From positions 1 to 63,473 of the forward strand of contig CAYNWG010000002.1 of NCBI GenBank assembly GCA_964400865.1: a stretch of DNA of 63,473 nt. The letters are read 5' to 3'. The number at the start of each line of letters is the position of its first letter. Position 1 is the stretch's first letter. This document shows, piece after piece, positions 1 to 63,473 of the stretch. The position numbers and the translations under genes were made by a program. The notes under the pieces were generated by a model, which searched no databases, was not told the origin of the DNA, and saw only the letters and a list, made by a program, of their open reading frames with translations. The stretch comes from an uncultured Pseudomonadales bacterium (GTDB taxonomy: Bacteria; Patescibacteriota; Microgenomatia; UBA1400; PJMF01).

Positions 1-1943
1 ACACTGTTTTTTCCTTTGATGGTGAAAATGATCCAGACATGATTGGACTCGTTGGTAGTGCAGTTGCTCTAGCAGTCTCTGAAATCCCATTCAATGGCCC
101 TGTTGCAGGAGTCAGAGTTGGCTATCGTAAGGAAAGTGGTGAGTACCTTTTGAATCCGACTCACACTGAACGCGAAACCAGTGATTTAGACTTAATTGTC
201 TCTGGTACCGGCGAAACGATTGTCATGGTAGAAGCTGGAGCAAAAGAAGTTGAGGAGTCAGTGGTGATTGAAGCAATGACTAAAGCCCAAGAGCAATTTG
301 CCAGCATGTGTAAACAAATTGCTGCCATTGCGAAAGAAGTAGGCAAGGAGAAAATCAATTTAGTCGACGCAGAGGCAGAAGACCTCACAACTTTGAAAGC
401 TAAGATCCAAAAGCATCTTTCAAAAAATCACGCTAAAACGCTCAAAGAAATGGTGGGAAAAGAAGGTCGATTAATCCCCGTCGACTACAAAGCATTTGCG
501 ACACAAATTGTTGAAGAACTCAAAGCCGCTAAAGAAGAAAGCGAACTACTTACCGAGCAATTAGTGGGAACTCTTGTTCATGACGAATTGAAGTCGGTCG
601 GTCGTGCAATGATCATCGACGAAGGGGTCAGACCTGATGGTCGCGCATTGGAAGAGATTAGACAAATTTGGACAGAAGTTGACGTGTTCCCCAGAACTCA
701 TGGCAGCGCCATGTTCAAACGAGGTGCCACTCAAGTCATTACCATAACTACCTTGGGTAGTCCATCACTTGGTCAGAGAATCGAAAGTATTGAAGGCAGT
801 GAGGTGCGACACTATATGCATTTTTACAACATGCCTCCATATGCATCTGGTGAGGCAGGTCGTTTTGGATTTCCAAAGCGTCGTGAAATTGGTCACGGGG
901 CCTTGGCAGAACGAGCCTTGATACCGGTAATTCCTGCTCAGTTAGAATTTCCATACGCAATTCATGTTGTCTCGGAAGTGGTTAGCTCCAATGGTTCTAC
1001 TTCCCAAGCATCGGTGTGCGGAAGTACATTGTCGCTGATGGCAGCTGGTGTACCAATCAAACGCCCAGTGGCTGGTATTGCCATGGGACTCATGAGTGAC
1101 GGCAAAAAATCTGTTGTACTTTCTGATATTCAAGGTCTTGAAGATCATACCGGAGATATGGACTTTAAGGTTGCCGGAACGACCGAGGGTATCACCGCAT
1201 TGCAAATGGATATCAAGCTCACTGGGCTTTCAAAAGATATTTTGGTTACCGCGTTAACACAAGCCAAAGTTGGTAGACTGCACATCTTGGAGCAAATGCT
1301 TAAGTCAATCAATGAACCCAGAAAAGAATTATCCCAATTTGCACCCAAGATTCGTCAGATTGAAATACCCAAGGACAAAATTGGCGAAGTGATTGGCCCA
1401 GGAGGGAAAGTTATTCGAGGTATTATTGAAGCCACTGGCGCAACGGTGGATGTGGATGAAGACGAAGAAAAAGGTTTGGGTATTGTCACCATCGGCTCAG
1501 CCGATCTTGAAGTTCTCGCCCAAGCCATGCAAATGGTGGAGAACATTGTTCGCGTCATTGAACCAGGTGACGAGTTTGACGGCGCCGTTACCAGAGTTGA
1601 AGACTACGGTGTCTTCGTTGAGTTCCTCCCAGAGAGAGAAGGCTTGGTGCATGTTTCCAACATGTCTACTGACTATGTGGCGAGCGCTAGCGAGCTGTAT
1701 AAGCTTGGTGATGTAGTCCATGTGCGAGTCAAAGAAATCAAAGACGACGGCAAAATTGGTCTCACACTTTTAACACCAGAGCAAGAAGAAGAAGCTCGGG
1801 CTAATGGTGGAGGTCGCCAAGGTGGCGGACGCGACGGAGGCAGAGATGGTGGTGGTCAAGGTGGGCGTCGCCCCTTCGGTGGCAACCGAGATTTTGATCG
1901 TCGTCCGCCCAGACGCGACTACGGTGACAGACCAAGACGCTAA
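1..1943 (+). CDS. pnp: Polyribonucleotide nucleotidyltransferase (PNPase), 5'-truncated at window edge; second RNase PH domain, KH, S1 and an Arg/Gly-rich tail
   Basis: The frame is open from base 3 (TVFSFDGENDPD precedes the listed Met), so the gene continues upstream. Motifs FPKRREIGHGALAERAL, NGSTSQASVCGSTLSLMAAGVP, DHTGDMDFKVAGT, KH-like IGEVIGPGGKVIRGI, S1-like GAVTRVEDYGVFVEF. Confidence 0.95.
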   Translation, partial: TVFSFDGENDPDMIGLVGSAVALAVSEIPFNGPVAGVRVGYRKESGEYLLNPTHTERETSDLDLIVSGTGETIVMVEAGAKEVEESVVIEAMTKAQEQFASMCKQIAAIAKEVGKEKINLVDAEAEDLTTLKAKIQKHLSKNHAKTLKEMVGKEGRLIPVDYKAFATQIVEELKAAKEESELLTEQLVGTLVHDELKSVGRAMIIDEGVRPDGRALEEIRQIWTEVDVFPRTHGSAMFKRGATQVITITTLGSPSLGQRIESIEGSEVRHYMHFYNMPPYASGEAGRFGFPKRREIGHGALAERALIPVIPAQLEFPYAIHVVSEVVSSNGSTSQASVCGSTLSLMAAGVPIKRPVAGIAMGLMSDGKKSVVLSDIQGLEDHTGDMDFKVAGTTEGITALQMDIKLTGLSKDILVTALTQAKVGRLHILEQMLKSINEPRKELSQFAPKIRQIEIPKDKIGEVIGPGGKVIRGIIEATGATVDVDEDEEKGLGIVTIGSADLEVLAQAMQMVENIVRVIEPGDEFDGAVTRVEDYGVFVEFLPEREGLVHVSNMSTDYVASASELYKLGDVVHVRVKEIKDDGKIGLTLLTPEQEEEARANGGGRQGGGRDGGRDGGGQGGRRPFGGNRDFDRRPPRRDYGDRPRR

Positions 1944-1989
1944 CCCTCTTGTAATTCTCTAACTTCAAGTGGTGCTGGTAATCAAGATA

Positions 1990-1998
1990 TGGTAGGCT
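1990..1998 (+). promoter_or_regulatory. Extended -10-like element TGgTAGGCT, 8 nt upstream of the ATG at 2007
   Basis: Read directly: tggtaggct, then aggcatgt, then ATG. No Shine-Dalgarno sequence between them. Confidence 0.35.
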
Positions 1999-2006
1999 AG
2001 GCATGT

Positions 2007-2879
2007 ATGCAGCTGCCCAGAATTCAAACAAAAACAGGCAAATACTTGTTATTAGACTTGAGTGATATCCACGAATTAGTTGATGTCTTTGGTATCACTT
2101 GGGAAACCGATGAGCAGCGCCACCAACTTGAATCACTCATGTCACTGATCGTGGCTCAACTATCGCCACTAGTAAGCGGAATAGTGTTGGGGCCAGAGAT
2201 CGGTTTTTCAGCCCTTGAACAGAAAACAGCTCAAACAGGATTATTACTCTCACTAGAGAAACAAACTGACTTATTGCTCGTGAATGAAATGCCGAGCATC
2301 TTTCCGCAATGGGGGGTGACGCATGTAAAAAATAATTATGGCATTCTCTTTACCAAATTGTTTTATCACCCTCACGGGGAACTAGTTAAGGAAAAAAAAC
2401 GGCTACTAGCAGAACTTAAGGATGCCTGTAACTATGAGGGAATTGCCAATGTGCTTTCACTTTCGCTCTACCCACCGGAAGGACAGCCAGCTAATCAAGA
2501 AGCATTCCAAGAATCTCAATTAGTTAGCATTCGCGAATTTCAAACAGTCGCTGACATGTTGCTATTGGAATATCCGCATACTGCTTTAGCCGCCGCCACA
2601 ATTACTGCAGAATTAGATATTCCCTGGCTTTTAGTTGATAGAACTCAAGATTATTTACATCTAAAAACCGCTTTGCGAACATCGCTTGAAGCTGGTGCTG
2701 CGGGCATTGCAGTTGGCGGCGGCAATTTATTTTCCGGCATTCGTCCTTATGTGTTGGAAAAAGATAGAGTAACCCAAGAAAGTATGCAGTTGTTTGAAAC
2801 TCATCTGAAAACTGAAGTGCGAGATCGTTTACTCGAGATCAATCGAATTTTGGAAGAACATCAGGTTGACGAAGCGTAA
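2007..2879 (+). CDS. LacD / tagatose-bisphosphate-aldolase-like TIM-barrel protein, function uncertain
   Basis: By-eye resemblance to class I LacD aldolases: SGIVLGPEIGFSA...GLLLSLEK resembles SSILLDPEYGLPA...GLLLAYEK, and GIAVGGGNLFSG resembles GVLCGRATWSG. The segment expected to carry the Schiff-base Lys reads MLLLEYPH. This alignment is tentative. Confidence 0.35.
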   Translation: MQLPRIQTKTGKYLLLDLSDIHELVDVFGITWETDEQRHQLESLMSLIVAQLSPLVSGIVLGPEIGFSALEQKTAQTGLLLSLEKQTDLLLVNEMPSIFPQWGVTHVKNNYGILFTKLFYHPHGELVKEKKRLLAELKDACNYEGIANVLSLSLYPPEGQPANQEAFQESQLVSIREFQTVADMLLLEYPHTALAAATITAELDIPWLLVDRTQDYLHLKTALRTSLEAGAAGIAVGGGNLFSGIRPYVLEKDRVTQESMQLFETHLKTEVRDRLLEINRILEEHQVDEA

Positions 2880-2915
2880 TAGCGTGGGTTACAACTACTG
2901 TCTACAAAAAACAGT

Positions 2916-3500
2916 ATGTTACAGGTTATTCTAGACGTTGAAACAAAACTAGCTTTTGAAGATGTTGGTGGATTTTTCCCAGAAAAATTGGGAATTTCTT
3001 TTGTGGGTGTTTGTGTGAGAAATTCAACCATGGAAAAAGGGGAGTTAAAAGGTTATTTTGAAGATCAATTCCAAGAACTGTTCGAACTACTTGAGAGAGC
3101 AGATGTAATTATTGGCTTTAATATTGATGGTTTTGATATGCCAGCGCTGAATGCTTATTACCAAGCGGATATCAATTCCATTCCAACGCTTGATTTGCTT
3201 GACAGAATAAAAAAGCAGGTTGGACATAGAATTAGTTTAGATGCAGTTGCCCAAGCCACTCTGGGAATCGGAAAATCTGGTAATGGCCTCGATGCCATTA
3301 AATATTATCGAGAGGGAAATTTAAAGGCGCTCAAAGACTATTGTTTGCAAGATGTTGAGGTGACGCGAGATGTCTACGATTATGGTTTTCAGAAAGGTCA
3401 CGTTAAATTTCGTAACAAATGGAATCGTTTGATAGAATGCCCAGTGGATTTTTCATTTACTGCACAAAAAAATGCTGGATTACAGATGTCGCTGTTGTAG
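2916..3500 (+). CDS. DEDD-type 3'-5' exonuclease-like (RNase H fold) protein
   Basis: ILDVETK (DxE), FNIDGFDMPAL and YCLQDVEVTRDVY (Yx3D) resemble Exo I/II/III motifs. Confidence 0.55.
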   Translation: MLQVILDVETKLAFEDVGGFFPEKLGISFVGVCVRNSTMEKGELKGYFEDQFQELFELLERADVIIGFNIDGFDMPALNAYYQADINSIPTLDLLDRIKKQVGHRISLDAVAQATLGIGKSGNGLDAIKYYREGNLKALKDYCLQDVEVTRDVYDYGFQKGHVKFRNKWNRLIECPVDFSFTAQKNAGLQMSLL

Positions 3501-3503
3501 TTG

Positions 3504-3512
3504 TGTTAGGAT
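3504..3512 (+). promoter_or_regulatory. Extended -10-like element TGtTAGGAT, 6 nt upstream of the GTG start at 3519
   Basis: Read directly: tgttaggat, then gagtag, then GTG. No SD. Confidence 0.4.
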
Positions 3513-3518
3513 GAGTAG

Positions 3519-5858
3519 GTGAGAAAATTCGCACCCCTTTTTCTATTTTTTGTGTTGTTTTTATTGTGCAATCCTGTAGTTTTTGCTGCTACCCATCCCA
3601 ACCTTGTAGTCAATCAAGCAGATATCTCGCAAATTCGAGTCAGTATTCAATCCACCGCAGCGGTGCAACATGCATACGAAGCGATGCGGACTCAGACTTG
3701 GATCAATGGAGCGCCAGCTTGGGCAATCAACGAGGGTTGGTCAAGACAGTTGGTTGAGCAGAGTTTTGTAGGTTTGGTTGATAACGATTCTCAAGCAATC
3801 AATCAGGCAAAAGCAAATTTTTTAATTCATACTCAGGGGGTAGATGTCTATCATTTTTCAAAATTTAATGGCGAAGCGCAAAAATATCAATATGGCCAAC
3901 CATGTACTGCGCTTGTTTTAGGATATGATCTGCTTGAGCCCCATTTGTCCGCTTTGGAAAAATCGAATGCTCAGGCATTTTTAATAGAATGGGGGACTGG
4001 TTTATACCAATATTATTCTGGAGACCCGACATTGGTCTCGCACAATTTTCACACGAGCTCAATTGCCTGTTTGGGCTTAATTGGCTTGGCTTTGGATGGT
4101 GAGGTAAACTCTGCTTCAACTTGGTCCAACTACGCCACAACAGCGTTTCGAAACCATTATGTAAATTATGCTTTTAATTTGGGCGGCGATTACACTGAGG
4201 GCTATGTGTACCAGCAGTACGGCTTGTCCGCCGCAGTGCTATATCTGGATGCACTCCGCAGATCAAAAGGGATAGATTTGGTGGCTCAGTCCAACATGGC
4301 TAATTTGTGGAATTTCTATCTTTCTGCCTTCGGGTCAAACGATTCATTTCCAAGATATGGAGATAATTCAGGAGGCCCATTTCTATCAGGGACAGATCTT
4401 TATTTGTTAGACAGATCCCAACAGCAAGGTTTAAAAAGTGAATATATATGGTTGTGGTACCGACTCCGAGGTAGTTTGGCTGCTCAAAATCTCAAGCCAT
4501 TTCTTTTTAAAGACTTTGATCATTTGGGTATGGTGCTGTATTTTCCTGATGTTATATCAAAGACACCCACAAGTCAGGCATTTCCACCCTCACAATTATT
4601 GCAAAGCGTGACTGCTGGCACAACTCAGGGAGTAACAGAAAATCCAGGAGGAATGGTGGTTTTGCGCTCAGATTGGAATACGAGTCAATTTAGTACATCG
4701 CTCTGGCTCAATAATCGCTGGCGCTGGCAAAACCACCAACACTATGATCCTAACTCATTTACTCTGGAAGGCTATGGTGAAACGCTAATCTCAAACTTAA
4801 ACAATCGTTCTTATGATGATCCGTTACGGGGCAAATGGAGTCAGCAAAATACCGTTCGGATAGATCCATCCTTACCCAATAGCGATGCCCCTATTTCACC
4901 TTTTGCAACAGGATTGGCATCGTCTTTAGGTACTTTTACTCGATTTTTCAGATCAGATTATGCTGACGTGGTAGTCAGTGATAGCCGGTATTCCCATGCC
5001 AATTTACACACATTTGGTTTGCCAAATGGCAACTTTTCACTTGCTACCACTACCAACATTGTTCCGATAGAAAAAGCGTTTCGCACAGTGCTATTGGTGA
5101 GACACCTGTTGCCAATGCCATTTTATTTATTGTATGACGACTTTAAAAAAACAGGGGCAACTGAGTATTGGTGGCAGGTATACATGCCAAATACGGCGAC
5201 TCAAATTTCTGGTCAGGGAACGCTGGCTCAGCCGTATACTTACACCGTAGGCAGTGCCATAATGAGGATGAGCTTTCTTAATTTTCCTCAAGTGCAATTA
5301 CTGAGAGGACCTCAGGATCCCAGTCGAGGTGATCGACCATTGCAGTTACAAATTCAAAATTCGGAGCTTAAGCTACTTTCTTTACTTTTTCCAAGTAGGG
5401 CAAGTGATCCAGCACCCCAATTCACTCAAATACAAGCTTCACCAGTTGTTTATGAGATTTCACTTGAGGGTCAAACTGCTCAAGTGTTGTTTAATCCCAG
5501 CCGTTCGTCGGTGGTCTACCAGGATGTGGAAACTGACGCTCAAATTGCGGTCGGGAAAGACTGGACGCTTTCGAGTCGTCAACTTGTATTTCATCAGGCA
5601 ACATACGCTCGGTTTGGAGGAGTTGATTTTTTTCGCACAGCTCAACCATCAACACAAACGGTGCCTGGAGCATATAACCACTGCGCAAAATCGGCGGATT
5701 TTAATGGAGATGGTGCAACTTCTTTACCAGATTTTACGTTACTGTTGCCCAGACTCGGAGAAGTTGTTAGTTCAATAAACGAAAAGTTTGATCTGCAGTG
5801 CGATAATGCAATCGATCTGAAGGACTTATCGCAACTATTTTTCCGATGGTCTTTTTGA
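3519..5858 (+). CDS. Secreted heparinase II/III-like polysaccharide lyase with C-terminal dockerin-like module
   Basis: N-terminal signal peptide (FLFFVLFLLCNPVVFA). N-terminus HPNLVVNQADISQIR is alginate-lyase/heparinase-like. NHQHYDPNSFTLEGYGETLI resembles the heparinase II/III HxHxD..F motif. C-terminal DFNGDGATSLPDF and DLQCDNAIDLKDL form two DxNxDxxxxxxD-type Ca-loop repeats. Confidence 0.6.
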   Translation: MRKFAPLFLFFVLFLLCNPVVFAATHPNLVVNQADISQIRVSIQSTAAVQHAYEAMRTQTWINGAPAWAINEGWSRQLVEQSFVGLVDNDSQAINQAKANFLIHTQGVDVYHFSKFNGEAQKYQYGQPCTALVLGYDLLEPHLSALEKSNAQAFLIEWGTGLYQYYSGDPTLVSHNFHTSSIACLGLIGLALDGEVNSASTWSNYATTAFRNHYVNYAFNLGGDYTEGYVYQQYGLSAAVLYLDALRRSKGIDLVAQSNMANLWNFYLSAFGSNDSFPRYGDNSGGPFLSGTDLYLLDRSQQQGLKSEYIWLWYRLRGSLAAQNLKPFLFKDFDHLGMVLYFPDVISKTPTSQAFPPSQLLQSVTAGTTQGVTENPGGMVVLRSDWNTSQFSTSLWLNNRWRWQNHQHYDPNSFTLEGYGETLISNLNNRSYDDPLRGKWSQQNTVRIDPSLPNSDAPISPFATGLASSLGTFTRFFRSDYADVVVSDSRYSHANLHTFGLPNGNFSLATTTNIVPIEKAFRTVLLVRHLLPMPFYLLYDDFKKTGATEYWWQVYMPNTATQISGQGTLAQPYTYTVGSAIMRMSFLNFPQVQLLRGPQDPSRGDRPLQLQIQNSELKLLSLLFPSRASDPAPQFTQIQASPVVYEISLEGQTAQVLFNPSRSSVVYQDVETDAQIAVGKDWTLSSRQLVFHQATYARFGGVDFFRTAQPSTQTVPGAYNHCAKSADFNGDGATSLPDFTLLLPRLGEVVSSINEKFDLQCDNAIDLKDLSQLFFRWSF

Positions 5859-5864
5859 TAGACT
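5856..5864 (+). promoter_or_regulatory. Extended -10-like element TGaTAGACT, 6 nt upstream of the GTG start at 5871
   Basis: Read directly: tgatagact, then gatggc, then GTG. The TGA is also the stop codon of the upstream gene. Confidence 0.4.
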
Positions 5865-5870
5865 GATGGC

Positions 5871-8105
5871 GTGAATATTATCTATGGATTACTGTTGTTT
5901 GTCGTGAATTTCGGATTGGTAAGCGCTGTGCTGGTCACGGATGTTAAAGCTTACACAGTTCCTTCATCGGTGATTTTGCCTAACAGCGATATGGTGGTGA
6001 GTAAAAATAACATCATTGCTGTTCCGTATATTATGAATGATTGGGAGAATTGCAATCCAGAAACCCTCAAGCGAGGAATAGATCCCGCTATAGATTGCTG
6101 GTCACATGTTCCTAATGTAAATCCTTTACCTACAACTAGATCGCCATTTGCAGTAGGTTCATTTGGTAGTCATATTGCTTTTGATTGGGATAATCTTAAC
6201 TCTGCTCCAGGAGTTTATGACTGGACGGCAATTGATAGATATTTACAACAGGCCTCTACCATGCGCGTCAAAGATGCGCGGGGAAATATTTTACCGTTCA
6301 AGCCTGTCATAATTACTTTTACGGAGTATCTACAAAGCGATAGTAATCCCCATGATGGAGAAAAAGACTTAATCTCATATCTACCAGAATACGTGAAGGA
6401 AGCGCTGCCTCAGTCGGAATTAGTTAGCAATCTTGCGGGTTGTGATGTTCAGGATATGGTGCCGTATCACAACCCAATTTTTCAGCGGTACTACAAGCAG
6501 TTTGTTACAGACGCTCTTGCTCATATACGACAATCTCCAAATAACTACGTGGTGCAAGCGTATTTAATGTCGGGAGGTGTCAGCCACGAAACTACACCAA
6601 GTAAAAATTTAGCTGATTGTAGTTACGGGCAAACATATAGAGATCAACATCAAGAAGCTTGGAGACAATTCATTATTGACAGTATTGTTTGGACTGATCA
6701 AGTGTTGAAAAATGGAGGTTCAAGACACGAAATACCTGTATTTTTACAAGCAGCGGCCGCCTGGCCAAATGAGCGATATCTGTTTTTCCGTACCGCTTAT
6801 CCTTTGGGAATTGGATTCAAACCAAACAGCATGGCTCCTTCAAATGGCAATGGTATTAATGCTCGACCGAGTGCGATAGGGTTATATGACGCACTACTAA
6901 TGACTGAGCTAACCTGGCCAAAGAGTCTTGAGCCAGTTTACCCATTTCGGTCGCCTAGTTCGGAGCGTTGCTCAGAACGGTACTGTTATTCAGATGCTCG
7001 ATATCAAGGCACCTACTGGATGGATTTGACAGCATTGAATTATCAACCAGACATGTTTGACAGAATGAAGGAACATTTTCTCTGGACAAGAGAGTTTGTT
7101 GAACAATTTGGTCTGAGTTGGTTCAACGGTTTACTGGAGAATTCATATGGAAAAGCTGCCAATCAAAGTAGAGTGGCCTGGATTGCTTTTGCTGAGCGTT
7201 TTAATGATGAGGACTCATATCCCAGTACTCGACCGTCACCGCCGGTTGAGATGGGAGTTGGCGACTATTACAAAGCAGAGTTTACAGAGAGGGGTGATCG
7301 AGATTTTTATTTATATCGTCTCGGAGAAATTGAGGATTCTACATTGATTAGAAGGCAAGCAGGCGTGATCCCGATGGATCAAAACAACTATGCGTTAGCG
7401 CAAAATAGTTGTTATAAAACGCAAGCAGAATTGCCCAATCAGGCTACTAAGATATTAACTGGTCAAGAATTGCGGAGTTCGGGCAAATTGGCTAGTAGCC
7501 AATTTGCCCACCCATTTTCTGCTACCGCTCTTACCACTGAGGGCTCAAGTGGGAAAACCCAAATTTCATTAGTACTGGAGGATCAGGTGCAAAGTATCAA
7601 AACTAATTCCACGAGTATCACAATTGAGTACTTAGATGCAGGTACGGATCAGTTTGCACTTGAGTTTAGTAATCCCCAGGGACAAGTTCAGCGTGACACA
7701 ATCACAAAAACGAATACCAACCGTTGGAAGTCATATCAAGTTACAAAATCGACTAATCAAATTTCTTGGCAACATCGGTTGCCTGGAGGAGCTGATTTGC
7801 GATTGGATTGCTTGTGTAACTCCCAAGCTGGTGATGATATTTTCAGTATGGTTAGAATTGAGTCTCAAGGACCACCAGTGCGTATAGCTCCAAGCAACAC
7901 GTTAAGTTTTTGTGGCAGTGGGAATGGCGGGGGTGGTTGTAGTGCAATTGCGGATGTAAATCACGATGGAATTGTAAATCTACTTGACTTAAGTGCCATA
8001 ATCGCTCATTTTGGCAATTCAGGCGTTTCGGTATTCGATACTAATTGCGATGCTGTAGTGGACTTACTTGATTTTTCTAGAGTCGTCTCAAGAATGCAGT
8101 TCTAG
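5871..8105 (+). CDS. Secreted glycoside-hydrolase-like protein with C-terminal dockerin-like module
   Basis: Signal/anchor at the N-terminus. FDWDNLNSAPGVYDWTAIDRYLQQA resembles the GH42/GH5-clan W..LEP.EG.YDW motif. The C-terminus DVNHDGIVNLLDLSAII...DTNCDAVVDLLDFSRVV is a clear duplicated dockerin-type segment. Confidence 0.45.
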   Translation: MNIIYGLLLFVVNFGLVSAVLVTDVKAYTVPSSVILPNSDMVVSKNNIIAVPYIMNDWENCNPETLKRGIDPAIDCWSHVPNVNPLPTTRSPFAVGSFGSHIAFDWDNLNSAPGVYDWTAIDRYLQQASTMRVKDARGNILPFKPVIITFTEYLQSDSNPHDGEKDLISYLPEYVKEALPQSELVSNLAGCDVQDMVPYHNPIFQRYYKQFVTDALAHIRQSPNNYVVQAYLMSGGVSHETTPSKNLADCSYGQTYRDQHQEAWRQFIIDSIVWTDQVLKNGGSRHEIPVFLQAAAAWPNERYLFFRTAYPLGIGFKPNSMAPSNGNGINARPSAIGLYDALLMTELTWPKSLEPVYPFRSPSSERCSERYCYSDARYQGTYWMDLTALNYQPDMFDRMKEHFLWTREFVEQFGLSWFNGLLENSYGKAANQSRVAWIAFAERFNDEDSYPSTRPSPPVEMGVGDYYKAEFTERGDRDFYLYRLGEIEDSTLIRRQAGVIPMDQNNYALAQNSCYKTQAELPNQATKILTGQELRSSGKLASSQFAHPFSATALTTEGSSGKTQISLVLEDQVQSIKTNSTSITIEYLDAGTDQFALEFSNPQGQVQRDTITKTNTNRWKSYQVTKSTNQISWQHRLPGGADLRLDCLCNSQAGDDIFSMVRIESQGPPVRIAPSNTLSFCGSGNGGGGCSAIADVNHDGIVNLLDLSAIIAHFGNSGVSVFDTNCDAVVDLLDFSRVVSRMQF

Positions 8106-8920
8106 TGCATAAAGCCAGATGTGGTACGATACCTGCTGGTATGCCAATGGTAACAAAAAATACTGGTCTTCAAATAGAATCACTTACCGTACAAATAGAA
8201 AGTAAACAAGTTGTTACTGATTTTTCTGTAACCATTCCAGCTGGAGAATGCCATGTTCTCATGGGTCCCAATGGATCAGGAAAAAGTTCATTGGCTTACG
8301 CTTTGGCTGGTCATCCAAACTATGGTGTAATCTCAGGTTCAGTTTTGCTCAATTCAAAAGATGTGCTAGTGCTATCTCCAGATCAAAGAGCGCAACTTGG
8401 ACTTTTGCTAGCTTTTCAGTATCCTGTTTCAGTGCCTGGACTTTCGGTTTGGCAATTTTTGTGGCAGGCATACCAACAAAGATTTAAAATAGACGTACCA
8501 AAAAGTGGCAAAAAAATTGCCAAAGCCATTGATTTTATAAAATCCCTTGAAAAACTTGCCAAGAAAGTCCGCATGCCAGCGGAAATGCTCAAGCGAGGAC
8601 TCAATGAGGGTTTTAGTGGTGGTGAAAAAAAACGCTTGGAAGTGTTGCAGTTGCTCGTACTGGAACCCAAATTTGCCATTTTGGATGAAACTGATTCTGG
8701 TTTAGATATTGATGCAATTAAAATTATTGCGAAAAATATCGAACAACTGACGCACGAATATGGGGTTGGTTGTTTGTTGATTACTCATTACCAGCGCTTG
8801 CTCAAGTATGTTGTACCTAATCAAATTCACATCATGTCTGCTGGCACCATTGTTCAATCTGGTGACTATTCTTTGGCAGAAGAAGTCGAAAAAACAGGCT
8901 ATTCCAAGTATCAAAAATAA
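8105..8920 (+). CDS. sufC: Fe-S cluster assembly ATPase SufC
   Basis: Walker A GPNGSGKSS, signature FSGGEKKR, Walker B AILDETDSGLD, H-loop ITH. The true start may be the ATG at 8141 or 8147 (MPMVTKN) rather than the GTG at 8105. Confidence 0.9.
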   Translation: MHKARCGTIPAGMPMVTKNTGLQIESLTVQIESKQVVTDFSVTIPAGECHVLMGPNGSGKSSLAYALAGHPNYGVISGSVLLNSKDVLVLSPDQRAQLGLLLAFQYPVSVPGLSVWQFLWQAYQQRFKIDVPKSGKKIAKAIDFIKSLEKLAKKVRMPAEMLKRGLNEGFSGGEKKRLEVLQLLVLEPKFAILDETDSGLDIDAIKIIAKNIEQLTHEYGVGCLLITHYQRLLKYVVPNQIHIMSAGTIVQSGDYSLAEEVEKTGYSKYQK

Positions 8921-8932
8921 CGAAGCACAACT

Positions 8933-9424
8933 ATGTCCCAACCACATCGACTGACAAACCAAGTTAAAATTCTGCACAAAGTGGCGATTGTTTCAAATAA
9001 TCAAGTCTTACTGTTGAAACGTAATGCGCAAGCACACTACCGTCCAGAAAAATGGGATTTGCCTGGTGGAAACGCTGAGTGGCCTACTGAATCAGATCGG
9101 GTTTTGTTGGAGCATCTTCATCGGGGAGATGCTGCTCGCGAGGTCCAAGAGGAAACCGGTATGACTCTTGATGAAGCGCAGTTTATTACTCCGATTTTTT
9201 TCGATACTTTTTTTGAAACTGAAAAACAGCTATATACAATTGTAGTGGGATGGCTGATTCAATCTCAGCGACAATCTGAGGTAATTCTCAGTTCAGAACA
9301 CACTGATTCTGCTTGGGTTTCCTTAACTGAGCTACAAGACTATGATTTTGGATTCGCTGGCGGGTCAGATGGATTTTTAGTGCAATTTATTAAGCAAGCA
9401 TTTGCGCGGGTCGCGATAGATTAA
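8933..9424 (+). CDS. NUDIX hydrolase embedded between sufC and sufB
   Basis: GGNAEW...LHRGDAAREVQEETG fits the Nudix box (REvxEEtG) only loosely, with a longer G-to-RE spacing than the canonical Gx5Ex7RE. Its stop lies 2 nt before the sufB start. Confidence 0.8.
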   Translation: MSQPHRLTNQVKILHKVAIVSNNQVLLLKRNAQAHYRPEKWDLPGGNAEWPTESDRVLLEHLHRGDAAREVQEETGMTLDEAQFITPIFFDTFFETEKQLYTIVVGWLIQSQRQSEVILSSEHTDSAWVSLTELQDYDFGFAGGSDGFLVQFIKQAFARVAID

Positions 9425-9426
9425 TT

Positions 9427-10854
9427 ATGTCCAGATTTGCGCAGAAACAGACGACCACCAATCAGTCGCTCAAAAGTGATAGCTATCAATTTGGTTTTTC
9501 AAATTCAATCGATCAGTATAAATATGTAGCAAAACCTGGTTTGAATGAAGCGGTGGTGAGAACTATTTCGGAACAAAAAAGCGAACCAGCCTGGATGTTG
9601 GCGTATCGCTTGGCTGCACTAGAAAAATTTGGCCAAATGCAGTTACCAAAATGGGGTGGAGAGCTAGGTGGAATCGACTTTGATCAGTTTCACTATTATC
9701 TTCGCCCGACAGAAGCGGTGGTTAAATCTTGGGATGACGTTCCTGCTGATGTAAAACAAACATTTGACAAACTAGGTATACCTGAAGCCGAACGCTCAGT
9801 CCTAGCTGGAGTCAAAGCCCAGTATGACAGTGAAGTAGTCTATGGATCGCTTCAAAATGTTTGGGCAAAAGATGGTGTAGTATTTTTGTCGATGGATGAG
9901 GCGCTGCAAAAGTATCCAGATCTAGTTAAAGAATACTTTGGTACCTTGATTCCCAGTGGAGACAACAAATTTGCAGCACTCAATTCAGCGGTGTGGTCCG
10001 GGGGATCGTTTGTGTATGTGCCAGCTGGAGTGCATGTTAAGTTGCCGCTGCAAACGTATTTTAGAATCAATTCGCCCAATGCCGGTCAATTTGAGCGCAC
10101 GTTGATAATTATTGATGAAGGCGCCAGTGCTCACTACGTTGAGGGTTGTACGGCACCGAGTTTTTCTAGTACTGCATTGCATTCGGCGGTGGTGGAAATT
10201 TTTGTGAAAAAAGGTGCGCGCTGTCAGTATACGACGATCCAAAACTGGTATAAAAACGTGTACAACCTGGTTACGAAGCGCGCGCGCGTTGAAGCAGAAG
10301 GCACCATGATTTGGACTGACTTCAACATGGGAAGTAAGTTAACGATGAAGTACCCCAGTTGTATTTTGGCAGGTAAAGGGGCGAGAGGTGAGACACTTAG
10401 CATGGCGTTGGCGGGAGCTGATCAGCATCAAGATACGGGTGCTAAAATGATTCATTTAGCACCACATACTAGTTCTTCGGTGGTGAGCAAATCAATTAGT
10501 AAAAATGGGGGGCGGACAAGTTACCGAGGTTTGGTGCACGTGGGACCCAAAGCTGAGTTTAGCAAAAATACGGTTATTTGTGACGCGCTCCTGCTCGACG
10601 AGCACTCGCGCTCCGACACCTACCCAGTTGATACCGTTTTTCAGCAGCAAGTGGCAATTCAACATGAAGCCACAGTCTCTAGAGTGGGGGATGAGCAACT
10701 GTTTTATCTCATGAGTCGAGGTGTCACGGAAGAAATGGCGCGGAAAATGATCGTGCGTGGTTTTGTCGATGATTTAATACGGCAATTGCCTTTGGAATAC
10801 GCCGTGGAAATGAATCGATTGATTGATTTTGAAATGGAAGGTAGTGTGGGTTAG
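9427..10854 (+). CDS. sufB: Fe-S cluster assembly scaffold SufB
   Basis: Typical SufB length (475 aa) and C-terminal core: HLAPHTSSSVVSKSISKNGGRTSYRGLV, EATVSRVGDEQLFYLMSRGV, LIRQLPLEYAVEMNRLI. Confidence 0.92.
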   Translation: MSRFAQKQTTTNQSLKSDSYQFGFSNSIDQYKYVAKPGLNEAVVRTISEQKSEPAWMLAYRLAALEKFGQMQLPKWGGELGGIDFDQFHYYLRPTEAVVKSWDDVPADVKQTFDKLGIPEAERSVLAGVKAQYDSEVVYGSLQNVWAKDGVVFLSMDEALQKYPDLVKEYFGTLIPSGDNKFAALNSAVWSGGSFVYVPAGVHVKLPLQTYFRINSPNAGQFERTLIIIDEGASAHYVEGCTAPSFSSTALHSAVVEIFVKKGARCQYTTIQNWYKNVYNLVTKRARVEAEGTMIWTDFNMGSKLTMKYPSCILAGKGARGETLSMALAGADQHQDTGAKMIHLAPHTSSSVVSKSISKNGGRTSYRGLVHVGPKAEFSKNTVICDALLLDEHSRSDTYPVDTVFQQQVAIQHEATVSRVGDEQLFYLMSRGVTEEMARKMIVRGFVDDLIRQLPLEYAVEMNRLIDFEMEGSVG

Positions 10855-10875
10855 CGTTTTGGTCAAAATACCCCA

Positions 10876-10905
10876 TTGACACTATGATTTTCCAGATGCT
10901 ATTCT
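10876..10905 (+). promoter_or_regulatory. Sigma70-like promoter TTGACA-N18-TATTCT (with TGc extended -10) upstream of the surface-protein gene
   Basis: Read directly in the 63-nt gap after sufB: ttgaca ctatgattttccagatgc tattct. Confidence 0.35.
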
Positions 10906-10917
10906 TGATCACAAGAA

Positions 10918-12537
10918 GTGTTGTTTATGCATAAACGCTCAGTTCGTTTTTCAATTTTACTTATTATCTTAACTTTATTTGTTGGTTTTGGCGTTTCTTT
11001 TGTCGCGCCAAAACCTGCTAGAGCTGGTGCACTTGAAGACTTTGTTACAAGATTAACGCTTGGCGATTTTATTCGAAGTTTTTTTGAGGGTTTGTTTGGT
11101 GGTACTAGAGGTGCAGATGATCCCTACACAACTCCAACGCCAAAACCGCCAACTGCCACTCCAACTCTACGTCCTCCCACAGCTACGCCAACGGCGGCGA
11201 TGGGAAATTGTTCAACGGTCGGTGAGCTAAGGTGTAATGGTGGTCAACGGCAGAAATGTATCATTGAATTTCCAACTAATATAAAAAAATGGGTAAAGGT
11301 AAGTAACTGTGATTTGGGCTGTAGCGATGCGTTTCCCAGATGTGTTGGCTCAAGTTTGAATTATTGCTCATCTACCGACGACTATAGTTGTTGTATTGGT
11401 AATCCACAATCCACGAGTTGTTCTGCTGGCTGCAGTAATAATAAGTGCAATCCTACTGCAACACCAACTCCTACATATCTTCCTGGTGTTCCCACTCCAA
11501 CTCCAACCATACGTCCTCCAACTGCAACTCCAACTCCACGTCCTCCCACAGCTACACCAACACCAGCGACAGGAAATTGTTCGACGGTCGGTGAGCTAAG
11601 GTGTAATGGTGGTCAACGACAGAGATGTATAATTGAAGATTATCCCATTACTGTAAAAAAATGGGTAAAGGTGAGTAATTGTGATTTGGGCTGTAGCGAT
11701 GCGTTTCCCAGATGTGTTGGCTCAAGTTTGAATTATTGCTCATCTACCGACGACTATAGTTGTTGTATTGGTAATCCACAATCCACGAGTTGTTCTGCTG
11801 GCTGCAGTAATAATAAGTGCAATCCTACTGCAACACCAACAGCGACCAGCACAGTCAGACCCACGGCAACTTCCGTACCCAACCTTACTCCCACAGTTAC
11901 CGTTGGTCCAGGTACACCATCTCCCACACCAGCACCAACAAATACTCCGGTGCCATACCCAACAGAACCTCCTGGGCCACCTGAAGCTACGGCAACTCCA
12001 ACAACTCAAGTTGGCGCTCCTTGCTACTATAATGTTAAATTGGTGAGCAAGGAAGCGGGGACAGCTCTGCCTTCAGCATTACAAACAGGTGTAACCGAAG
12101 CTGGAGGGTGCAGAACTTCGGGTGTTAGAGAGCTAGTTCCTTCGTTCTTTTCCCAACCATCTCAAGCTACCAATCAACCTGAGTGGCCATGTACCGATGC
12201 CACCTATGTAGGTGAGCAGTGCACTCAAGGCATTGTCACAGGCCAATTCATCTGTATGGGTGGTCCATCACATGAAATTAAAGGCTGCTATAACAGGACA
12301 AGTGATGCTTATCAGCGTGTCAGTATTGTTACGCTGACTCCAACGCCTCCTTCTGGCGCTACTTCAACCCCAACGCAACCAGCTGCTACTCCACCACCAC
12401 TTTATCTCTCATTTCCTCAATGGTTCGAAGCATTTAAATCGTATATTGAGGCACAAGCGGGAGGAATGTCGGTTTCACTAACAACACTTGAAGATTTGAG
12501 AAATAATATTCCCTTACCAACCCCAACAAGACCGTAA
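10918..12537 (+). CDS. Secreted Pro/Thr-linker protein with two tandem 12-Cys modules
   Basis: N-terminal TM/signal segment. PTATPT linkers. The module GNCSTVGELRCNGGQRQ.CII...KKWVKVSNCDLGCSDAFPRCVGSSLNYCSSTDDYSCCIGNPQSTSCSAGCSNNKC occurs twice. The start could be the ATG at 10927. Confidence 0.6.
   Translation: MLFMHKRSVRFSILLIILTLFVGFGVSFVAPKPARAGALEDFVTRLTLGDFIRSFFEGLFGGTRGADDPYTTPTPKPPTATPTLRPPTATPTAAMGNCSTVGELRCNGGQRQKCIIEFPTNIKKWVKVSNCDLGCSDAFPRCVGSSLNYCSSTDDYSCCIGNPQSTSCSAGCSNNKCNPTATPTPTYLPGVPTPTPTIRPPTATPTPRPPTATPTPATGNCSTVGELRCNGGQRQRCIIEDYPITVKKWVKVSNCDLGCSDAFPRCVGSSLNYCSSTDDYSCCIGNPQSTSCSAGCSNNKCNPTATPTATSTVRPTATSVPNLTPTVTVGPGTPSPTPAPTNTPVPYPTEPPGPPEATATPTTQVGAPCYYNVKLVSKEAGTALPSALQTGVTEAGGCRTSGVRELVPSFFSQPSQATNQPEWPCTDATYVGEQCTQGIVTGQFICMGGPSHEIKGCYNRTSDAYQRVSIVTLTPTPPSGATSTPTQPAATPPPLYLSFPQWFEAFKSYIEAQAGGMSVSLTTLEDLRNNIPLPTPTRP
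11143..11840 (+). repeat. Intragenic tandem duplication (units about 11143..11468 and 11515..11840; offset 369-372 nt)
   Basis: 11309..11468 and 11681..11840 are identical over 160 nt by direct comparison. Upstream parts differ by scattered substitutions and one extra codon. Confidence 0.9.
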
Positions 12538-12542
12538 TTGTT

Positions 12543-14819
12543 ATGCAAACACTTAAAGTTCAACTAGCCAAAGATTGGAAGCAGATTTCGACCAAGATTG
12601 TGGGTTTGAAAAAAGTCGTGAAAAAAATGAGTGTGAAGAATTGGCTCATTCTAGGCAGTTTTGCTTTTGTTACTGTTGGATTGCTTGTTGCAATGTACGC
12701 TGCACGTTTAAGCTCGGAAAACAGATCGGGCGCAACGGGTGGAGGACCGCAGTACTATTTTCAACCGGCTTCAGCGGTTCTCACAAAGGATTCTGCAACC
12801 GGTGTATTACAACCGGTCCAAAATATCCAAGTCAACCTCACTGTGGGTAGACCGATTGTGAGTTACAGCTTCGTTATGAAGCTTACCTATGCCGATGGTA
12901 CGCCAGTATCTAATGCAGTTTGGAGTCAAGTTACCTTTGTACCCAATCCAAAATTTATAACAAACCAAAGTGCACTACTAAACGTTCCTGGAACCAAATT
13001 ATTTGCTGGTACTATTGACCAGCAACCTGGAGGTGTAACTACGCTGGCAAGCGCGGTGAGTGAAGGAAAGCTTGGCTCATTTCGTTTTGAGCCAGTGGCA
13101 GACCAACCAGATTTAAGGATGTCGTTTTTTGCCGTACCAAATAAACCACAGGCTAATGCTGCCTACGTGCTGGGTAGTATACTGAATCCACCTTCTGCTG
13201 ATGGTGAAGTCGTTATTCCACAAGCTGACTTTAATAATCAATTTAATTTGCACAATCCGTTCTTGGTCGTTGGGTCACCAACACCAGTTCCACTGGGCGC
13301 AATTGTTAAAAAAGCTACGTTGCAATATGCGGTATCCAACGGTGCGGAATGGCGACAACTTGATGCTCGGTTTAATGACTTTAATAATGGTGGAACCGTC
13401 AAATCACTCATTAGATTAGCTGATATTGATCCATCTTGGAGAGTGGAGGGTTTGTCACCTGCTTTCCGTCTAAGAATTAAAAATGCTCAGGGTGTATACA
13501 AGCAGACTACTATTGGTGGTCAACCAACTAATGTCTTGGTCAACTTTGAACCTCGTGGCAGTATTGCTGAGGGACAGTTTTGGGTCAACTGGAAGGTTGA
13601 AGAAGAGGCTGGCGTAAAATACATTAAAAAATCTGATACAACAGACAAACTTAGATTTGATTCTGGGGATACTATAGAGGTAACTATTAATTTACATCGA
13701 CAACAAAACGGAGTCAGTTACACCTGTAAAGAAACTGACGAGTTAGTTGTAGCTCCAATCGGTAGACCAGAGGAGCAGCAGGTAATGGGTCCCTGTGTGA
13801 ACGATTCGCTAGTCACAGTTACGTATGGAGCTGGTCTCGCACCTGGCACCTGCCAATGTGATTTAGGTGTAGTGATGGATACTGCCTGTGGAACCGGTAC
13901 TGTGGCTACCTGTACTTCTCAATTCGCTTGCTCATGTTTGTCAACAACGCCAACTGCCACACCTACTCCAACAACGGGCGCAAGTGGAATTAGTATAGGA
14001 AATAGAGTTTTCAAGGATTTGAATGATAATGGTGTATTTGAGCCGGAAAGTGGAGAAACAGGGATTGGTGGTTTTAAATTGTCAGTTCACAAACAAGGCG
14101 TCACTACACCAACTGAGGTAGTTACTGATGTTAAAGGTGAATACTTACTCACAAATCAAACACCCGGGACGTATTCCGTTTCATACTGTGGAACCTCAGG
14201 ACTCAATGCGACGATAATGGATACCCACAATCCTAGTAGTGTTTCTTTTGACCCGAATACAATCCCCCTTGCTTTAGCTGGAAAAGATTTAAATATTATT
14301 ACAACTGGAATATTTTGTGCTGGAGCTGCTTCTGGGCAATATCAATTATCAGAGAGCGAATTATTCTTTGATTTTGGTTTTCATCCAGAGGGTCCAACTC
14401 TTACCCCAACGCCAACATCTGGTCAACAAGCTTTTGTGTGTCCGGTAATTACCAATCAAATTCCATTATTAAATCTTGGTCAATTATTGCCAACAGTGGG
14501 ATCAAATAGATTTATTACGTCTTTTTCACTGACCCCGCAGATGAAAGCCCTTGTTTCCACCAGATGGACAAGAATTGTATTTGGAAATTACCCGCCAGTG
14601 GCAAATCCAACTGTTGTTTGTGATGGATCAAAAATTACGACTATCAATGGAGCAGTAAATCCTGATGGTTCAACGCCTGCAGTGACTCAATCAACTACGG
14701 CAACTCCTTGCTCATTAAGTGCAGTTGGTAGTTATGTACCGCAGACACTGTTTAGACTAACCAATGGTAGCACCGTGACATGTAATGCAAATTCGGCAAC
14801 CGTTGTGAGATTGCCATAA
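12543..14819 (+). CDS. Membrane-anchored large surface protein with SdrD/CNA-B-like domain
   Basis: N-terminal TM (WLILGSFAFVTVGLLVAMYAA). GNRVFKDLNDNGVFEPESGETGIGGFKLSV...DVKGEYLLTNQTPGTYSV resembles SD-repeat B-type domains. PTPT linkers. Confidence 0.55.
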   Translation: MQTLKVQLAKDWKQISTKIVGLKKVVKKMSVKNWLILGSFAFVTVGLLVAMYAARLSSENRSGATGGGPQYYFQPASAVLTKDSATGVLQPVQNIQVNLTVGRPIVSYSFVMKLTYADGTPVSNAVWSQVTFVPNPKFITNQSALLNVPGTKLFAGTIDQQPGGVTTLASAVSEGKLGSFRFEPVADQPDLRMSFFAVPNKPQANAAYVLGSILNPPSADGEVVIPQADFNNQFNLHNPFLVVGSPTPVPLGAIVKKATLQYAVSNGAEWRQLDARFNDFNNGGTVKSLIRLADIDPSWRVEGLSPAFRLRIKNAQGVYKQTTIGGQPTNVLVNFEPRGSIAEGQFWVNWKVEEEAGVKYIKKSDTTDKLRFDSGDTIEVTINLHRQQNGVSYTCKETDELVVAPIGRPEEQQVMGPCVNDSLVTVTYGAGLAPGTCQCDLGVVMDTACGTGTVATCTSQFACSCLSTTPTATPTPTTGASGISIGNRVFKDLNDNGVFEPESGETGIGGFKLSVHKQGVTTPTEVVTDVKGEYLLTNQTPGTYSVSYCGTSGLNATIMDTHNPSSVSFDPNTIPLALAGKDLNIITTGIFCAGAASGQYQLSESELFFDFGFHPEGPTLTPTPTSGQQAFVCPVITNQIPLLNLGQLLPTVGSNRFITSFSLTPQMKALVSTRWTRIVFGNYPPVANPTVVCDGSKITTINGAVNPDGSTPAVTQSTTATPCSLSAVGSYVPQTLFRLTNGSTVTCNANSATVVRLP

Positions 14820-14852
14820 AATAGTATTTCCACTGGTATAATTCCGATTACT

Positions 14853-15329
14853 TTGAAAGAAATTACTGTTTCTACTTCTCGGATAATCACTTTAGATAAG
14901 GCTGGTGACTATCAAATTTATTTGAATGGACCTAATATTGAGGTAACAATCAAAGGTCGGTTTGTTGCCTCTGGGACTGAACAGAAACAAGTAAAAGTTA
15001 CCATTCATCATCAGGCGCCACGGACAGTGGCGCATACCAGCTTACGAGGCACGAGTAGCGACCAAGCTAAACTGACTTTTTTTGGTAGGATCATTATCGA
15101 TCCGAATTGCCCACAGACAAATTCATTTTTGGAGGAGCGGATTTTGTTACTTTCACCCAATGCGAGAGGAGAAACCGTGCCAGAATTAGAAATTCTCTCC
15201 GACGACGTGAAGTGTTCACATGCGGCGACCATAAGTACTATCGATCCAGATCAACTGTTTTATTTGCAAAGTAGAGGATTGACCTTCAATCAGGCAGAAA
15301 AAATGCTGGTAGCCAGTTTTTTGCAGTAA
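14853..15329 (+). CDS. sufD: Short SufD-like protein (C-terminal SufBD core only, 158 aa)
   Basis: LRGTSSDQAKLTFFGRIIIDPNCPQTNSFLEERILLLSPNARGETVPELEILSDDVKCSHAATISTIDPDQLFYLQSRGL matches the conserved SufD/SufB C-terminal beta-helix segment. TTG start. TGgTATAAT sits at 14834..14842. Confidence 0.7.
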   Translation: MKEITVSTSRIITLDKAGDYQIYLNGPNIEVTIKGRFVASGTEQKQVKVTIHHQAPRTVAHTSLRGTSSDQAKLTFFGRIIIDPNCPQTNSFLEERILLLSPNARGETVPELEILSDDVKCSHAATISTIDPDQLFYLQSRGLTFNQAEKMLVASFLQ

Positions 15330-15331
15330 AC

Positions 15332-15706
15332 ATGAAAAAGCTAAAGCCAGAGATCTACATATCTCGCAGAGACTTGGAACAGCAGAGCTTCGATAGATCC
15401 CAAGATTCTGCAGAAGTTTTACCTTTATTGTTAGTATATATTCTTGTTGCTACAAGTCTGCTTATATTACTTCTTCCAGATACAGACATTGAAGTACCGA
15501 AGATCAAAATAAATACCGAACGTAGTTCGCTCGTGCTTTTCTATGCAAATATCCTACTACTAGTAAACTCACTTTTGTCTGGTGGGATTGCAATAATTAG
15601 TGATGCTGATATCTTAGAAGCTGTTAGGCGAGTTCCAAATTCTCAGATAGTCACAGACGTTTCGTTTCATTCAACGAGCTCGCTGAGTTTGACCAATCTT
15701 GATTAA
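15332..15706 (+). CDS. Small two-TM membrane protein, unknown function
   Basis: ORF with two hydrophobic stretches (LPLLLVYILVATSLLILLL, LVLFYANILLLVNSLLSGGIAII), 2 nt after the sufD stop. Confidence 0.4.
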   Translation: MKKLKPEIYISRRDLEQQSFDRSQDSAEVLPLLLVYILVATSLLILLLPDTDIEVPKIKINTERSSLVLFYANILLLVNSLLSGGIAIISDADILEAVRRVPNSQIVTDVSFHSTSSLSLTNLD

Positions 15707-15730
15707 TTACACTTCACATATCCAAAAATG

Positions 15731-15815
15731 GTTTACACTAAAGCATACCCCTCTCTGGAGCCATGCTCTACTGTAACCATCAAAATGAAATGTATGTTGC
15801 GTGAATGTAACAACC
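15731..15815 (+). repeat. Palindrome-containing intergenic element, copy 1 (47-nt hairpin core followed by 38-nt flank module)
   Basis: Core gtttacactaaagcatacccctctctggagccatgctctactgtaac, then flank catcaaaatgaaatgtatgttgcgtgaatgtaacaacc. See copy 2 at 22183..22268. Confidence 0.7.
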
Positions 15816-15907
15816 TATTTTCTTTTTTCAGGGTTTTTTTCAATACATACATTTCTTCACCTAGTCGAAACAGTTATTAAAAAGTCTTAAGTAAGACAAC
15901 TAACAGC

Positions 15908-17212
15908 GTGTACAATACATGGTGTAATATGTACGATCCAACCAAGATAAAAGCCGATTTTCCACTATTTAACCAACCAGAAAACGCCAACTTGGTCTAT
16001 TTGGACAATGCCGCAACTACCCAGAAGCCGCAGGTTGTGATTGATGCAATTTCCAACTACTACATAAACAACAATGCGAATGTTCATCGAGGTGTTCATC
16101 GATTATCGGATGAGAGTACAAAATCTTGGTTAGACGCACGCCAAACAATCGCCGATTTTTTTGGTGCAAAATCTTCTGAGTTAATTATTACGCGCAATAC
16201 TACTGAGGCGATTAATGGTGTGGCGTATGGTTGGGGTGATTACAGACTGAAGGCTGGTGATGTGATTTTATCTACCCAAATGGAGCATCATGCCAACTTA
16301 GTACCGTGGCAGGAACTCTGTCGGAGAACTGGTTCGCAGCTAAAAATAATTCCGGTTTTGCCCAATGGTAGATTGGATAGTGATTGGTATCAGCAAAATT
16401 TGAATAAAAGAGTAAAGTTGGTAGCGCTCCAGCAGGTTTCAAATGCTCTGGGAACATTACATCCTGTGAATTGGTATATCGAATTGGCACAAACTATGGG
16501 TGCGCGAGTTTTGATTGATGCAGCGCAGTCAGCGCCACATTTACCAATTAATTTTTCTAAAGTGCAGGCAGATTTTTTGGTTTTTTCTGGCCACAAAATG
16601 CTTGGCCCTATGGGCATCGGTGGTTTATTTGTGCGCGATGAAATATTGAAATCTGGTGAAATGCAGCCATGGCTCTTTGGTGGCGGCATGATTATGCAAG
16701 TCTCTGAAACGTCAGCAGAATATCATCTTGATCCGACAGAAAGGTTTACTGCGGGGACCCCAGATGTTGCCTCAGCAGTAGGTTTGGCTGCCGCTTGCAC
16801 GTATTTAAAAAAACTAACAATGGGAATGGTCTTAGAACATGATCAGAGTCTAATCATGTATGCGCTTGATAAACTTGCGGAGAACAAAAAAATTACTTTG
16901 CTTGGAGTGACTGAACCAGCATTTGTAAATACGAGTCCAGTGTCTGAATTAAAAGGCGAATTTCCACAATTACAAATTGATCGAGTCGGTTCAGTCAGTT
17001 TTTTATACAACGGTGTTCATCCTCACGATGTTGCACAAATTCTAGATAGTGAAGGCGTGGCGGTCCGATCAGGACATCATTGTTGTATGCCACTCCATAC
17101 AAAATTCACTTGGCCAGGATCTATTCGGGCAAGTTTTTCGGTCTATTCTTCAAAAGAGGATGTTGATCGACTAGTTGTAGCATTAGAAAAAGTAATCACA
17201 ATATTTGGATAA
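15908..17212 (+). CDS. sufS: Cysteine desulfurase SufS (class V aminotransferase)
   Basis: FSGHKMLGPMGIGGL (PLP Lys), RSGHHCCMPL (active-site Cys loop), LDNAATTQKP. The likely true start is the ATG at 15929 (MYDPTKIKADFPLF). Confidence 0.92.
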   Translation: MYNTWCNMYDPTKIKADFPLFNQPENANLVYLDNAATTQKPQVVIDAISNYYINNNANVHRGVHRLSDESTKSWLDARQTIADFFGAKSSELIITRNTTEAINGVAYGWGDYRLKAGDVILSTQMEHHANLVPWQELCRRTGSQLKIIPVLPNGRLDSDWYQQNLNKRVKLVALQQVSNALGTLHPVNWYIELAQTMGARVLIDAAQSAPHLPINFSKVQADFLVFSGHKMLGPMGIGGLFVRDEILKSGEMQPWLFGGGMIMQVSETSAEYHLDPTERFTAGTPDVASAVGLAAACTYLKKLTMGMVLEHDQSLIMYALDKLAENKKITLLGVTEPAFVNTSPVSELKGEFPQLQIDRVGSVSFLYNGVHPHDVAQILDSEGVAVRSGHHCCMPLHTKFTWPGSIRASFSVYSSKEDVDRLVVALEKVITIFG

Positions 17213-17215
17213 TCT

Positions 17216-17584
17216 ATGGATTTACACGATCTCTACCCCGAGCTAGTGCTTGAGGAAGTCAAGCACCCACAAAATTGTGGGAAATTACTCAAATCTGATG
17301 CGACAGCCTCCGAAGGCGTGGCGAGTTGTGGTGATACAGCGACTGTCTACATTCAGATTGAATCGGGAAAAATAAAAAAAATGAGCTGGGAAGCCGAAGG
17401 TTGTGCTATTAGTAGGGCGGGCCTCAGCGTGTTGTCGGTGGCAGTGGAAAATCAACGGATTGAAAAAGTGAAGCAATGGACGATTGAAGAAATGCTTCCT
17501 TTGTTACACCTGAAGCAGATTTCTCCAGGTAGAGAACAGTGTTTGATGTTGGGAATGCGCGCGCTGCAGCGCGCGCTCACTTAG
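17216..17584 (+). CDS. sufU: SufU/IscU-like sulfur-transfer scaffold
   Basis: HPQNCGKL, SCGDTATVYI, EAEGCAISRAG. Three conserved Cys in SufU-like spacing, directly after sufS. Confidence 0.85.
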   Translation: MDLHDLYPELVLEEVKHPQNCGKLLKSDATASEGVASCGDTATVYIQIESGKIKKMSWEAEGCAISRAGLSVLSVAVENQRIEKVKQWTIEEMLPLLHLKQISPGREQCLMLGMRALQRALT

Positions 17585-17609
17585 TTATCGATTAGTAATT
17601 AATCTAGAT

Positions 17610-18188
17610 ATGCAAAAAACACCATCGTACCTATTTGTGGGTTCCATCAACCCGGTCAAAATTAACGCAGTACGTTTAGCTACAGCAGACAGTTGGTCAG
17701 AGGTAAAAATTTCTGGTTTTGAAGCGCTTTCTTTAGTTTCTGAACAACCCAGAAGCGATATGGAAACTCGGCAAGGTGCGCAAAACCGGGCTAACGCTGC
17801 ATTAGAATTTGGAATATCAAATGTACAAGATAATTGCATTGCATTGGGGATTGGACTGGAGGGTGGAGTGTTTACCGATTCCACTGGTGAGCTATGGTCA
17901 ACGGTCTGGGCGTCTGTCACAGATCAACTTGGGCATTTTTGGGATGCAAATGGAGCACGATTCAAAGTTCCCTCACAAATTGCAAAATTAATTGATGCGG
18001 GGGAGGAAATGGGACCTGCGCTGAGTCGACTCTTTGATGGCGCCGATATCAAACGGACAAACGGCGCCATCGGCATTGTAACCAACAACTTTGTTACTCG
18101 TACCGAGGAATACTCAGCTATTTGCAAGTTAGCCATTGGACTTTGGTATGGTCAAGATTGGCACTCGGAACGTATGTCTCAGATTTAA
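17610..18188 (+). CDS. YjjX-like non-canonical (inosine/xanthosine) NTP phosphatase
   Basis: VGSINPVKINAV...SLVSEQPRSDMETRQGAQNRA resembles the YjjX/DUF84 N-terminal signature (TTNPAK...SGV.EQP...ET..GA.NR). Confidence 0.7.
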   Translation: MQKTPSYLFVGSINPVKINAVRLATADSWSEVKISGFEALSLVSEQPRSDMETRQGAQNRANAALEFGISNVQDNCIALGIGLEGGVFTDSTGELWSTVWASVTDQLGHFWDANGARFKVPSQIAKLIDAGEEMGPALSRLFDGADIKRTNGAIGIVTNNFVTRTEEYSAICKLAIGLWYGQDWHSERMSQI

Positions 18189-18230
18189 TTAGCGGTTTTA
18201 AAATGTACTATTTCATTGTAGTATGTTCGC

Positions 18231-18944
18231 ATGGTTTCAAGCCCTCCCGCACCGTTTTCTGCTCGTTTTGAGGAGAAAATTATCCACAATCAACGATTTG
18301 TTGAATTCCATTTTGAGTTAGAGCAGCCTCATCGAATGCCATTCAGATCAGGTCAGTATGTGTCATTAAAAGTGAATGATGCTGGGGTGAGACGTTCTTA
18401 TTCCATAAGTTCTGTACCAAGCGTTGATCATGGTTTTGAATTCTTAATAGATGTAACTCCTGGGGGAATAGGAACTCAGCTTCTCAACTCGCTGGAATTT
18501 GGGCAAACTGTGCAAGGTATTGGCCCACTTGGTCAATTTGTGTTAAGTGATCAACCAGAATCCGCAGTTGTACTTCTTGCAACTGGTTCTGGAATATCGC
18601 CTTTGAAAAGCATGTTGCTTGACTTGGTAGAACAACGTATCGATCAACGACCCATTACCTTGTATTGGGGAATGAGATATGCCGCTGATTTATTCTGGCT
18701 AGATGATTTTCAGGATATAGTTGAGGCAAATACCAATGTTTCGTTCTATCCAGTCATTTCCCAACCTGAGCCAGAGTGGAATTTGAGCACTGGTCATGTT
18801 ACAGATTTGTTGCAAATTCACCACTTCCCACAAGATGCGGGATACTATATTTGCGGTTCTCAAACGACAGTGCAGAGCATTCAACAATTTTTACTTGCAA
18901 AATCGGTTCAACCCCAGTATATTCACCACGAAAAGTTTTACTAA
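18231..18944 (+). CDS. Ferredoxin-NAD(P)+ reductase-like FAD/NAD(P)-binding oxidoreductase
   Basis: RSYSISS (RxYS FAD motif), GGIGTQ, LLATGSGISPLKSML (NAD(P) motif), C-terminal YICGS. Confidence 0.75.
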   Translation: MVSSPPAPFSARFEEKIIHNQRFVEFHFELEQPHRMPFRSGQYVSLKVNDAGVRRSYSISSVPSVDHGFEFLIDVTPGGIGTQLLNSLEFGQTVQGIGPLGQFVLSDQPESAVVLLATGSGISPLKSMLLDLVEQRIDQRPITLYWGMRYAADLFWLDDFQDIVEANTNVSFYPVISQPEPEWNLSTGHVTDLLQIHHFPQDAGYYICGSQTTVQSIQQFLLAKSVQPQYIHHEKFY

Positions 18945-18949
18945 CCACT

Positions 18950-19213
18950 ATGAATCAAGTTAAACCAATTATTGTTCAGAAGCAAATCGGCAAATATCAA
19001 GTTTCGGTGATTAATGATAAATGTATTAGTGCTGCTAGTTGCGTAGCGATTGCACCTGGAGTATTTGATCTCGATGAGGCAGGGATTGCTCGAGTGATTA
19101 GCCAGGATGGCAATGATGACGAAACAAAATTATTGGCAGCGCAAAGCTGTCCCACTTCGGCAATAATCGTAATAGATACAGAATCTGGTGAACAAGTTTG
19201 GCCAGTTGTATAA
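18950..19213 (+). CDS. Small single-cluster ferredoxin (87 aa)
   Basis: In-frame ATG at 18950, 5 nt after the reductase stop. NDKCISAASCVAIAP...AAQSCPTSAI. The listed ORF from 18776 is an upstream extension that overlaps the reductase. Confidence 0.65.
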   Translation: MNQVKPIIVQKQIGKYQVSVINDKCISAASCVAIAPGVFDLDEAGIARVISQDGNDDETKLLAAQSCPTSAIIVIDTESGEQVWPVV

Positions 19214-19874
19214 GCAAAAGTTATTTATGAAAAATCTACCCTTACTCGTAGGTACGCTCGTTGTGAGCATCGCATTAATAGCTGGGATAGCGGTACTATT
19301 TTCTGGTCAGCCAAGTCCAACCACTAACACCCAAGTAGATACTGCCCTTCTATTGGAAGGCGCGCAGAGTACTACTGGCCCAATAGATGCTCCGGTTACA
19401 ATTGTTGAATTTTCTGATTTTCAATGTCCGGCTTGTAAATCTAGTGAACCAATGATTCAGTCTGTACTTCAGCAGTACCCAGATAAAGTTAGACTTGTTT
19501 TTCGCAATTTTCCTTTGGAACAAATTCATCCAAACGCTCGATTGGCAGCACAGGCTGCTCAGGCCGCTCAGACTGAAGGAAAATTCTGGCAGTATGCACA
19601 ACTACTTTTCGAAAAGCAAGAAGCTTGGTCTGATATCAGTTCATATGATCTATTAAAGACCACATTGAGCGAATATGCATCTGAATTAGGTATTGACAGC
19701 GCTTCGTTTCTTGAGAGAATGGAATCAGCGGTTGTTGTCGCAGCAGTTCAGAGAGATGTTGATCTCGCCAAAGAAATCAACATTATGGCAACACCAACCT
19801 TTTTTGTGAATGGAGTACAGACGCCTGCCCCGGAACTGCTCAGTGCAGTAAAAAATGTGTTAGATCAGCAGTAG
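19188..19874 (+). CDS. Membrane-anchored DsbA-like thiol:disulfide oxidoreductase
   Basis: FSDFQCPACK CxxC motif, TM anchor LPLLVGTLVVSIALIAGIAVLF, ATPTFFVNG cis-Pro loop. The likely start is the ATG at 19227. Confidence 0.8.
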   Translation: MNKFGQLYKQKLFMKNLPLLVGTLVVSIALIAGIAVLFSGQPSPTTNTQVDTALLLEGAQSTTGPIDAPVTIVEFSDFQCPACKSSEPMIQSVLQQYPDKVRLVFRNFPLEQIHPNARLAAQAAQAAQTEGKFWQYAQLLFEKQEAWSDISSYDLLKTTLSEYASELGIDSASFLERMESAVVVAAVQRDVDLAKEINIMATPTFFVNGVQTPAPELLSAVKNVLDQQ

Positions 19875-19915
19875 CTGAGAACAACACTCGTACTATATAG
19901 TTTAAGGGGTACAGC

Positions 19916-20434
19916 ATGAATAAGTTCGCACCATATATTTTTCCCGCAGTGGTAGTGTTAATAGTATTTTTCTTAGTTTTTCGTTGGTACTCTGATCGAT
20001 CTCGATCGACTCCAGATGTTGGCGAGGGCATTTCGATTGAAAATTTAAGTGAAGAAGAGTTAAAGAATGCTATATCTGGGGTAGGTGATTACAAAACAAT
20101 TCAATTAGATGAGACAGAATCATCTGAGCCAAATGAGGAAACTCTCACTGGCGTAGTTCGTTACGAAATAGAAAATGATAAGGTTAAACTGAGTGTCATC
20201 GCTGAATCAGGAGATCCTTCAGTTGATTATTACGTCTGGATGCAACCAAATGGATCAACGACCCCAAAGCGGGTTTTTATGTTGGTCGCCAATAAAGGTG
20301 GGTTGGTGGGCAGTGGAGCGTTTTCTGCGGATCAATTGCCTCTAGATGTGTTTGTTACTCGAGGTGATTCAATAGATGATCAAATGAAAAATGTGGTACT
20401 CAAGGGACGAGTTGAAACTGACACGGCTAAATAA
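19916..20434 (+). CDS. N-terminally anchored hypothetical protein
   Basis: ORF with SD-like aagggg upstream and one N-terminal TM. No recognised motif. Confidence 0.45.
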   Translation: MNKFAPYIFPAVVVLIVFFLVFRWYSDRSRSTPDVGEGISIENLSEEELKNAISGVGDYKTIQLDETESSEPNEETLTGVVRYEIENDKVKLSVIAESGDPSVDYYVWMQPNGSTTPKRVFMLVANKGGLVGSGAFSADQLPLDVFVTRGDSIDDQMKNVVLKGRVETDTAK

Positions 20435-20448
20435 CTCAAGATTAGTCC

Positions 20449-20476
20449 TTGCAGAGTTCCTCAGGTATGGTATAAA
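20449..20476 (+). promoter_or_regulatory. Sigma70-like promoter TTGCAG-N16-TATAAA for the small ORF
   Basis: Read directly. Followed by the 5'-UTR hairpin cttgagg-taa-cctcaag and a strong SD (aaggag). Confidence 0.4.
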
Positions 20477-20546
20477 GAATAGAGGGCACTTGAGGTAACC
20501 TCAAGACTCTATCGTAGAAAAGTAGTAAATAAAAAGAAGGAGCACT

Positions 20547-20744
20547 ATGGCATTCAGCTACACCAATGCTAAGGGTCAAGTCTATTATCTACACATGAAG
20601 GACGTTACCCTTAAAAACGGTCGAGTACAAAGAATTTACTTTTTTGCACGTGATGTTCGTGATGGTTCACTCGATGCCGTTCCTGCTGGTTACGCAGTGA
20701 TGGAAACCAAAAGAACCAACATGCCAGTACTTAAAAAGGCATAA
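20547..20744 (+). CDS. Small (65 aa) basic protein of unknown function in its own transcription unit
   Basis: Best SD in the window (aaagaaggagcact ATG), its own promoter and its own terminator. Confidence 0.6.
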   Translation: MAFSYTNAKGQVYYLHMKDVTLKNGRVQRIYFFARDVRDGSLDAVPAGYAVMETKRTNMPVLKKA

Positions 20745-20768
20745 TTTTTTAAATTGATTTGAGAATTT

Positions 20769-20805
20769 CCCCCCACTCTTCTTGAAGAGTGGGGGGTTTT
20801 TGTTT
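20769..20805 (+). terminator. Rho-independent terminator
   Basis: ccccccactctt-cttg-aagagtgggggg followed by tttttgtttt. Confidence 0.8.
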
Positions 20806-20846
20806 TCTAGAGAAGTACATCCTGTTTACAGGTTACAATACATATA

Positions 20847-21197
20847 ATGAATAATCAGATGTCTCACGAGCAGAGTAAGTTAGAAAAACGAATTTGGAAG
20901 GCACTTCGCCAGGTTTTAGATCCAGAACTAGAAATAGATATTGTTAGTCTAGGACTGATTTATCGCGTTTCAGTTGATCAGACAGTGAGAAATCAGTTTG
21001 CTGTAGAAATTCTCATGACATTGACAACGCCTGGGTGTCCTTTGGCTGATAGTTTTGATGGTTTGGTTCGACAGAGTTTATCAGATATCTCTGAAATTGA
21101 TGTCGAAGAAAATGTGTCAATCATATTGACCTTTGATCCACCTTGGACTCAAGACATGATGACCGACGAGGCTAAAGCCGAGTTGGGAATGATCTAA
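20847..21197 (+). CDS. DUF59 / SufT-like Fe-S assembly protein
   Basis: LDPELEIDIVSLGLIY and TLTTPGCPLAD are the hallmark MIP18/DUF59 motifs. TACAAT lies 7 nt upstream of the ATG. Confidence 0.8.
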   Translation: MNNQMSHEQSKLEKRIWKALRQVLDPELEIDIVSLGLIYRVSVDQTVRNQFAVEILMTLTTPGCPLADSFDGLVRQSLSDISEIDVEENVSIILTFDPPWTQDMMTDEAKAELGMI

Positions 21198-21583
21198 AAT
21201 GAGGAGACAGTACGATGGCGGTTTTCTCTGTATGAAACCTCTAAATATCTACAATTTTCAAAACCAGCCCCATGTCCATTTGCCGAGTATCTGGGGTATC
21301 TAATTGTCGACATGCCATGCAATGTGAATACAGTGTCTAGACGCTGGAGAAATTCAGAAACGTTCGAAGATATGTACATACTTGGAACAGCTCGACTTTC
21401 TTCTAAGTATGGTGAATCGACTAATTCATAGTCTACTTGGAGCCCCAATGAGTTGAAAATTGATTGAATAATACTTTCAACATCCGCTCTGAGCGCAGCT
21501 CGGAGTTCAGCCTTATTTGCAAAATGATGTTCCAAATTGGGTCCAGGTCGAACATGCATGGTACCCTCAGAGTGTAATGGCAT
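21194..21583 (-). CDS. Hypothetical protein
   Basis: ORF only. Convergent with the SufT-like gene, with a 4-nt overlap of their ends. Confidence 0.4.
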   Translation of the reverse strand: MPLHSEGTMHVRPGPNLEHHFANKAELRAALRADVESIIQSIFNSLGLQVDYELVDSPYLEESRAVPSMYISSNVSEFLQRLDTVFTLHGMSTIRYPRYSANGHGAGFENCRYLEVSYRENRHRTVSSF

Positions 21584-21654
21584 AGTATCAATCTAAATCA
21601 AGTCTCGTATTCTACTCTAAAAAATGGAAATTTCCAATTGTTCTATGTAATGAA

Positions 21655-22140
21655 ATGATAGCTGGTGCAGTGTATGATTACATTGTGATAATTTATATTG
21701 GTGCGGATCATCGTGGGTTTGGTTTGAAAGAGCGATTAAAGCAGTGGCTAGTAACTCAACACTTGGCCGTAGTAGATTGTGGTAATGTTCGACTTGACCC
21801 AGGAGATGATTTTCCCGTCTTTGCTCACGCGGTCGCCGAGCAGGTAGTGGCCGATGAAGATCATCGGGGCATTTTAATTTGTGGTTCTGGCGCGGGCGTG
21901 GTGATTGCTGCTAACAAAGTACCAGGTGCGAGGTGTTCGGTTGGAATTAACCTGTCCGACATTTACCACGCCCGCGCCCACGACGATCTCAATATACTAG
22001 CCATTGCTAGCAACTTTGTCACCTTTGAAGAAGCTAAACAGCAGGTAGGCATGTTTCTCAATACACCATTTGAAGCAGTGGAGAGACACATGCGTCGCCT
22101 AAAAAGAATTGAAGCCATCGAGCGAACTTACTCGAAGTGA
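21655..22140 (+). CDS. rpiB: Ribose-5-phosphate isomerase B
   Basis: IGADHRGFGLKERL, ILICGSGAGVVIAANKVPGARC, ARAHDDLNILAI. The true start is probably internal (around VIIYIGADH). Confidence 0.85.
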   Translation: MIAGAVYDYIVIIYIGADHRGFGLKERLKQWLVTQHLAVVDCGNVRLDPGDDFPVFAHAVAEQVVADEDHRGILICGSGAGVVIAANKVPGARCSVGINLSDIYHARAHDDLNILAIASNFVTFEEAKQQVGMFLNTPFEAVERHMRRLKRIEAIERTYSK

Positions 22141-22182
22141 TGTGTGTGTTGGAGAAAACCCACTTGTTCGTGTAGTGCAACT

Positions 22183-22268
22183 GGTTTTCACATCCACGCA
22201 ACATACGTTTTCTTTTGATAGTTTACACTAAAGCATAACTCTCTCTGGAGCCATGTTTTAGTGTAAAC
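22183..22268. repeat. Palindrome-containing intergenic element, copy 2 (flank module inverted and on the other side of the core)
   Basis: The core at 22221..22268 has perfect 12-bp arms gtttacactaaa / tttagtgtaaac. The reverse complement of 22183..22220 matches the copy-1 flank at 31/38 positions without gaps. Confidence 0.7.
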
Positions 22269-22341
22269 TATTGCTGTATATGTGAGGAGTGAATTCTAAA
22301 CTAGTCGATTTCGAGAGCAGATCGGCATTGGTTGAAAAAAA

Positions 22342-22779
22342 TTACAGAGTGATACTGTATATCGGGTAAATAATTGAAAAAACCACATACAAAACAAATA
22401 GCATTGTTGCCCCAATTACCAATATGGCATTTTTCATATCCAGTACCTCGTTAGAGAGTATCATTTCGTTTTGTTTATATTTTGACAACTTTTTATTCAG
22501 TTCTTTTACATCAACTTCTTTTGTAAAAAAACGCAATGAGGCAAGAACTGCAGTTAGAGAAAAAATCGTAAAACCATAGGGAAATTGACGAACCACAAGT
22601 GGTTGTAACTGACCCAAATCTTCATACATCGTCATCATCTTGGAAAAAACCGTAAAGTATATAAGCCCAAACGCAATCACAATAAACAGTAACATAATCG
22701 CAATAAGGCGATATTGCTGCTTAACAAAAAATTCGGCGTCTGACTTTTTTATGTATCTACTATACTGAGAAGAGAGCAT
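22342..22779 (-). CDS. Multi-pass membrane protein, unknown function
   Basis: ORF with three hydrophobic segments. Confidence 0.5.
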   Translation of the reverse strand: MLSSQYSRYIKKSDAEFFVKQQYRLIAIMLLFIVIAFGLIYFTVFSKMMTMYEDLGQLQPLVVRQFPYGFTIFSLTAVLASLRFFTKEVDVKELNKKLSKYKQNEMILSNEVLDMKNAILVIGATMLFVLYVVFSIIYPIYSITL

Positions 22780-22892
22780 TTATTGAATATTTTACCATAG
22801 TATGCTCCCTTTCAGTTTTTCGGGTGTTGTAAGATTAGTTAGATCTGTGTGCGAACTCTATGCATACTGGTTTCTAATAATAGTATTTTGAC

Positions 22893-22901
22893 TGTTACAA
22901 T
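22893..22901 (+). promoter_or_regulatory. Extended -10 TGtTACAAT, 6 nt upstream of the GTG start at 22908
   Basis: Read directly: tgttacaat, then actgat, then GTG. No SD. Confidence 0.4.
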
Positions 22902-22907
22902 ACTGAT

Positions 22908-23570
22908 GTGAAAATAATTCCCGCAATTTTAACCGATCGGAGATTGGTTGCCGCAAAACAAATTGAGCTAGCAAACAGTGACGATCGTATTGATTTAGTT
23001 CAACTAGATATTATTGACGGATGGTTTGCAGAAAATCTCACATTAACACCAGCGGATTATGCCGAACTAAGTTTTGGGCAATTACAAGCCGATTTTCATT
23101 TGATGACAGAAGAACCTCTGGACTATGTATTTGAACTATTGGAATATCGCGAGCATTTACCTATTCGAGCAGTGATCGCTCAAATTGAGCGGATGTCAAG
23201 CCAACCAACTTTTATTGACCAAGTCAAAAAAACTGGTTGGCTCATTGGTCTATCTTTAGATTTATTTACTCCAGTGGAATCAATTCAACTAGCTGAGTTG
23301 GAAGCAATTGATATTGTTCAACTCATGTCTATAGAAGCCGGATTTCAAGGCCAAGAGTTTGAAATGAGTATAGTAGACAAAATTCATGAACTTGAAGCAG
23401 TTAAAAAAAATAACGGGTATACATTTGAAATTATTGTTGATGGGGGGATCAAGCAGGAGCAAATCCAATTACTAGGAGCAACTGAAGTTTCTGCCGTTAC
23501 CATTGGAAGTGGTTTGTGGCAGGCAGCTGATTTTTCTCAAACTTTGGATACGATTCTCACAACCAGCTAG
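22908..23570 (+). CDS. Ribulose-phosphate 3-epimerase-like TIM-barrel protein (divergent)
   Basis: IIPAILT, QLDIIDGWFAENLT (compare H.DVMDG.FVPN.T), DFHLM, VDGGIK. The first metal-binding His appears replaced by Gln. Confidence 0.55.
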   Translation: MKIIPAILTDRRLVAAKQIELANSDDRIDLVQLDIIDGWFAENLTLTPADYAELSFGQLQADFHLMTEEPLDYVFELLEYREHLPIRAVIAQIERMSSQPTFIDQVKKTGWLIGLSLDLFTPVESIQLAELEAIDIVQLMSIEAGFQGQEFEMSIVDKIHELEAVKKNNGYTFEIIVDGGIKQEQIQLLGATEVSAVTIGSGLWQAADFSQTLDTILTTS

Positions 23571-23619
23571 TTGCAATGCTCCTGCAAAGTCGGTGAATTT
23601 GTGCTTTAATGAAGGCATA

Positions 23620-24270
23620 ATGCGGTTATCAGTTGCCTTGCCCACCCCCAAAAGTCATTGTGGTATTGGTCGAATTGCGATTTTTGGCAGTGCGGATGTT
23701 GATGAAGAACATCCGCTGTACCATGAAGTCTTTTCGTTGGCTCGTCGCTTAGCGTATCAAGGAATTACAGTGGTAGATGGCGGCGGCCCCGGCGTCATGG
23801 CCGCCGCCACACTTGGAGCCAAAGCCGGCAATGGTAAAACCATTGCCGTCACATTTCAACCAAAGGATATGCCGGAGTTTGAAGGAAGATTTGCTGAGAA
23901 TACAGTTGATATTGAGATCAAAACAGCCAACTATGTTGAGCGAATGTTCGGTTTGATGGATCAAGCTGACGCTTTCATTTGTGTTCAAGGCGGTACTGGT
24001 ACCTTGAGTGAATGGGCAACAGCCTGGTTGATGGCTCATCTCCAATATGGAAATCATAAGCCATTGATACTGTATGGAGCCTTCTGGCATAAACTTCTTA
24101 GAGTGGTCTCAGAATCCTTTTTTATTGGTGAAAAAGAGCAAGAAGTTTACACCATTTGCGAAACGCCAGAGGAAGTATTTGTGGCTTTAACGGAATTTGA
24201 GCATCAATTGGCCACTCGTTGTGGTCTACCGACTCCTGAGATGAATAAAACACAGAGGAAGAAAGATTAA
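23620..24270 (+). CDS. LOG-family (TIGR00730) nucleotide phosphoribohydrolase
   Basis: VVDGGGPGVMAAA and VQGGTGTLSEW (PGGxGTxxE motif). The ATG at 23620 is preferred over the listed 23503 start, which overlaps the upstream gene. Confidence 0.8.
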   Translation: MRLSVALPTPKSHCGIGRIAIFGSADVDEEHPLYHEVFSLARRLAYQGITVVDGGGPGVMAAATLGAKAGNGKTIAVTFQPKDMPEFEGRFAENTVDIEIKTANYVERMFGLMDQADAFICVQGGTGTLSEWATAWLMAHLQYGNHKPLILYGAFWHKLLRVVSESFFIGEKEQEVYTICETPEEVFVALTEFEHQLATRCGLPTPEMNKTQRKKD

Positions 24271-24273
24271 GCT

Positions 24274-25191
24274 ATGTGTATGTACGACGTCATTACTGTT
24301 GGTTCATCCATGATTGATTTTTTTATTCAATCGGATGAATTTAGTATGACAAAAAGTTCAGAAGGGGTTTTGCTGTGTCAGCGATATGGCGATAAGATTG
24401 AGGTGGACCATTTTTCTATGTTAACGGGTGGAGGAGGAGGCAACACAGCGGTCGGCTTTGCTCGGGCTGGGTTCCATACTGCCGCAGTGACAGAAACTGG
24501 CAAAGATGTACTCTCCAATCTGATTTTAGACTCCTTTCATCAGGAGAAAGTTGCTACAAATCTAATCATTCAAGAAAAAAAAGAGCAAACGGGTGGATCA
24601 GTGATTCTGATTGGGCAAGACGGCGGGAGAACTGTGATGGTGCATCGTGGTGCTGCCTCACTGCTTGATCCAGTTGATATTCCTCTAGATTCGATTGAGA
24701 AGACAGGTTGGGTGCATCTTTCCAGTATAGCTGGTAGGCAAGCAACACTAGAAGCGATTTTCAAAGCAAGGAAAAACCGAAAAATGTCCTGGAATCCAGG
24801 TAAACAGGAACTGTATTTGCTCGCAGAATCTCAACTTGCATTTAATACTTTACCAATTGAGGTTTTACTTGTGAATGAACAAGAGTGGGCGATGGTTGAT
24901 TTGGTCCAGCCAGCACTTGTGGCTCATATCCCAACCATCGTCGTAACAAATGGCAGTGAGGGGGGTAGAATTATTTCGAAGGGTCGAGAAATACATTTTG
25001 ACAGTCATTCTACTCCGTCGGTGGATGACACAGGGGCTGGCGATGCCTTTGCAGTTGGTTTTGTGTGTGGTTATATTTGGCAAAAATCATTAGAGATATG
25101 TGCAGCGATTGGAGCCAAAAATGCTGCATCGGTTGTTGGGCACATCGGTGCAAAGCCTGGCTTACTTCGTAAAGGAGATTTGTTACACTAA
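24274..25191 (+). CDS. PfkB-family carbohydrate/nucleoside kinase
   Basis: GGGGGNTAVG near the N-terminus and DTGAGDAF near the C-terminus. Confidence 0.8.
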   Translation: MCMYDVITVGSSMIDFFIQSDEFSMTKSSEGVLLCQRYGDKIEVDHFSMLTGGGGGNTAVGFARAGFHTAAVTETGKDVLSNLILDSFHQEKVATNLIIQEKKEQTGGSVILIGQDGGRTVMVHRGAASLLDPVDIPLDSIEKTGWVHLSSIAGRQATLEAIFKARKNRKMSWNPGKQELYLLAESQLAFNTLPIEVLLVNEQEWAMVDLVQPALVAHIPTIVVTNGSEGGRIISKGREIHFDSHSTPSVDDTGAGDAFAVGFVCGYIWQKSLEICAAIGAKNAASVVGHIGAKPGLLRKGDLLH

Positions 25192-25206
25192 GGATATCCT
25201 GTTTAT

Positions 25207-26265
25207 ATGTCAGATTTTCGTCAAATCCTCGATCAAGAAATTGCCTCGCTCAAAGCAAAAATTGAAACCGCAGTGATGCCTGAGGAAATGAGGCTGAAAG
25301 TTCAAAAAGACATAGTTGCGCTAGAACGATCGGTTGAGTTGGGTAGTTATGATGAAAAATATGAAAAAGTCTCTAAATATATTGACTGGGTATTACAAAT
25401 ACCCTGGGAAAAGGAGAGCGAAGATCAACTGGATGTAGCAAAAACAAAAGAGATTTTTGAAAAACATCATTTTGGTATGATGGACGTGAAAGATAGATTT
25501 GTAGAATATGTTTCAGTTTTAAAGTTGCGACAGCAACAATTTGCCGATAGCGATTTTCGCGCACCAGTATTACTTTTAGTTGGCTTAGTGGGAACAGGTA
25601 AAACAACGTTTGCATATTCTCTGGCGGAGGCTTTAGGAAGAACAATTGTGCGTATTCCGTTTGGTGGTATGGGATCGGCCAAAGAATTACGCGGAGAATC
25701 ACGCTTACTTTTGGGTTCAGAGCCAGGCAGAATTATCAAGGGTATTTGTGAAGCTGGTGTGCGAAATCCCGTGATTTTACTCGATGAAATTGATAGAAGT
25801 GCAGAAGAAGCCAATCGGGACATCATGGGTGTTTTGGTAGAGCTGCTTGATCCAGCCCAGAATCATGCCTTTAGAGATACGTTCATTGATTATCCAGTTA
25901 ATTTATCCCATGCCATCTTTTTGGCAACAGCCAATAACACGGGAAATATTGCTACCGCCGTGATGGATCGGTTGGAGAAGATTAGTATGCCAAGTTATAG
26001 TGATGAAGAGAAAACAGTCATTGCTAAAAAATATGTGTTGCCACAATTACTTGAATCCGCTGGTTTAAAACCAGAGCAATTAATTATCGAGGATGCTGTT
26101 TGGCCAGCAGTAGTTCGTCCACTTGGCTATGATATGGGTATTCGGACATTGCAGCGCACCTTGCAAGGCGCGGTGCGCAAAGCAGCACGCATCATCGTCG
26201 AAAAAGGTTATACCGAAGTGGTCATCAACGAGCAGAACCGGAAAATTTTCTTACCGCAGTATTGA
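25207..26265 (+). CDS. Lon-like AAA+ ATPase module without a protease domain
   Basis: VSKYIDWVLQIPW, HHFGMMDVKDRFVEYV, LLLVGLVGTGKTTFAYSLAEAL, GGMGSAKELRGESR, EPGRIIKGICEAGVRNPVILLDEIDR. These are collinear with the Lon A-domain. The ORF stops right after the alpha-subdomain. Confidence 0.75.
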   Translation: MSDFRQILDQEIASLKAKIETAVMPEEMRLKVQKDIVALERSVELGSYDEKYEKVSKYIDWVLQIPWEKESEDQLDVAKTKEIFEKHHFGMMDVKDRFVEYVSVLKLRQQQFADSDFRAPVLLLVGLVGTGKTTFAYSLAEALGRTIVRIPFGGMGSAKELRGESRLLLGSEPGRIIKGICEAGVRNPVILLDEIDRSAEEANRDIMGVLVELLDPAQNHAFRDTFIDYPVNLSHAIFLATANNTGNIATAVMDRLEKISMPSYSDEEKTVIAKKYVLPQLLESAGLKPEQLIIEDAVWPAVVRPLGYDMGIRTLQRTLQGAVRKAARIIVEKGYTEVVINEQNRKIFLPQY

Positions 26266-26338
26266 TGGCGCACCGGTTCAATAATAGCGTGCTAGATCTC
26301 ATTGTTGCAGATAAAGAATAGGCTAGAATAGTGTCAGC

Positions 26339-26974
26339 ATGAAATATAATGAAAAGCAAAATAAATTGGCCGAAATAAAACTAACGTTAGAACAATCAGC
26401 AGCTCGTTTACCAATTGCTTCTCAACCAACCGACATAGTTTTTGGCGAAGGATCGCCAGATACTGATATTGTTTTAATTGGTGAGGCGCCCGGGCACAAT
26501 GAGCATGTGCAACGAAGACCGTTTGTGGGGCGGTCTGGTCAGCTGTTGCGTAAAACGCTTACGCAGGTTGGTTTTCCTCCAGAAATGGTCTATATTACTA
26601 ATATCGTCAAGGCCAGACCGCTGGATAATCGCGATCCGTTTCCAGATGAAATAGTGGCGTATAAACCATATTTAGATCAAGAAATTGAGCTAATTGATCC
26701 GAAGTTAATAATAACGCTTGGGCGCTTTAGTATGGCGAAATTTTTACCAGCTGTAAAAATTTCGCAAGTCCACGGTCGTTTGCACAAAGTCAGTTGGAAT
26801 AATAAAACTACTTATGTTTTACCCATGTACCATCCCGCCGCAGCCTTGCGATCCACTCAAATGTTGACAGCATTTACTCAAGATTTTGAAAAAGTCTCTA
26901 AGATTTTAGATTGGGTGAAACAACAACGAGATCTGATTTCAGATATTGAAACAATCTCAGATGCACTTCTTTAG
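26339..26974 (+). CDS. Uracil-DNA glycosylase, family 4
   Basis: GEAPGHNEHVQRRPFVGRSGQLL and HPAAALR motifs. Confidence 0.85.
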   Translation: MKYNEKQNKLAEIKLTLEQSAARLPIASQPTDIVFGEGSPDTDIVLIGEAPGHNEHVQRRPFVGRSGQLLRKTLTQVGFPPEMVYITNIVKARPLDNRDPFPDEIVAYKPYLDQEIELIDPKLIITLGRFSMAKFLPAVKISQVHGRLHKVSWNNKTTYVLPMYHPAAALRSTQMLTAFTQDFEKVSKILDWVKQQRDLISDIETISDALL

Positions 26975-27011
26975 ACTTACAATATTAACATTAATCGGAA
27001 AGGAATCCACT

Positions 27012-27833
27012 ATGCTATCTGCGCAATTAACAGAACTAAAAATTTATGAAAAACTTAAGCCGGTTCTTGATAAACTTGACTTAGAGTTGATGCGACTGCG
27101 CGAACAACCATTGGCTATAGAGCATAAGGAAGGTGTTGGCTCTCAGGCTGCGTTGGTAACTGCGGCAGACAAATATGCCGATACATATCTCAGAACAGAA
27201 CTACGTCGATTGTTTCCTGAATTTGGTTTTGTGACCGAAGAGGGCGACCACCAAACTACCGAAGAATATGTCTGGATCATCGACCCGATCGATGGGACAA
27301 ATAACTATGCCCATGGTTTAGATATGTTTGGTGTAAGTATCGGACTTTGGCAACAGGATGGCACAAGCATCTTTGGGATTATTGATTTACCTGCACGCAA
27401 TACCAGGATTTGGGGTGGGAGAGGATTGGGGGTTTGGCTCAATGGAAAGCAAATTGATACTCCAGTCCCGTTATATCCAGAAAAACCCTTGGTGTTATTA
27501 GCACCAATCTGGAAAGATGCTGCCCAAGCGAGCGAAGTGACAAAAAATTTAGCAACTCAAGTTGGTCATACCCGTGATCATGGTTGTAGTAGTTGGCAAT
27601 CTTTTTTAGTTTTGTCTGGTAAAGCCGAAGCAGCACTCCATTTTCGTTTATCAATTTGGGATATCGCCGCTGCCGTCGCTTTAGCCGAAGAATTAGGTTT
27701 AAGCGTGGTCTTTTCAAACAGCGTCCAACGACACGACTTAATAAAACTAGCTGACAAACCTGTTACCGTAGCCATTGGTCAGCAAACTTTGGCAGAGCAA
27801 CTCGTGGCTGCGGTTAAACCTTGGTCTGATTGA
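27012..27833 (+). CDS. Inositol monophosphatase-family phosphatase
   Basis: VTEEGD, WIIDPIDGTNNY, WDIAAAVALAEE. SD aaggaa precedes the ATG at 27012. The listed 26946 start overlaps the UDG gene. Confidence 0.8.
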   Translation: MLSAQLTELKIYEKLKPVLDKLDLELMRLREQPLAIEHKEGVGSQAALVTAADKYADTYLRTELRRLFPEFGFVTEEGDHQTTEEYVWIIDPIDGTNNYAHGLDMFGVSIGLWQQDGTSIFGIIDLPARNTRIWGGRGLGVWLNGKQIDTPVPLYPEKPLVLLAPIWKDAAQASEVTKNLATQVGHTRDHGCSSWQSFLVLSGKAEAALHFRLSIWDIAAAVALAEELGLSVVFSNSVQRHDLIKLADKPVTVAIGQQTLAEQLVAAVKPWSD

Positions 27834-27930
27834 CAATATTTGTATACTTTTTCAGTAGGTAATCCTCTTTCTTAAGTGGCGTGGATACTGATAGACTACT
27901 ATTTAGTAGGATGAATGTCTAACAAAACAT

Positions 27931-28290
27931 ATGAGAAAAGAAAGAGGCAAGTTCCTAACGGTAATGTTGTTTGCCATGATGATTCTCGTGGCTATAGTTG
28001 TACTTTTAGCATCGAGTTTAGATTACTCGAGCTCATATCAGTTCTCACCGAGTTGGCTACCAATATATACCCTGGTAGGTGCTTGTTTTGATCTTATGTT
28101 CTTGATTGGAATATGGTTTTGGAAGAAAATCGCTGTGTATGCCTACGTACTCTCTCAAGTAGTAGGTATACTGATTGAGGCGTTGGTATTCAAACCAGAG
28201 GCAAGCATGGTGGATGAAGCTGCTCTGGGTCTGTTTATCATCGGATTAACTCTATTTGCAGTTAACCGAAAATGGCAGTATTTTGAATAG
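27931..28290 (+). CDS. Small multi-pass membrane protein
   Basis: ORF with 3-4 hydrophobic segments. Confidence 0.45.
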   Translation: MRKERGKFLTVMLFAMMILVAIVVLLASSLDYSSSYQFSPSWLPIYTLVGACFDLMFLIGIWFWKKIAVYAYVLSQVVGILIEALVFKPEASMVDEAALGLFIIGLTLFAVNRKWQYFE

Positions 28291-28627
28291 AATCCAAAAT
28301 GCGGGCAGCGATACGGAGGATTCATTATTTTTTCAAACACTGGGTTAAACGTAATTTCTGCAGATATTGATGAGCAAGCGACACTTGCCACTAGTGAAAA
28401 CGGTGAGGGTGGAGTTTCACAAGTATGAATGCAATATTTCATCTTGGGCTAGCTCAGACCTCCGTTGATGCGATCTGTTTTGCCAACACTATAATCTTTG
28501 CGAGTGCTCACGGAACATCTGAAGAATTAGCAGAATGCTCCCAGCTGATTTGGCAAGGCAGGATATTGTTTATTTGTGATAATTTTTTAATTCCAGTATG
28601 CAGAAGGATTTTTTTAACGATCAACGA

Positions 28628-29221
28628 TCAACTAGCAAACGGCACAAACGCTACTTGCTGCCAATCGCTCACCACTGGTGTTGAAGTATGGATAGCGATT
28701 CCAGAGGCTTCATAGGTAAGAGGAAGCTGGATAGACTGTGTTAATTGTTCGGCAGCTGCCTGTTTTTGTTTAGTGCTCAATACCATACTAGCTGAATCAA
28801 AACCATCGTACAGCATGCTAAAGTGTGCGCGGAAGGGCACTTCTGCTAGCGTTACGCCAAAAACTTCTCGAGCTCGTTGCGCCAAAAGTAATAATTCTGG
28901 TGTCTCAACTACGGTGAAAAAGACGCACTTGAAATAGGTTTCGCCAGTACCCACTCCAGTCAGAGCAATTGGAATTTTCTTGAGTATCGTTTTGGCAATT
29001 TCTTGAGCAAATGCCACGATTTCAGAAAGCGTTGCCCAACGTTCAGGAATTAATGTGACGTGAGGTACGAACTCTGGGCCCCCATACTTTTGAGCCAAAG
29101 CTGACATGGCAATAGTAAGCATATCCAAGTTATTTTCCTCTGGTTGTAAATACAGAGAGAAACGTTGTTTTGAGTCTGATTCATAACTGGTAGATAGCAT
29201 GAGTGGAATTATAGCAGGCAA
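28628..29221 (-). CDS. 2H-phosphoesterase (LigT / cyclic phosphodiesterase-like)
   Basis: Two HxT/S motifs at typical spacing: PHVTLIP and AHFSMLY. Confidence 0.65.
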   Translation of the reverse strand: MPAIIPLMLSTSYESDSKQRFSLYLQPEENNLDMLTIAMSALAQKYGGPEFVPHVTLIPERWATLSEIVAFAQEIAKTILKKIPIALTGVGTGETYFKCVFFTVVETPELLLLAQRAREVFGVTLAEVPFRAHFSMLYDGFDSASMVLSTKQKQAAAEQLTQSIQLPLTYEASGIAIHTSTPVVSDWQQVAFVPFAS

Positions 29222-29256
29222 ATAATATCCGTTGGTTTCTTTGCTTACTTCTTGAT

Positions 29257-30105
29257 ATGATAGTCAATACGTTGTTTTTTATGCACATTTCTGTAGTCTT
29301 ACTCATTATTTTATTATGCAGCGCGTTAATCTCTCTGTTTTTGTATCGGTATCAAGGTAGGAGAGACATTATCCAACTAGACATTGTGCAGTTTGCATAT
29401 CTATTTATCTTTGCACCTTTCTTATTTGTATGGTTAAAAAGTTTTGTGTTTGTGCAGGTGAGGGCAGAGCTGGGTGGAAATGTTAGTGCTAATGAATTTT
29501 TTGTTCTTGACACTGTTGTATCAGTGATTGCTCTCTATTTGTATGGTATTACAGCCATGAAGGCTCTCACAAAAACATTGTACCTAAAAAGACACAAAGA
29601 TCCTCTGGCAGATTTGTTTCAACACACAGAATACATACACCTGTGGTTTTCTCACCTTGTTATGTTTATTGGAATTGCGGCGGTTTTAACAGTTTTGGCG
29701 GCGATAAATTTGTTCATTCCTTTTCAAGTCGCCAATTCGGCTATGATTACAATCGTTATGATAGTTCTGGGTGTGGTTTTTGGCATCTGCAGTTATATTA
29801 TTTTATTGCTTTCCAATCCAAAACAAGAAGGCTATCGTTTGTTGAAAATAGTTAAGCTAGTGTATGGCGTATTTTTTAGTCTTTACATTTTTTCTTATTT
29901 TCTAATGAGTCCACCACTAGCTACTTCTCACTCATTTTATTGGTTTTGTTTGTTTATATTTGCTACTTTTGTAGTTTGTAGTTTTTCCACGTATAAATCG
30001 CCCAGAGCCAACTCATTTCTTGAAAGGGTGACAGATTTATTTCGCGATTATTCTTGGGGAAATAATATTACTTTACTCAAACCAACAAAGCAAAGAAAGG
30101 CATAA
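29257..30105 (+). CDS. Multi-pass membrane protein, unknown function
   Basis: ORF with at least 6 hydrophobic segments. Confidence 0.5.
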   Translation: MIVNTLFFMHISVVLLIILLCSALISLFLYRYQGRRDIIQLDIVQFAYLFIFAPFLFVWLKSFVFVQVRAELGGNVSANEFFVLDTVVSVIALYLYGITAMKALTKTLYLKRHKDPLADLFQHTEYIHLWFSHLVMFIGIAAVLTVLAAINLFIPFQVANSAMITIVMIVLGVVFGICSYIILLLSNPKQEGYRLLKIVKLVYGVFFSLYIFSYFLMSPPLATSHSFYWFCLFIFATFVVCSFSTYKSPRANSFLERVTDLFRDYSWGNNITLLKPTKQRKA

Positions 30106-31766
30106 TGTCAGAACTTCAACTACTCCCACTTGGTGGAATGGGCACCGTTACTCAAAACATGTTCGTCTATGAATACGAAAACGAAATATTGCTCGTTGAT
30201 TGCGGTATTGGATTTCCTGATATGCAAATGCCTGGTGTAGATATTTTGATTCCAGATGTAGCATACATTTTAACCAAATTAGAAGAAGGCAAGCGAATAG
30301 TCGGTATGATCCTTACCCATGGTCACGATGATCATATTGCAGCGTTACCTTACCTACTGCCACACTTACCGCATTTCCCAATCTATGGTTCGCCGTTAAC
30401 TGTGGGTTTTGCCCGTCAAAGAGTAAGTGAAATTACTCTTGAACCAGAATTTCATGTAGTGGCTGAAAGAGAAGAATTTAGAATAGGGAGCCACTTTTCT
30501 GCCAGAGGGTATCGGATCACTCACTCGGTTCCTGACACTCGTCATTACGCAATTAAGACGCCAGCTGGTCTCATTTATCATGGGAGTGATTTCAAGCTTG
30601 ATGAACATCCAGTAGACGGTCTAACGAGCGATCTTGAACACATTGGTCAACTCAAGCAAGAAGGCGTTCTCCTAATGATGCTTGATTGTTTGAGAGTGGA
30701 GTATGATCGACCGGTTAAATCTGAAACGACGGTTGGTCCTGTCATGAGTCGATTAATGAAAGAGACAAAAGGTAAGTTTGTGGTAACGCTGATGAGTTCC
30801 CATATTCATCGGATTCAGCAAGTGATAAATGCGGCAGCCGAGGAAGGCCGCCGCGTCGCCTTTATTGGGCGATCCGTAGAACAAAATGTTCGCATTGCGC
30901 AGGAGCTTGGACAATTGCAATACAACCCAAATATGGTGGTAGACAAGCGCGATCTTGATCAAGTGCCTGATAGTAAGGCTTGCCTGATCGTAGCCGGAAG
31001 TCAGGGACAAGAAGGTTCTTCGTTAGTTCGAGCTATTTTTGGTGAACATCCAGTTTTCCAAATAAAGCCAACAGATACGGTGGTCTTTTCTGCCGATGCA
31101 ATTCCAGGTAATGAGTTAGCTTATTTTGCCGCGATTGATGAATTAGCCAGAAATGGAGTACACGTGCTGTATCCTGATGTGGAAGAAGATTTGCATGAAT
31201 CAGGTCACGCCAGTCGGGTAGAGCAAAAACAGATGGTAGATCTTGTTCGACCAGAATTTGTAATGCCGATCGGCGGTGCCGATCGGCACCGTTCCAAATT
31301 CAAAGAATTTGTGGCAGAGCCCGCTGGCTATGATACCAAACATACGCTTTTGCCAGTAACGGGTGAAATCTTGGGTATTTCGGCATCCGGCATTCGTGTC
31401 GTAGATAAGATTACGCTTAAACCTCCAGTTGTAGACGGTTTGGGAGTAGGGGATGTTGGACCAGCGGTTTTGTCAGATCGGCGTAACCTCAGCCAGGCTG
31501 GTATGGTGGTTGTGGTTATTCCAAAGATTCATGGCAAACTTGCTGTAGAAAAAACAGAGGTAATTTCCAGAGGTTTTGTGTTCATGAAAGAAGCTGAGGA
31601 AGTTATTGACTTTATTCGAGAAGTTGTGCGAGAAACAGTCCAGCAGAATCAAAAAACTGGTGAGGGCGATCTCAAACGAGCAATAGAAAAGAGATTGGCT
31701 CGCAAATTGTATAAAATAATCAGGCGAGAACCATTAATTCTACCGGTAATTTTGCCAATCTCTTGA
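30105..31766 (+). CDS. rnj: Ribonuclease J
   Basis: Metallo-beta-lactamase/beta-CASP: LVDCG, THGHDDHIAALP, HGSDFK, SGHAS. Length 553 aa. Confidence 0.92.
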   Translation: MSELQLLPLGGMGTVTQNMFVYEYENEILLVDCGIGFPDMQMPGVDILIPDVAYILTKLEEGKRIVGMILTHGHDDHIAALPYLLPHLPHFPIYGSPLTVGFARQRVSEITLEPEFHVVAEREEFRIGSHFSARGYRITHSVPDTRHYAIKTPAGLIYHGSDFKLDEHPVDGLTSDLEHIGQLKQEGVLLMMLDCLRVEYDRPVKSETTVGPVMSRLMKETKGKFVVTLMSSHIHRIQQVINAAAEEGRRVAFIGRSVEQNVRIAQELGQLQYNPNMVVDKRDLDQVPDSKACLIVAGSQGQEGSSLVRAIFGEHPVFQIKPTDTVVFSADAIPGNELAYFAAIDELARNGVHVLYPDVEEDLHESGHASRVEQKQMVDLVRPEFVMPIGGADRHRSKFKEFVAEPAGYDTKHTLLPVTGEILGISASGIRVVDKITLKPPVVDGLGVGDVGPAVLSDRRNLSQAGMVVVVIPKIHGKLAVEKTEVISRGFVFMKEAEEVIDFIREVVRETVQQNQKTGEGDLKRAIEKRLARKLYKIIRREPLILPVILPIS

Positions 31767-31820
31767 GATAAATTAATCAGCCTCTTGTTTAAGGGGTAAA
31801 CTTATGATATATCCTATAAT

Positions 31821-34004
31821 ATGAAGAAGCGGAGTAAGCGCAGACATCCAAAATTAAAAATGAAGCCGGAAACCACGCAGGCAATTGTTGGCGTTGGTTT
31901 CATTACGGTTGGCTTACTCATACTCATCTCTTTCTCTGGCCAGGGCACAGCTTTAATTGCCATCAATCAGTTTTTAGTAGAAAAACTTGGCGCATCATTA
32001 CTGTTACTCCCATTTTTATTGATCGCTGCTGGTTTAAGTCTGTTTCGGACCAAATTTCGGTGGACTCAACCACATGTATTATTGGGAAGTCTAATTTTAT
32101 TCATTGGCTTTGTCTTGCTTTTTCGCACTGGCACAATTGGTCTAAATAGTTTTGAAAGCACCAGTCGCTTAATCAGTAAGGCCGGAACTATCATTGCCAG
32201 CATCGCGCTGATGCTTGTTGGTATTCTAGTCATGACTCAGTTAAAAGTGCAGGAAATGATTGATGTTTTTGGTTTGTTAAAACGCAAGCCTGCTAAACCA
32301 ATCGAAAAAGGTGGGTCAGATGAGAAGTCACCCAGTCGTTTTCATTTACCATCGGTTCATTTGCCAGCATTACCATTTCGTTCAAAAGAAAAAACGCAAG
32401 ACGAACGATTTGTTGACGATGACAGCGCCAAAAAAACGACGAAACCGCCACTACTAGAGCCTCTCATCACCCCGCCACCGAAAGATCCTCCAACAACAGA
32501 ATCCTTGCCAAAAAGTACCAACATTGCGCCTTCTACAACAATATGGCATCTGCCACCAATTGATTTGCTTGAGGAAGCAAAAGGTGTGAAAGCTAATCGG
32601 GGTGATGTGAGTAAAAATGCCGACACAATTGAGCAAACACTTGAATCATTTGGCATTCGTGCAGAGGTCAAAGAAGTTAATCGAGGACCAGCGGTAACGC
32701 AGTACGCGCTCGAAATCAGTAGAGGTACGAAGCTATCCAAGATTACTGGTCTTTCAACCGACTTAGCATTGGCGTTGGCGGCACCAACGGGGCAAATTCG
32801 GATTGAAGCACCAATTGCCGGGAGATCATTAGTTGGTATTGAAGTACCAAACTACTCAGCCGAATTTGTCAATTTACGCGACATGCTTGAAAAACCAATT
32901 ATGAAAAAACAAGCGAATAAAAAGCTGCTTGTCGCGTTGGGCACTGATGTTACCAACCAGCCAGTAGCAGTTGATATTAATGCTATGCCACACATTTTGA
33001 TTGCCGGTGCTACTGGTTCTGGTAAATCAGTGGCATTGAATAGCTTTTTGTGTTCAATTCTTTTCCGCGCTACACCGCAGGAAGTTCGATTAATCCTAGT
33101 TGATCCAAAAAGAGTTGAATTAACTTGGTACAAAGAAATTCCTCATTTACTTACCCCAGTAATTGTTGAAAGCAAACAAGTTGTGGCTTCGCTCAACTGG
33201 GCTGTGCATGAAATGGAAAATCGCTACAAATTATTACACGAAGTGGGAGTTCGGGAGATTGCAGGGTATAACGAAGTCGCTGGTCACTCAGCTATGTATC
33301 ACATTGTCATTGTCATTGATGAACTAGCTGATGTAATGATGTATGCACCAGCAGAAGTGGAAGAAGCGGTCACGCGCATCGCCCAAATGGCTCGGGCTGT
33401 TGGCATTCATTTGGTCTTAGCCACCCAACGACCTTCAGTAGATGTACTGACTGGTTTAATCAAAGCAAATATACCTGCTCGTATTGCTTTTAATGTGTCA
33501 TCAATGACTGATTCACGAGTAATCTTGGACACTCCTGGAGCAGAAAAGTTGCTTGGCAAAGGTGATATGTTGTTTATATCTCCAGATAGAGCCAAACCAA
33601 TTCGTGTGCAAGGCACCTACGTTTCTGATAAAGAAATTAAACGATTAACCCAATACTTACGTGACCAAGACTTTGAGCCCCAGTATTTAGAAGAAGTAAC
33701 TTCAAAATACAAAGTTATGCCAGGAAAATCGGGAGTACTTGATACCAATGGTGATGAAAAAGATGAACTCTTTTTGGAAGTATGCAAAATCTTAATTACT
33801 CAGGATAAAGCATCTTCTTCAAGTATCCAGCGGCGCTTTTCCATTGGATATAATCGCGCCGCACGCATTTTGGATCAACTTTATGCCGCAGGAATGATTG
33901 GGCCCTCTGATGGAAGCAAGCCGCGTGGCATCAATGCTACAAGAATTATGGAATATATTCACCATGAAGAAGGAACAAACGGTGAAGATTCTGAAAATTA
34001 TTAA
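31821..34004 (+). CDS. ftsK: DNA translocase FtsK/SpoIIIE
   Basis: N-terminal TM segments, Pro-rich linker, PHILIAGATGSGKS, VIVIDELADVM, ATQRPSVDV, gamma-domain SSSIQRRFSIGYNRAARILDQL. Confidence 0.92.
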   Translation: MKKRSKRRHPKLKMKPETTQAIVGVGFITVGLLILISFSGQGTALIAINQFLVEKLGASLLLLPFLLIAAGLSLFRTKFRWTQPHVLLGSLILFIGFVLLFRTGTIGLNSFESTSRLISKAGTIIASIALMLVGILVMTQLKVQEMIDVFGLLKRKPAKPIEKGGSDEKSPSRFHLPSVHLPALPFRSKEKTQDERFVDDDSAKKTTKPPLLEPLITPPPKDPPTTESLPKSTNIAPSTTIWHLPPIDLLEEAKGVKANRGDVSKNADTIEQTLESFGIRAEVKEVNRGPAVTQYALEISRGTKLSKITGLSTDLALALAAPTGQIRIEAPIAGRSLVGIEVPNYSAEFVNLRDMLEKPIMKKQANKKLLVALGTDVTNQPVAVDINAMPHILIAGATGSGKSVALNSFLCSILFRATPQEVRLILVDPKRVELTWYKEIPHLLTPVIVESKQVVASLNWAVHEMENRYKLLHEVGVREIAGYNEVAGHSAMYHIVIVIDELADVMMYAPAEVEEAVTRIAQMARAVGIHLVLATQRPSVDVLTGLIKANIPARIAFNVSSMTDSRVILDTPGAEKLLGKGDMLFISPDRAKPIRVQGTYVSDKEIKRLTQYLRDQDFEPQYLEEVTSKYKVMPGKSGVLDTNGDEKDELFLEVCKILITQDKASSSSIQRRFSIGYNRAARILDQLYAAGMIGPSDGSKPRGINATRIMEYIHHEEGTNGEDSENY

Positions 34005-34054
34005 TAACTTGAAAGAGCGTTGTATACTGGTGTAATCAAATAAAAAGGAGGCAT

Positions 34055-34936
34055 ATGAAAAAGCAATATCTGGGTGCACTAGTTGTGGTTTTATTGTTAG
34101 CCGGCGCAACATTGTTTGTCACTCGTTCAAACAAATCGGGAACTAACTTCATGACGACTGGAGTTGGTGGTGCTCAACCGATGGCAGTGCAAAAAGAAAT
34201 GATTGCCTACGACTCATATCAACCGATGCCACCCTATGTTGGAGGTGGCGACGCACTAACTGTTGAAGAGCGTCAGTATCAAACCTATGCTTCGTTTAGC
34301 GTGGTAGTGAAAGATGTGAGTGGATACTTAAATCAACTAAGAGAAAAATATTTAGGGATGGAAGGTCGAGTTTTGAGTCTTTCTACCAACACTTCGGGTA
34401 AATACCAAAATGGATATCTGACTGCAAAAGTACCAGTGGCTTCATTTGATTCTGCTAGTCAAGAGGTAACGAAAGGAGTAGAAAAAATAGTTGATCAATC
34501 GGTCAATTCTACCGATGTAACTGGCGTAGCTGTCAGTCTAGAAGAACAAATTCAGCAGCTAGAGACACAACGTTCTCAACGAGAAGTTGATTTACTCGAA
34601 GCTAAGACGGATGCGGAGAAAAAGCGCATTCAATTAGACATTAATCGATTGCAAAATCAAATTGAGTCACTCAAGAAACAAAAAGAAAATCAACAAACGC
34701 AGGTTCAGTACGCTACCATTACAGTTTCTGCAGCTTCGTCAGAAAAAGTTTTTAATCCTTCTACCAGACCTGATTTGGGTGAAACGCTGAAAGATGCAAT
34801 TGATTCTGTTTTGAACAATCTGTTCGAAGTTGCGCAATTCTTTATTTGGGCTGCAGTCTATGCGGCGGTGTTAGTGCCTGCTGTATGGTTGATTGGCAAA
34901 TTGCGCAAACCAAAAACGCCAGTGACGCCTGAATAA
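34055..34936 (+). CDS. DUF4349-like membrane-anchored coiled-coil protein
   Basis: Strong SD (aaaaaggagg), N-terminal anchor, central coiled coil, C-terminal TM. The family call is by overall architecture only. Confidence 0.5.
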   Translation: MKKQYLGALVVVLLLAGATLFVTRSNKSGTNFMTTGVGGAQPMAVQKEMIAYDSYQPMPPYVGGGDALTVEERQYQTYASFSVVVKDVSGYLNQLREKYLGMEGRVLSLSTNTSGKYQNGYLTAKVPVASFDSASQEVTKGVEKIVDQSVNSTDVTGVAVSLEEQIQQLETQRSQREVDLLEAKTDAEKKRIQLDINRLQNQIESLKKQKENQQTQVQYATITVSAASSEKVFNPSTRPDLGETLKDAIDSVLNNLFEVAQFFIWAAVYAAVLVPAVWLIGKLRKPKTPVTPE

Positions 34937-35011
34937 AATGGGTGTATACTATCGGCTCTCATTTCAAGAACGTTCGGGAAGCGATCTAACCATGGTCGGG
35001 CGTATTGTGGT

Positions 35012-35968
35012 ATGAACTGTATGAAAAACATACTTGTGGTTAACCAGTTAAAAAAGATCTACCCACCTGCAACAAAGCGTGATAGTGAGTTCTGTGCTTT
35101 GGACGGCATTAGTTTCACAGTAAAAAAAGGTGAAATTGTTGGTTTGCTTGGTCCCAATGGGGCTGGCAAATCAACCACTATCCAAATGCTCATTGATACG
35201 CTCAAACCAACCTCTGGCACCATTGAATATTTTGGTAAAGATCTACACCAAAATCGCAGTGAGGTTTTGCAGCACGTAACATTTGCCAGTACCTATATAA
35301 AAATGCCCTGGCGTTTGACGGTACTCGAAAATCTGTGGATTTATGCGTTATTGTACGGCTTGAATAGAGAGCAATTTAATCAACGGGTAGAAAACTTTTT
35401 AAAATTTTTTGGCGTGTGGGATCAACGAAACAAAACGATTGGTATGCTTTCTGCTGGTCAAATTACTCGGATAATGCTGGCAAAGGCATTTATTCCACAT
35501 CCGAAGATAGTGCTACTGGATGAACCAACAGCTTCATTAGATCCAGACATGGCTCATCAGGTTCGTGATTTTGTGAAGCGTCAACAAAAAGAATATGACA
35601 TGAGCATTATCTATACCTCGCACAATATGGACGAGGTCGCTGCTGTTTGCGATAGGGTTATCTTTTTGAATCATGGCAAAATTGTGGCGTTAGATACACC
35701 GGACAATTTGGCAAAATCAGTATCGCTGGCTCGGGTGCGCTTATGGGTCAAAGATGGCTTGAAGCGAACTGAGCGATTTGCCAATGAGCAAGGTTTAGTT
35801 AGTCATATTGAAGATAGAGAAATTGTGATTGAGATCGATGAACCAGCAATTGCTGGGTTTCTCGCCTCACTCGCCGACGCTCAAATTGAGTATTCGCAAA
35901 TTAGTATTGATAAACCAACGTTGGAAGATTATTTCCTGAGTATGAGCAAACAAGAACAAACCAAATGA
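35012..35968 (+). CDS. ABC transporter ATP-binding protein (ABC-2 type exporter)
   Basis: GPNGAGKST, LSAGQITR, VLLDEPTASLD, TSH. The start may be the ATG at 35021. Confidence 0.88.
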   Translation: MNCMKNILVVNQLKKIYPPATKRDSEFCALDGISFTVKKGEIVGLLGPNGAGKSTTIQMLIDTLKPTSGTIEYFGKDLHQNRSEVLQHVTFASTYIKMPWRLTVLENLWIYALLYGLNREQFNQRVENFLKFFGVWDQRNKTIGMLSAGQITRIMLAKAFIPHPKIVLLDEPTASLDPDMAHQVRDFVKRQQKEYDMSIIYTSHNMDEVAAVCDRVIFLNHGKIVALDTPDNLAKSVSLARVRLWVKDGLKRTERFANEQGLVSHIEDREIVIEIDEPAIAGFLASLADAQIEYSQISIDKPTLEDYFLSMSKQEQTK

Positions 35969-36753
35969 ACATAGCAAAACACAGATTACAAGCATTGTTT
36001 ACCAGACACCTGTATCCACTGAAGCGAGATTTTGATTTGCTTTCAGATATGATCTATTGGCCACTTATCGACACAGTTTTGTGGGGCGTGACTGGTATGT
36101 GGTTGACCGAAACAAGTGGGGTGCCTGAGTTAGTAGTGGCGCTTTTGATGGGCCTCATTATTTGGAATATTATTTGGCGGTCACAATCTGAGGTTGGTCG
36201 CAATATGATGGATGAAATTTGGAATTCCAACTTGGTGAATCTCTTTTCTACGCCGGTCTCAATATTAGAGTGGCTAATTTCTGTAATTGGTTTGTCTTTT
36301 GTCAAAACTCTCGTCACTTTACTCGTGATTATTCCCGTGATGGTCTTCTTGTATTCCATTAACGTACTGACGCTGGGTCTGTGGTTGCCAGTATTTTTTG
36401 TGTTGGCGAGCATGACTGGGTGGTCGGTTGGTTTATTAGCTTCGGGCATTGTGCTCCGCTGGGGACCCAGAGTACAAACGGTGATTTGGACGTTACCGGG
36501 GATTTTGTTACCGTTTAGTGCGATCTATTTTCCTGCCGCGCGCCTACCTGGATTATTGCAGACGATTTCATGGTTTGTGCCCACTACCTACGTGATGGAA
36601 ACGTTGCGCGCGGTCGTCTTCGGCGGTACTCCAGATATCATGATGTTGGTAAAAAGTCTTGCGTTGAATATGTTCTACTTAGCGTTAGCTTCAATTTTCT
36701 TTTTGCGTAGCTTTGAGTACAGCAAAAACATGGGACTTAATCGATTTACCTAA
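35965..36753 (+). CDS. ABC-2 type transporter permease
   Basis: 4-nt overlap with the ATPase gene. Six hydrophobic segments. Confidence 0.75.
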   Translation: MNIAKHRLQALFTRHLYPLKRDFDLLSDMIYWPLIDTVLWGVTGMWLTETSGVPELVVALLMGLIIWNIIWRSQSEVGRNMMDEIWNSNLVNLFSTPVSILEWLISVIGLSFVKTLVTLLVIIPVMVFLYSINVLTLGLWLPVFFVLASMTGWSVGLLASGIVLRWGPRVQTVIWTLPGILLPFSAIYFPAARLPGLLQTISWFVPTTYVMETLRAVVFGGTPDIMMLVKSLALNMFYLALASIFFLRSFEYSKNMGLNRFT

Positions 36754-36793
36754 CCTCATTTACAAGCATTCAAATCCTGAGTATGCTTAGAAG

Positions 36794-37816
36794 GTGAGAA
36801 GGTTATCTGTATTTTTTCAACAACGTCCCAAGCGGTGCATGATTGCATTATTTTGTTTAATCGCATTGTCTTGCGTGATGACGTTTCTTATTTGTCAGTC
36901 TCAAAATCAAACGCTTCGCTTGAGAAACAAGTTTCTAGAACAGCGGTATGTGGAGCAAATGAAGCAAGATGTCGATGCTGGTCAACCGGTGAGACAACCA
37001 ATCCCAGACCAACAAGAAATAGAAAAGACATTTGAATCTCGTGATGGGAATTTGCTCACCAAGGTCTACTGGTCCCCCGATGACTACGGATTTGATGTGG
37101 AAACAGTAGATCTGACAACCCATAATGTAATTACGAAACATTCTGATAATCCCTATTTTGCACTTCTCAAACAATTGGAAGGATTCCAGATCGTAAAGAT
37201 GTTGTTAAAAACTGAAAATTCAACAAGATATGCTGTGTTTGAAACCTCATATTACAATAGTGCCTACCAAATCTTTGTTGCATCGCTAGATGAACAAGGT
37301 GTAGATTTCCAATTGAATTCGTTTTTACTACAGACAACTTCAGCAAAAGCTGCGGCGTTCGATGGACGGGCCTTTATTGACTACTATCCTCAGTCACAAC
37401 AATTGTTGATCGAAGCTGGCTTCTTTGATGGTTGTGGAGGAGCAGGCATGTTTAGATTAATCTCAAAGAATGGTTCAGTCCAAGAGCTTCAAGACTATGG
37501 CAGTGGCTGTGGCTTGCAAGCAAGGTACCTTGGGTATATTGAAGACTTGTTGTATTTTGGCGAAATTAATATGACAGAAGAGAACCAAGAAAGTTGGGAA
37601 GATGCAAAAATCATCACTGTGTACAGCTTGAATCCTCTGACGAAAGAACGGAAAAATTTACAAATTGATTTGACAAATTACTCCTTTGATAGCACTTGGC
37701 AAGTTGTGGCAGACCAGCTTACTGCCTCAGAATTACTGCTTTATGATAAAACTATACAAGAAGGTTTTGCACTCAATGTAAAAACGTTAGAATTGCGGAG
37801 TGTTGGCAAACTGTAA
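36794..37816 (+). CDS. N-terminally anchored hypothetical protein
   Basis: ORF with one TM. TATGCT lies 6 nt upstream of the GTG start. Confidence 0.45.
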   Translation: MRRLSVFFQQRPKRCMIALFCLIALSCVMTFLICQSQNQTLRLRNKFLEQRYVEQMKQDVDAGQPVRQPIPDQQEIEKTFESRDGNLLTKVYWSPDDYGFDVETVDLTTHNVITKHSDNPYFALLKQLEGFQIVKMLLKTENSTRYAVFETSYYNSAYQIFVASLDEQGVDFQLNSFLLQTTSAKAAAFDGRAFIDYYPQSQQLLIEAGFFDGCGGAGMFRLISKNGSVQELQDYGSGCGLQARYLGYIEDLLYFGEINMTEENQESWEDAKIITVYSLNPLTKERKNLQIDLTNYSFDSTWQVVADQLTASELLLYDKTIQEGFALNVKTLELRSVGKL

Positions 37817-37875
37817 ATATAATCATTTGATGCGGTATACTTAGCTCTAGTAATAATACAGAGTAGGTTTTAATA

Positions 37876-38901
37876 GTGACTGAAGTTATACTAGCAGTAG
37901 AAAAGCATGAGTTGATTTCATTACCAGAAATTGTGATTCCAGAAACAGTTCGTTCTCAGTTTGGCGAGGGAATAAAGAAAATAATCCCGTTGTTTATGAG
38001 CTGGGATGAAGTTGGTGAGTGTTGGATTGATGTAGATAGCAAACCCAATTTGGTTATTACATTGGCACGAGCGGGATCACTGTCATGGGTTCCAATTAAG
38101 GCTATAACCGATTTGTACGAAATTACTATTCCTAGAATAGTTGATGTGCACTTGGGCAGAGAACTTGCGTATCGTTTTGCAAGAGAAAGACAGATTGATT
38201 TCAGATTATTTCAAAGTGGTGATCAGGAAACTATGTTAGATTTTGAATCTTGGTTAGAACTAGAGTTCTCTCAGAATCCCGATTTAAGGTTGCAGCTATC
38301 TGAGCTAGTCGCTTGCTTTGCAGGTGTTGGAGATTCTGAGGAGAAAGTGGTCGTGCTAGACGACGTTGTTCAGGATGGATTAACGATGGGCGTGGTTGTA
38401 CCAACGATACTAAAAATCATTTTGAATTCAAAAGTTGTTTTTGAGTCATCGAATGAGAAAATTAGGGATCAGCTAAAACCAAGTGAAGAATCAATAATTG
38501 CGAGTCAATCAACCAGAGTGTTGTTAGAAAATATTCTTGAAGATACTGAATGGCTATATGAAATCATTGATGCATCTTTTTCAAACTATTTAGATTCACT
38601 ATTTCAACAGAAGAAGATTGTTACAAGGCAGTTTCTTGTTCAACTTGCAAAAGGATCAATTGAAGATATGCAAACTGGCACATTAGCTCCAATAGAGTCT
38701 GAAGCTCAGATCAGGAATGTTGGACAAAACATTCAGCAACAGTACTTCGTAAATAATCCTCCAAGACATGAATCTTTGTTTATAGACCCAGGTAATCCCG
38801 CAGTGGAAGCAATTAAGGTATTTGGTGTACATGCATTGTTAGCAATACAAGTTAAAGTTAGAACAGAATTGGAAAGGTTGGGCCAGACCGCAGAACTATG
38901 A
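37876..38901 (+). CDS. Hypothetical cytoplasmic protein with a PRPP-binding-like motif
   Basis: KVVVLDDVVQDGLTMGVV resembles the type I phosphoribosyltransferase loop (hhhhDDhxxTGxT). Nothing else recognised. Confidence 0.45.
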   Translation: MTEVILAVEKHELISLPEIVIPETVRSQFGEGIKKIIPLFMSWDEVGECWIDVDSKPNLVITLARAGSLSWVPIKAITDLYEITIPRIVDVHLGRELAYRFARERQIDFRLFQSGDQETMLDFESWLELEFSQNPDLRLQLSELVACFAGVGDSEEKVVVLDDVVQDGLTMGVVVPTILKIILNSKVVFESSNEKIRDQLKPSEESIIASQSTRVLLENILEDTEWLYEIIDASFSNYLDSLFQQKKIVTRQFLVQLAKGSIEDMQTGTLAPIESEAQIRNVGQNIQQQYFVNNPPRHESLFIDPGNPAVEAIKVFGVHALLAIQVKVRTELERLGQTAEL

Positions 38902-38918
38902 AGAACTACGGTCTGGCC
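38881..38918. terminator. GC-rich hairpin between convergent genes (10-bp stem, 18-nt loop), no U-tract
   Basis: ggccagaccg ... cggtctggcc. Overlaps the last codons of the plus-strand gene. Confidence 0.45.
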
Positions 38919-38924
38919 AGAGAA

Positions 38925-40820
38925 TTACTCAGGCTTATTTTCGACTGGGGAATGAGGTATCCCAAGGTAGTCCAAAACCTCATCTAGTACTACAAGAATA
39001 AGATTTCGTTCCATGGGGTCACAGGGCTCCCAATGGGAGGCTGTGACCGATCTCCAGTCGTTGTTAAATTCTTCCAGATCATCCTGTGGGATATTGCCCC
39101 GCAAAAAGGTCCGGTCATTAACATCGAGATTATGTAAAAACGTGATAACCCCCGTGGCAGTTTGGTAGACCAGGGCCCTTGCGGAGCCCCAGCGACCGGC
39201 CTCAGGACGTTTCTTCCAGCATTGGATCGGGTTGGTCATCCCGATCGCCGCGATCTGAGCTGCATCCGCACGGCGCATTTCTGGACGACCAATTCCCGAA
39301 TTGGTATCGTCCAGGTGCCCGTTACCCCGTGCGATGGTGTAGTCGTGTAGGTATTCTGGAGGCATTGACTGGGGAAAGACTACACCCTGTTCCCAGTTGG
39401 GAATGAGTACAAAGCCTCTGGATGCCAGCGAAGACTGAGGTCGCTCTACCCAAATTGCTTCAACAGCGTCCTCATGAATAGTCCCACCGTTCCATGGCAG
39501 GATGAAGTAACGCCCCGCCAGGCTGAAACTCGACATCTTGGTTGTTGTGGTTTGGTTGTATCTGCCAAGCGCCAGGTTCATAGGATGAACCTGGCTCGAG
39601 ACGACAACCGGGGTGTTTGGGGGAATATTTCGTAACCCCAACCACCCGATAACCGTAACTCCAACCAAAGGAATGGTTTTTCTGACGATCCGCGCCACCT
39701 GCGCACCGTTGCGCGCCAGTCTTCCCACCACGACCGCGTCTCCAAAGGGTAGCGGTCCGTCCAGCGCTACTAGCGCTAGATTGGAGAGAAGAAAGATCGA
39801 CCTAGGTTGGTCGAAGATGGCGGTGAGGCCATTTTCTTCAAACCAAGCTTGATCTGGATCTGATGGCAGACACACCGGGTCCCCGATGTTGATGAAACCA
39901 TTCAGGGCACTATTGCCCGTTATCAAAATGGTTTCAGGGATATTAGTTCTCCCTGCCAACTGGGGGAAGGTCTCAACAATTGTGCTCCAGTAGCCCCACC
40001 ACCCTGGGTGGCAGACTACTGGATTCTGTTTTGAGATCAGCGGGAGGTAGGTTTTACACCCACCCGGAGGGCAGGGACGTGGAGTTGGCACTGGTGTCGG
40101 TGTCGCGTTTGCTTCATAACACTGAAAGATGCGAAATGCATCCCAGCCAATGCGGACACCCGGATTGATCAGATGCAACATGACCCCCTCTATTTCAAGA
40201 CTGTTCGACTCTACTTGGTGGTAGGTTGGAGTCACTGCGTGATGCTCACTCAGTTGCCACCAACCCAACCCAGTTGGGCGGTTGTTAACGATGGTTTCAA
40301 CCCCAAAAGTCGTACCAGCCACTGGCCCGTCGAGGCTAAACCTCCACCACGATAAAGTTGGGGTAGTTATGGGCGTGCCGTAGCCACTGGGGATGAGGAG
40401 TCGAATTGACGCCCCATTTCTGTCCCAGTCCGCATACGCTTTTCCCCCAGTAGGGGCACTGGCCCAAGAGATTTGATCCCAACTTTGTAGCTCGCCTGAG
40501 AAGTGGTTGTCCCAGGTGAACGTGTAACAGTTATCTGTTCCGATTGCCTGGGCTTCCAGAATGAAAGTATTGCTTGGAATGCTTTTTTCCAATAGTTGCG
40601 GCGCATCCTGATTGACTGCACCTCCGCTAATAGAACCAGAAGGGAAATCCATGAAAACTCCAAATGGCATTTCCTTCTGATGGCTCGTAAGAGCCCCTGA
40701 GTTAAACTCAGTAGTTCCTGCTTCTTGTGCCAGAGCAGGACCCGCCACTGGCAAGCCAATGACGACGACAACCACAAGGAGGATGATCGCAATCATCCCC
40801 GACCAGAAATCTTTAGACAT
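38925..40820 (-). CDS. High-GC secreted protein of unknown function (probable horizontal acquisition), LysM-like segment in the middle
   Basis: Signal/TM at the N-terminus, canonical SD (aaggagag) 5 nt upstream of the ATG, PTPVPTPRPCPPGG linker, KTYLPLI motif, WSTIVETFPQLAGRTNIPETILITGNSALNGFINIGDPVCLP (LysM-like). Local G+C is far above the flanks. Confidence 0.7.
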   Translation of the reverse strand: MSKDFWSGMIAIILLVVVVVIGLPVAGPALAQEAGTTEFNSGALTSHQKEMPFGVFMDFPSGSISGGAVNQDAPQLLEKSIPSNTFILEAQAIGTDNCYTFTWDNHFSGELQSWDQISWASAPTGGKAYADWDRNGASIRLLIPSGYGTPITTPTLSWWRFSLDGPVAGTTFGVETIVNNRPTGLGWWQLSEHHAVTPTYHQVESNSLEIEGVMLHLINPGVRIGWDAFRIFQCYEANATPTPVPTPRPCPPGGCKTYLPLISKQNPVVCHPGWWGYWSTIVETFPQLAGRTNIPETILITGNSALNGFINIGDPVCLPSDPDQAWFEENGLTAIFDQPRSIFLLSNLALVALDGPLPFGDAVVVGRLARNGAQVARIVRKTIPLVGVTVIGWLGLRNIPPNTPVVVSSQVHPMNLALGRYNQTTTTKMSSFSLAGRYFILPWNGGTIHEDAVEAIWVERPQSSLASRGFVLIPNWEQGVVFPQSMPPEYLHDYTIARGNGHLDDTNSGIGRPEMRRADAAQIAAIGMTNPIQCWKKRPEAGRWGSARALVYQTATGVITFLHNLDVNDRTFLRGNIPQDDLEEFNNDWRSVTASHWEPCDPMERNLILVVLDEVLDYLGIPHSPVENKPE

Positions 40821-40880
40821 CTTATCTCTCCTTGAACCGAAGATAAACCCACCAAAGGTTTGGTGAGTTACAACCAGAAA

Positions 40881-40930
40881 CTGGCTGCGCAGTGTTTACA
40901 AAAAACTACCAATAAACACAGCGCAGCCAG
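40881..40930. promoter_or_regulatory. 18-bp imperfect inverted repeat upstream of the high-GC gene
   Basis: ctggctgcgcagtgttta ... taaacacagcgcagccag. 17/18 positions pair; the loop is 14 nt. Confidence 0.4.
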
Positions 40931-41106
40931 TTAGCTGCCAACGGAGTAGAACAAGATCAAAATATAAAAAATTAAAATAAGCCTGAAATGTTAAAGAGCA
41001 TCGAGAGGGCATTAGTAAGGTCGCAATGACCGTCAGTACTTCACGATACACATCTATTATATATCATATGTGTAAAAATTACTATAAGATAAACCTATAA
41101 CAAAAT

Positions 41107-41829
41107 ATGTTTAATTTACATGGTACGATAAGAACAATGAAAAAAATCTTGATTATTACACTACTAATGGTTTTTTTACCACTAACCGTATTTGCGGGTG
41201 GCGGGCGTATTCTTATTTATACGAGTGATAATTTTAATGGTTATTACTATGTAAATTCAGATACGTATGTTTTGGCTCAAGTGTTTGTTCCGGATTCTAG
41301 CAATACTGTTAGCTCGGTCGGAGAACGAGCAGAGTTCAGAATTGAAAATCCACGAGAGGGTGACTCATGTGTTAATGAAATCGAGCAAACTACAGAGCTT
41401 GGGTTGCTAAGAGCTCGCTGTAAGGCCACTCAACCAGGAACTATTACTGTGTATGTCTATTCATTTGCAGACAATTATGAATCCTCTCGTTATCAACTTC
41501 ATTTTTATGCAATGCCAAACCCAACAGATGATTCCACACAGCCACCAGTTGCGAGTCCTACGCTTGTGAGGTCAACGCCCACTCCAACTCATGCGTTAAA
41601 CAAGACAATCACAAAAATTCCATTGGAATTGTCTCCAACGCCAGCAAGCATTTCAGAACTTAACGCTGTATCAGTCTTATCAGAAGAGGAGTTAGATACT
41701 AAACTTGAAAGTGAGTTCACTCAGAATTCTGAAAGTATGGCAATTGTTTTATCCCTCGCACTTATAATGTTTGGCATTAGCATTGCAGGAGTTGGTTTCC
41801 TTATTTTCATGTCATCAAAGAAAACCTAA
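41107..41829 (+). CDS. Secreted protein with C-terminal TM anchor, unknown function
   Basis: Signal peptide (likely start MKKILIITLL at 41137), PT-rich linker, C-terminal hydrophobic anchor. Confidence 0.5.
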   Translation: MFNLHGTIRTMKKILIITLLMVFLPLTVFAGGGRILIYTSDNFNGYYYVNSDTYVLAQVFVPDSSNTVSSVGERAEFRIENPREGDSCVNEIEQTTELGLLRARCKATQPGTITVYVYSFADNYESSRYQLHFYAMPNPTDDSTQPPVASPTLVRSTPTPTHALNKTITKIPLELSPTPASISELNAVSVLSEEELDTKLESEFTQNSESMAIVLSLALIMFGISIAGVGFLIFMSSKKT

Positions 41830-42669
41830 ATGGACCTCATTTTTCTATTACTTCTATTTGCTGGTTTATTGAGTGGAGTGATTCAAGTTCTTAACAAAAA
41901 ATTAGCTGGATCAAACCATCGATCTTCAACTCATGCGGCAGTCATTGCGCTCACAAACGGAGTAGTTGGGTTGCCACTTCTGTTATACCAATTTCAATTA
42001 CCACAATCCTTTGGAACCTGGATCCTTATTGTTTTCTCAATCAGTACCTATGCGATAAGCTTATCATTGTATTTCTTAGCCTATAAACTCTCCGATGTAT
42101 CTTTGGTTAGCGTTGTGCGTAGGTTGAGCATCGTATGTATTGCGATTTTGGGAGTGGTTTTCTTGCGTGAACAATTAACTATTGTGAATTGGTTTGGCTT
42201 AATCATGATTGTACTGAGTGGGATAGTGGTAACAATCGAGCGAAAACAAATGAAGCTTAGTTCTGGACTTTTGTTTGCGCTGTTTTCAGCAGTCTTTGCC
42301 TCGATATCCGCAGTTTTAGATAAACAAATCCTAAATGATATCTCTCCATTCACATACGTTGTAGTAAACAATCTATTTGTTGGTTTGATACTGTTGCCAA
42401 GAAAAGGATCGATTGCAGATGCCCGCGATTTGATGAAGCATCATTGGCGATTAATACTCTTAACAGCAATCTTGATGGATTTGGGGTTTGCTCTAGTGTT
42501 GTATGTATTGCAAGGTACAGATGTTGCTCAAACGATGCCGGTGTATATGGGTTTATCGTTCATGATGCCAGTGGTGTTTGGTGTAGTCATACTGAAAGAA
42601 AAACAAAAATTACGACAAAAAATAGTTGCCATTGCGTTTGGTTTGCTGGGAATATTTTTGTTGCAGTAG
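41830..42669 (+). CDS. EamA/DMT-family transporter
   Basis: About 10 TM segments in two repeats. Abuts the preceding stop codon. Confidence 0.8.
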   Translation: MDLIFLLLLFAGLLSGVIQVLNKKLAGSNHRSSTHAAVIALTNGVVGLPLLLYQFQLPQSFGTWILIVFSISTYAISLSLYFLAYKLSDVSLVSVVRRLSIVCIAILGVVFLREQLTIVNWFGLIMIVLSGIVVTIERKQMKLSSGLLFALFSAVFASISAVLDKQILNDISPFTYVVVNNLFVGLILLPRKGSIADARDLMKHHWRLILLTAILMDLGFALVLYVLQGTDVAQTMPVYMGLSFMMPVVFGVVILKEKQKLRQKIVAIAFGLLGIFLLQ

Positions 42670-42816
42670 TCTACAAATAAGCAAACGATGTCTCTTGATT
42701 TTACCCAAGGGTTTAGTTTGTGTATACTACTTCTAATTCCAGATGAGTGTATTAGATTACTTGTTTGCACAAGAAACTGTAATAACATAAGACGATTGAA
42801 ATAAGAACACGAAGTT

Positions 42817-43605
42817 ATGCAAGAAATTAGTCGCTCACAGACCAAATTGTACGAAGCAGGAGAGTCACTTCCAGAATATATTGATAGAATTTTCACTGAA
42901 AAAAGAAGACAGACAATTATTGATAGTTGCCCAGCTAGTTTACGAAGAAGTGATGGACAGCCTGCATTACTCTACCGTCATGTTAGTGAGCAAGAGCTTA
43001 TTGAATTATTGATGAAGGGGAAGAAAGATGGTTACTCAGGAATATTAGAAGGTTTGAGCTTAACTAATTTTTATGTTCAATTTAATCTAAGAAGTGAAGA
43101 CCCTAATCTACTAGAGCACATTGCTGCCTTAGGATTTACTGATCCTGAAAAAGTGCTTCAGTCAGTAACTGAGGGTGATGTTGAAGCATTCAAAAATGCA
43201 TGCAAAGATTTGCCTGCTCGGTATAAAGTAAGGATGGTGGTAAGAGGGGTTTTGACCACTTCTTTCTTTGGGTACATTCCAACTTCATTAATCCCTTTTG
43301 GTGCGACTCAAAGATACTATCTCGAACTTATGATACCTCCAGAGAAGTGGCATTTAGACGATTTAGATGAAATTCAAAGTGAGGAGGTGGTGAACGACAG
43401 AGAAATGCAGGTTTTAGTTGAGAGCATAGCGGAAAGCGACATTACTATGATCTATAAGCCTGGCGAAATGGCGGATGACAAAAGTAAATATATCAATAAG
43501 CAGTTTAATCTACCGCCAGATGCAAAAGGAATGAGATTTTCGATGTTACTAGATCCACTAAGAAGCGGAAATAAAAAAAAGTTCTTACCCCAATACTTTT
43601 ACTAG
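42817..43605 (+). CDS. Hypothetical protein (low G+C)
   Basis: ORF only. LLYRH ... LTTSF ... DREMQVLV spacing is weakly reminiscent of R-S-E ADP-ribosyltransferases. This is speculative. Confidence 0.5.
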   Translation: MQEISRSQTKLYEAGESLPEYIDRIFTEKRRQTIIDSCPASLRRSDGQPALLYRHVSEQELIELLMKGKKDGYSGILEGLSLTNFYVQFNLRSEDPNLLEHIAALGFTDPEKVLQSVTEGDVEAFKNACKDLPARYKVRMVVRGVLTTSFFGYIPTSLIPFGATQRYYLELMIPPEKWHLDDLDEIQSEEVVNDREMQVLVESIAESDITMIYKPGEMADDKSKYINKQFNLPPDAKGMRFSMLLDPLRSGNKKKFLPQYFY

Positions 43606-43668
43606 GTATCAACTGTAGAAAAAAATGTAACGCTGAATAGCTATTTTAGCAACTGAACAAAGTGCATA

Positions 43669-44451
43669 ATGGATGAACTAAGAAGCTCACAAACAGAAAC
43701 AGCATTAAGCAGTCGGTTTCACAAATATGGAATTGAGATTCTTGAAAATGGATCCATCAATGGTCCCAAAAGACCTCCTTTGAATGGATCTACTCCCAAT
43801 CTAACATTTGAAAATAGCAAAGAAATTGTTCTCGAATTAGATAAAGATTTTTTGTATGAATATTTCTTGCGCCCTTTTTCAGCAGCCGAACATCAAACAG
43901 CAGTATTAGAAGTAGTTGATAAAGTATTCCGAGAAATAACGGGCAAATCATTTAAAGATTTTTCGAATATTATTATAATGTCAAAAGATGATTTTATAGA
44001 CTTTAAAAACTTAGCCGCACCTGGACTAAAACAACAAAGAGGAATACAAGGCGATTTTCATGGAATAAGTCTAGGAGGTTTAATAATACTACAAGATACT
44101 GGAGGAAGTAATTGCTTTCCTCTGCTATTTCATGAATTAGGTCATAATTTATATCTTGATGAAAATAATAACTATATAGACGAATTTAGAGCATTCTATT
44201 TTCAAATCTTATGTACAAAAAAATTAGAACGAGAATTAAAAAAAATCGGCATAGAAGCAACCTACCCTGATGATTACTACGAAGGTCTTCCATTACCTAC
44301 CGAGGATCATAGAAAAGCTTTTATGGGCGCTAGGGCTTTATTTCTTTTCCAAACAGAATACGAAATGGTTGTAAAAGATAGCCCAAACGCTGAAGTAAGG
44401 ATGGATGAGTTATTAGGAATTGTGAAACAAGCGAGAAAAGTATTTAATTAA
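43669..44451 (+). CDS. Putative HExxH metallopeptidase-like protein
   Basis: FPLLFHELGHNLY contains HExxH with a downstream Glu (IDEF). No signal peptide. Confidence 0.5.
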   Translation: MDELRSSQTETALSSRFHKYGIEILENGSINGPKRPPLNGSTPNLTFENSKEIVLELDKDFLYEYFLRPFSAAEHQTAVLEVVDKVFREITGKSFKDFSNIIIMSKDDFIDFKNLAAPGLKQQRGIQGDFHGISLGGLIILQDTGGSNCFPLLFHELGHNLYLDENNNYIDEFRAFYFQILCTKKLERELKKIGIEATYPDDYYEGLPLPTEDHRKAFMGARALFLFQTEYEMVVKDSPNAEVRMDELLGIVKQARKVFN

Positions 44452-44501
44452 TATGTATCCCAATTAACATCGCTTTTAAGAGGGGAGCAGGATTCTTTTT
44501 G

Positions 44502-44923
44502 TGGAGATGACGAGGGATGACCTCGTGTCCGTGTCCAGCTAAAAAACAGCATCTACAGGTTTAGTTTCTCTTTAAGTGTGGAGCGCTTCGGTGAAGAAAC
44601 AAACCGTCAAGCGATCCCTTTGTACTATGGCTTACGACTACTCGGTACAAGCAAGTAATCAGTCACACTGGCTGAGTTTTCACCCACTCGCTCACACCAG
44701 TGAGATGAAACGAGTGAATGCCACTTATGCGTAAAGCATTTGTGGAGATCGGAAAGTGTCACCAAAATTGGCAACAGCAGTTCTTACTTGCGTAAGAATG
44801 CTTTTTCCACGACCGTTACTGGAGACAATGCCTTCAGTTATAGTTTTGGTCCTGTTAACGTCTTTTGACCAAAGACGACCTGCGACTGTTAAAGAGCGTG
44901 TCACGTCAAAGCAACACATCCCC
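44502..44923 (-). ncRNA. ssrA: tmRNA (transfer-messenger RNA), CCA not encoded
   Basis: On the minus strand, 5' GGGGATG pairs with 3' CATCTCC-A, giving a G3:U wobble (the Ala identity element). 5' GCUUUGACGUGA resembles GAUUCGACGGGA. The 3' end GGAC-ACGAG-GUCAUCC-CUCGU-CAUCUCC-A is collinear with the E. coli GGAC-GCGGG-UUCAACU-CCCGC-CAGCUCC-A. Candidate tag frame: GCC AAU ... CUU UAC GCA UAA = ANFGDTFRSPQMLYA. Confidence 0.8.
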
Positions 44924-44966
44924 ATTGGGACAATCAGTATAGCAAAAATCTACGGTTTTCTCAAGA

Positions 44967-45620
44967 CTAACTTGCTTGACGAGCGACAGTCAAACCAATT
45001 ACTGTTCTACATCCGTTCGTTTTTAATACTCGCGCACATTCGTTAAGTGTTGAGCCCGTGGTGAATACATCGTCGATTAATAGAATCATTCTGGGCAGTG
45101 GTAAAGATAGGCTTGGGTTGAGAGAAAAATGGTTGGCAACATGGCTCAATCGCACTTCTCTGGATTGGATTGAAGCTTGATGAGTACCATGAATAGTTCT
45201 GATGAGTAGGTTGTGATAGGGTATGTTTGAAAGAGTCGCTAAAGTTTGACCAATTACTTGAGCTTGGTTGAAACCACGCTCTCGAAGTCGTTTGGGATGA
45301 ATGGGTACGCTGGTAATACAGTCAACCGGAGGGTAAATGGTGCAATGGTAGAGGAGCCGGCCGCAGAGGCGGCCGGCGTCAATAACTGATTGATACTTCA
45401 GTGACTTTAGTAAAGCTTTGATAGCGCCGCCGTAACGGCAGGCGCTAATCACTTGATCCAAATAGAGTGGGGTGAGCAGCGGTGGAGGTTGATAGTATAA
45501 AAAATCGACTGTTTCGTAGCATTTGTCGCACAACAGCTCACCCCACTTTTCACAGTACACACAAAACGTCGGTGAAAGAATGCCAAATACTACCTTGCTC
45601 AATAGCTTAATAAACAACAC
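44967..45620 (-). CDS. comF: ComF-family phosphoribosyltransferase-domain protein
   Basis: N-terminal zinc ribbon CVYCEKWGELLCDKC, GFNQAQ, PRPP loop ILLIDDVFTTGSTL. GTG start. Confidence 0.8.
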   Translation of the reverse strand: MLFIKLLSKVVFGILSPTFCVYCEKWGELLCDKCYETVDFLYYQPPPLLTPLYLDQVISACRYGGAIKALLKSLKYQSVIDAGRLCGRLLYHCTIYPPVDCITSVPIHPKRLRERGFNQAQVIGQTLATLSNIPYHNLLIRTIHGTHQASIQSREVRLSHVANHFSLNPSLSLPLPRMILLIDDVFTTGSTLNECARVLKTNGCRTVIGLTVARQAS

Positions 45621-45681
45621 TAATTCTAAATATAAGATACTAAGTTGTAAACAACCGTAGAACTAATGTAGTGATTTTTTC

Positions 45682-47349
45682 CTAATTTGCAATTGATTTA
45701 AGTTGTTTGCTGAAATCTTCTGGCAAATATTTTTGTGCCGACTGTAGTATATTTGCGCTCGCAGTGGCATCATCTAATTGCATCGATAATAGTAGGGCTT
45801 TGGGATATGAAAATGTAAAAGTTGGATCAATTTCTATGGCTTTTTGAAAATATTCCAGCGCCTCAACGGGTTTACTTTGAGTTTCTAACAAGTTGCCAAT
45901 ATTGTGATATATCTGTGGATAGCCAGGAGAAATGGCAAGTGCATTTTGATAATTTTCTAAAGCACCAGCAACATTTCCTCTATCTGCCTGAGCCATGGCA
46001 AGATTGTTATAGAGTCGGGCAGACTGTGAAAAACGAAGAGTATATTCATAAAAGCGAATATGATCGCTCCAGATATAGTTTTGTTTGATAGTAACAATCA
46101 TCAGTATCAGCAACACGAAGCTTGGTAGGTACTGTTGAGCGTCTGAAGCAACTTGAGCCACTGATTTTGGTATGTGTTTAATTGATAAGAAATAGTTGCC
46201 CAACCTTAGTAAAGCAGCGATGCTTATTAACAGACCGATGCTCGGTAAGTACAACCAGTGTTCGTAAAACAATCCATTCACCGGAATGATGCCTGATACT
46301 GGTACTAGTCCAATGAAAAACCAAAGCCATCCAAAGCTGAACCAGGCAGTTTTTAATTTTCTTATTTCGATCAAGCTCAACAAACCAATTGCTAGGATTG
46401 TAAGTACTACGATCACAGACCATGGATTAGCAACTGAATGTACCACTGGTAAAACGTGGTCCATGTGTAAAGCATAGGGAAAAGCAAATGTTCCGATATA
46501 TCTTGGTAACGCACGAGTGAAAGTAAGTAGTCGAACAGAAAGATTGGTTGGATATTCTGGGTCGATTACACTGTAGTCAAAATTGGGGTCAAAATTAAAT
46601 GCTGTTTGGCGAAGATACGAGTAACTCAATCCGAGTAGCAATAGGAGTATAAGTGAGATTGTAGCGGTAATATACTTTGTAAATACTACACTGATTTCTT
46701 GTTTAGTTTGAAACAGGTTAAGTAAAAATACTAAGCCATAAAATCCCAATCCCGCCAATGCCAGTTCTTTTGAAAGCACAGCCAATATCAATGAAAGTGT
46801 GCTAGTGATCAATAAAAGACTTGGTGAAATATATACATGCAAGTCATAAAGTGAGAAATTACATTGTTTTTTTTGTAAACTGAGCCAAAAACAAGTAATA
46901 CCAAATAATAATAAAACTGCAGAGAGTGAATCACCTCGTGAACTAATATAGCTAACTGCCTCTGTTTGCACGGGATGAAGTAAGAAGAAAGCTGTAACCC
47001 AAAATCGCCAACGATCTGATATGCCCAAGTTAGTTAATACCCAGAAAAGCAGTAACCCAGCCACAATGTGGAGCACTAGGTTGGTCAGGTGAAACCCAAC
47101 GGGATTAGTACTCCACCAACCCACATCGATGGCAAAACTAATACTTGTTAGTGGGCGGAAATAGTTGCTTGTGATGCCACCGCCCGCCGTCGTACTTTCT
47201 GCGAACATTTGAGGGACATTAAATGATTGAATAGTTTGATTTTCAGTCACAAACTGTTGGTCGTCCCAAATGAAAGGACTATTAACGAATGGGAGATAGC
47301 ACAGGGCAGTTAAACAAATCAGTAGTAAAAGTTGATGACGAAGACGCAT
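45682..47349 (-). CDS. TMTC/PMT-like GT-C membrane glycosyltransferase with C-terminal TPR repeats
   Basis: FVNSPFIWDDQQFV near the first loop, more than 10 TM segments, C-terminal TPRs (YNNLAMAQADRGNVAGALENYQNALAISP...). The start is set at the ATG at 47349 because the listed N-terminal extension overlaps the tRNA. Confidence 0.65.
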   Translation of the reverse strand: MRLRHQLLLLICLTALCYLPFVNSPFIWDDQQFVTENQTIQSFNVPQMFAESTTAGGGITSNYFRPLTSISFAIDVGWWSTNPVGFHLTNLVLHIVAGLLLFWVLTNLGISDRWRFWVTAFFLLHPVQTEAVSYISSRGDSLSAVLLLFGITCFWLSLQKKQCNFSLYDLHVYISPSLLLITSTLSLILAVLSKELALAGLGFYGLVFLLNLFQTKQEISVVFTKYITATISLILLLLLGLSYSYLRQTAFNFDPNFDYSVIDPEYPTNLSVRLLTFTRALPRYIGTFAFPYALHMDHVLPVVHSVANPWSVIVVLTILAIGLLSLIEIRKLKTAWFSFGWLWFFIGLVPVSGIIPVNGLFYEHWLYLPSIGLLISIAALLRLGNYFLSIKHIPKSVAQVASDAQQYLPSFVLLILMIVTIKQNYIWSDHIRFYEYTLRFSQSARLYNNLAMAQADRGNVAGALENYQNALAISPGYPQIYHNIGNLLETQSKPVEALEYFQKAIEIDPTFTFSYPKALLLSMQLDDATASANILQSAQKYLPEDFSKQLKSIAN

Positions 47350-47373
47350 AGCTGTATCAAGTATAACAGGGTG

Positions 47374-47447
47374 TGGTCGCACCAGGACTCGAACCTGGGA
47401 CCTCACGAATGTGAATCGTGCGCTCTAACCAACTGAGCTATGCGACC
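47374..47447 (-). tRNA. tRNA-Val (anticodon CAC), CCA not encoded
   Basis: Minus strand GGTCGCA-TA-GCTC-AGTTGGTTA-GAGC-G-CACGA-TTCACAT-TCGTG-AGGTC-CCAGG-TTCGAGT-CCTGG-TGCGACC-A folds as a canonical cloverleaf. Confidence 0.95.
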
Positions 47448-47469
47448 TTTTTAAGTGAAATTTATTATA

Positions 47470-48543
47470 TCATTCAACCAAATTAAAACTGCGTAGAATG
47501 CTCTCAACTTCGGCTGGACTTTGACTTTGAAATAATTCAATTCTGACCTGTTTGGCATCAGGGAAGCCACGCATATACCAACCCAGATGTTTACGCATCG
47601 GTGCAAAGTAATACTTTGGATGATGTTGATAGGTTGCTTCATACAGATGAGCATGTTCAAGCGCAATTGCCGTCAGTGAGGTAGTATTTGCTTCGTCAGA
47701 AGGCGGTAAAAAAACATAGGGATTGCCAAAACTCGCTCGACCGATCAACGTACCATCAACGTGGTAAGTTGTTAGGTGTTCTATTGCCGACTCGTATGAA
47801 TCAATATCACCATTGCCAAATACCAGCGTGTCAGTTTGATGGATTAAGTCAGCCGCCTGGGCAATTAATTCCCAGTTAGCTTCTCCGGAATATCCCTGTC
47901 TGAGTGTTCGGCCATGGATGGTGATTAGGTCTGGTGCTTCTTCCAACAGAGTAGGGATCCACTCGTTAATCACCGGCGCATCATAACCGATTCTCGTCTT
48001 GACACTAACTGGAATCAATCTAGCTCTGGTTTGATACTCAGCTGGCAATAACAGGTGACGATTTTGCACTTCAAGCAGTATTTCAAGATCGATTGATTTA
48101 TCAGTAAATACATCATAACCTTGTTGCCAGTCTGAGATTGCCTGTTTAACTGACCGAATGATTTTTTGAGCAAGCATTGGAGTTTTGATGAGGGCTGCCC
48201 CAGCACCACCAAGCTGCACGCTTTTGGCGGGACAACCCATATTAATATCAATACCATCAAAACCAAGGGCGCAGAGCAATAAAGCTGTGCGGTAAAAAAA
48301 TTCTGGTGTCGTACCATAAATTTGCGCTACGATAGGTCGTTGAGTCTCGTCATACTGAAAATCATCAAGAAGTTTGATTGCTCCATGTCCCAAACCTTCT
48401 ACGCTGGTAAACTCAGTAAACATAACGCTGGGATGACCATATTTTTTGGTAATGACTCTAAATGGATAATCAGTAATGCCATCCATCGGCGCCAAGCCAA
48501 TAATAGGTGTAGTGAGTTGATGCCAAAAAGAATGTAGTTTCAC
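47470..48543 (-). CDS. dus: tRNA-dihydrouridine synthase
   Basis: LAPMDGITDYPFR, DINMGCP, VSVKTRIG, HGRT motifs. Confidence 0.88.
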   Translation of the reverse strand: MKLHSFWHQLTTPIIGLAPMDGITDYPFRVITKKYGHPSVMFTEFTSVEGLGHGAIKLLDDFQYDETQRPIVAQIYGTTPEFFYRTALLLCALGFDGIDINMGCPAKSVQLGGAGAALIKTPMLAQKIIRSVKQAISDWQQGYDVFTDKSIDLEILLEVQNRHLLLPAEYQTRARLIPVSVKTRIGYDAPVINEWIPTLLEEAPDLITIHGRTLRQGYSGEANWELIAQAADLIHQTDTLVFGNGDIDSYESAIEHLTTYHVDGTLIGRASFGNPYVFLPPSDEANTTSLTAIALEHAHLYEATYQHHPKYYFAPMRKHLGWYMRGFPDAKQVRIELFQSQSPAEVESILRSFNLVE

Positions 48544-50354
48544 TCAGGTATTATAGCGAGTTCTTGTTGTAATTCAGCAACAGTCTCCTGATCTATACTA
48601 TTTGTGTACCATCCAAGTAAACTATCTAGGTACCGTTTGTAATACGCAGTTTCAGTAGGATTACTAATAGCAATATTTGTACTATCATCTAACCACCACC
48701 AGACCAGCGGATTCTTGAACTTTTGGTCATACCATGCTTTTTCTAGCAATAGACGAAATTGTGTAAATGAACTAATTCGATAGATCGAACTGGGAAGACT
48801 AGAATGATAATCGAGTAGGTAGGTTTGGACAAGGCCTTGATTTCGTTTCGTGATCAAGTGAGTTGTCACCTCGCCATCTTGATCATATGAATAGGTAGCG
48901 AACTCCAATTTATCGTTAGTAACTGATTGAACAGTCAATTGATACTGACCAGTAATGGGTTTAGCGATTGAGAGCGTTTTAAACCCACCTGTTGATTCGG
49001 TAGCGCCATCAGTACTGAAGGCGGAAATATGTTCGTCAATTTCAATTGCTACTTCTTCAGCTGGACCAACAATAGATACTTGGACAGCTGGATCGTAGAC
49101 CAGAAACAAATAGCTTAGGTCGGTATGACTTGGTAAAAACGTGCGAAAACTCAGCGGATTTACCTGATGTTGACTCAATAATGAATAGCTGTAAGCAGGA
49201 TCCTTGATAGTAAGATCATTTTGATTGGCTGAGACGCCATCAGCCACCATAAAATGACCGGGAATTTGAACCATCACTGGACGATGATTAGCTATTTCTG
49301 AAATTGCTGGGGTGAGTTGATTGACAGTATTCCAGTTGAATCGCCCATATTCTAAAGCTGGTGTACCATAAACACGGCTCAACTGCTTGGTTAGTCTAGT
49401 AGTGGCAAGAAAATTGACCAAACCTTCGCCTACATATCCGTCTGGCTGTAATTTTAACCAGTCATTCAGATTTGCGGGAGTTAGGGCTGTGCCATCTGAC
49501 ATTCTGGTTATACCGTGATACTGCATGATCATCACTAAGGAAGTTAGGGCACAGCCCCAATTATGTATTGTTAGTTTATTTGACCATTCGTGAGCATGGT
49601 CGTACTCTAGCTCACCCCAGTCTGGGTCATTTTGCTTTAAATGTGGTACTGTGGGGATTAGGTCACTTTCATCCAGAAGATACGCCACCAGATTATCAAA
49701 GCGAGTTACGCTCCGTCTGAGCGATCCAACCCCTGCTTCTAGACCGACTGTCAATGTTTCAGCAGCTAAATATGGAGTGGTATCTGTGACGAATAAAACA
49801 GTATGACCATCTATGGTAAGGCGAATTTGGTGATTCGCAAAAGAAATTTCTGCGTGATACTGCTGATTTACTTCAAAAGGATAGGTTGAAATTGAGTTAG
49901 CGAGTTCATGTTCCTGACCATCTATTACTTTTTGAACTCTGACTTCATTATTCGTTATTTTAATATCGTACCAATTATTTTCATCTACCCAGATAAAAAG
50001 TAAATTTCTATCCATGTTTATTGACTCCAAAAACGTTACATCAATTGCAAACAAATAGTTTTCTAAAGTTGCGATTGAAAAATTATTGGGAACAATTTCC
50101 ATTACGCAGGGTTTGCTATCAATCACTATTTGGGCTGTGCCGTCAATAATTTCCCAGTGGGCTGGTTGAGAAAGATTGGTGCAAACCCTGAGAGGGTATT
50201 GCCATTGCCGATTGCGAACCTCATGCCACTGATCAAAAACATGAGGATTATCAAACGTCTCAGTAAATACCATTGTTTTCGCAGTTACTCCTTGGGGATG
50301 AACCGCTATAATAAGACTGAGTACGAGTAGCACAAATCCAATTTGCATTTTCAT
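48540..50354 (-). CDS. Secreted protein with N-terminal lectin/LamG-like region and C39-like papain-fold peptidase domain
   Basis: Signal peptide. NWGCALTSLVMIMQYHGI (Cys nucleophile context of Peptidase_C39_2/YvpB-like proteins) and GHFMVADGV. Confidence 0.6.
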   Translation of the reverse strand: MKMQIGFVLLVLSLIIAVHPQGVTAKTMVFTETFDNPHVFDQWHEVRNRQWQYPLRVCTNLSQPAHWEIIDGTAQIVIDSKPCVMEIVPNNFSIATLENYLFAIDVTFLESINMDRNLLFIWVDENNWYDIKITNNEVRVQKVIDGQEHELANSISTYPFEVNQQYHAEISFANHQIRLTIDGHTVLFVTDTTPYLAAETLTVGLEAGVGSLRRSVTRFDNLVAYLLDESDLIPTVPHLKQNDPDWGELEYDHAHEWSNKLTIHNWGCALTSLVMIMQYHGITRMSDGTALTPANLNDWLKLQPDGYVGEGLVNFLATTRLTKQLSRVYGTPALEYGRFNWNTVNQLTPAISEIANHRPVMVQIPGHFMVADGVSANQNDLTIKDPAYSYSLLSQHQVNPLSFRTFLPSHTDLSYLFLVYDPAVQVSIVGPAEEVAIEIDEHISAFSTDGATESTGGFKTLSIAKPITGQYQLTVQSVTNDKLEFATYSYDQDGEVTTHLITKRNQGLVQTYLLDYHSSLPSSIYRISSFTQFRLLLEKAWYDQKFKNPLVWWWLDDSTNIAISNPTETAYYKRYLDSLLGWYTNSIDQETVAELQQELAIIPE

Positions 50355-51096
50355 GTTAAAAAAAATAGTTAACTTCTACGATCGCTATCATTTAAAAAAC
50401 CAAGCGTATTCAGGTGTGATTGCAAGAAATAATTTCACCTATTGGTATATTCTGCGAACCTTACACCAACCGCTACTTAAGCAACTCAAAAAATTTACAG
50501 TTTTGGATGTAGGTTGCGGGGTGGGAACTCTAGCACTCTACTTGGCTCAAATTTGTGAATCGGTAGTGGGAATTGATGTCTCAGAAAGAGCGATTGGCAT
50601 TGCTAAGCAAGCCAAGCAATCCACGCAGAGCCACAATTTGATTTTCAAGCAGTCGCTACTTAAGCAATTTTCAACAAAATTCGATTTAATCATTTGCACA
50701 GAAGTGATAGAGCATGTACCGAATCCTCCGTATTTCGTTGAGTTACTCGTTAACAATCTTGAATACAAGGGATGGTTATTACTTTCTACGCCAAATCGGG
50801 ATAATTGGTTAACCCGGATTGGTTATTATCGTAATTTTGATCAGGAGGTTGGCCATTTACGACGTTACTCAGTCTCAGAAATTTGCCAACTGCTCGAACA
50901 GAATGGTCTTAAGGTGAAACATAAAGAGACGGTTGAGGGTCCGCTCAGATCATTATTGTTCACTTCCAAGCTAGGAATACTGATAAAAGTGATTAAAGGA
51001 CCATTAATTCCACTATTTCATCGTTTAGACGAGATATTTGGAAACATATTTGGTAACAGCGATATAGTGATTCTTGCTCAGAAACAAACAAAATGA
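50353..51096 (+). CDS. Class I SAM-dependent methyltransferase
   Basis: VLDVGCGVGTL motif I, DLIICTEVIEHV. Confidence 0.8.
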   Translation: MLKKIVNFYDRYHLKNQAYSGVIARNNFTYWYILRTLHQPLLKQLKKFTVLDVGCGVGTLALYLAQICESVVGIDVSERAIGIAKQAKQSTQSHNLIFKQSLLKQFSTKFDLIICTEVIEHVPNPPYFVELLVNNLEYKGWLLLSTPNRDNWLTRIGYYRNFDQEVGHLRRYSVSEICQLLEQNGLKVKHKETVEGPLRSLLFTSKLGILIKVIKGPLIPLFHRLDEIFGNIFGNSDIVILAQKQTK

Positions 51097-52139
51097 ATAT
51101 CTTATTTCTTACACCGAAATATACGCCGGCGTTGGGAGGTGTGGAAACTCACGTTCAAAAAGTTAGTCGCGAGTTGTTGAAAAAGGGACATCACATAACT
51201 ATTATCACGTCTCAAACAGATGCTGTACTGCCTTTGAGTGAGGAAATTGATGGCGTGTCTGTATATAGAATTCCGTTAGAGATTTCACAGCAAAAAATTG
51301 CTACGTGGCGATGGATAAAAGTCAATCAAGCATTGTTTCAAACTGCAGATAGGGTGCATGTACATGATGTTGGATGGTGGCTTCTACCCGTTGTACCAAT
51401 AGTACAACACAAATTAAGTACCACTTTTCATGGATGGGAGGGGCGCTGGCCGATACGGTGGCAAGCTAAGTTACACCGTTGGGTGTTGGCAAAACTGAGC
51501 AAGAAAACCATTCACATCGGTAGTTGGATTCAAGAATTCTACTGGGATAAACCCTCAATGACGCTTTTCGGCGGTGTTGATCGGCGAAGAATATTAGTTG
51601 TAGAAACCCAAAAAAAGCCCAAAGATAAAAAAATACTCAAAATAGTATTTATAGGAAGACTAGTCAAGGAAAATGACATTGCATCATATTGTCATTTTTT
51701 GGACGTTTTAAATGAAAAACAAATTGGCTTTAGAGTGCACTGGGTGGGAGATGGCCCGTGGAGAACGACTTGTGAGAAGTATGGGAAAGTTCTGGGCATG
51801 GTAACTCAACCAAAGGAGTTTCTGATTAAAGCAGACGTAGTTTTTGCCAGTTCCTATTTAAGCATATTACTTGCAAGATCTATGGGAAAGCCGGTTTGGG
51901 CAATGTACTCACAACCCCTGAAACAACGGTATTTGACATCACTTCCAAACAAAGAAGCAATGGTAATCGCCGGCACGGCGGATGAATTATTACAAGCAAC
52001 CTATGATGAACAAGCAATGAGTTGGAAACCAGTTGTAATATCACCTCGCTATTTAACAGATTGGCCACCGACGTGGAAGGAGGTGGCCACTGCGTATGAA
52101 ACTCTCTGGCAAAGTATGAGTAACGATGAGAAAAAATAA
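51093..52139 (+). CDS. Glycosyltransferase, GT4-like (GT-B fold)
   Basis: MNILFLTPKYTPALGGVETHV N-terminus is typical of GT4. The C-terminal half is divergent. Confidence 0.6.
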   Translation: MNILFLTPKYTPALGGVETHVQKVSRELLKKGHHITIITSQTDAVLPLSEEIDGVSVYRIPLEISQQKIATWRWIKVNQALFQTADRVHVHDVGWWLLPVVPIVQHKLSTTFHGWEGRWPIRWQAKLHRWVLAKLSKKTIHIGSWIQEFYWDKPSMTLFGGVDRRRILVVETQKKPKDKKILKIVFIGRLVKENDIASYCHFLDVLNEKQIGFRVHWVGDGPWRTTCEKYGKVLGMVTQPKEFLIKADVVFASSYLSILLARSMGKPVWAMYSQPLKQRYLTSLPNKEAMVIAGTADELLQATYDEQAMSWKPVVISPRYLTDWPPTWKEVATAYETLWQSMSNDEKK

Positions 52140-53808
52140 CAATCAATCACTGAAAATAAATTTAGGTTGTGGATCTGACTATCGCCAAGGCTGGGTAAAT
52201 ATAGATGCTTTGGAAGAATATAAGCCGGATATTATTCATGATTTACACTCAGCTCTGCCATTGGCAGATAAATCGGCTGAATATGTATTAGCTCAAGACA
52301 TTCTTGAGCATTTTACCAAAGAAGATTTATCGCGCTTACTCTCAGATCTGAGTCGGGTAACGAGGAATGAAGGGCTCATTGAAATCAGAGTACCGAGTGT
52401 AGCGGCAATTACAGATAGACTGCGAAAATATCCAGAGGCAAGAAACCAATTTCTATATGGCACGACGGCACATACGGGAATTTTTGGAGCTCACAAAGTT
52501 GGATTTTCACCAGAGTATTTAGTTTACTTATTTCTGAGCAACGGCTTTACTTTAAAAAGCTGGAAATTAGAAGACACCAATTATCATGCTGTGTTTAAAA
52601 AAACGAATCAACGAGAGATATTGAAAACGTTAACAATAGTAGCCCATACTTTTGGTTTGGGTGGAGCAGAGCAGTTTATTACTCAGCTAACAGAAGATTT
52701 TGCAAAGCGAGGGATACAAGTTGAAGTGTGGACCAATCACAAACCTTGGATTACGCTGTTGCAAACAAAAAAATTACTAGCAAAAAAAGTGCCAATTGCA
52801 ATTGATATTATCGGTGATTGGAAGGGTTTACTCAAAGCTTCTTTGTTACTTCCTCTAGTTTTGATTACTGATGGTTGGATGGTGTGGCAAACCAGAAAAT
52901 CAAATGCTATCCTATTGTCTGGATTTTCGCAAAAGTTAACTGTTTCTTTATGGGCGGCGTTGTGGCGCCGCCCCCTCATTTGGATCGAATTTGGACCACT
53001 CGAATCGGTACTGAAAAAATTTGGCCAACTACCCAAGTTGGCGTATTACCTAGCAAAAAAACTTCCACAAATACTAATTGTCCCTTCGTTCCACACATTT
53101 CAGCATCTGATTAGTGGAGCTAAGATTGATTTAGCCAAGTTGCGCACTATTCCCTGCGGAGTATCAGTTCCTAATGACCGATTCAGTCGCCCATCAACTA
53201 TTCCAAACAGAGTGGTATGTGTATCACGTTTAGAGCCAGGTAAGGGTCAGGATCGTTTAATCGTTGCATTCAAAGCTGTGGCGAAAGCAATTCCCACCGC
53301 CCATCTGAGAATCATTGGTGAGGGTGGCTTCGACCAAACCTTGCGCCAACTGATTGAAAAAAATCAATTAACCAAGCATGTAGAACTAGTTGGTAGAGTA
53401 CCAAATTCACTCGAAGAAATGAAACAAGCTGAGATTTGTGTCATTCCATCTACTTGGCAGCTTGAGGGATTTGGTTTAACAGTAGTCGAAGCAATGATGT
53501 TGGCAAAACCCGTAATTATTTTTGATATACCACCACTGAATGAACTAGTTGAAAACGAAGTGACGGGTCTGATAATCAATGACGATGCATCCCAAAATGA
53601 ATTACAGCTTTCAAAATCAATTATTCGATTGCTGAAAGATGCTCAATTACGAGAGAAACTGGGAAGATTAGCAAGAAAACAGGTGAATCTGAAGTATTCA
53701 TTTGAACAAATTGGTTCATCGTATATTGAAGCAATCGAGGAAGCAATGCAACGAATGCAAGCCAGAGAACAACTTAAAAGAGTAGGTTGGAGTGCATACA
53801 ATGAATAA
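52126..53808 (+). CDS. Fusion protein: N-terminal SAM methyltransferase-like domain + C-terminal GT4 glycosyltransferase
   Basis: INLGCGSDYRQGWVNIDA and DILEHF in the first ~165 aa, then TFGLGGAEQF ... EGFGLTVVEAMMLAKPVI (GT4 E-x7-E region). Confidence 0.75.
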   Translation: MRKNNNQSLKINLGCGSDYRQGWVNIDALEEYKPDIIHDLHSALPLADKSAEYVLAQDILEHFTKEDLSRLLSDLSRVTRNEGLIEIRVPSVAAITDRLRKYPEARNQFLYGTTAHTGIFGAHKVGFSPEYLVYLFLSNGFTLKSWKLEDTNYHAVFKKTNQREILKTLTIVAHTFGLGGAEQFITQLTEDFAKRGIQVEVWTNHKPWITLLQTKKLLAKKVPIAIDIIGDWKGLLKASLLLPLVLITDGWMVWQTRKSNAILLSGFSQKLTVSLWAALWRRPLIWIEFGPLESVLKKFGQLPKLAYYLAKKLPQILIVPSFHTFQHLISGAKIDLAKLRTIPCGVSVPNDRFSRPSTIPNRVVCVSRLEPGKGQDRLIVAFKAVAKAIPTAHLRIIGEGGFDQTLRQLIEKNQLTKHVELVGRVPNSLEEMKQAEICVIPSTWQLEGFGLTVVEAMMLAKPVIIFDIPPLNELVENEVTGLIINDDASQNELQLSKSIIRLLKDAQLREKLGRLARKQVNLKYSFEQIGSSYIEAIEEAMQRMQAREQLKRVGWSAYNE

Positions 53809-54760
53809 ACCCGAAAAATCTTCTAGTGTTTCAATCATCGTAACCATTCTAAATGAAGTTCAGACGATTGATGAATTACTTGAATCACTTATTACACAAA
53901 CCATCAAACCAAAAGCAATTGTAATCACTGATGGGGGATCAACTGATGGCACTTGGGAAAAATTACTCGGATGGCAGCAAAAAAAATCATCAATACAATT
54001 AGTAGTCCAACAGGTAAACGGCAATCGCAGTATTGGCAGAAATCATGCGATTCAGTTAACCGATACTGAGTTAATCGCTTGTACCGACGCTGGTTGTGTC
54101 CCTGAGAGTACTTGGTTGGCAGAGCTAGTTGAAGAAGAAAAGAAGAGTCACGCGTTGGTCGTGGCTGGTTACTATAAAGGCATGCCAAAAAGTGATTTTC
54201 AATCTGCCCAAGTTCCCTATGTTTTGGTCATGTCTGATCGACTTAATTCAGCGGAATTTTTACCAGCCACACGGTCTGTGTTGTTTCATAGACAGTGGTT
54301 TATGGAAAACGGGGGCTTCGATGAATCCCTATCTGATAATGAGGATTACGCTCTGGCCAGAAAGATTCAAGCTATTCAACTTCGGACGGGGAAAAATATT
54401 TTGAGTTTTACAAAAAATGCTGTGGTGGGATGGCGCCCGCGCAGAACACTACGCGAATTTATCTGGATGATCTTTCGCTTTGCTCGCGGTGATGCGCGGG
54501 CGCACCTTTGGCGACCAAAGGTCGCACTGATATTTCTGAGATATTTTATATATCTCAGCTTTGTAATGATGACTTTGGTTTTGCAGTCATCATTGTTTTT
54601 AGTTATAAGTGTTTTGGCAGCCAGCGCGTACGTACTTTGGTCGATAGCTAAAAATTTCCGATATGCTCAGTCAGCCTGGTATTGGCTGCCAATCCTTCAA
54701 ATTACCAGTGACTTTGCAGTTATGTCTGGTACAATCGCAGGACTTGCCTACAAGCGATAA
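53792..54760 (+). CDS. GT2-family glycosyltransferase with C-terminal TM segments
   Basis: VSIIVTILNE, TDGGSTDGT, DAG, DNEDY. Confidence 0.8.
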   Translation: MHTMNKPEKSSSVSIIVTILNEVQTIDELLESLITQTIKPKAIVITDGGSTDGTWEKLLGWQQKKSSIQLVVQQVNGNRSIGRNHAIQLTDTELIACTDAGCVPESTWLAELVEEEKKSHALVVAGYYKGMPKSDFQSAQVPYVLVMSDRLNSAEFLPATRSVLFHRQWFMENGGFDESLSDNEDYALARKIQAIQLRTGKNILSFTKNAVVGWRPRRTLREFIWMIFRFARGDARAHLWRPKVALIFLRYFIYLSFVMMTLVLQSSLFLVISVLAASAYVLWSIAKNFRYAQSAWYWLPILQITSDFAVMSGTIAGLAYKR

Positions 54761-54774
54761 AAAGCTATATCACT

Positions 54775-55758
54775 ATGTCAATATTTAGAAAAGAAAAGGG
54801 TGAGGCCCAAAAACCAAGACCAGAATTACCCTTTGAAATTGACTTAGCTTATTCTGGAATTCTACGAAATGTTATTACATCTCTCATTGAAGAAATACAG
54901 AGTGGAGTAAAAAAAACTTCAAAAAAAGGTGGTATTTGGATATTAAAGGAAATAGAACGACATCCCAGGATTATCAGTGAAATAGCGTCACTTCTGATTG
55001 AAGGAATACCTACAGATATTAAAGAAGAATATATAGCTACGATTGCGCAAGCAATTATTGATAATAAAAAGGTTGTTTTGCTTGGTCCGCATTGGAGTGT
55101 GGTGGACTCCGCTGCTTTTATAAAAGTGGTTCAGCTATTAAACAAATATTTTAAAGAACAGGGCATAGATAGAAAAGTTGTTCTGATGGGTCCTGCTTCA
55201 TCAAAGTTCTTTGATTACCGCATGTTTGCTTCAGCTGTAATTAAAGCGCTCAAGCGCAATGGTATTGAATTACTACAGGTTGCGCAGTTGCAGGACAAAG
55301 AACTAAGAGAATCAATTGGTGCCGATGCAATAAATAAATTGAATCGATCTACTTGGAAAAAAATATTAATCGGCATGCGTCGTGAGGGAAAAATACTTGG
55401 GATCTTTCAAGAGGGTTCTCGGGCAAAAGGACAAGGAACAGAGGAGGCCCCTATTGAAGTTTTGGATGCAATTGAAACGATCATGGATCCTGATTCATTG
55501 TTAGTACCCGTAATGACGGTTGGTAGCGATTTATTTTTAGGACCGGACGACCAATTCCCAGATGTAACACATTGGCCAAGAATTGTAATGGCAAAACCGT
55601 TGACCTTGGCAGAAGCTCGATTATGGTCGAAAGACATTAATACCCATCCAATTGATGTGGCTAGAGTAGTAGTACTAGCAAATCAAGAGGAGAAATATTG
55701 GGGTGTCTTGGCGGAATCAATTGAGCAATACCGAAGTATTAACAATGAAAACACTTGA
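54775..55758 (+). CDS. PlsC/LPLAT-like acyltransferase
   Basis: GPHWSVVD (Hx4D) and FQEGSRAKG (FPEGTR-like) at appropriate spacing. Confidence 0.55.
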   Translation: MSIFRKEKGEAQKPRPELPFEIDLAYSGILRNVITSLIEEIQSGVKKTSKKGGIWILKEIERHPRIISEIASLLIEGIPTDIKEEYIATIAQAIIDNKKVVLLGPHWSVVDSAAFIKVVQLLNKYFKEQGIDRKVVLMGPASSKFFDYRMFASAVIKALKRNGIELLQVAQLQDKELRESIGADAINKLNRSTWKKILIGMRREGKILGIFQEGSRAKGQGTEEAPIEVLDAIETIMDPDSLLVPVMTVGSDLFLGPDDQFPDVTHWPRIVMAKPLTLAEARLWSKDINTHPIDVARVVVLANQEEKYWGVLAESIEQYRSINNENT

Positions 55759-56263
55759 AATTAGCAAACAAATTGTCATAAAAACAACTCGCAAAAGCTG
55801 GGATGTTGCAACAGCTCCCTGGCGATTAAGTCTGCATACAATCAATGCCCTCGCTGATTTATTGGTTGAGAATTCAGATTATGATGTTAAGCGCAAACTA
55901 ATAGCAGAAGGATTAAGCGAGTTACATGCTATGTTTAAGGAATCGCATCGCAAGGTAGAACACCGAATGGCGGGTGAAACTGAAGTTTATACTATGAAAA
56001 TAAATGAAAGATACACAGTAATTTTCTATTTTAAAAAACAACTAGTTGGGTATAAAGTCAGTGTAGAAGAACGATTAGTTGCCGAGTATGGCAAGATTGA
56101 ATCTACATTGTTTGGACCGTTATTTCTTGCAGAGCACTTAGGCACCTTTCGTCCATATGTACATGGGGACAGGATCAGTCCCACTCATGAGCTATCCGAA
56201 AAACAAATGCTTAATCTTGTGGAATTGTTGCAGGATGTATTTAACGAGTTGGGTAGTACATAA
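55745..56263 (+). CDS. Hypothetical protein
   Basis: ORF. The ATG at 55745 (MKTLEISK) is preferred over the listed 55703 start. Confidence 0.4.
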   Translation: MKTLEISKQIVIKTTRKSWDVATAPWRLSLHTINALADLLVENSDYDVKRKLIAEGLSELHAMFKESHRKVEHRMAGETEVYTMKINERYTVIFYFKKQLVGYKVSVEERLVAEYGKIESTLFGPLFLAEHLGTFRPYVHGDRISPTHELSEKQMLNLVELLQDVFNELGST

Positions 56264-56264
56264 A

Positions 56265-56296
56265 ACAGCGCTCTTGGTATCAGCCAAGAGCGCTGT
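56265..56296. terminator. Bidirectional terminator hairpin between convergent genes
   Basis: acagcgctcttgg-tatcag-ccaagagcgctgt (13-bp stem), followed by tcttt on the plus strand and preceded by aaa. Confidence 0.7.
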
Positions 56297-56327
56297 TCTT
56301 TCACTCAATTGCTTTGAGTTGATCAGG

Positions 56328-56840
56328 TTATTCTTGACCAAATCCTTGACCAAGTCCTTGACCATGCATACCTCTACCTTTGCCACCACCCATTGAGCCT
56401 CTTTCAGGCATTACATCACTAAGATCAATACCGTTTGACTCTGCCCAACTATCAAGCGAGTCATGTTCGGCTTGACGTTTTGCTTGCCACTCTTCCTTTG
56501 TCATGGCTTCTTTGTTGGCAAAATCAGCCTCGTGTTGTGCTTGCAGTTCAGCATGTTTCGTAACAACTAACTGTTTTTGAGCTTCAGTTAATTTGCCCTC
56601 TGATACTGCAGCGCCCAATCGAGATTCAAACTCAGCTTCGCGAGTTTCTTGTTGTTCGGTTCTGTACTGATTGAATACTGTTTGAACTTCAGTTTCGCTT
56701 TTGCCAAAGGTTGTGGCTAATTTTTGAATCAGCACATCATGCTGACCTCCGCCGTTAAATGCCATGATTTGGTTAGCCCCATACATGGTGATAGCAGTGA
56801 CTGCCACTGCGGCGATGGGAAGTAAAAGCTTTGCTTTCAT
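56328..56840 (-). CDS. Secreted helical protein with Gly-rich C-terminal tail, downstream of the two-component system
   Basis: Signal peptide MKAKLLLPIAAVAVTAITMYG, charged helical repeats, tail GGGKGRGMHGQGLGQGFGQE. Confidence 0.55.
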   Translation of the reverse strand: MKAKLLLPIAAVAVTAITMYGANQIMAFNGGGQHDVLIQKLATTFGKSETEVQTVFNQYRTEQQETREAEFESRLGAAVSEGKLTEAQKQLVVTKHAELQAQHEADFANKEAMTKEEWQAKRQAEHDSLDSWAESNGIDLSDVMPERGSMGGGKGRGMHGQGLGQGFGQE

Positions 56841-56987
56841 AGATTTCCTTTCTGTATTTGTACTAAGAAAAGAATATACAGAACAAAGATAAGAATTTGC
56901 TGAGAATGGTTTAGTCTAAACCATCAAATAAAAAACAGTTGTTGTATTTCAATGGTAAAGATTTCCTCAAAAATTACCACTCGATGA

Positions 56988-58007
56988 TTAGCTCAAGGGA
57001 AGTTGGATGGTAAAGGTGCTACCAATACCAACAATTGAGCTGGCGCTCAGCTTACCGTGGTGTTGCAAAATAATCGACTCAGCAATTGATAAACCAAGCC
57101 CATAACCATCCGCAGCTTGTTTATTTCTGGATTGATCTGCTCGGTAAAAACGTTTAAATACGTGAGGTAAGTCTGCTTCAGCGATTCCAAGGCCTTGATC
57201 CTTGATTGATAGGTGGACCATTGATTTTGACGAGGTTACTGCAATTGTAACTTGTGATTTGCTTGGGCTATATTTGATGGCATTATCTACCAACGTCAGA
57301 ATTGCTTCTTTGAGCATACCTTGATTAGCTTTTACCAGTAACAATTTTTTTGGTTGTTTAATTACTAATGCAATTTGTTTCTTTTTGGCTAGTCCGGAAA
57401 TAGTTTTCAGTACCTCAGTCAGAATCGGTTGAAATGAAATCTCTTTCAGTTCAATTGGCTGACCTTCAATTTGAGCCAAATTAAGTAGTTGATGACTGAG
57501 TGATTCAAGCTGGATAACGTCAGTCAGATTTTCTTTCAAAATCTGTTTTGTTTCTTTTGATAAAGAATTATCAAGTAAATTCACTTCCATCGAAGTTTTT
57601 AAAGCAGTAATGGGCGTTCTGAGTTCATGGGCGGCGTCACCCACAAATTGTTTTTGGGCCTCGTGAGTTTGCTGAATGGGCTTGAGAGTTTTCCCGGTGA
57701 GCCAATAGCTGACGATTGAAAAGAAAGCAACAACAAATAAATTAATGCTGAGTAACTGCCAAACGATTTGCTCTTTGGCTTCGGTCAAGTCCTCAATTGT
57801 GATGTGTCTACCCATACCAGCGCCAGGTGGAGGGGGCATGCCAATCCACTCGCGCTCTATTCGCCGATTAATCCGTTCATATTCTGCGGAAATAACTTGA
57901 GTTGTTCTGAAATAAAATAGGACACTAATGCTGGCTGTAATTGCCACTACGGTACTAACATACCAAAAAGTAAGTTTAATCCGAGCTGATGCAAACAGTG
58001 GGTTCAT
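56988..58007 (-). CDS. Sensor histidine kinase
   Basis: Two TM segments, H-box AAHELRTPITAL, N-box DNAIKY, G-boxes DQGLGI and GYGLGLSI. Confidence 0.9.
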   Translation of the reverse strand: MNPLFASARIKLTFWYVSTVVAITASISVLFYFRTTQVISAEYERINRRIEREWIGMPPPPGAGMGRHITIEDLTEAKEQIVWQLLSINLFVVAFFSIVSYWLTGKTLKPIQQTHEAQKQFVGDAAHELRTPITALKTSMEVNLLDNSLSKETKQILKENLTDVIQLESLSHQLLNLAQIEGQPIELKEISFQPILTEVLKTISGLAKKKQIALVIKQPKKLLLVKANQGMLKEAILTLVDNAIKYSPSKSQVTIAVTSSKSMVHLSIKDQGLGIAEADLPHVFKRFYRADQSRNKQAADGYGLGLSIAESIILQHHGKLSASSIVGIGSTFTIQLPLS

Positions 58008-58678
58008 TTTTCTCCAAATTGATAGCCAAAACCTCTTACAGTTTTGAGTAGCGGTGGTGATTTAAAAGGCTGATCAATTTTCTTTCTCAAGTAACCAATG
58101 TAGACTTGAGCGGTATTAGGTAGCACATCACTATCATACGCCCAAACTTGTTGGGTAATTTGATCGATAGTAAGGACTTGGTCTTTATGGCGAGCAAAAA
58201 ATTCAAGCAATGCAAATTCTTTTTTAGATAAGGTGATGGGTTGTTTGGCCCGAATGACTTGAAAATTAGAGGTATCTATGGTCAAATCAGCAACTGTGAT
58301 TACTGCAGACTCGCGGGCTTTAGGCCGCCGGCCCAAAGCCCGCACCCTTGCCAACAGTTCGGTAAACGCAAATGGTTTACCCAAATAATCATCTGCGCCA
58401 GCCTCCAAACCTGTCACACGGTCTTCAACCTGAGTTTTTGCAGTCAATAACAAAATCGGAACATGGTTATTTTCATCACGGAGCTTTTTGATAACAGTAA
58501 TGCCATCAAGTTTTGGCAACATTCTATCCAAAATTATTACGTCGTACTTTTCTGAGGATGCTAGGTCATATCCAGCCTCGCCATCGTAAGCCAGATCAAC
58601 CACATGTGATTTTAATTCCAGACCCTTTTTGATATACGTTGCAATTCTGTGCTCATCCTCAACAACTAATAGTTTCAT
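58004..58678 (-). CDS. OmpR-family response regulator
   Basis: MKLLVVEDE, DVIILDRMLP, LLLTAK, winged helix LTLSKKEFALLEFF...VRGFGY. 4-nt overlap with the kinase gene. Confidence 0.92.
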   Translation of the reverse strand: MKLLVVEDEHRIATYIKKGLELKSHVVDLAYDGEAGYDLASSEKYDVIILDRMLPKLDGITVIKKLRDENNHVPILLLTAKTQVEDRVTGLEAGADDYLGKPFAFTELLARVRALGRRPKARESAVITVADLTIDTSNFQVIRAKQPITLSKKEFALLEFFARHKDQVLTIDQITQQVWAYDSDVLPNTAQVYIGYLRKKIDQPFKSPPLLKTVRGFGYQFGEK

Positions 58679-58738
58679 ATATTCCTATTGTAGTCCCGTA
58701 CCTGAGAAATAGTTGAGAAAAATAGAGTAATTGGTAAA

Positions 58739-59863
58739 CTAGTTGATCAGATGCGATTGCGCGCTCAACTTAAGAAGATTCATTTCTAAATTGCCGTCTT
58801 CTGTATCACTACCATGCACTAAATCTTGGCTAAATGGTGTTTCAGTTGAAAGTGCTCGAATTGTGGGAGCCCATTGTTCACGAATAGTAAGTTTCATATC
58901 TCTCGCGGATGATTGTCCACGTAACACTAATGCAGTAACTGGTCCAGTTGTCATGAAATTGCAGTACGCTTCACCCCAATCGTAGCCTGCCAAATCTTCC
59001 GACCACATCGCACCAGAAGTAGTTCGTGACAAACGTAATGTACGTTTACCAATAAGTGTATTCCGGGTCAGTTCCTGTATTTGATTTGAAAGATTGGTTT
59101 GGTCGCCTGGGTCCAATCTATCGAATTCTGGTTTTAAGAGCGCTACCGAAACATCATCTGTGGTTAAAAAAGTACCGTGTAAATCAAATGTTGGTTGACT
59201 TAAGACTTGTAATAATAGGCTTGACATCAGGGGGGAAGTAATACTTGCAGTATGCTGAGCGTCTACAAAAACAGTTTGTCCTCCCAATTCAAGATGCTGC
59301 TCCATTATTGATTCGACAGTTTGTAAATACCTCAACTCGTCAGCGTTTAGGGGTTTTTCGCCTCGGGCTACAACTCTTTTCATCATTTCTTGATCTGAAA
59401 TTCTTAGAAATAAGGTTAAGCTAGGAATTACTAATAATTTTGCTAAATTGAGGAGCCAATCGCTATCATCTTCACAAATTATTTTTGATTCCGTTCGTGA
59501 GGCCGCCAGTCTTGCAGATTGATACCCATAGAAAGAAAGTGGGCCTCTGTCAATTATTGAAACTTTTCCCCTGTCTTTTGCACCGACCACATCTTTTAGT
59601 TGCAGTAATAAATCTCCAGCTAAAATTAATGCATCTGCCTCTGGAGATGTACCTTTACCATCAAAGGAAAGGAATCTCTGCTCACGTATTTGCCTTCTCA
59701 TTAAATTGCCAGTTGCATAGCCAGAAAACTCTCCCTGCCTGAGAACATCTACACCTTTCTTCTTTAGTAGTCGACTCACGTTCGATTCTAAAGTCGATTT
59801 GCCAGTCGCATCTCTACCATCAAAAAAAATCGTATGTGGTTGGAAGTCAGTAGACCTTGTCAT
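58739..59863 (-). CDS. Fusion of thymidylate-kinase-like P-loop NMP kinase (N-terminal) and nucleoside-diphosphate-kinase-like domain (C-terminal)
   Basis: N-terminal half: IFFDGRDATGKST (compare EG.DG.GKST), IIDRGPLSFYGYQ (compare DR...S..AYQ), PSLTLFLRISDQEMMKRVVARGE. C-terminal half: VALLKPE, FMTTGPVTALVLRG, LVHGSDT (compare NxxHGSDS of NDK). Confidence 0.7.
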   Translation of the reverse strand: MTRSTDFQPHTIFFDGRDATGKSTLESNVSRLLKKKGVDVLRQGEFSGYATGNLMRRQIREQRFLSFDGKGTSPEADALILAGDLLLQLKDVVGAKDRGKVSIIDRGPLSFYGYQSARLAASRTESKIICEDDSDWLLNLAKLLVIPSLTLFLRISDQEMMKRVVARGEKPLNADELRYLQTVESIMEQHLELGGQTVFVDAQHTASITSPLMSSLLLQVLSQPTFDLHGTFLTTDDVSVALLKPEFDRLDPGDQTNLSNQIQELTRNTLIGKRTLRLSRTTSGAMWSEDLAGYDWGEAYCNFMTTGPVTALVLRGQSSARDMKLTIREQWAPTIRALSTETPFSQDLVHGSDTEDGNLEMNLLKLSAQSHLIN

Positions 59864-61113
59864 AATAATTCGTTTTTATTCAAAATTACTTTTTCAATAG
59901 CATCTGCATACATTTCGACTATTGAACGATCTTCTGAATTAACCCAGACTGGAATCTTTATTGCAGTAGCAAAAAACTTCTCAGCTACTGGAAAATCTCC
60001 AGGGTTATAACCAAATACATTTTGATACTGAGGGAATAACTCTCCTGGATTTTGGAATAGTGGTAGTAAGTTAAGCGGACAGGTGGAACCTGGCATATCG
60101 GCATCGACGCATCCCTCTGCTTTAATAGCTTGGTACATTTTCTCGACAGGAATATCTCCCAACTCTTTTTCATTAAAACGTATAATGTAGGCATACCATG
60201 CAGGATCCTCACCTTCTTGAACTTGAGGAACAGACACTTCACTATACTTACTCATTCTTTGCGACAAATAATTGGCATAGATATTTTTTTGTTGGTGCCA
60301 CTTTGAGAGTTGGCTTAATTGTTCGTTGGCAATGGCTATAGCTAGAGGGTGAGCTCTTAACTTCAAGCCCATTCCGGTTACCGAATATTTTGAGTAGGGG
60401 TGGTCTTTAGGGATTTCTTGAGCGCATCTTTTATTGTAATGTCCTAATAGTAGAGCTCGATAATATATTTCTTCGTCATCTGTAACAAGTATGCCACCTT
60501 CCCCTCCAGTGATAATTTTCTGACCTTGTAAACTCCAAGCAGCTGCAGAACCCCAGCTACCAAGCGGTTTATTTTGGAAATTTCCACCGTGTGCATGGCT
60601 GCAATCTTCGAGTAATTTCAAATTATGTTTACTACAAAATTCTTTGATACTAACCATATCGCATGCACGACCCCACATATGAGTAACCATCACTGCTTTT
60701 GTTTTTTCTGTAAGTTTTTTCTCTAGCTCAATTGGGTCGATGTTTCCATTTTCATTTTTTGCGTCACATAATACTGGAATAGCTCCAGTTTGAAGGATCG
60801 GAGTCACTGTGGCGTAAAAAGTGTAGGCTGGGCATAAAACTTCATCACCAGGTTTAAGACCAATTCCAACATACAGAGAGTGCAGCGCTGAAGTGCCAGA
60901 GCTAGTAACTAATGCAAATTTTTTACCGATTATTTTTGCAAACGTGTCTTCGAACTCCGCAAAAATACCAGAGCGATTGTATATTGAAACAGTTTCGTCA
61001 ATTTGATTTATCACTGCTGCTTTGGTTGCTTCCGTAACTACAGGCCAAGGAAAATGAGATTGTGGTGGATTCTTTAGCAATGGTTCACCGCCATTTATAG
61101 CTAGTTTTTTCAT
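59860..61113 (-). CDS. DegT/DnrJ/EryC1/StrS-family PLP-dependent aminotransferase (417 aa)
   Basis: LVTSSGTSALH, DEVLCPAYTFYAT, EDCSHAHG, SLQGQKIITGGEGGILVT (PLP Lys context). Confidence 0.88.
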   Translation of the reverse strand: MKKLAINGGEPLLKNPPQSHFPWPVVTEATKAAVINQIDETVSIYNRSGIFAEFEDTFAKIIGKKFALVTSSGTSALHSLYVGIGLKPGDEVLCPAYTFYATVTPILQTGAIPVLCDAKNENGNIDPIELEKKLTEKTKAVMVTHMWGRACDMVSIKEFCSKHNLKLLEDCSHAHGGNFQNKPLGSWGSAAAWSLQGQKIITGGEGGILVTDDEEIYYRALLLGHYNKRCAQEIPKDHPYSKYSVTGMGLKLRAHPLAIAIANEQLSQLSKWHQQKNIYANYLSQRMSKYSEVSVPQVQEGEDPAWYAYIIRFNEKELGDIPVEKMYQAIKAEGCVDADMPGSTCPLNLLPLFQNPGELFPQYQNVFGYNPGDFPVAEKFFATAIKIPVWVNSEDRSIVEMYADAIEKVILNKNELL

Positions 61114-62099
61114 AATTGTTTTATCTTGATTGATTTATTTGTACTGATTGATTGATAGCAAGCTTCAATAAATTTCATTGTATGCACATGTGTGTCGGCA
61201 GACAATTTACTTTCAGAATCGAAAAGTAAGACATTGGCAAAATGATCTATGGGTTTTTCTATATCAGTACTTATAAAAGATTCAATTTGTTCTCCATTGT
61301 TGTTTAGCAATCTGGCCTCATTCTTTTTTATTTCAACAATTCCACTGCTGCCGGTAATTTTTAACAGTTCGTCTTTTGGGCCACTATATCTAGATATTAT
61401 TAATGTGCCGTGAGCTTGTAGAGCTGATTCATAAGAAAAATGAATTGTGGCAGTATCCTCAGCTGTATAGTTGACAGTCGAGATCGCTTCAGTTGATGCG
61501 TGGGCAGCAATATGATCTGGCATTCCCAAAATGTTGGTAACCATATCGATTAGATGATAGCCCATATCCATTATGCAGCCACCGCCCGATATATCTTTCG
61601 ATCCCCTCCATCCAGATTCGGGATGTTCTATAAAAATTCTGTAATATCCTTCAATCAAAAATGGATTGCCAATTTTTGTTAAATATTCTTTTGCTTTTGC
61701 AATGTGCGGAAACAATCTTCTCTGAGCATTAATTAGTAATTTTAAATTGTGTTTAGTAGAAAAAGTAATTAGCTTTTTAAGATCGTTTGAGCAAAGTGCG
61801 ACCGGTTTTTCTTTAAATATATGCTTCTTATTTTGTAATGATTCCATAGTTGTAGAAAAATGATGATTGTGGGGAACTGCAATGACAACAGCATCGTACG
61901 GTATATTGGATCTTTCAAGATCTGACAATTTGTTAAAAATCGGTACATCTAGATATGTATCGGTAGTGAATGGGTCGACTATCGCAGATAAAGTTAAATA
62001 TGGATTGTTTTCTATTGCAGGCAAATGATCAGATTTGGTTTGACCTCCAAAACCTACAATTGCAACATTGATATTATTGTTAAGAAATTTATTTTGCAT
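61110..62099 (-). CDS. Gfo/Idh/MocA-family NAD(P)-dependent oxidoreductase
   Basis: N-terminal Rossmann VAIVGFGGQ, KHIFKEKPVA (EKP motif), C-terminal alpha/beta domain. Confidence 0.85.
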   Translation of the reverse strand: MQNKFLNNNINVAIVGFGGQTKSDHLPAIENNPYLTLSAIVDPFTTDTYLDVPIFNKLSDLERSNIPYDAVVIAVPHNHHFSTTMESLQNKKHIFKEKPVALCSNDLKKLITFSTKHNLKLLINAQRRLFPHIAKAKEYLTKIGNPFLIEGYYRIFIEHPESGWRGSKDISGGGCIMDMGYHLIDMVTNILGMPDHIAAHASTEAISTVNYTAEDTATIHFSYESALQAHGTLIISRYSGPKDELLKITGSSGIVEIKKNEARLLNNNGEQIESFISTDIEKPIDHFANVLLFDSESKLSADTHVHTMKFIEACYQSISTNKSIKIKQL

Positions 62100-62565
62100 A
62101 GTTAAATACAGATAAAACAGACTCTTTCATTTCTGATGTCATCTGAAACACATCATTCTGAATATCTATTCGCTGCGCCCATGTGTGAGAAGAGTGTTCT
62201 GACAAGTGAATATCTTCCATTTGGCTAGTGGGTGAAAAGATAAGGTTGATTTGCCTCGATTTACCTTTTTCAGTGTCATAATCAAAACCATGAACGATCA
62301 TGATCAGATCATCAGACACTACTCTGATCGATGTTTCTTCAAGCAGTTCACGAATAGCTGCATCAACCAAGCTTTCATCTGGCTCAACCAAGCCACCGGG
62401 TAATTCGTAATTATTCGGATAGGAATCATCTGCTTTTCTTTTTACTAGTAAAACTGAATTAGTATTAAATACAGCAATTCCTACTACAAACCTGGCGATT
62501 GAGTCGTTTTGACTTAATTTGAAAACCTCATTTTCTGATTTATATACATAACCGCTATGTATCAT
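62089..62565 (-). CDS. NUDIX hydrolase, first gene of the operon
   Basis: GGLVEPDESLVDAAIRELLEETS Nudix box. 11-nt overlap with the oxidoreductase gene. Confidence 0.85.
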   Translation of the reverse strand: MIHSGYVYKSENEVFKLSQNDSIARFVVGIAVFNTNSVLLVKRKADDSYPNNYELPGGLVEPDESLVDAAIRELLEETSIRVVSDDLIMIVHGFDYDTEKGKSRQINLIFSPTSQMEDIHLSEHSSHTWAQRIDIQNDVFQMTSEMKESVLSVFNYAK

Positions 62566-62571
62566 TTGTAA

Positions 62572-62577
62572 ATATTA
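62572..62577 (-). promoter_or_regulatory. -10-like TAATAT, 6 nt upstream of the ATG at 62565 (minus strand)
   Basis: The minus strand reads gagtaatat, then ttacaa, then ATG. No SD. Confidence 0.35.
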
Positions 62578-62742
62578 CTCTGATAAAGCAAGAATGTCAA
62601 TACCCTATATTAAATTTGTTATAGCAAGTAATCACCGTAATAGCAGATCGGAATGAAATGATTGTGACATGAATACTGATGTAAAAATAAATTAATATAA
62701 GCTTAATAACATATAACAGACGTATTCGAAAGATTGGATAGT

Positions 62743-62748
62743 ATAATT
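62743..62748 (+). promoter_or_regulatory. -10 TATAAT, 6 nt upstream of the ATG at 62755
   Basis: Read directly: tggatagtataat, then tttataa, then ATG. No SD. Confidence 0.4.
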
Positions 62749-62754
62749 TTATAA

Positions 62755-63306
62755 ATGGTCTCAAAAGTCAAACATACGCTGAAATTAGTTAACCAACCAT
62801 TTGGAAACCTGCGGTTTCGTGATAGAACAGCTCTGATTTTGTGTAGAGATGAATCTGGCAAGTTGTTGCTTGGTAGAGAAGATGGGTTTTATCCACCAGG
62901 CATATTTAGAATGATTGGTGGCGGGATTGATGAGGGTGAAGCTGTGATTGAGGGCACCATTAGAGAAGTGAAAGAAGAAATTGGTTTGGATGTGAGAAAA
63001 GATGACTTAATTGCAGTAGCTGAAGTTGAATTGGAGGGTTTGTATCATGAAAAAGTCTATGCCACAAAAATATTTGTATATTTTTTGAAGGTTATGTTGG
63101 CTGAGTGCGTGGCGAATGATGACGTTTCTGAACTGGTGAGTTGCACGGAAGATGAATATCGATCGCTGGTGGAGCGATTTTTTGAGTTGCGTGACGATCA
63201 TATCTATAAAAAAGACGGCTTTGAATTTTCTTGGGGAGATTATGGTAGAGCATATGGTTTTATACACAAACTAGCTTTGGATGAAGTTATCAAAAGAGGT
63301 TTATAA
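62755..63306 (+). CDS. NUDIX hydrolase (divergent from the operon)
   Basis: GGGIDEGEAVIEGTIREVKEEIG Nudix box. Confidence 0.85.
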   Translation: MVSKVKHTLKLVNQPFGNLRFRDRTALILCRDESGKLLLGREDGFYPPGIFRMIGGGIDEGEAVIEGTIREVKEEIGLDVRKDDLIAVAEVELEGLYHEKVYATKIFVYFLKVMLAECVANDDVSELVSCTEDEYRSLVERFFELRDDHIYKKDGFEFSWGDYGRAYGFIHKLALDEVIKRGL

Positions 63307-63339
63307 ATCAGGTCCCAGCCGTTACAATTACATCTAATT

Positions 63340-63473
63340 GTGAAACTAAGACGCTCATCGTTCTTGTTGGTTGGCATTCTTGTACTGGCTTCATTTTTGC
63401 GTCTATATAACATTGAAGCAAAAATGCGGTTTATTTGGGACGAGGGGAGAGATATGCTGGCGATTCGCCATAT
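63340..63473 (+). CDS. 5' end of a membrane protein, possibly ArnT/PMT-like GT-C glycosyltransferase (runs off the window)
   Basis: Open frame from the GTG at 63340: VKLRRSSFLLVGILVLASFLRLYNIEAKMRFIWDEGRDMLAIRH. The hydrophobic segment followed by RLYNI...DE resembles GT39/GT83 N-termini. TACAAT at 63323. Confidence 0.4.
   Translation, partial: MKLRRSSFLLVGILVLASFLRLYNIEAKMRFIWDEGRDMLAIRH

Follow-up and report, generated by a model that had tools for sequence, protein, structure and literature searches.

The window analysed here, a continuous stretch of 63,473 nt, belongs to a 41% GC, 1.17-Mb Woesebacteria (CPR) genome and carries, at 38925..40820 on the minus strand, a GC-rich coding sequence for an exported orphan protein of 631 aa (P0001). 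The open reading frame is taken to be a real gene because dN/dS of the C-domain against its orthologues, which are 48-87% identical, is ~0.06. Convergent with it on the plus strand is a gene for a cytoplasmic partner of 341 aa (P0008, 37876..38901), recognised from homologous convergent neighbours; the original prediction had recommended looking for an adjacent immunity gene, and a tightly linked neighbour is indeed present. A hairpin common to both convergent genes lies at 38881..38918, with compensating inner-stem changes in the orthologous locus L007; the final codons of the partner (LGQTAEL and the stop) fall in its arm and loop, and it is probably a bidirectional terminator. Upstream of the exported gene is a structured leader of ~240 nt, extending from the -10 box to the start codon (40821..41065, minus strand). 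In Woesebacteria the whole module occupies a variable slot with an ABC transporter on one side and the tmRNA gene (ssrA) on the other, the latter at 44499..44923 on the minus strand (Rfam RF00023, 82.5 bits). This ssrA gene was missed by ARAGORN and recovered with Rfam.

The exported protein starts with a predicted Sec-type signal peptide (residues 1-31; 40728..40820, minus strand), read from the sequence as K3, a 19-residue hydrophobic core and an AXA-type cleavage site, ALA/QE, at residue 31/32, with a Kyte-Doolittle peak of 3.04 within residues 1-34, in agreement with the earlier description of a signal-bearing protein. An N-terminus of equivalent type was found in 7/7 family members, with a lipobox-like VAC in P0006. 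There follows a variable beta-rich N-terminal domain (residues 32-240; 40101..40727, minus strand), delimited by identity contrasts, being 80% identical to P0002 and 29-36% to P0003 and P0004. At the nucleotide level, identity to locus L029 is 0.46-0.56 over this domain, 0.70-0.79 over the C-domain and 0.89 over the leader, the highest value of the block. This mosaic similarity along the block is indicative of N-domain swapping, with the domain apparently exchanged as a cassette, recombination being read here from mosaicism alone. The Pro/Thr linker PTPVPTPRP (residues 241-249; 40074..40100, minus strand) and the KTYLPLI motif (residues 256-262) were both located in the protein as previously reported.

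The conserved C-terminal region (385 aa, residues 247-631; 38928..40082, minus strand) contains six invariant cysteines and is 68-91% identical among the members of alignment A2. It comprises, in order, module A (FLPL and CxxGWWGYW), a hydrophobic segment and module B; among the remote members, P0007 matches residues 256-393, and P0005 and P0006 match residues ~499-621. The hydrophobic segment (residues 342-396; 39633..39797, minus strand) carries a family-wide ADGPLPxGD turn conserved in P0005-P0007, and its Kyte-Doolittle values are below 1.6 in P0001 as against 1.7-2.05 in the homologues, so that its insertion into a membrane is uncertain. Module B (residues 490-631; 38928..39353, minus strand) is predicted from alignment A4 and an AlphaFold2 model (pLDDT 73, pTM 0.71) to adopt an alpha-beta4-alpha-beta-alpha arrangement, with invariant GH, GR, R, CW and WxPC elements and a probable C534-C600 disulfide, while the full-length AlphaFold2 model, built from 4 sequences, was unusable (pLDDT 31).

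No matches were obtained for the whole protein or for four pieces of it in Pfam, NCBIfam, PHROGs or PADLOC, and no Pfam family reached E<=1 with the whole protein. PDB profile searches with alignments A2 and A4 returned nothing meaningful, and Foldseek searches with the module B model gave best values of E 0.19 (TM <0.3) against PDB and E 0.011 (TM 0.39) against BFVD, none of them significant. The LysM-like stretch that had been proposed does resemble LysM (PF01476) by eye, in that residues ~275-320 show a beta-alpha-alpha-beta-like hydrophobic spacing with a GDxxxxP end, but no HMM match was found even at E<=10, either with the whole protein or with the isolated 89-aa piece (residues 247-335), which leaves this assignment unsupported. 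Searches of IMG/VR by protein, partner and leader motif gave nothing relevant, leaving a phage origin unsupported. A diversity-generating retroelement target was also rejected, as no part of the gene has a second copy in the genome and the sole reverse transcriptase found is on contig C41, and a tblastn match in Massilia was spurious, lying outside any real ORF.

The partner has no TM segment and belongs to a family of only 7 proteins in 5.8e9 clusters. It carries the stretch VVVLDDVVQDGLT, which fits a PRPP loop in consisting of four hydrophobic residues, DD, two further hydrophobic residues and a G/T-rich turn, and in which D162 and D163 are invariant in six members (alignment A5). With hhalign it could be aligned to the PRPP loop of ComF-type PRTases (E 1.2e-4, probability 54%), and PRTases in PDB were matched at E 0.5-1.9. 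No whole-domain PRTase family match lay above the cut-off, Pribosyltran (E 0.022) and PRTase-CE (E 0.025) each being hit by 1/6 members, and the partner is only weakly assigned to the PRTases.

The leader is conserved at 76% column identity with L007 included, and has sigma-70-like boxes with a TATAAT-like -10 box at 41056-41061. A canonical strong Shine-Dalgarno sequence, AAGGAGAG, is located 5 nt ahead of the ATG (40826-40833, minus strand), as originally described, and a strong SD is present in 6/6 leaders. The genome is otherwise SD-poor, as had also been claimed, with a 4-mer SD core in 17% and a 6-mer in 4.7% of 595 long ATG ORFs, counted on crude start calls. The two flanking hairpins of the original prediction were likewise recovered at the positions given, the one at 38881-38918 having 13-nt arms (92% complementary) and the one at 40879-40932 having 20-nt arms (95%). 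The latter is leader hairpin 2 (minus strand), a 20-bp inverted repeat with 3 compensatory pairs in L007; leader hairpin 3 (40846..40869, minus strand), found in the minimum-free-energy fold, lies directly upstream of the SD and shows compensatory changes at two pairs. A predicted anti-SD strand (…CUCCGU…; 40941..40958, minus strand) pairs with the SD/AUG region in a fold of -63.6 kcal/mol (z -7.9), and both SD and AUG are occluded in this model. Across an alignment of 4 distinct leader sequences, 93.8% of cells were paired compared with 36-46% in slid controls, and 8 pairs were changed on both sides; the anti-SD helix (helix 4) was 96% paired, with one-sided changes only. The leader also carries a single-stranded motif of ~20 nt, GCTCTTTAACATTTCAGGCT (consensus TGCNCNTTAANANNTCAGG; 40980..40999, minus strand), which is unchanged in six leaders, including those of the remote loci L025 and L026. 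It occurs once per genome and is confined to carriers of the gene pair (2/41 genomes), and scanning metagenomes for it yielded one further orthologous locus besides two chance matches. Rfam 15 returned nothing for the leader at gathering threshold, and at E<=1 only generic hairpin matches to miRNA models. A leader peptide, MLFNISGLF, was considered and rejected, as it is not conserved and the ATG is absent there in L007 and L026; a role of hairpin 2 as an attenuator terminator is unlikely, its U-tract being poor and, in L007, missing.

The base composition of the exported gene is strongly atypical. Recounting of the four 60-nt lines counted by hand in the original prediction gave identical values (38, 34, 23 and 13 G+C), and the mean per line was 31.8 within the gene compared with 24.7 (sd 4.4) elsewhere. 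The gene is 52.6% GC with a GC3 of 0.546, in a genome of GC 0.410 and mean GC3 0.356 (sd 0.055), corresponding to z +3.5 for GC3, and it ranks 7/873 once the amino-acid effect is removed. Of 2111 sliding 1.5-kb windows genome-wide, C2:39001-40500 ranks first (z ~ +4.6), and GC falls steeply to 0.29-0.37 within ~150 nt of either gene end. The earlier view of a genuine exported-protein gene of atypical composition is supported. The accompanying pile-up of spurious ORFs on both strands was confirmed, with 10 additional ORFs of 50 aa or more overlapping the gene; a single one attains 80 aa. Approximately 5 GC points of the excess come from amino-acid make-up, the protein being rich in W, P, G and R and poor in K (W 3.5% vs 1.4% genome-wide; K 1.7% vs 5.6%), and approximately 6.6 points from synonymous codon choice, the GC3 surplus over expectation being +0.18. 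Translational selection was rejected as the source of this surplus, given that GC3 is low in highly expressed host genes (EF-Tu 0.32, ribosomal-protein genes 0.26-0.35) and that the favoured codons GCG, GGG, CTG, CAG and TCG are shunned by EF-Tu and GroEL. The partner, at GC3 0.31, is host-like, and the remaining genes of the block likewise have the GC of the host.

These features had been read as a recent horizontal acquisition, and the abrupt compositional change exactly at the gene borders, the status of the region as the highest-GC window of the genome and the derivation of the assembly from a MAG with 6.35% estimated contamination would fit either a recent arrival or a chimera with foreign DNA. 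However, syntenic orthologues with the same GC excess were found in L001, L002-L006, L007, L011/L021 and L029, and mis-assembly can be excluded, since five or more independent assemblies, produced in different studies, show identical junctions and neighbours. The gene also sits 38 kb into the 63-kb contig between genome-typical flanks. Orthologue dS is at least 1, with values of 1-2 against L002, and synonymous sites are saturated between G000 and L007, where GC3 is still 0.55-0.62. Recent acquisition and chimerism together are therefore considered extremely improbable, and the claim of recent transfer is contradicted by orthologues of equal composition at the same locus. The slot itself is variable, a congener (G001) lacking the gene and carrying ~16 kb of unrelated low-GC genes in its place, and no integrase, mobility gene, att duplication or flanking direct repeats were found around the module.

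The family as a whole is very small, with ~7 related protein clusters among 15 billion proteins for the exported protein and ~7 likewise for the partner; a second word-index search with alignment A3 gave no further members, and no homologue outside the CPR was found among the 15 billion proteins or in 185,579 species genomes. Remote members, at 35-39% identity and with partners that are 20-27% identical, occur in distant CPR hosts in a patchy distribution, the ArgRS of the hosts being 29% identical. They have in common a convergent partner, a leader with the invariant motif, and a raised GC in the exported gene and not in the partner. A partner homologue lies convergently beside P0005 and P0006, those of L025 and L026 being recognised at E 1e-6 to 1e-16, and the convergent neighbour of P0007 resembles one weakly (E 0.002). 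Exported gene and partner diverge in parallel (81/87%, 57/62% and 42/48-53%). Across the family, GC is 0.48-0.57 in the exported gene, 0.37-0.38 in the partners and 0.33-0.48 in other neighbours; in L026 the homologue has a GC3 of 0.39, barely over host level. The GC richness is a property of the exported gene itself, elevated in nearly all hosts.

An ancient transfer out of a GC-rich lineage that uses SDs, for instance Chloroflexi or Actinobacteria, with amelioration still incomplete and the GC excess slowly decaying, would account for several of these observations. G- and C-ending codons are both favoured, unlike in the highly expressed genes of the host; the K-poor, R/G/P/W-rich protein resembles those of GC-rich organisms; a strong SD and sigma-70-like boxes stand within an SD-poor genome; the module is housed in a variable slot adjoining ssrA; and S-to-W changes in the gene slightly exceed W-to-S changes (40:34, 36:22 and 40:26). 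Such a transfer nevertheless appears unlikely, as homologues are confined to the CPR, the partner, inherited along with the gene, does not exceed host GC in any lineage, and the most remote members are still GC-rich. Per-site S-to-W and W-to-S rates are moreover approximately equal in the gene and ~1.9:1 in its neighbours. From polarised synonymous substitutions, the implied equilibrium GC3 is 0.48-0.51 (CI 0.36-0.60) in the gene and 0.35 (CI 0.30-0.39) in a set of four core genes nearby, as a parsimony estimate from few sites and distant outgroups in which the two intervals almost touch. The composition is accordingly regarded as maintained and not as a relic, because the implied equilibrium is ~0.5 in the gene and 0.35 in its neighbours.

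The explanation that we consider somewhat better than evenly probable is that the gene has long been resident as part of a very rare CPR-specific module and has not been imported recently. This module would consist of the ~240-nt structured leader, with its private invariant motif and a helix occluding a strong SD; a protein exported by Sec and containing disulfides, whose N-domain is exchangeable and whose C-terminal region of 385 aa is under strong constraint; and a convergent cytoplasmic partner that has a PRPP-loop-like motif and would have its terminator hairpin in common with the exported gene. Synonymous choice in the exported gene would be actively held near a GC3 of 0.5, possibly by a W-to-S fixation bias arising either through GC-biased gene conversion, at a cassette locus subject to recombination, or through mRNA-level selection. 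The exported protein may act at the cell envelope or host interface, with the N-domain serving in target recognition and the C-region providing the activity, the leader may gate its translation, and the partner could be a dedicated cytoplasmic regulator or safeguard of the exported protein.

For composition-based screens for transferred genes the locus is a caution, in that a foreign-looking gene is old, syntenic and held at an odd composition, and it suggests that a single gene can keep its own base-composition equilibrium (GC3 ~0.5 vs 0.35 in adjacent genes) in nearly all of a set of distant hosts. With it comes an orphan CPR module whose parts, namely the exported protein, its private structured leader and the PRPP-loop partner, are conserved jointly. 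Because the exported proteins of ultra-small host-dependent bacteria are likely tools of symbiosis and the function of almost none is known, a module this compact, whose regulatory handle is clear, provides a tractable entry point, although its general importance is limited because the family is very rare.

Compared with known systems, the locus resembles tmRNA-adjacent genomic islands in being an ssrA-bordered slot of atypical composition whose content differs between congeners, and differs from them in lacking an integrase, att site or mobility gene, in having a single atypical gene in the block and in its age and synteny across several lineages. Lassalle et al. (2015, PMC4450053) report that gene GC content and recombination are linked in bacteria, and recombining genes whose raised GC3 is attributed to GC-biased gene conversion are comparable to the exported gene in a GC3 elevated independently of codon optimality, alongside the signs of intragenic recombination and domain swapping seen here. 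The difference from such cases is that the excess of +0.18 GC3 affects one gene and persists in very distant hosts, with recombination judged from the mosaic pattern. Genome-wide GC trends of that kind are reportedly far smaller than the excess seen here.

A second comparison is with toxin-immunity loci. A cell-wall-targeting effector or toxin, as originally suggested, is a possible identity for a protein that resembles nothing known in either sequence or fold. A specific form of this suggestion, in which the exported protein is a toxin aimed at bacteria or at the host, with a hydrophobic hairpin that inserts into membranes and a catalytic module at the C-terminus, and the partner protects the producer, appears rather improbable. 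It would explain the tight conserved linkage and parallel divergence of the two genes, the patchy distribution and variable-island-like location, the invariant His/Arg/Arg/Glu of module B (alignment A4) and the convergent layout, immunity genes of pore-forming colicins also being convergent to the toxin gene. Like pore-forming colicins and polymorphic toxins, moreover, the exported protein is modular, has a hydrophobic hairpin-like segment and is linked to a co-diverging neighbour. However, polymorphic toxin loci have a conserved N-terminal trafficking part, a variable C-terminal toxin and a small same-strand downstream immunity gene, and the polarity here is the opposite, with identities of 29-36% in the N-domain and 68-91% in the C-region. 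The neighbour, convergent, 341 aa long, cytoplasmic, TM-free and PRPP-loop-like, is unlike known immunity proteins, and differs from the colicin case in not being a membrane protein, while the exported protein has no colicin Pfam match and no sequence or fold similarity to colicins or polymorphic toxins. No toxin or immunity family was matched in Pfam, PADLOC or PHROGs. A stretch of module B ('ARALVY...FLHNLD'), which we had presumed to be barnase/RNase Sa-like, was abandoned as such, His563 being replaced by Trp in P0005 and P0006.

A third comparison is with regulators of the PRTase fold, PurR being one of them. PyrR of Bacillus subtilis is a PRTase-fold protein that binds a conserved motif in the pyr mRNA leader (PMC7430163). 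By analogy, the three parts could form a hitherto undescribed regulatory/effector unit of CPR bacteria, in which the partner would sense nucleotide or PRPP status, bind the leader motif in the manner of PyrR and open or close the SD helix, so that output of an exported protein for the host interface or for scavenging would be coupled to the nucleotide economy of the cell, with GC kept up by a gene-specific W-to-S bias tied to N-cassette swapping; this extended scheme is speculative and is given little credence. The present partner differs from PyrR in its 341 aa, its convergent orientation and its lack of a significant PRTase match, and the target is an exported orphan and not an enzyme of nucleotide synthesis. 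The tie between partner and leader consists in the co-occurrence of the partner with the leader motif, and the likeness to the pyr system lies in the arrangement as a whole, namely a gene for a PRPP-loop-like protein beside a gene whose leader combines a single-stranded motif with alternative helices.

The gene at 38925..40820 on the minus strand, encoding a 631-aa exported protein, is an isolated high-GC gene, with a GC content of 0.526 and a third-position GC (GC3) of 0.546 against a genome GC of 0.410 and a mean GC3 of 0.356 (sd 0.055). The stretch from 39001 has the highest GC of 2111 sliding 1.5-kb windows in the 1.17-Mb, 95-contig assembly, and at both gene ends GC drops to 0.29-0.37 within approximately 150 nt. 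The observations behind the original prediction were largely reproduced: its four hand G+C counts per 60 nt were all exact on recount, the gene is overlapped on both strands by 10 additional ORFs of 50 aa or longer, as expected from the described pile-up of spurious ORFs, and the inverted repeats said to bracket it, at 38881-38918 and 40879-40932, are both real. The strong Shine-Dalgarno (SD) sequence is AAGGAGAG at 40826-40833, 5 nt ahead of the ATG, in a genome that is indeed SD-poor, with a 4-mer SD core in ~17% and a 6-mer in 4.7% of 595 long ORFs with crude start calls.

These observations are right, but the headline reading placed on them, recent horizontal acquisition, is wrong. A search of a 5.8-billion-cluster database returned only three relatives of the protein, and a leader-motif scan added one further orthologous locus. 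All these relatives share the gene order RNase J, FtsK, DUF4349, ABC ATPase, ABC permease, (340-aa gene), 341-aa gene, target, 240-aa gene, ssrA, and in all of them the target exceeds its neighbours by 10-16 GC points and by 0.13-0.25 in GC3. An orthologue at the same locus with the same GC excess is the outcome named beforehand as refuting recent acquisition. Flanking core proteins are 97% and ~80% identical to those of the source genome at orthologous loci L002 and L007, respectively, and dS is ~1 relative to L002 and saturated relative to L007. Chimeric assembly is ruled out, as both junctions are common to at least five independent assemblies.

The target locus is a variable slot between the ABC permease and the tmRNA gene ssrA (44499-44923, minus strand; Rfam RF00023, 82.5 bits). 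At three orthologous loci (L001, L007 and L021) the block abuts the 3' end of ssrA on one side and the ABC permease on the other, and the source genome has an extra insert at 41830-44451 containing EamA and two orphan genes. The congener G001 is nearer to the source genome than L007 is, with core genes 88-90% identical, and its matching slot (L020, G001:C7:35800-51750), with ABC permease and ssrA as its borders too, is filled by ~16 kb of unrelated genes with a GC of only 30-36%, indicating that the slot takes alternative cargo. The target protein was found in none of 58 other genomes of the order searched. ARAGORN did not detect the tmRNA, here or in three related loci, and the tmRNA of this lineage may be of unusual form. 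A 17-nt imperfect direct repeat (82%; 42710-42726 and 44558-44574), one copy of which falls inside ssrA, in its 3' portion, and the other immediately before an orphan/HExxH two-gene insertion, may be what remains of an att duplication for that insertion, which is specific to the source genome. The divergently transcribed 240-aa gene (41107-41829, plus strand) is fast-evolving (54-66% identity) and occurs only in Woesebacteria versions of the locus; its signal peptide, PT-rich stretch and C-terminal TM anchor suggest a surface protein.

An exhaustive profile search with the conserved C-terminal 385 aa against 1.84 billion representatives recovered only three remote relatives, in very distant hosts (ArgRS 29% and RF 57% identical to those of the source genome). 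Two of these proteins, P0005 and P0006, align to target residues ~499-621 (module B), and the third, P0007, to residues 256-393 (module A and a hydrophobic ADGPLPxGD segment). At two of the remote loci, L025 and L026, the gene directly downstream is convergent and homologous to the 341-aa partner gene (37876..38901, plus strand; E 1e-6 to 1e-16), and the neighbour at L024 matches the partner weakly; the partner family is equally rare, with 7 clusters. The GC of the exported gene is 0.552 versus a host range of 0.34-0.43 at L025, 0.566 versus 0.44-0.48 at L024 and 0.484 versus 0.37-0.48 at L026, where it exceeds every gene on its contig with GC3 barely raised. The partner in the remote loci is at or below host GC (GC3 0.22-0.31). 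Partner, leader and exported gene are a conserved three-part, very rare and undescribed CPR module.

Protein sequence alone, with the genome's own codon usage, predicts a GC of 0.462 for the target (z +2.1), the protein having 3.5% W versus 1.4% and 1.7% K versus 5.6% and being also rich in P and G. The synonymous remainder is a GC3 of 0.546 where 0.368 would be expected (z +3.7, rank 7 of 873). Translational selection was rejected as its cause: genes for EF-Tu, GroEL and ribosomal proteins have a GC3 of only 0.26-0.42, and the target overuses GCG, GGG, CTG, CAG and TCG, codons that EF-Tu and GroEL avoid. When synonymous third-position changes were polarised with outgroups, by parsimony at few sites, per-site GC-to-AT and AT-to-GC rates in the target C-domain were similar, implying an equilibrium GC3 of 0.48-0.51 (bootstrap CI 0.36-0.60), against 0.35 (CI 0.30-0.39) for four neighbouring core genes pooled. 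These estimates, together with the host-like composition of the partner, which shares the history of the module, favour a maintained bias specific to this gene over foreign DNA that has yet to ameliorate, making the target a clear example of a gene keeping a private base composition. The block is mosaic, with target and partner nearest L001 and the 240-aa gene nearer L021; N-domain identity is 80% to L001 and 29% to L002, and one half of the target gene has twice the dS of the other. Selection on mRNA is an alternative cause of the bias. Given this mosaicism and the bacteria-wide association of intragenic recombination with higher gene GC (PMC4450053), the preferred cause is GC-biased gene conversion, which would raise target GC at a cassette-swapping locus. 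The ABC-2 permease adjoining the block (35965-36753, plus strand) has a raised GC3 of 0.51 (0.49 in L002, 0.60 in L007) but a host-like implied equilibrium of 0.34. Other genes with a GC3 of 0.53-0.64 (C3:43211-44188, C58:2772-3887, C40:385-5059, C29:6-761 and C41:3270-4514) include two SPFH/Band-7 proteins, a membrane/lipoprotein/orphan cluster and a reverse transcriptase; they may share the maintained bias or be contaminants, in a MAG with a contamination estimate of 6.35%.

The leader motif TGCNCNTTAANANNTCAGG is invariant in 6/6 aligned leaders, those of the remote loci L025 and L026 among them, occurs once per genome and is present in only 2 of 41 relatives, those with the gene pair. In Woesebacteria no other part of the block is conserved as well as the leader, which has 0.89 identity to orthologous locus L029 (C-domain 0.70-0.79, N-domain 0.46-0.56, ABC genes 0.80-0.91). 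RNAalifold and pair counting gave three hairpins and a long-range helix, with pairing in 93.8% of cells versus 36-46% when the structure was slid, and 8 pairs changed on both sides. The last 146 nt have a predicted fold of -63.6 kcal/mol (z -7.9), and in the predicted leader fold an upstream CUCC-containing strand occludes the SD and AUG; no Rfam family matched. The downstream hairpin, common to both convergent genes and containing the partner's last codons, is kept with compensating changes. Two low-GC IMG/VR phage contigs (L033 8812-8832 and L034 8388-8408), which encode no target or partner homologue, match the leader motif over 24 nt (GATTGCTCTTTAACAATTCAGGCT), probably by chance.

The target protein starts with a Sec signal peptide, followed by an N-domain that is variable and beta-rich, then a PT linker and a 385-aa region; the predicted signal peptide, PT linker and KTYLPLI motif were all found, while no confirmation was obtained for the LysM-like stretch. 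The 385-aa region is under strong purifying selection (dN/dS ~0.06) and has six invariant Cys. Module B, with invariant GH, GR, R, CW and WxPC, has a predicted alpha-beta4-alpha-beta-alpha structure (pLDDT 73, pTM 0.71) with no fold match in PDB or BFVD. The partner, whose Pfam hits were all below cut-off, has a stretch resembling a PRPP loop, VVVLDDVVQDGLT, with a weak alignment to the PRPP loops of PRTases (hhalign E 1.2e-4, probability 54%). A toxin-immunity pair is an unlikely reading of the two genes and fits poorly, since the target's conserved and variable ends are the wrong way round for such a pair and its partner is a large, soluble, enzyme-like protein. On balance, we lean towards an exported protein that would act at the envelope or host interface, with the leader gating its translation and the partner possibly serving as a cytoplasmic regulator or safeguard, the functional roles being those we infer. 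A precedent for leader binding by a protein with the PRTase fold is PyrR (PMC7430163); the likeness lies in a PRPP-loop-like partner encoded beside a leader-bearing gene.

Follow-up and report, generated by a model that had tools for sequence, protein, structure and literature searches.

On balance, and on comparative evidence only, without biochemistry, we favour the reading that a four-gene operon in the window (the whole 63,473-nucleotide stretch of DNA analysed here, from a bacterium of the candidate phyla radiation, CPR) is a kinase-coupled relative of pur10/pur4/pur7 (adgB/C/D), which would make a 3′-amino-3′-deoxy-nucleotide and re-phosphorylate it to the triphosphate. If this is true, the module, which is widespread yet undescribed in tiny-genome bacteria and archaea, may yield an RNA chain-terminating nucleotide. 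The original prediction, made from the letters alone, had proposed a pur-like oxidation and transamination of a nucleotide ribose; this is supported, albeit only by comparison via an uncharacterised adg-type plasmid cluster.

Organization of the operon

The operon comprises, all on the minus strand, the genes of a Nudix hydrolase (gene 1, 62089..62565, 158 aa), a Gfo/Idh/MocA oxidoreductase (gene 2, 61110..62099, 329 aa), a DegT-family PLP aminotransferase (gene 3, 59860..61113, 417 aa) and a fused TMK-like~NDK-like kinase (gene 4, 58739..59863, 374 aa). As read from the sequence, genes 1 and 2 overlap by 11 nt (62089–62099), with the gene 2 ATG lying 8 nt before the gene 1 TAA, and genes 2/3 and 3/4 overlap by 4 nt each through an ATGA at 61113–61110 and 59863–59860, respectively. 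Both the chain of 11-, 4- and 4-nt overlaps and the gene order claimed by the original prediction were thereby confirmed, with Pfam support for the domain identities that is weak only for the NDK part. Its claims that the operon lacks nucleotidyltransferase and glycosyltransferase genes, now found true of every related operon as well, and that an IMPase-family gene exists in the window (26946–27833) without linkage to the operon also held. No Gre-like gene, phosphatase or exporter was found in the window in association with the operon, which counts against the favoured reading.

A leaderless-type −10 box had been predicted before gene 1. The top-scoring promoter-like match of the region, TTGACA-17 nt-TAATAT (62572..62600, minus strand, 10 of 12 consensus positions), stops 6 nt short of the ATG at 62565, which makes a leaderless transcript starting with the Nudix gene plausible; the site rests on a consensus match alone, and promoter-like matches in the region totalled no more than in shuffled sequence.

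The three enzymes are most akin to those of an adg-type cluster

Among systems of known type, the adgB-E/pur10-pur4-pur7-pur3 kind comes closest by comparison, a kinship inferred via a plasmid cluster and not via authentic Pur/Adg sequences. The adgB-E genes of Photorhabdus luminescens are homologous to pur10, pur4, pur7 and pur3, and in E. coli they lead to 3′-amino-3′-deoxyguanosine (PMC9239236). The 6.3-kb plasmid pBMSBPS2 of Candidatus Pantoea carbekii carries as its sole cargo a Gfo-aminotransferase-NUDIX-inositol monophosphatase cluster in the order of adgB-E; the assignment of this uncharacterised cluster to the adgB-E type rests solely on its architecture and on ends that resemble peptides encoded by the published adg primers (MKLVIIGC versus MKISIIGC).

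The aminotransferase (Pfam DegT_DnrJ_EryC1, E 1.5e-75) possesses the Schiff-base Lys199 in SLQGQK and a clade-specific motif, GHYNKR; about 2000 relatives were found, with identity no lower than 51% among the top 120. It reached no NCBIfam equivalog cut-off, the partial match to PseC (198 bits) being far under. Against the Pantoea plasmid aminotransferase it scored 294 bits (38.6% identity over 391 aa), versus about 128 bits for BtrR-type 2-deoxy-scyllo-inosose aminotransferases and at most 143 bits for solved sugar aminotransferases (WbpE, 92 bits). Module and adg-type aminotransferases formed one clade in 55 of 60 neighbour-joining bootstraps, and the motif G[HQ][YF]NKR is common to this clade only, missing in 58 of 58 control DegT proteins. 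A nesting of the dehydrogenase and aminotransferase in UDP-sugar clades, which would have refuted the original prediction, was thus not found. The enzyme is proposed to carry out the 3′-keto to 3′-amino step as the counterpart of Pur4/AdgC, an inference without biochemistry.

The oxidoreductase (Pfam GFO_IDH_MocA, E 6e-16 for the N-terminal and 5e-18 for the C-terminal part) has a GxGxxG-like N-terminus, an EKP motif and SGGGxxxDMGYHLID, and SGGG...DMGYH(L/I)(I/V)D is common to the module and adg-type enzymes. It scored 74–79 bits against adg-type oxidoreductases (25% identity), at most 56 bits against any PDB chain and 28–39 bits against WbpB/WlbA structures (WbpB, 28). Its best NCBIfam match was inositol 2-dehydrogenase (iolG, 80 bits versus a cut-off of 355), and a partial match to UDP-GlcNAc 3-dehydrogenase (60 bits) was far under the cut-off. 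In related loci its homologues are co-located at 28–47% identity. We propose it, again by inference only, as an NAD-dependent 3′-dehydrogenase, the counterpart of Pur10/AdgB.

The operon Nudix (Pfam NUDIX, E 1e-16) retains an intact Nudix box, G-x5-E-x7-REUxEE, and reached no NCBIfam equivalog cut-off, with weak matches to MutT-type models. Homologues of 30–45% identity adjoin the aminotransferase in related loci; aligned with the Nudix from the adg-type plasmid cluster, the operon enzyme shows 34% identity across 70 aa. An NTP-to-NMP pyrophosphohydrolase, corresponding to Pur7/AdgD, is its putative role, likewise without biochemistry. All three identities to the adg-type cluster are modest, and the 25% of the oxidoreductase and the shortness of the Nudix similarity speak against the favoured reading.

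The module is conserved across phyla

The genes are linked far beyond chance. Of 31 fetched loci in which the aminotransferase reaches 40% identity or more (module loci; 27 after removing redundancy), 29 have both a homologous oxidoreductase and a homologous Nudix adjoining it, versus homologous oxidoreductase or Nudix neighbours in none of 63 control loci with more distant DegT genes. The gene order is kept across phyla, and the fetched module loci span seven bacterial lineages plus DPANN archaea, with members in Patescibacteria, Saccharibacteria, Nostocales, Anaerolineales, Bdellovibrionales, Streptomyces/Nocardia/Pseudonocardia/Microtetraspora and one Aenigmatarchaeota archaeon. TMK-like genes were found in 8 of the 27 non-redundant loci versus 0 of 63 controls (p = 3e-5) and NDK-like genes in 4 of 27 (p = 0.007). 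A Gre-factor-like gene directly adjoins the module in 5 of 27 versus 0 of 63 (p = 0.002), a linkage that would make sense if the module product stalls RNA polymerase. These p-values are rough, because most controls were drawn from other taxa, whose genomes are larger.

Fusions occur as well, i.e. Nudix~Gfo in L097, DegT~Nudix in P0097 and Nudix-DegT-Nudix in L021 (a Woesearchaeota relative); since Nudix is fused to the aminotransferase or oxidoreductase, a nucleoside-diphosphate-containing substrate is implied. A second Nudix domain recurs in these P0097 and L021 loci and in L009 and L011, and in the window a divergently transcribed second Nudix hydrolase gene (62755..63306, plus strand, 183 aa) has a perfect Nudix box (Pfam E 1e-11) and is kept at the same position in L001 with 79% identity. 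Its module membership is inferred; it could be an accessory component, serving as a safety valve or a second pathway step. Other aminotransferase relatives lie beside nucleotide- or translation-related genes (MazG-like, MFS transporter, tRNA ligase and GNAT genes).

The fused kinase belongs to a rare subfamily and has conserved linkage

The TMK-like NMP-kinase domain (59252..59830, minus strand; aa 12–204) bears the P-loop GRDATGKST and a DRG...YQ motif, matches Pfam Thymidylate_kin (E 4e-12) and has a TMK fold by Foldseek (target TM-score 0.75), with profile searches reaching PDB thymidylate kinases at E 1e-5 only. The NDK-like domain (58766..59158, minus strand; aa about 236–366) carries the catalytic His350 in LVHGSD and matches Pfam NDK weakly (E 7e-4, below the gathering score); its assignment is supported by the LKPE and HGSD motifs conserved among orthologues, an AlphaFold model with pLDDT >90 for residues 230–370 and Foldseek matches to NDK-domain proteins.

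Canonical thymidylate kinase and NDK share with the protein their folds, the P-loop, the DR motif and the catalytic His in HGSD, whereas its two domains are fused, highly divergent and below all curated NCBIfam cut-offs (dTMP kinase, 44.6 versus 83 bits; NDK, 17 versus 155 bits). A search of 1.84 billion cluster representatives returned only 170 relatives. In 32 NDK-like subfamily sequences the catalytic His is kept throughout, and Lys11, His117, Ser119 and Glu128 (E. coli Ndk numbering) are near-universal, while Tyr51 is replaced by Trp, several phosphate-binding residues are unaligned, and the canonical ribose-contacting Asn is Asp or Glu in all 32 (Asp347 in the window protein). Canonical Asn115 hydrogen-bonds the ribose 2′/3′-OH (PMC10853775); the change would fit recognition of a protonated 3′-amine, as inferred from this one contact in canonical NDK structures.

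L001, L002/L003 and L004 have orthologous fusions at the corresponding place in the operon, and the fusion stays linked to its three partner genes as far as 64% aminotransferase identity, below which separate TMK-like or NDK-like genes occur in the same operons. Comparatively, then, the kinase belongs to a rare subfamily and is not an ordinary housekeeping enzyme without conserved linkage, the second outcome that would have refuted the original prediction. The predicted linkage of the kinase held, and its suggested role in supplying or re-making the triphosphate is inferred.

Proposed pathway and comparison with known systems

The pur chemistry consists of NAD-dependent 3′-oxidation of an NTP, transamination and Nudix pyrophosphohydrolysis (PMC11641026). 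By analogy, the Gfo/Idh/MocA enzyme would oxidise the ribose 3′-OH of a nucleoside triphosphate with NAD+, the PLP aminotransferase would convert the 3′-keto to a 3′-NH2 group, and the Nudix would remove pyrophosphate from either the keto intermediate or the amino product. The TMK-like and then the NDK-like domain would raise the 3′-amino-NMP to the diphosphate and triphosphate, replacing the IMPase-type phosphatase and exporter of adg/pur; from this replacement follows the predicted end product, an intracellular 3′-amino-NTP acting as a polymerase chain terminator, with self-poisoning limited by the Nudix enzyme(s). The substrate, the step order, the kinase role (product activation, not substrate supply) and the purpose, an antiviral or antagonistic antimetabolite as the original prediction also had it, are all inferred. 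A possible objection is that, without distinct specificities, the Nudix and the kinases of one operon could run as a futile cycle.

The adgA-E cluster has the same three enzyme families, and many module relatives have its order Gfo/Idh/MocA, DegT, Nudix. Unlike the operon, it encodes AdgE, a monophosphatase of IMPase type, and AdgA, an MFS exporter, and it releases a nucleoside prodrug that is then activated by the victim's kinases; the operon encodes its own kinase, and in the window the Nudix gene comes first. The same chemistry is proposed, not by direct sequence comparison, for pur10/pur4/pur7/pur3 of Streptomyces alboniger and the ataP and cst homologues, but the pur genes lie within a larger tailoring cluster (methyltransferases, aminoacyl ligase, acetyltransferase) with a peptidyl nucleoside product, and the operon has no such genes. 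Prokaryotic viperins (pVip) with associated nucleotide kinases share the concept, namely altering the ribose 3′ position of an NTP into a chain terminator with NMP kinases adjoining; the window, however, has no radical SAM enzyme, and the operon would act by oxidation and transamination, not radical dehydration. Two archaeal/DPANN-type module relatives adjoin a MoaA/viperin-like radical SAM gene, and PADLOC pVip models matched the archaeal neighbour in its radical-SAM core alone.

Alternative explanations

The best-surviving rival, though unlikely, is 3-amination of a sugar nucleotide or sugar phosphate, leading to a surface glycan or a product like kanosamine. In that case the oxidoreductase–aminotransferase pair would work in the manner of WbpB/WbpE, GnnA/GnnB, RifL/RifK or NtdC/NtdA, the NDP-amino-sugar would be cleaved or policed by the Nudix, and TMK~NDK would return the released NMP to NTP. 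Sugar and pur chemistry are similar, as Pur10 resembles RifL (PMC11641026), and WbpB/WbpE, GnnA/GnnB and RifL/RifK likewise pair a Gfo/Idh/MocA dehydrogenase with a DegT aminotransferase. The partial UDP-GlcNAc 3-dehydrogenase and PseC matches agree with it, as do the glycan genes near CPR copies: PMT_2 in L001 and L097; Polysacc_synt, epimerase and GT2 in L002; and hexapeptide acetyltransferase, Wzy_C, GT2/GT4 and PMT_2 in L004. In the window, methyltransferase and GT4/GT2 genes lie at 50353–54760 (GT4/GT2 at 51093–54760). Because of such neighbours the UDP-sugar alternative is not excluded, but their adjacency weighs little, since CPR genomes are generally dense in glycosyltransferase genes. 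Against this rival, all NCBIfam matches are far under cut-offs; similarity to WbpE and WbpB is far below that to the adg-type enzymes; the sugar systems have neither Nudix nor nucleotide kinases; nucleotidyltransferase and glycosyltransferase are missing from every operon; Streptomyces, Nocardia, Nostocales, Anaerolineales and one Aenigmatarchaeota archaeon retain the module in the absence of glycan genes; the adg-type sister cluster stands alone with its IMPase on the plasmid; and the NDK-like Asn-to-Asp change and Gre-like linkage are left unexplained.

Aminocyclitol synthesis, as for streptidine, with StrI/IolG-like inositol oxidation, StsC/BtrR-like inosamine formation and phosphorylation by the kinase, is very unlikely. 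The iolG and BtrR-type matches favour it, as does a protein of L021 ending in GGGIHCSTVD, which we take to resemble amidinotransferases such as StrB1. However, the iolG score is far short of its cut-off, the kinases are of nucleotide type (TMK and NDK folds) and not sugar or APH kinases, Nudix is fused to the aminotransferase or oxidoreductase in relatives, no inositol-phosphate synthase is linked, and the adg-type enzymes are much closer.

A chance operon of nucleotide house-cleaning or salvage genes and an unrelated sugar-modifying pair, without a dedicated pathway, could draw on the weak MutT-type matches and the common overlap of unrelated genes in compact CPR genomes, but is most unlikely given the gene order kept across phyla, the domain fusions and the rare, sub-cut-off kinase.

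Layout of the four-gene operon

Four minus-strand ORFs are chained in the operon, encoding a 158-aa Nudix hydrolase (62089-62565, Pfam NUDIX), a 329-aa Gfo/Idh/MocA oxidoreductase (Gfo; 61110-62099, both Pfam domains), a 417-aa DegT aminotransferase (59860-61113, Pfam DegT_DnrJ_EryC1) and a 374-aa TMK-like~NDK-like fused kinase (58739-59863), in which a Pfam Thymidylate_kin match is followed by an NDK match under the gathering score. The original prediction had placed the four ORFs at exactly these positions and had joined them by an 11-nt overlap and two ATGA overlaps; all of this held, the overlaps being directly visible in the sequence. A promoter-like TTGACA-17-TAATAT ends 6 nt ahead of the first ATG, with which a leaderless transcript could fit, although this is a consensus match only and such hits in the region were not more frequent than in shuffled sequence. 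None of the four proteins reached an NCBIfam equivalog cut-off. No N-acetyltransferase, UDP-sugar dehydrogenase/epimerase or glycosyltransferase is encoded in the operon, no radical SAM gene was found in or near it, no transporter was present in it or its neighbourhood when an AdgA/Pur8-type MFS exporter was looked for, and the sole IMPase gene of the window (26946-27833) lies 30 kb away.

The Gfo-DegT-Nudix linkage is conserved across phyla

About 2000 relatives of the aminotransferase were retrieved, the best 120 all at least 51% identical, and the closest belonged chiefly to Patescibacteria and DPANN archaea, with others in cyanobacteria, Chloroflexi, Bdellovibrionales and actinomycetes. 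The order Nudix-Gfo-DegT-TMK~NDK was retained on contigs whose aminotransferases are 93%, 68% and 64% identical to that of the window, while the order is Gfo-DegT-Nudix in Nostocales, Nudix-Gfo-DegT-MFS-AAA_28 in Anaerolineales and alaS-HTH-Gfo-DegT-Nudix on a Streptomyces plasmid; the first three genes are also kept in Nocardia, Pseudonocardia, Microtetraspora, Bdellovibrionales, Saccharibacteria and an Aenigmatarchaeota archaeon. Homologues of both the oxidoreductase (28-47% identity) and the Nudix (30-45%) stood alongside in 29 of the 31 loci with an aminotransferase at least 40% identical to the window's (module loci), versus none of 63 control loci with an aminotransferase less than 38% identical. 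Exceptions were a B. thuringiensis plasmid with a different NAD oxidoreductase and a MazG-like gene, a Woesearchaeota locus with the Nudix fused to the aminotransferase, a radical SAM gene and no Gfo, and a 3.9-kb contig fragment (L088) in which neither neighbour was detected; the causes of these absences are partly trivial. Fusions join the parts as well, namely Nudix~Gfo (locus L097), DegT~Nudix (protein P0097), Nudix-DegT-Nudix (the Woesearchaeota locus L021) and TMK~NDK (the window). A second Nudix recurs at 62755-63306 in the window and in L001 (its closest relative), L009, L011, L021 and the P0097 locus, and of the relatives only those from Anaerolineales and B. thuringiensis had an MFS gene. 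Phage genomes held no homologue above 29% identity, and a phage nucleotide-modification module was rejected on that ground.

The three enzymes resemble the Adg/Pur type

The adgB-E genes, homologues of pur10, pur4, pur7 and pur3, give 3′-amino-3′-deoxyguanosine in E. coli (PMC9239236). By plasmid tblastn, a 6.3-kb plasmid of Candidatus Pantoea carbekii was found to carry as its sole cargo Gfo/Idh/MocA, aminotransferase, NUDIX and inositol monophosphatase genes, the same composition and order as adgB-E of Photorhabdus luminescens, and a plasmid of a Plautia stali symbiont has a similar cluster. The published adg cloning primers encode MKLVIIGC and VIASLNS-stop, and the plasmid adg-type proteins start with MKISIIGC or MKVAVIGC and end with IVNALN-stop; the published adgB forward primer had no match in the genome contigs scanned. 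The link to adg/pur depends on this tblastn-derived cluster, which, and not the experimentally studied AdgC or Pur4, was the reference for the Pur4/AdgC-lineage test.

The aminotransferase is 38.6% identical to the adg type (294 bits), versus a best of 143 bits against solved structures, with BtrR-type enzymes at about 128, AHBA synthase at 105, NtdA at 97 and WbpE (3nu7, partial alignment) at 92. A neighbour-joining tree built on 87 DegT proteins set the module, the adg type and two fused actinomycete relatives apart from the other 58 in 55 of 60 bootstraps; this clade is supported only when the adg-type sequences and those two relatives (L094 and L095) are counted as members. The motif G[HQ][YF]NKR is confined to the module/adg-type clade, except that the B. 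thuringiensis relative has GHFRVR, a variant of it. Score, joint clade and shared motif thus met the expectation of a Pur4/AdgC-lineage enzyme. The sole full-length PDB match of the aminotransferase, 8GYH, is Fic25 of ficellomycin biosynthesis and was uninformative.

A Pur10/AdgB-like dehydrogenase was likewise found, being adjacent to and translationally coupled with the aminotransferase and scoring higher against the adg type (25% identity, 74-79 bits) than against any PDB chain (best 56 bits; 36-39 for the WlbA type, 3q2i and 3q2k, which we take to be WlbA; 28 for WbpB, 3o9z). Such weak homology does not allow conclusions on substrate specificity. The operon opens with the Pur7/AdgD-like Nudix, whose Nudix box is intact and which is 34% identical to the adg type over 70 aa. 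Membership of the WbpB/WlbA and WbpE clades was not met, the scores lying well below those against the adg-type enzymes.

Two components of the adg/pur systems are missing. In none of the 31 module loci was a homologue of their IMPase-family monophosphatase (Pur3/AdgE) present less than 3.5 kb from the aminotransferase, and their dedicated exporter (AdgA/Pur8-type MFS) has no counterpart in the window. In place of these the module has kinases. In adg/pur, phosphatase and exporter release a nucleoside which the victim's own kinases activate (PMC9239236); with the phosphatase swapped for NMP and NDP kinases, the product would be expected to stay at, or return to, the triphosphate level. We regard the module as a variant of the Pur/Adg 3′-aminonucleoside pathway, with three enzyme features met and the phosphatase and exporter features failed. 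It also differs from the pVip-plus-kinase defence, whose viperin-family radical SAM enzyme is absent from the operon. PADLOC yielded nothing beyond weak, generic matches (to PDC-S07 by the Nudix and to VakA by the kinase, the latter to the P-loop only at E 1e-5), which were not counted as evidence of a defence system. No earlier description of a kinase-coupled module was found in the literature searched, an incomplete library.

The fused kinase departs from housekeeping enzymes

The kinase scored 44.6 bits against the dTMP-kinase equivalog TIGR00041 (cut-off 83.25) and 17.4 bits against the NDK equivalog NF001908 (cut-off 155), and a profile of five orthologues reached PDB thymidylate kinases at E 1e-5 and one NDK at E 8e-3. 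An exhaustive search of 1.84 billion cluster representatives returned only 170 relatives, most of which stand alone as TMK-like proteins of about 220 aa or NDK-like proteins of about 140-165 aa. The kinase's nearest relative, 82% identical, is annotated Candidatus Woesebacteria, which places the window in a CPR/Patescibacteria bacterium. The AlphaFold model of the kinase has a mean pLDDT of 78.7, with values over 90 across residues 230-370, and it matches both TMK structures (target TM-score 0.75) and radial-spoke proteins that contain an NDK domain. The features of a housekeeping dTMP kinase or NDK were not met, the canonical Asn114 and Tyr51 being replaced by Asp and Trp, respectively. Given the sub-cut-off scores, rare relatives and divergent residues, the fused kinase is very probably not a housekeeping enzyme, as inferred from sequence alone.

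Kinase partners recur within the module's operons at loci of other lineages, in the orders Nudix-Gfo-DegT-TMK (L096), Gfo-DegT-Nudix-TMK (L099), NDK-Gfo-DegT-Nudix (L098), TMK-Nudix~Gfo-DegT (L097) and TMK-Gfo-DegT-Nudix (L033), and L021 has two TMK genes. TMK-like partners were present in eight of 27 non-redundant module loci versus none of the 63 controls (p = 3e-5), and NDK-like partners in four of the 27 (p = 0.007); these p-values are rough because the controls differ in taxonomy and genome size. A Nostocales TMK one gene from the module is unlike the module's TMK-like subfamily, is perhaps housekeeping and was left out of the counts.

The original prediction was to be abandoned if the enzymes nested in UDP-sugar clades, or if the kinase was an ordinary housekeeping enzyme with unconserved linkage. 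Neither was borne out: scores and the neighbour-joining clade spoke against the former, and the linkage, when checked in relatives, proved conserved further than expected.

The NDK-like set has 32 members: those of the window and its orthologues, L098's stand-alone NDK, and 27 relatives that also stand alone. The catalytic His117 (E. coli Ndk numbering) is kept in all 32, and Lys11, Ser119 and Glu128 in nearly all. The Asn three residues ahead of the catalytic His is Asp or Glu in 32 of 32, and Tyr51 is Trp in all but one member of the subfamily. The resulting motif, F-x-x-D-[LI]-[VI]-H-G-S-D, is found in the window (Asp347 before His350, 58814-58825), in proteins P0123-P0264 and at L098:5548-6009. 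In human NDPK-B, Asn115 and Lys12 hydrogen-bond the ribose 2′- and 3′-hydroxyls (PMC10853775). Canonical NDK handles 3′-modified nucleotides very poorly. An acidic residue at the Asn position fits binding of a protonated 3′-amine, which is an inference and not a result.

Proposed pathway and alternatives

The evidence leans, though not strongly, towards a module that makes a 3′-amino-3′-deoxy-nucleotide, with substrate and activities inferred. Gfo would oxidise an NTP to the 3′-keto-NTP with NAD+; the Nudix would remove pyrophosphate, in an order relative to the aminotransferase that is not fixed here or in the adg/pur literature; DegT, with PLP on Lys199, would transaminate the keto group to give the 3′-amino-3′-deoxy-NMP; the TMK-like domain would phosphorylate this product to the diphosphate; and the NDK-like domain, via phospho-His350, would convert the diphosphate to the triphosphate. 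Alternatively, the kinases could supply the NTP substrate instead of acting on the product.

A sugar-nucleotide amination pathway also remains possible, though clearly less likely. Glycosyltransferase, PMT_2, Wzy and acetyltransferase genes lie near CPR copies of the module, and the window has glycosyltransferase genes 4-5 kb from the operon; within the window, this alternative rests on a plus-strand cluster at 50353-54760 (methyltransferase, GT4, methyltransferase-GT4 fusion and GT2), which is 4-8 kb away from the operon and opposite to it in strand. However, the glycan genes form separate operons and are absent around the module in other phyla, a hexapeptide acetyltransferase and glycosyltransferases appear nowhere but in adjacent operons of different orientation, and this only in some CPR relatives, and the module enzymes are much closer to the adg type than to sugar enzymes. 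An aminocyclitol pathway is unlikely, and chance co-location of house-cleaning genes more so, both being disfavoured by the nucleotide-type kinases, the Nudix fusions and the conservation of the module.

If the 3′-aminonucleotide assignment is true, this chemistry reaches beyond a few Streptomyces and Photorhabdus antibiotic gene clusters, into organisms for which not much secondary metabolism is known and few defence systems have been recognised. From the kinase-bearing form one would expect an end product that stays phosphorylated, a ready-made polymerase chain terminator, and nature would then have a further source of antiviral nucleotide analogues in addition to viperin. Its purpose is a matter of speculation and could be antiviral chain termination, antagonism of a host or competitor, or something else. 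A bolder reading, which taken as a whole we would bet against, is that the module is a widespread, undescribed system by which a cell deliberately makes 3′-amino-3′-deoxy-NTP chain terminators within itself. It would parallel viperin, but by way of oxidation and transamination, and would bring dedicated kinases fitted to a 3′-ammonium ribose by the Asn-to-Asp replacement in the NDK-like domain. The Nudix proteins would be safety valves, in some lineages the host RNA polymerase would be rescued by a transcript-cleavage factor of the Gre type, and CPR bacteria and DPANN archaea would gain antiviral immunity or a weapon to use on their hosts. NDK is a known bottleneck in activating 3′-modified nucleoside drugs; were the proposal true, the enzymes would be of practical use, and the NDK-like subfamily may solve this bottleneck by a single Asn-to-Asp change.

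Genes neighbouring the module

Gre-factor-like proteins (PF01272; 160-187 aa) adjoin the module in five of 27 loci versus none of 63 controls (p = 0.002), at five unrelated loci: L004:10380-10862(-), L023:6373-6936, L097:4354-4839, L098:8675-9190 and L020. Their tip D-x-H-D-N-A is conserved and resembles the acidic tip of GreA; the window has no Gre-like gene. A transcript-cleavage factor could be a logical rescue of RNA polymerase from a 3′-blocked transcript, and these genes may be self-protection against a chain terminator or merely housekeeping greA.

In two archaeal/DPANN-type loci, a MoaA/viperin-like radical SAM gene adjoins an aminotransferase~Nudix fusion and might be a non-orthologous source of the keto intermediate. 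The Woesearchaeota variant without Gfo (L021:4903-13512) encodes a MoaA/viperin-like radical SAM protein, a 377-aa protein ending in GGGIHCSTVD, which by this motif we take to be amidinotransferase-like, a TMK, a 716-aa Nudix-DegT-Nudix protein, a second TMK and a B12-binding radical SAM protein. On Bacillus thuringiensis/cereus megaplasmids (L010:1079-9826), a 41%-identical aminotransferase neighbours the different NAD(P) oxidoreductase, an MFS protein, a 589-aa unknown, the MazG-like pyrophosphatase, a class I tRNA-ligase-family protein and a GNAT; the set resembles an uncharacterised aminoacyl-aminonucleoside (puromycin-like) cluster. On Streptomyces sp. 769 plasmid pSGZL (L009:3411-11509), an extra alanine-tRNA ligase gene stands by HTH-Gfo-DegT-Nudix and a second Nudix, and may serve resistance or biosynthesis. 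Such tRNA-ligase genes are striking on the Streptomyces and Bacillus plasmids and were given no weight in CPR/DPANN, where chance is possible. On Streptomyces europaeiscabiei and Nocardia plasmids (L094:8302-13751 and L095:8134-13493), clade aminotransferases carry a fused N-terminal domain of about 230-300 aa beside formyltransferase, endonuclease/exonuclease/phosphatase-family, nucleotidyltransferase, aldo/keto reductase and Nudix genes, which we read as another uncharacterised nucleoside-type cluster. A gene for a Uma2-family endonuclease is located no more than a few kb from the module on a Nostocales contig (L005:5459-6115) and on the Streptomyces plasmid (L009:13811-14368), perhaps by coincidence.

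In the window, an OmpR-type response regulator and a histidine kinase (56988-58678, minus strand) share the strand of the fused-kinase gene and begin 60 nt 3′ of it, without an intervening terminator-like site; the response regulator is conserved at that position only in L001 (87% identity), and the two genes are probably not part of the module. Adjoining them is a 170-aa ORF (56328-56840, minus strand) with a hydrophobic N-terminus and a Gly-rich tail, GGGKGRGMHGQGLGQGFGQE, which like the 186-aa ORF at 55703-56263 (plus strand) has no Pfam match. Further off, the minus strand carries a tmRNA gene (44499-44923, Rfam 82.5 bits) and a tRNA-Val(CAC) (47373-47447), which overlaps the called start of a TPR-protein ORF (45682-47406), a start therefore probably called too far upstream.
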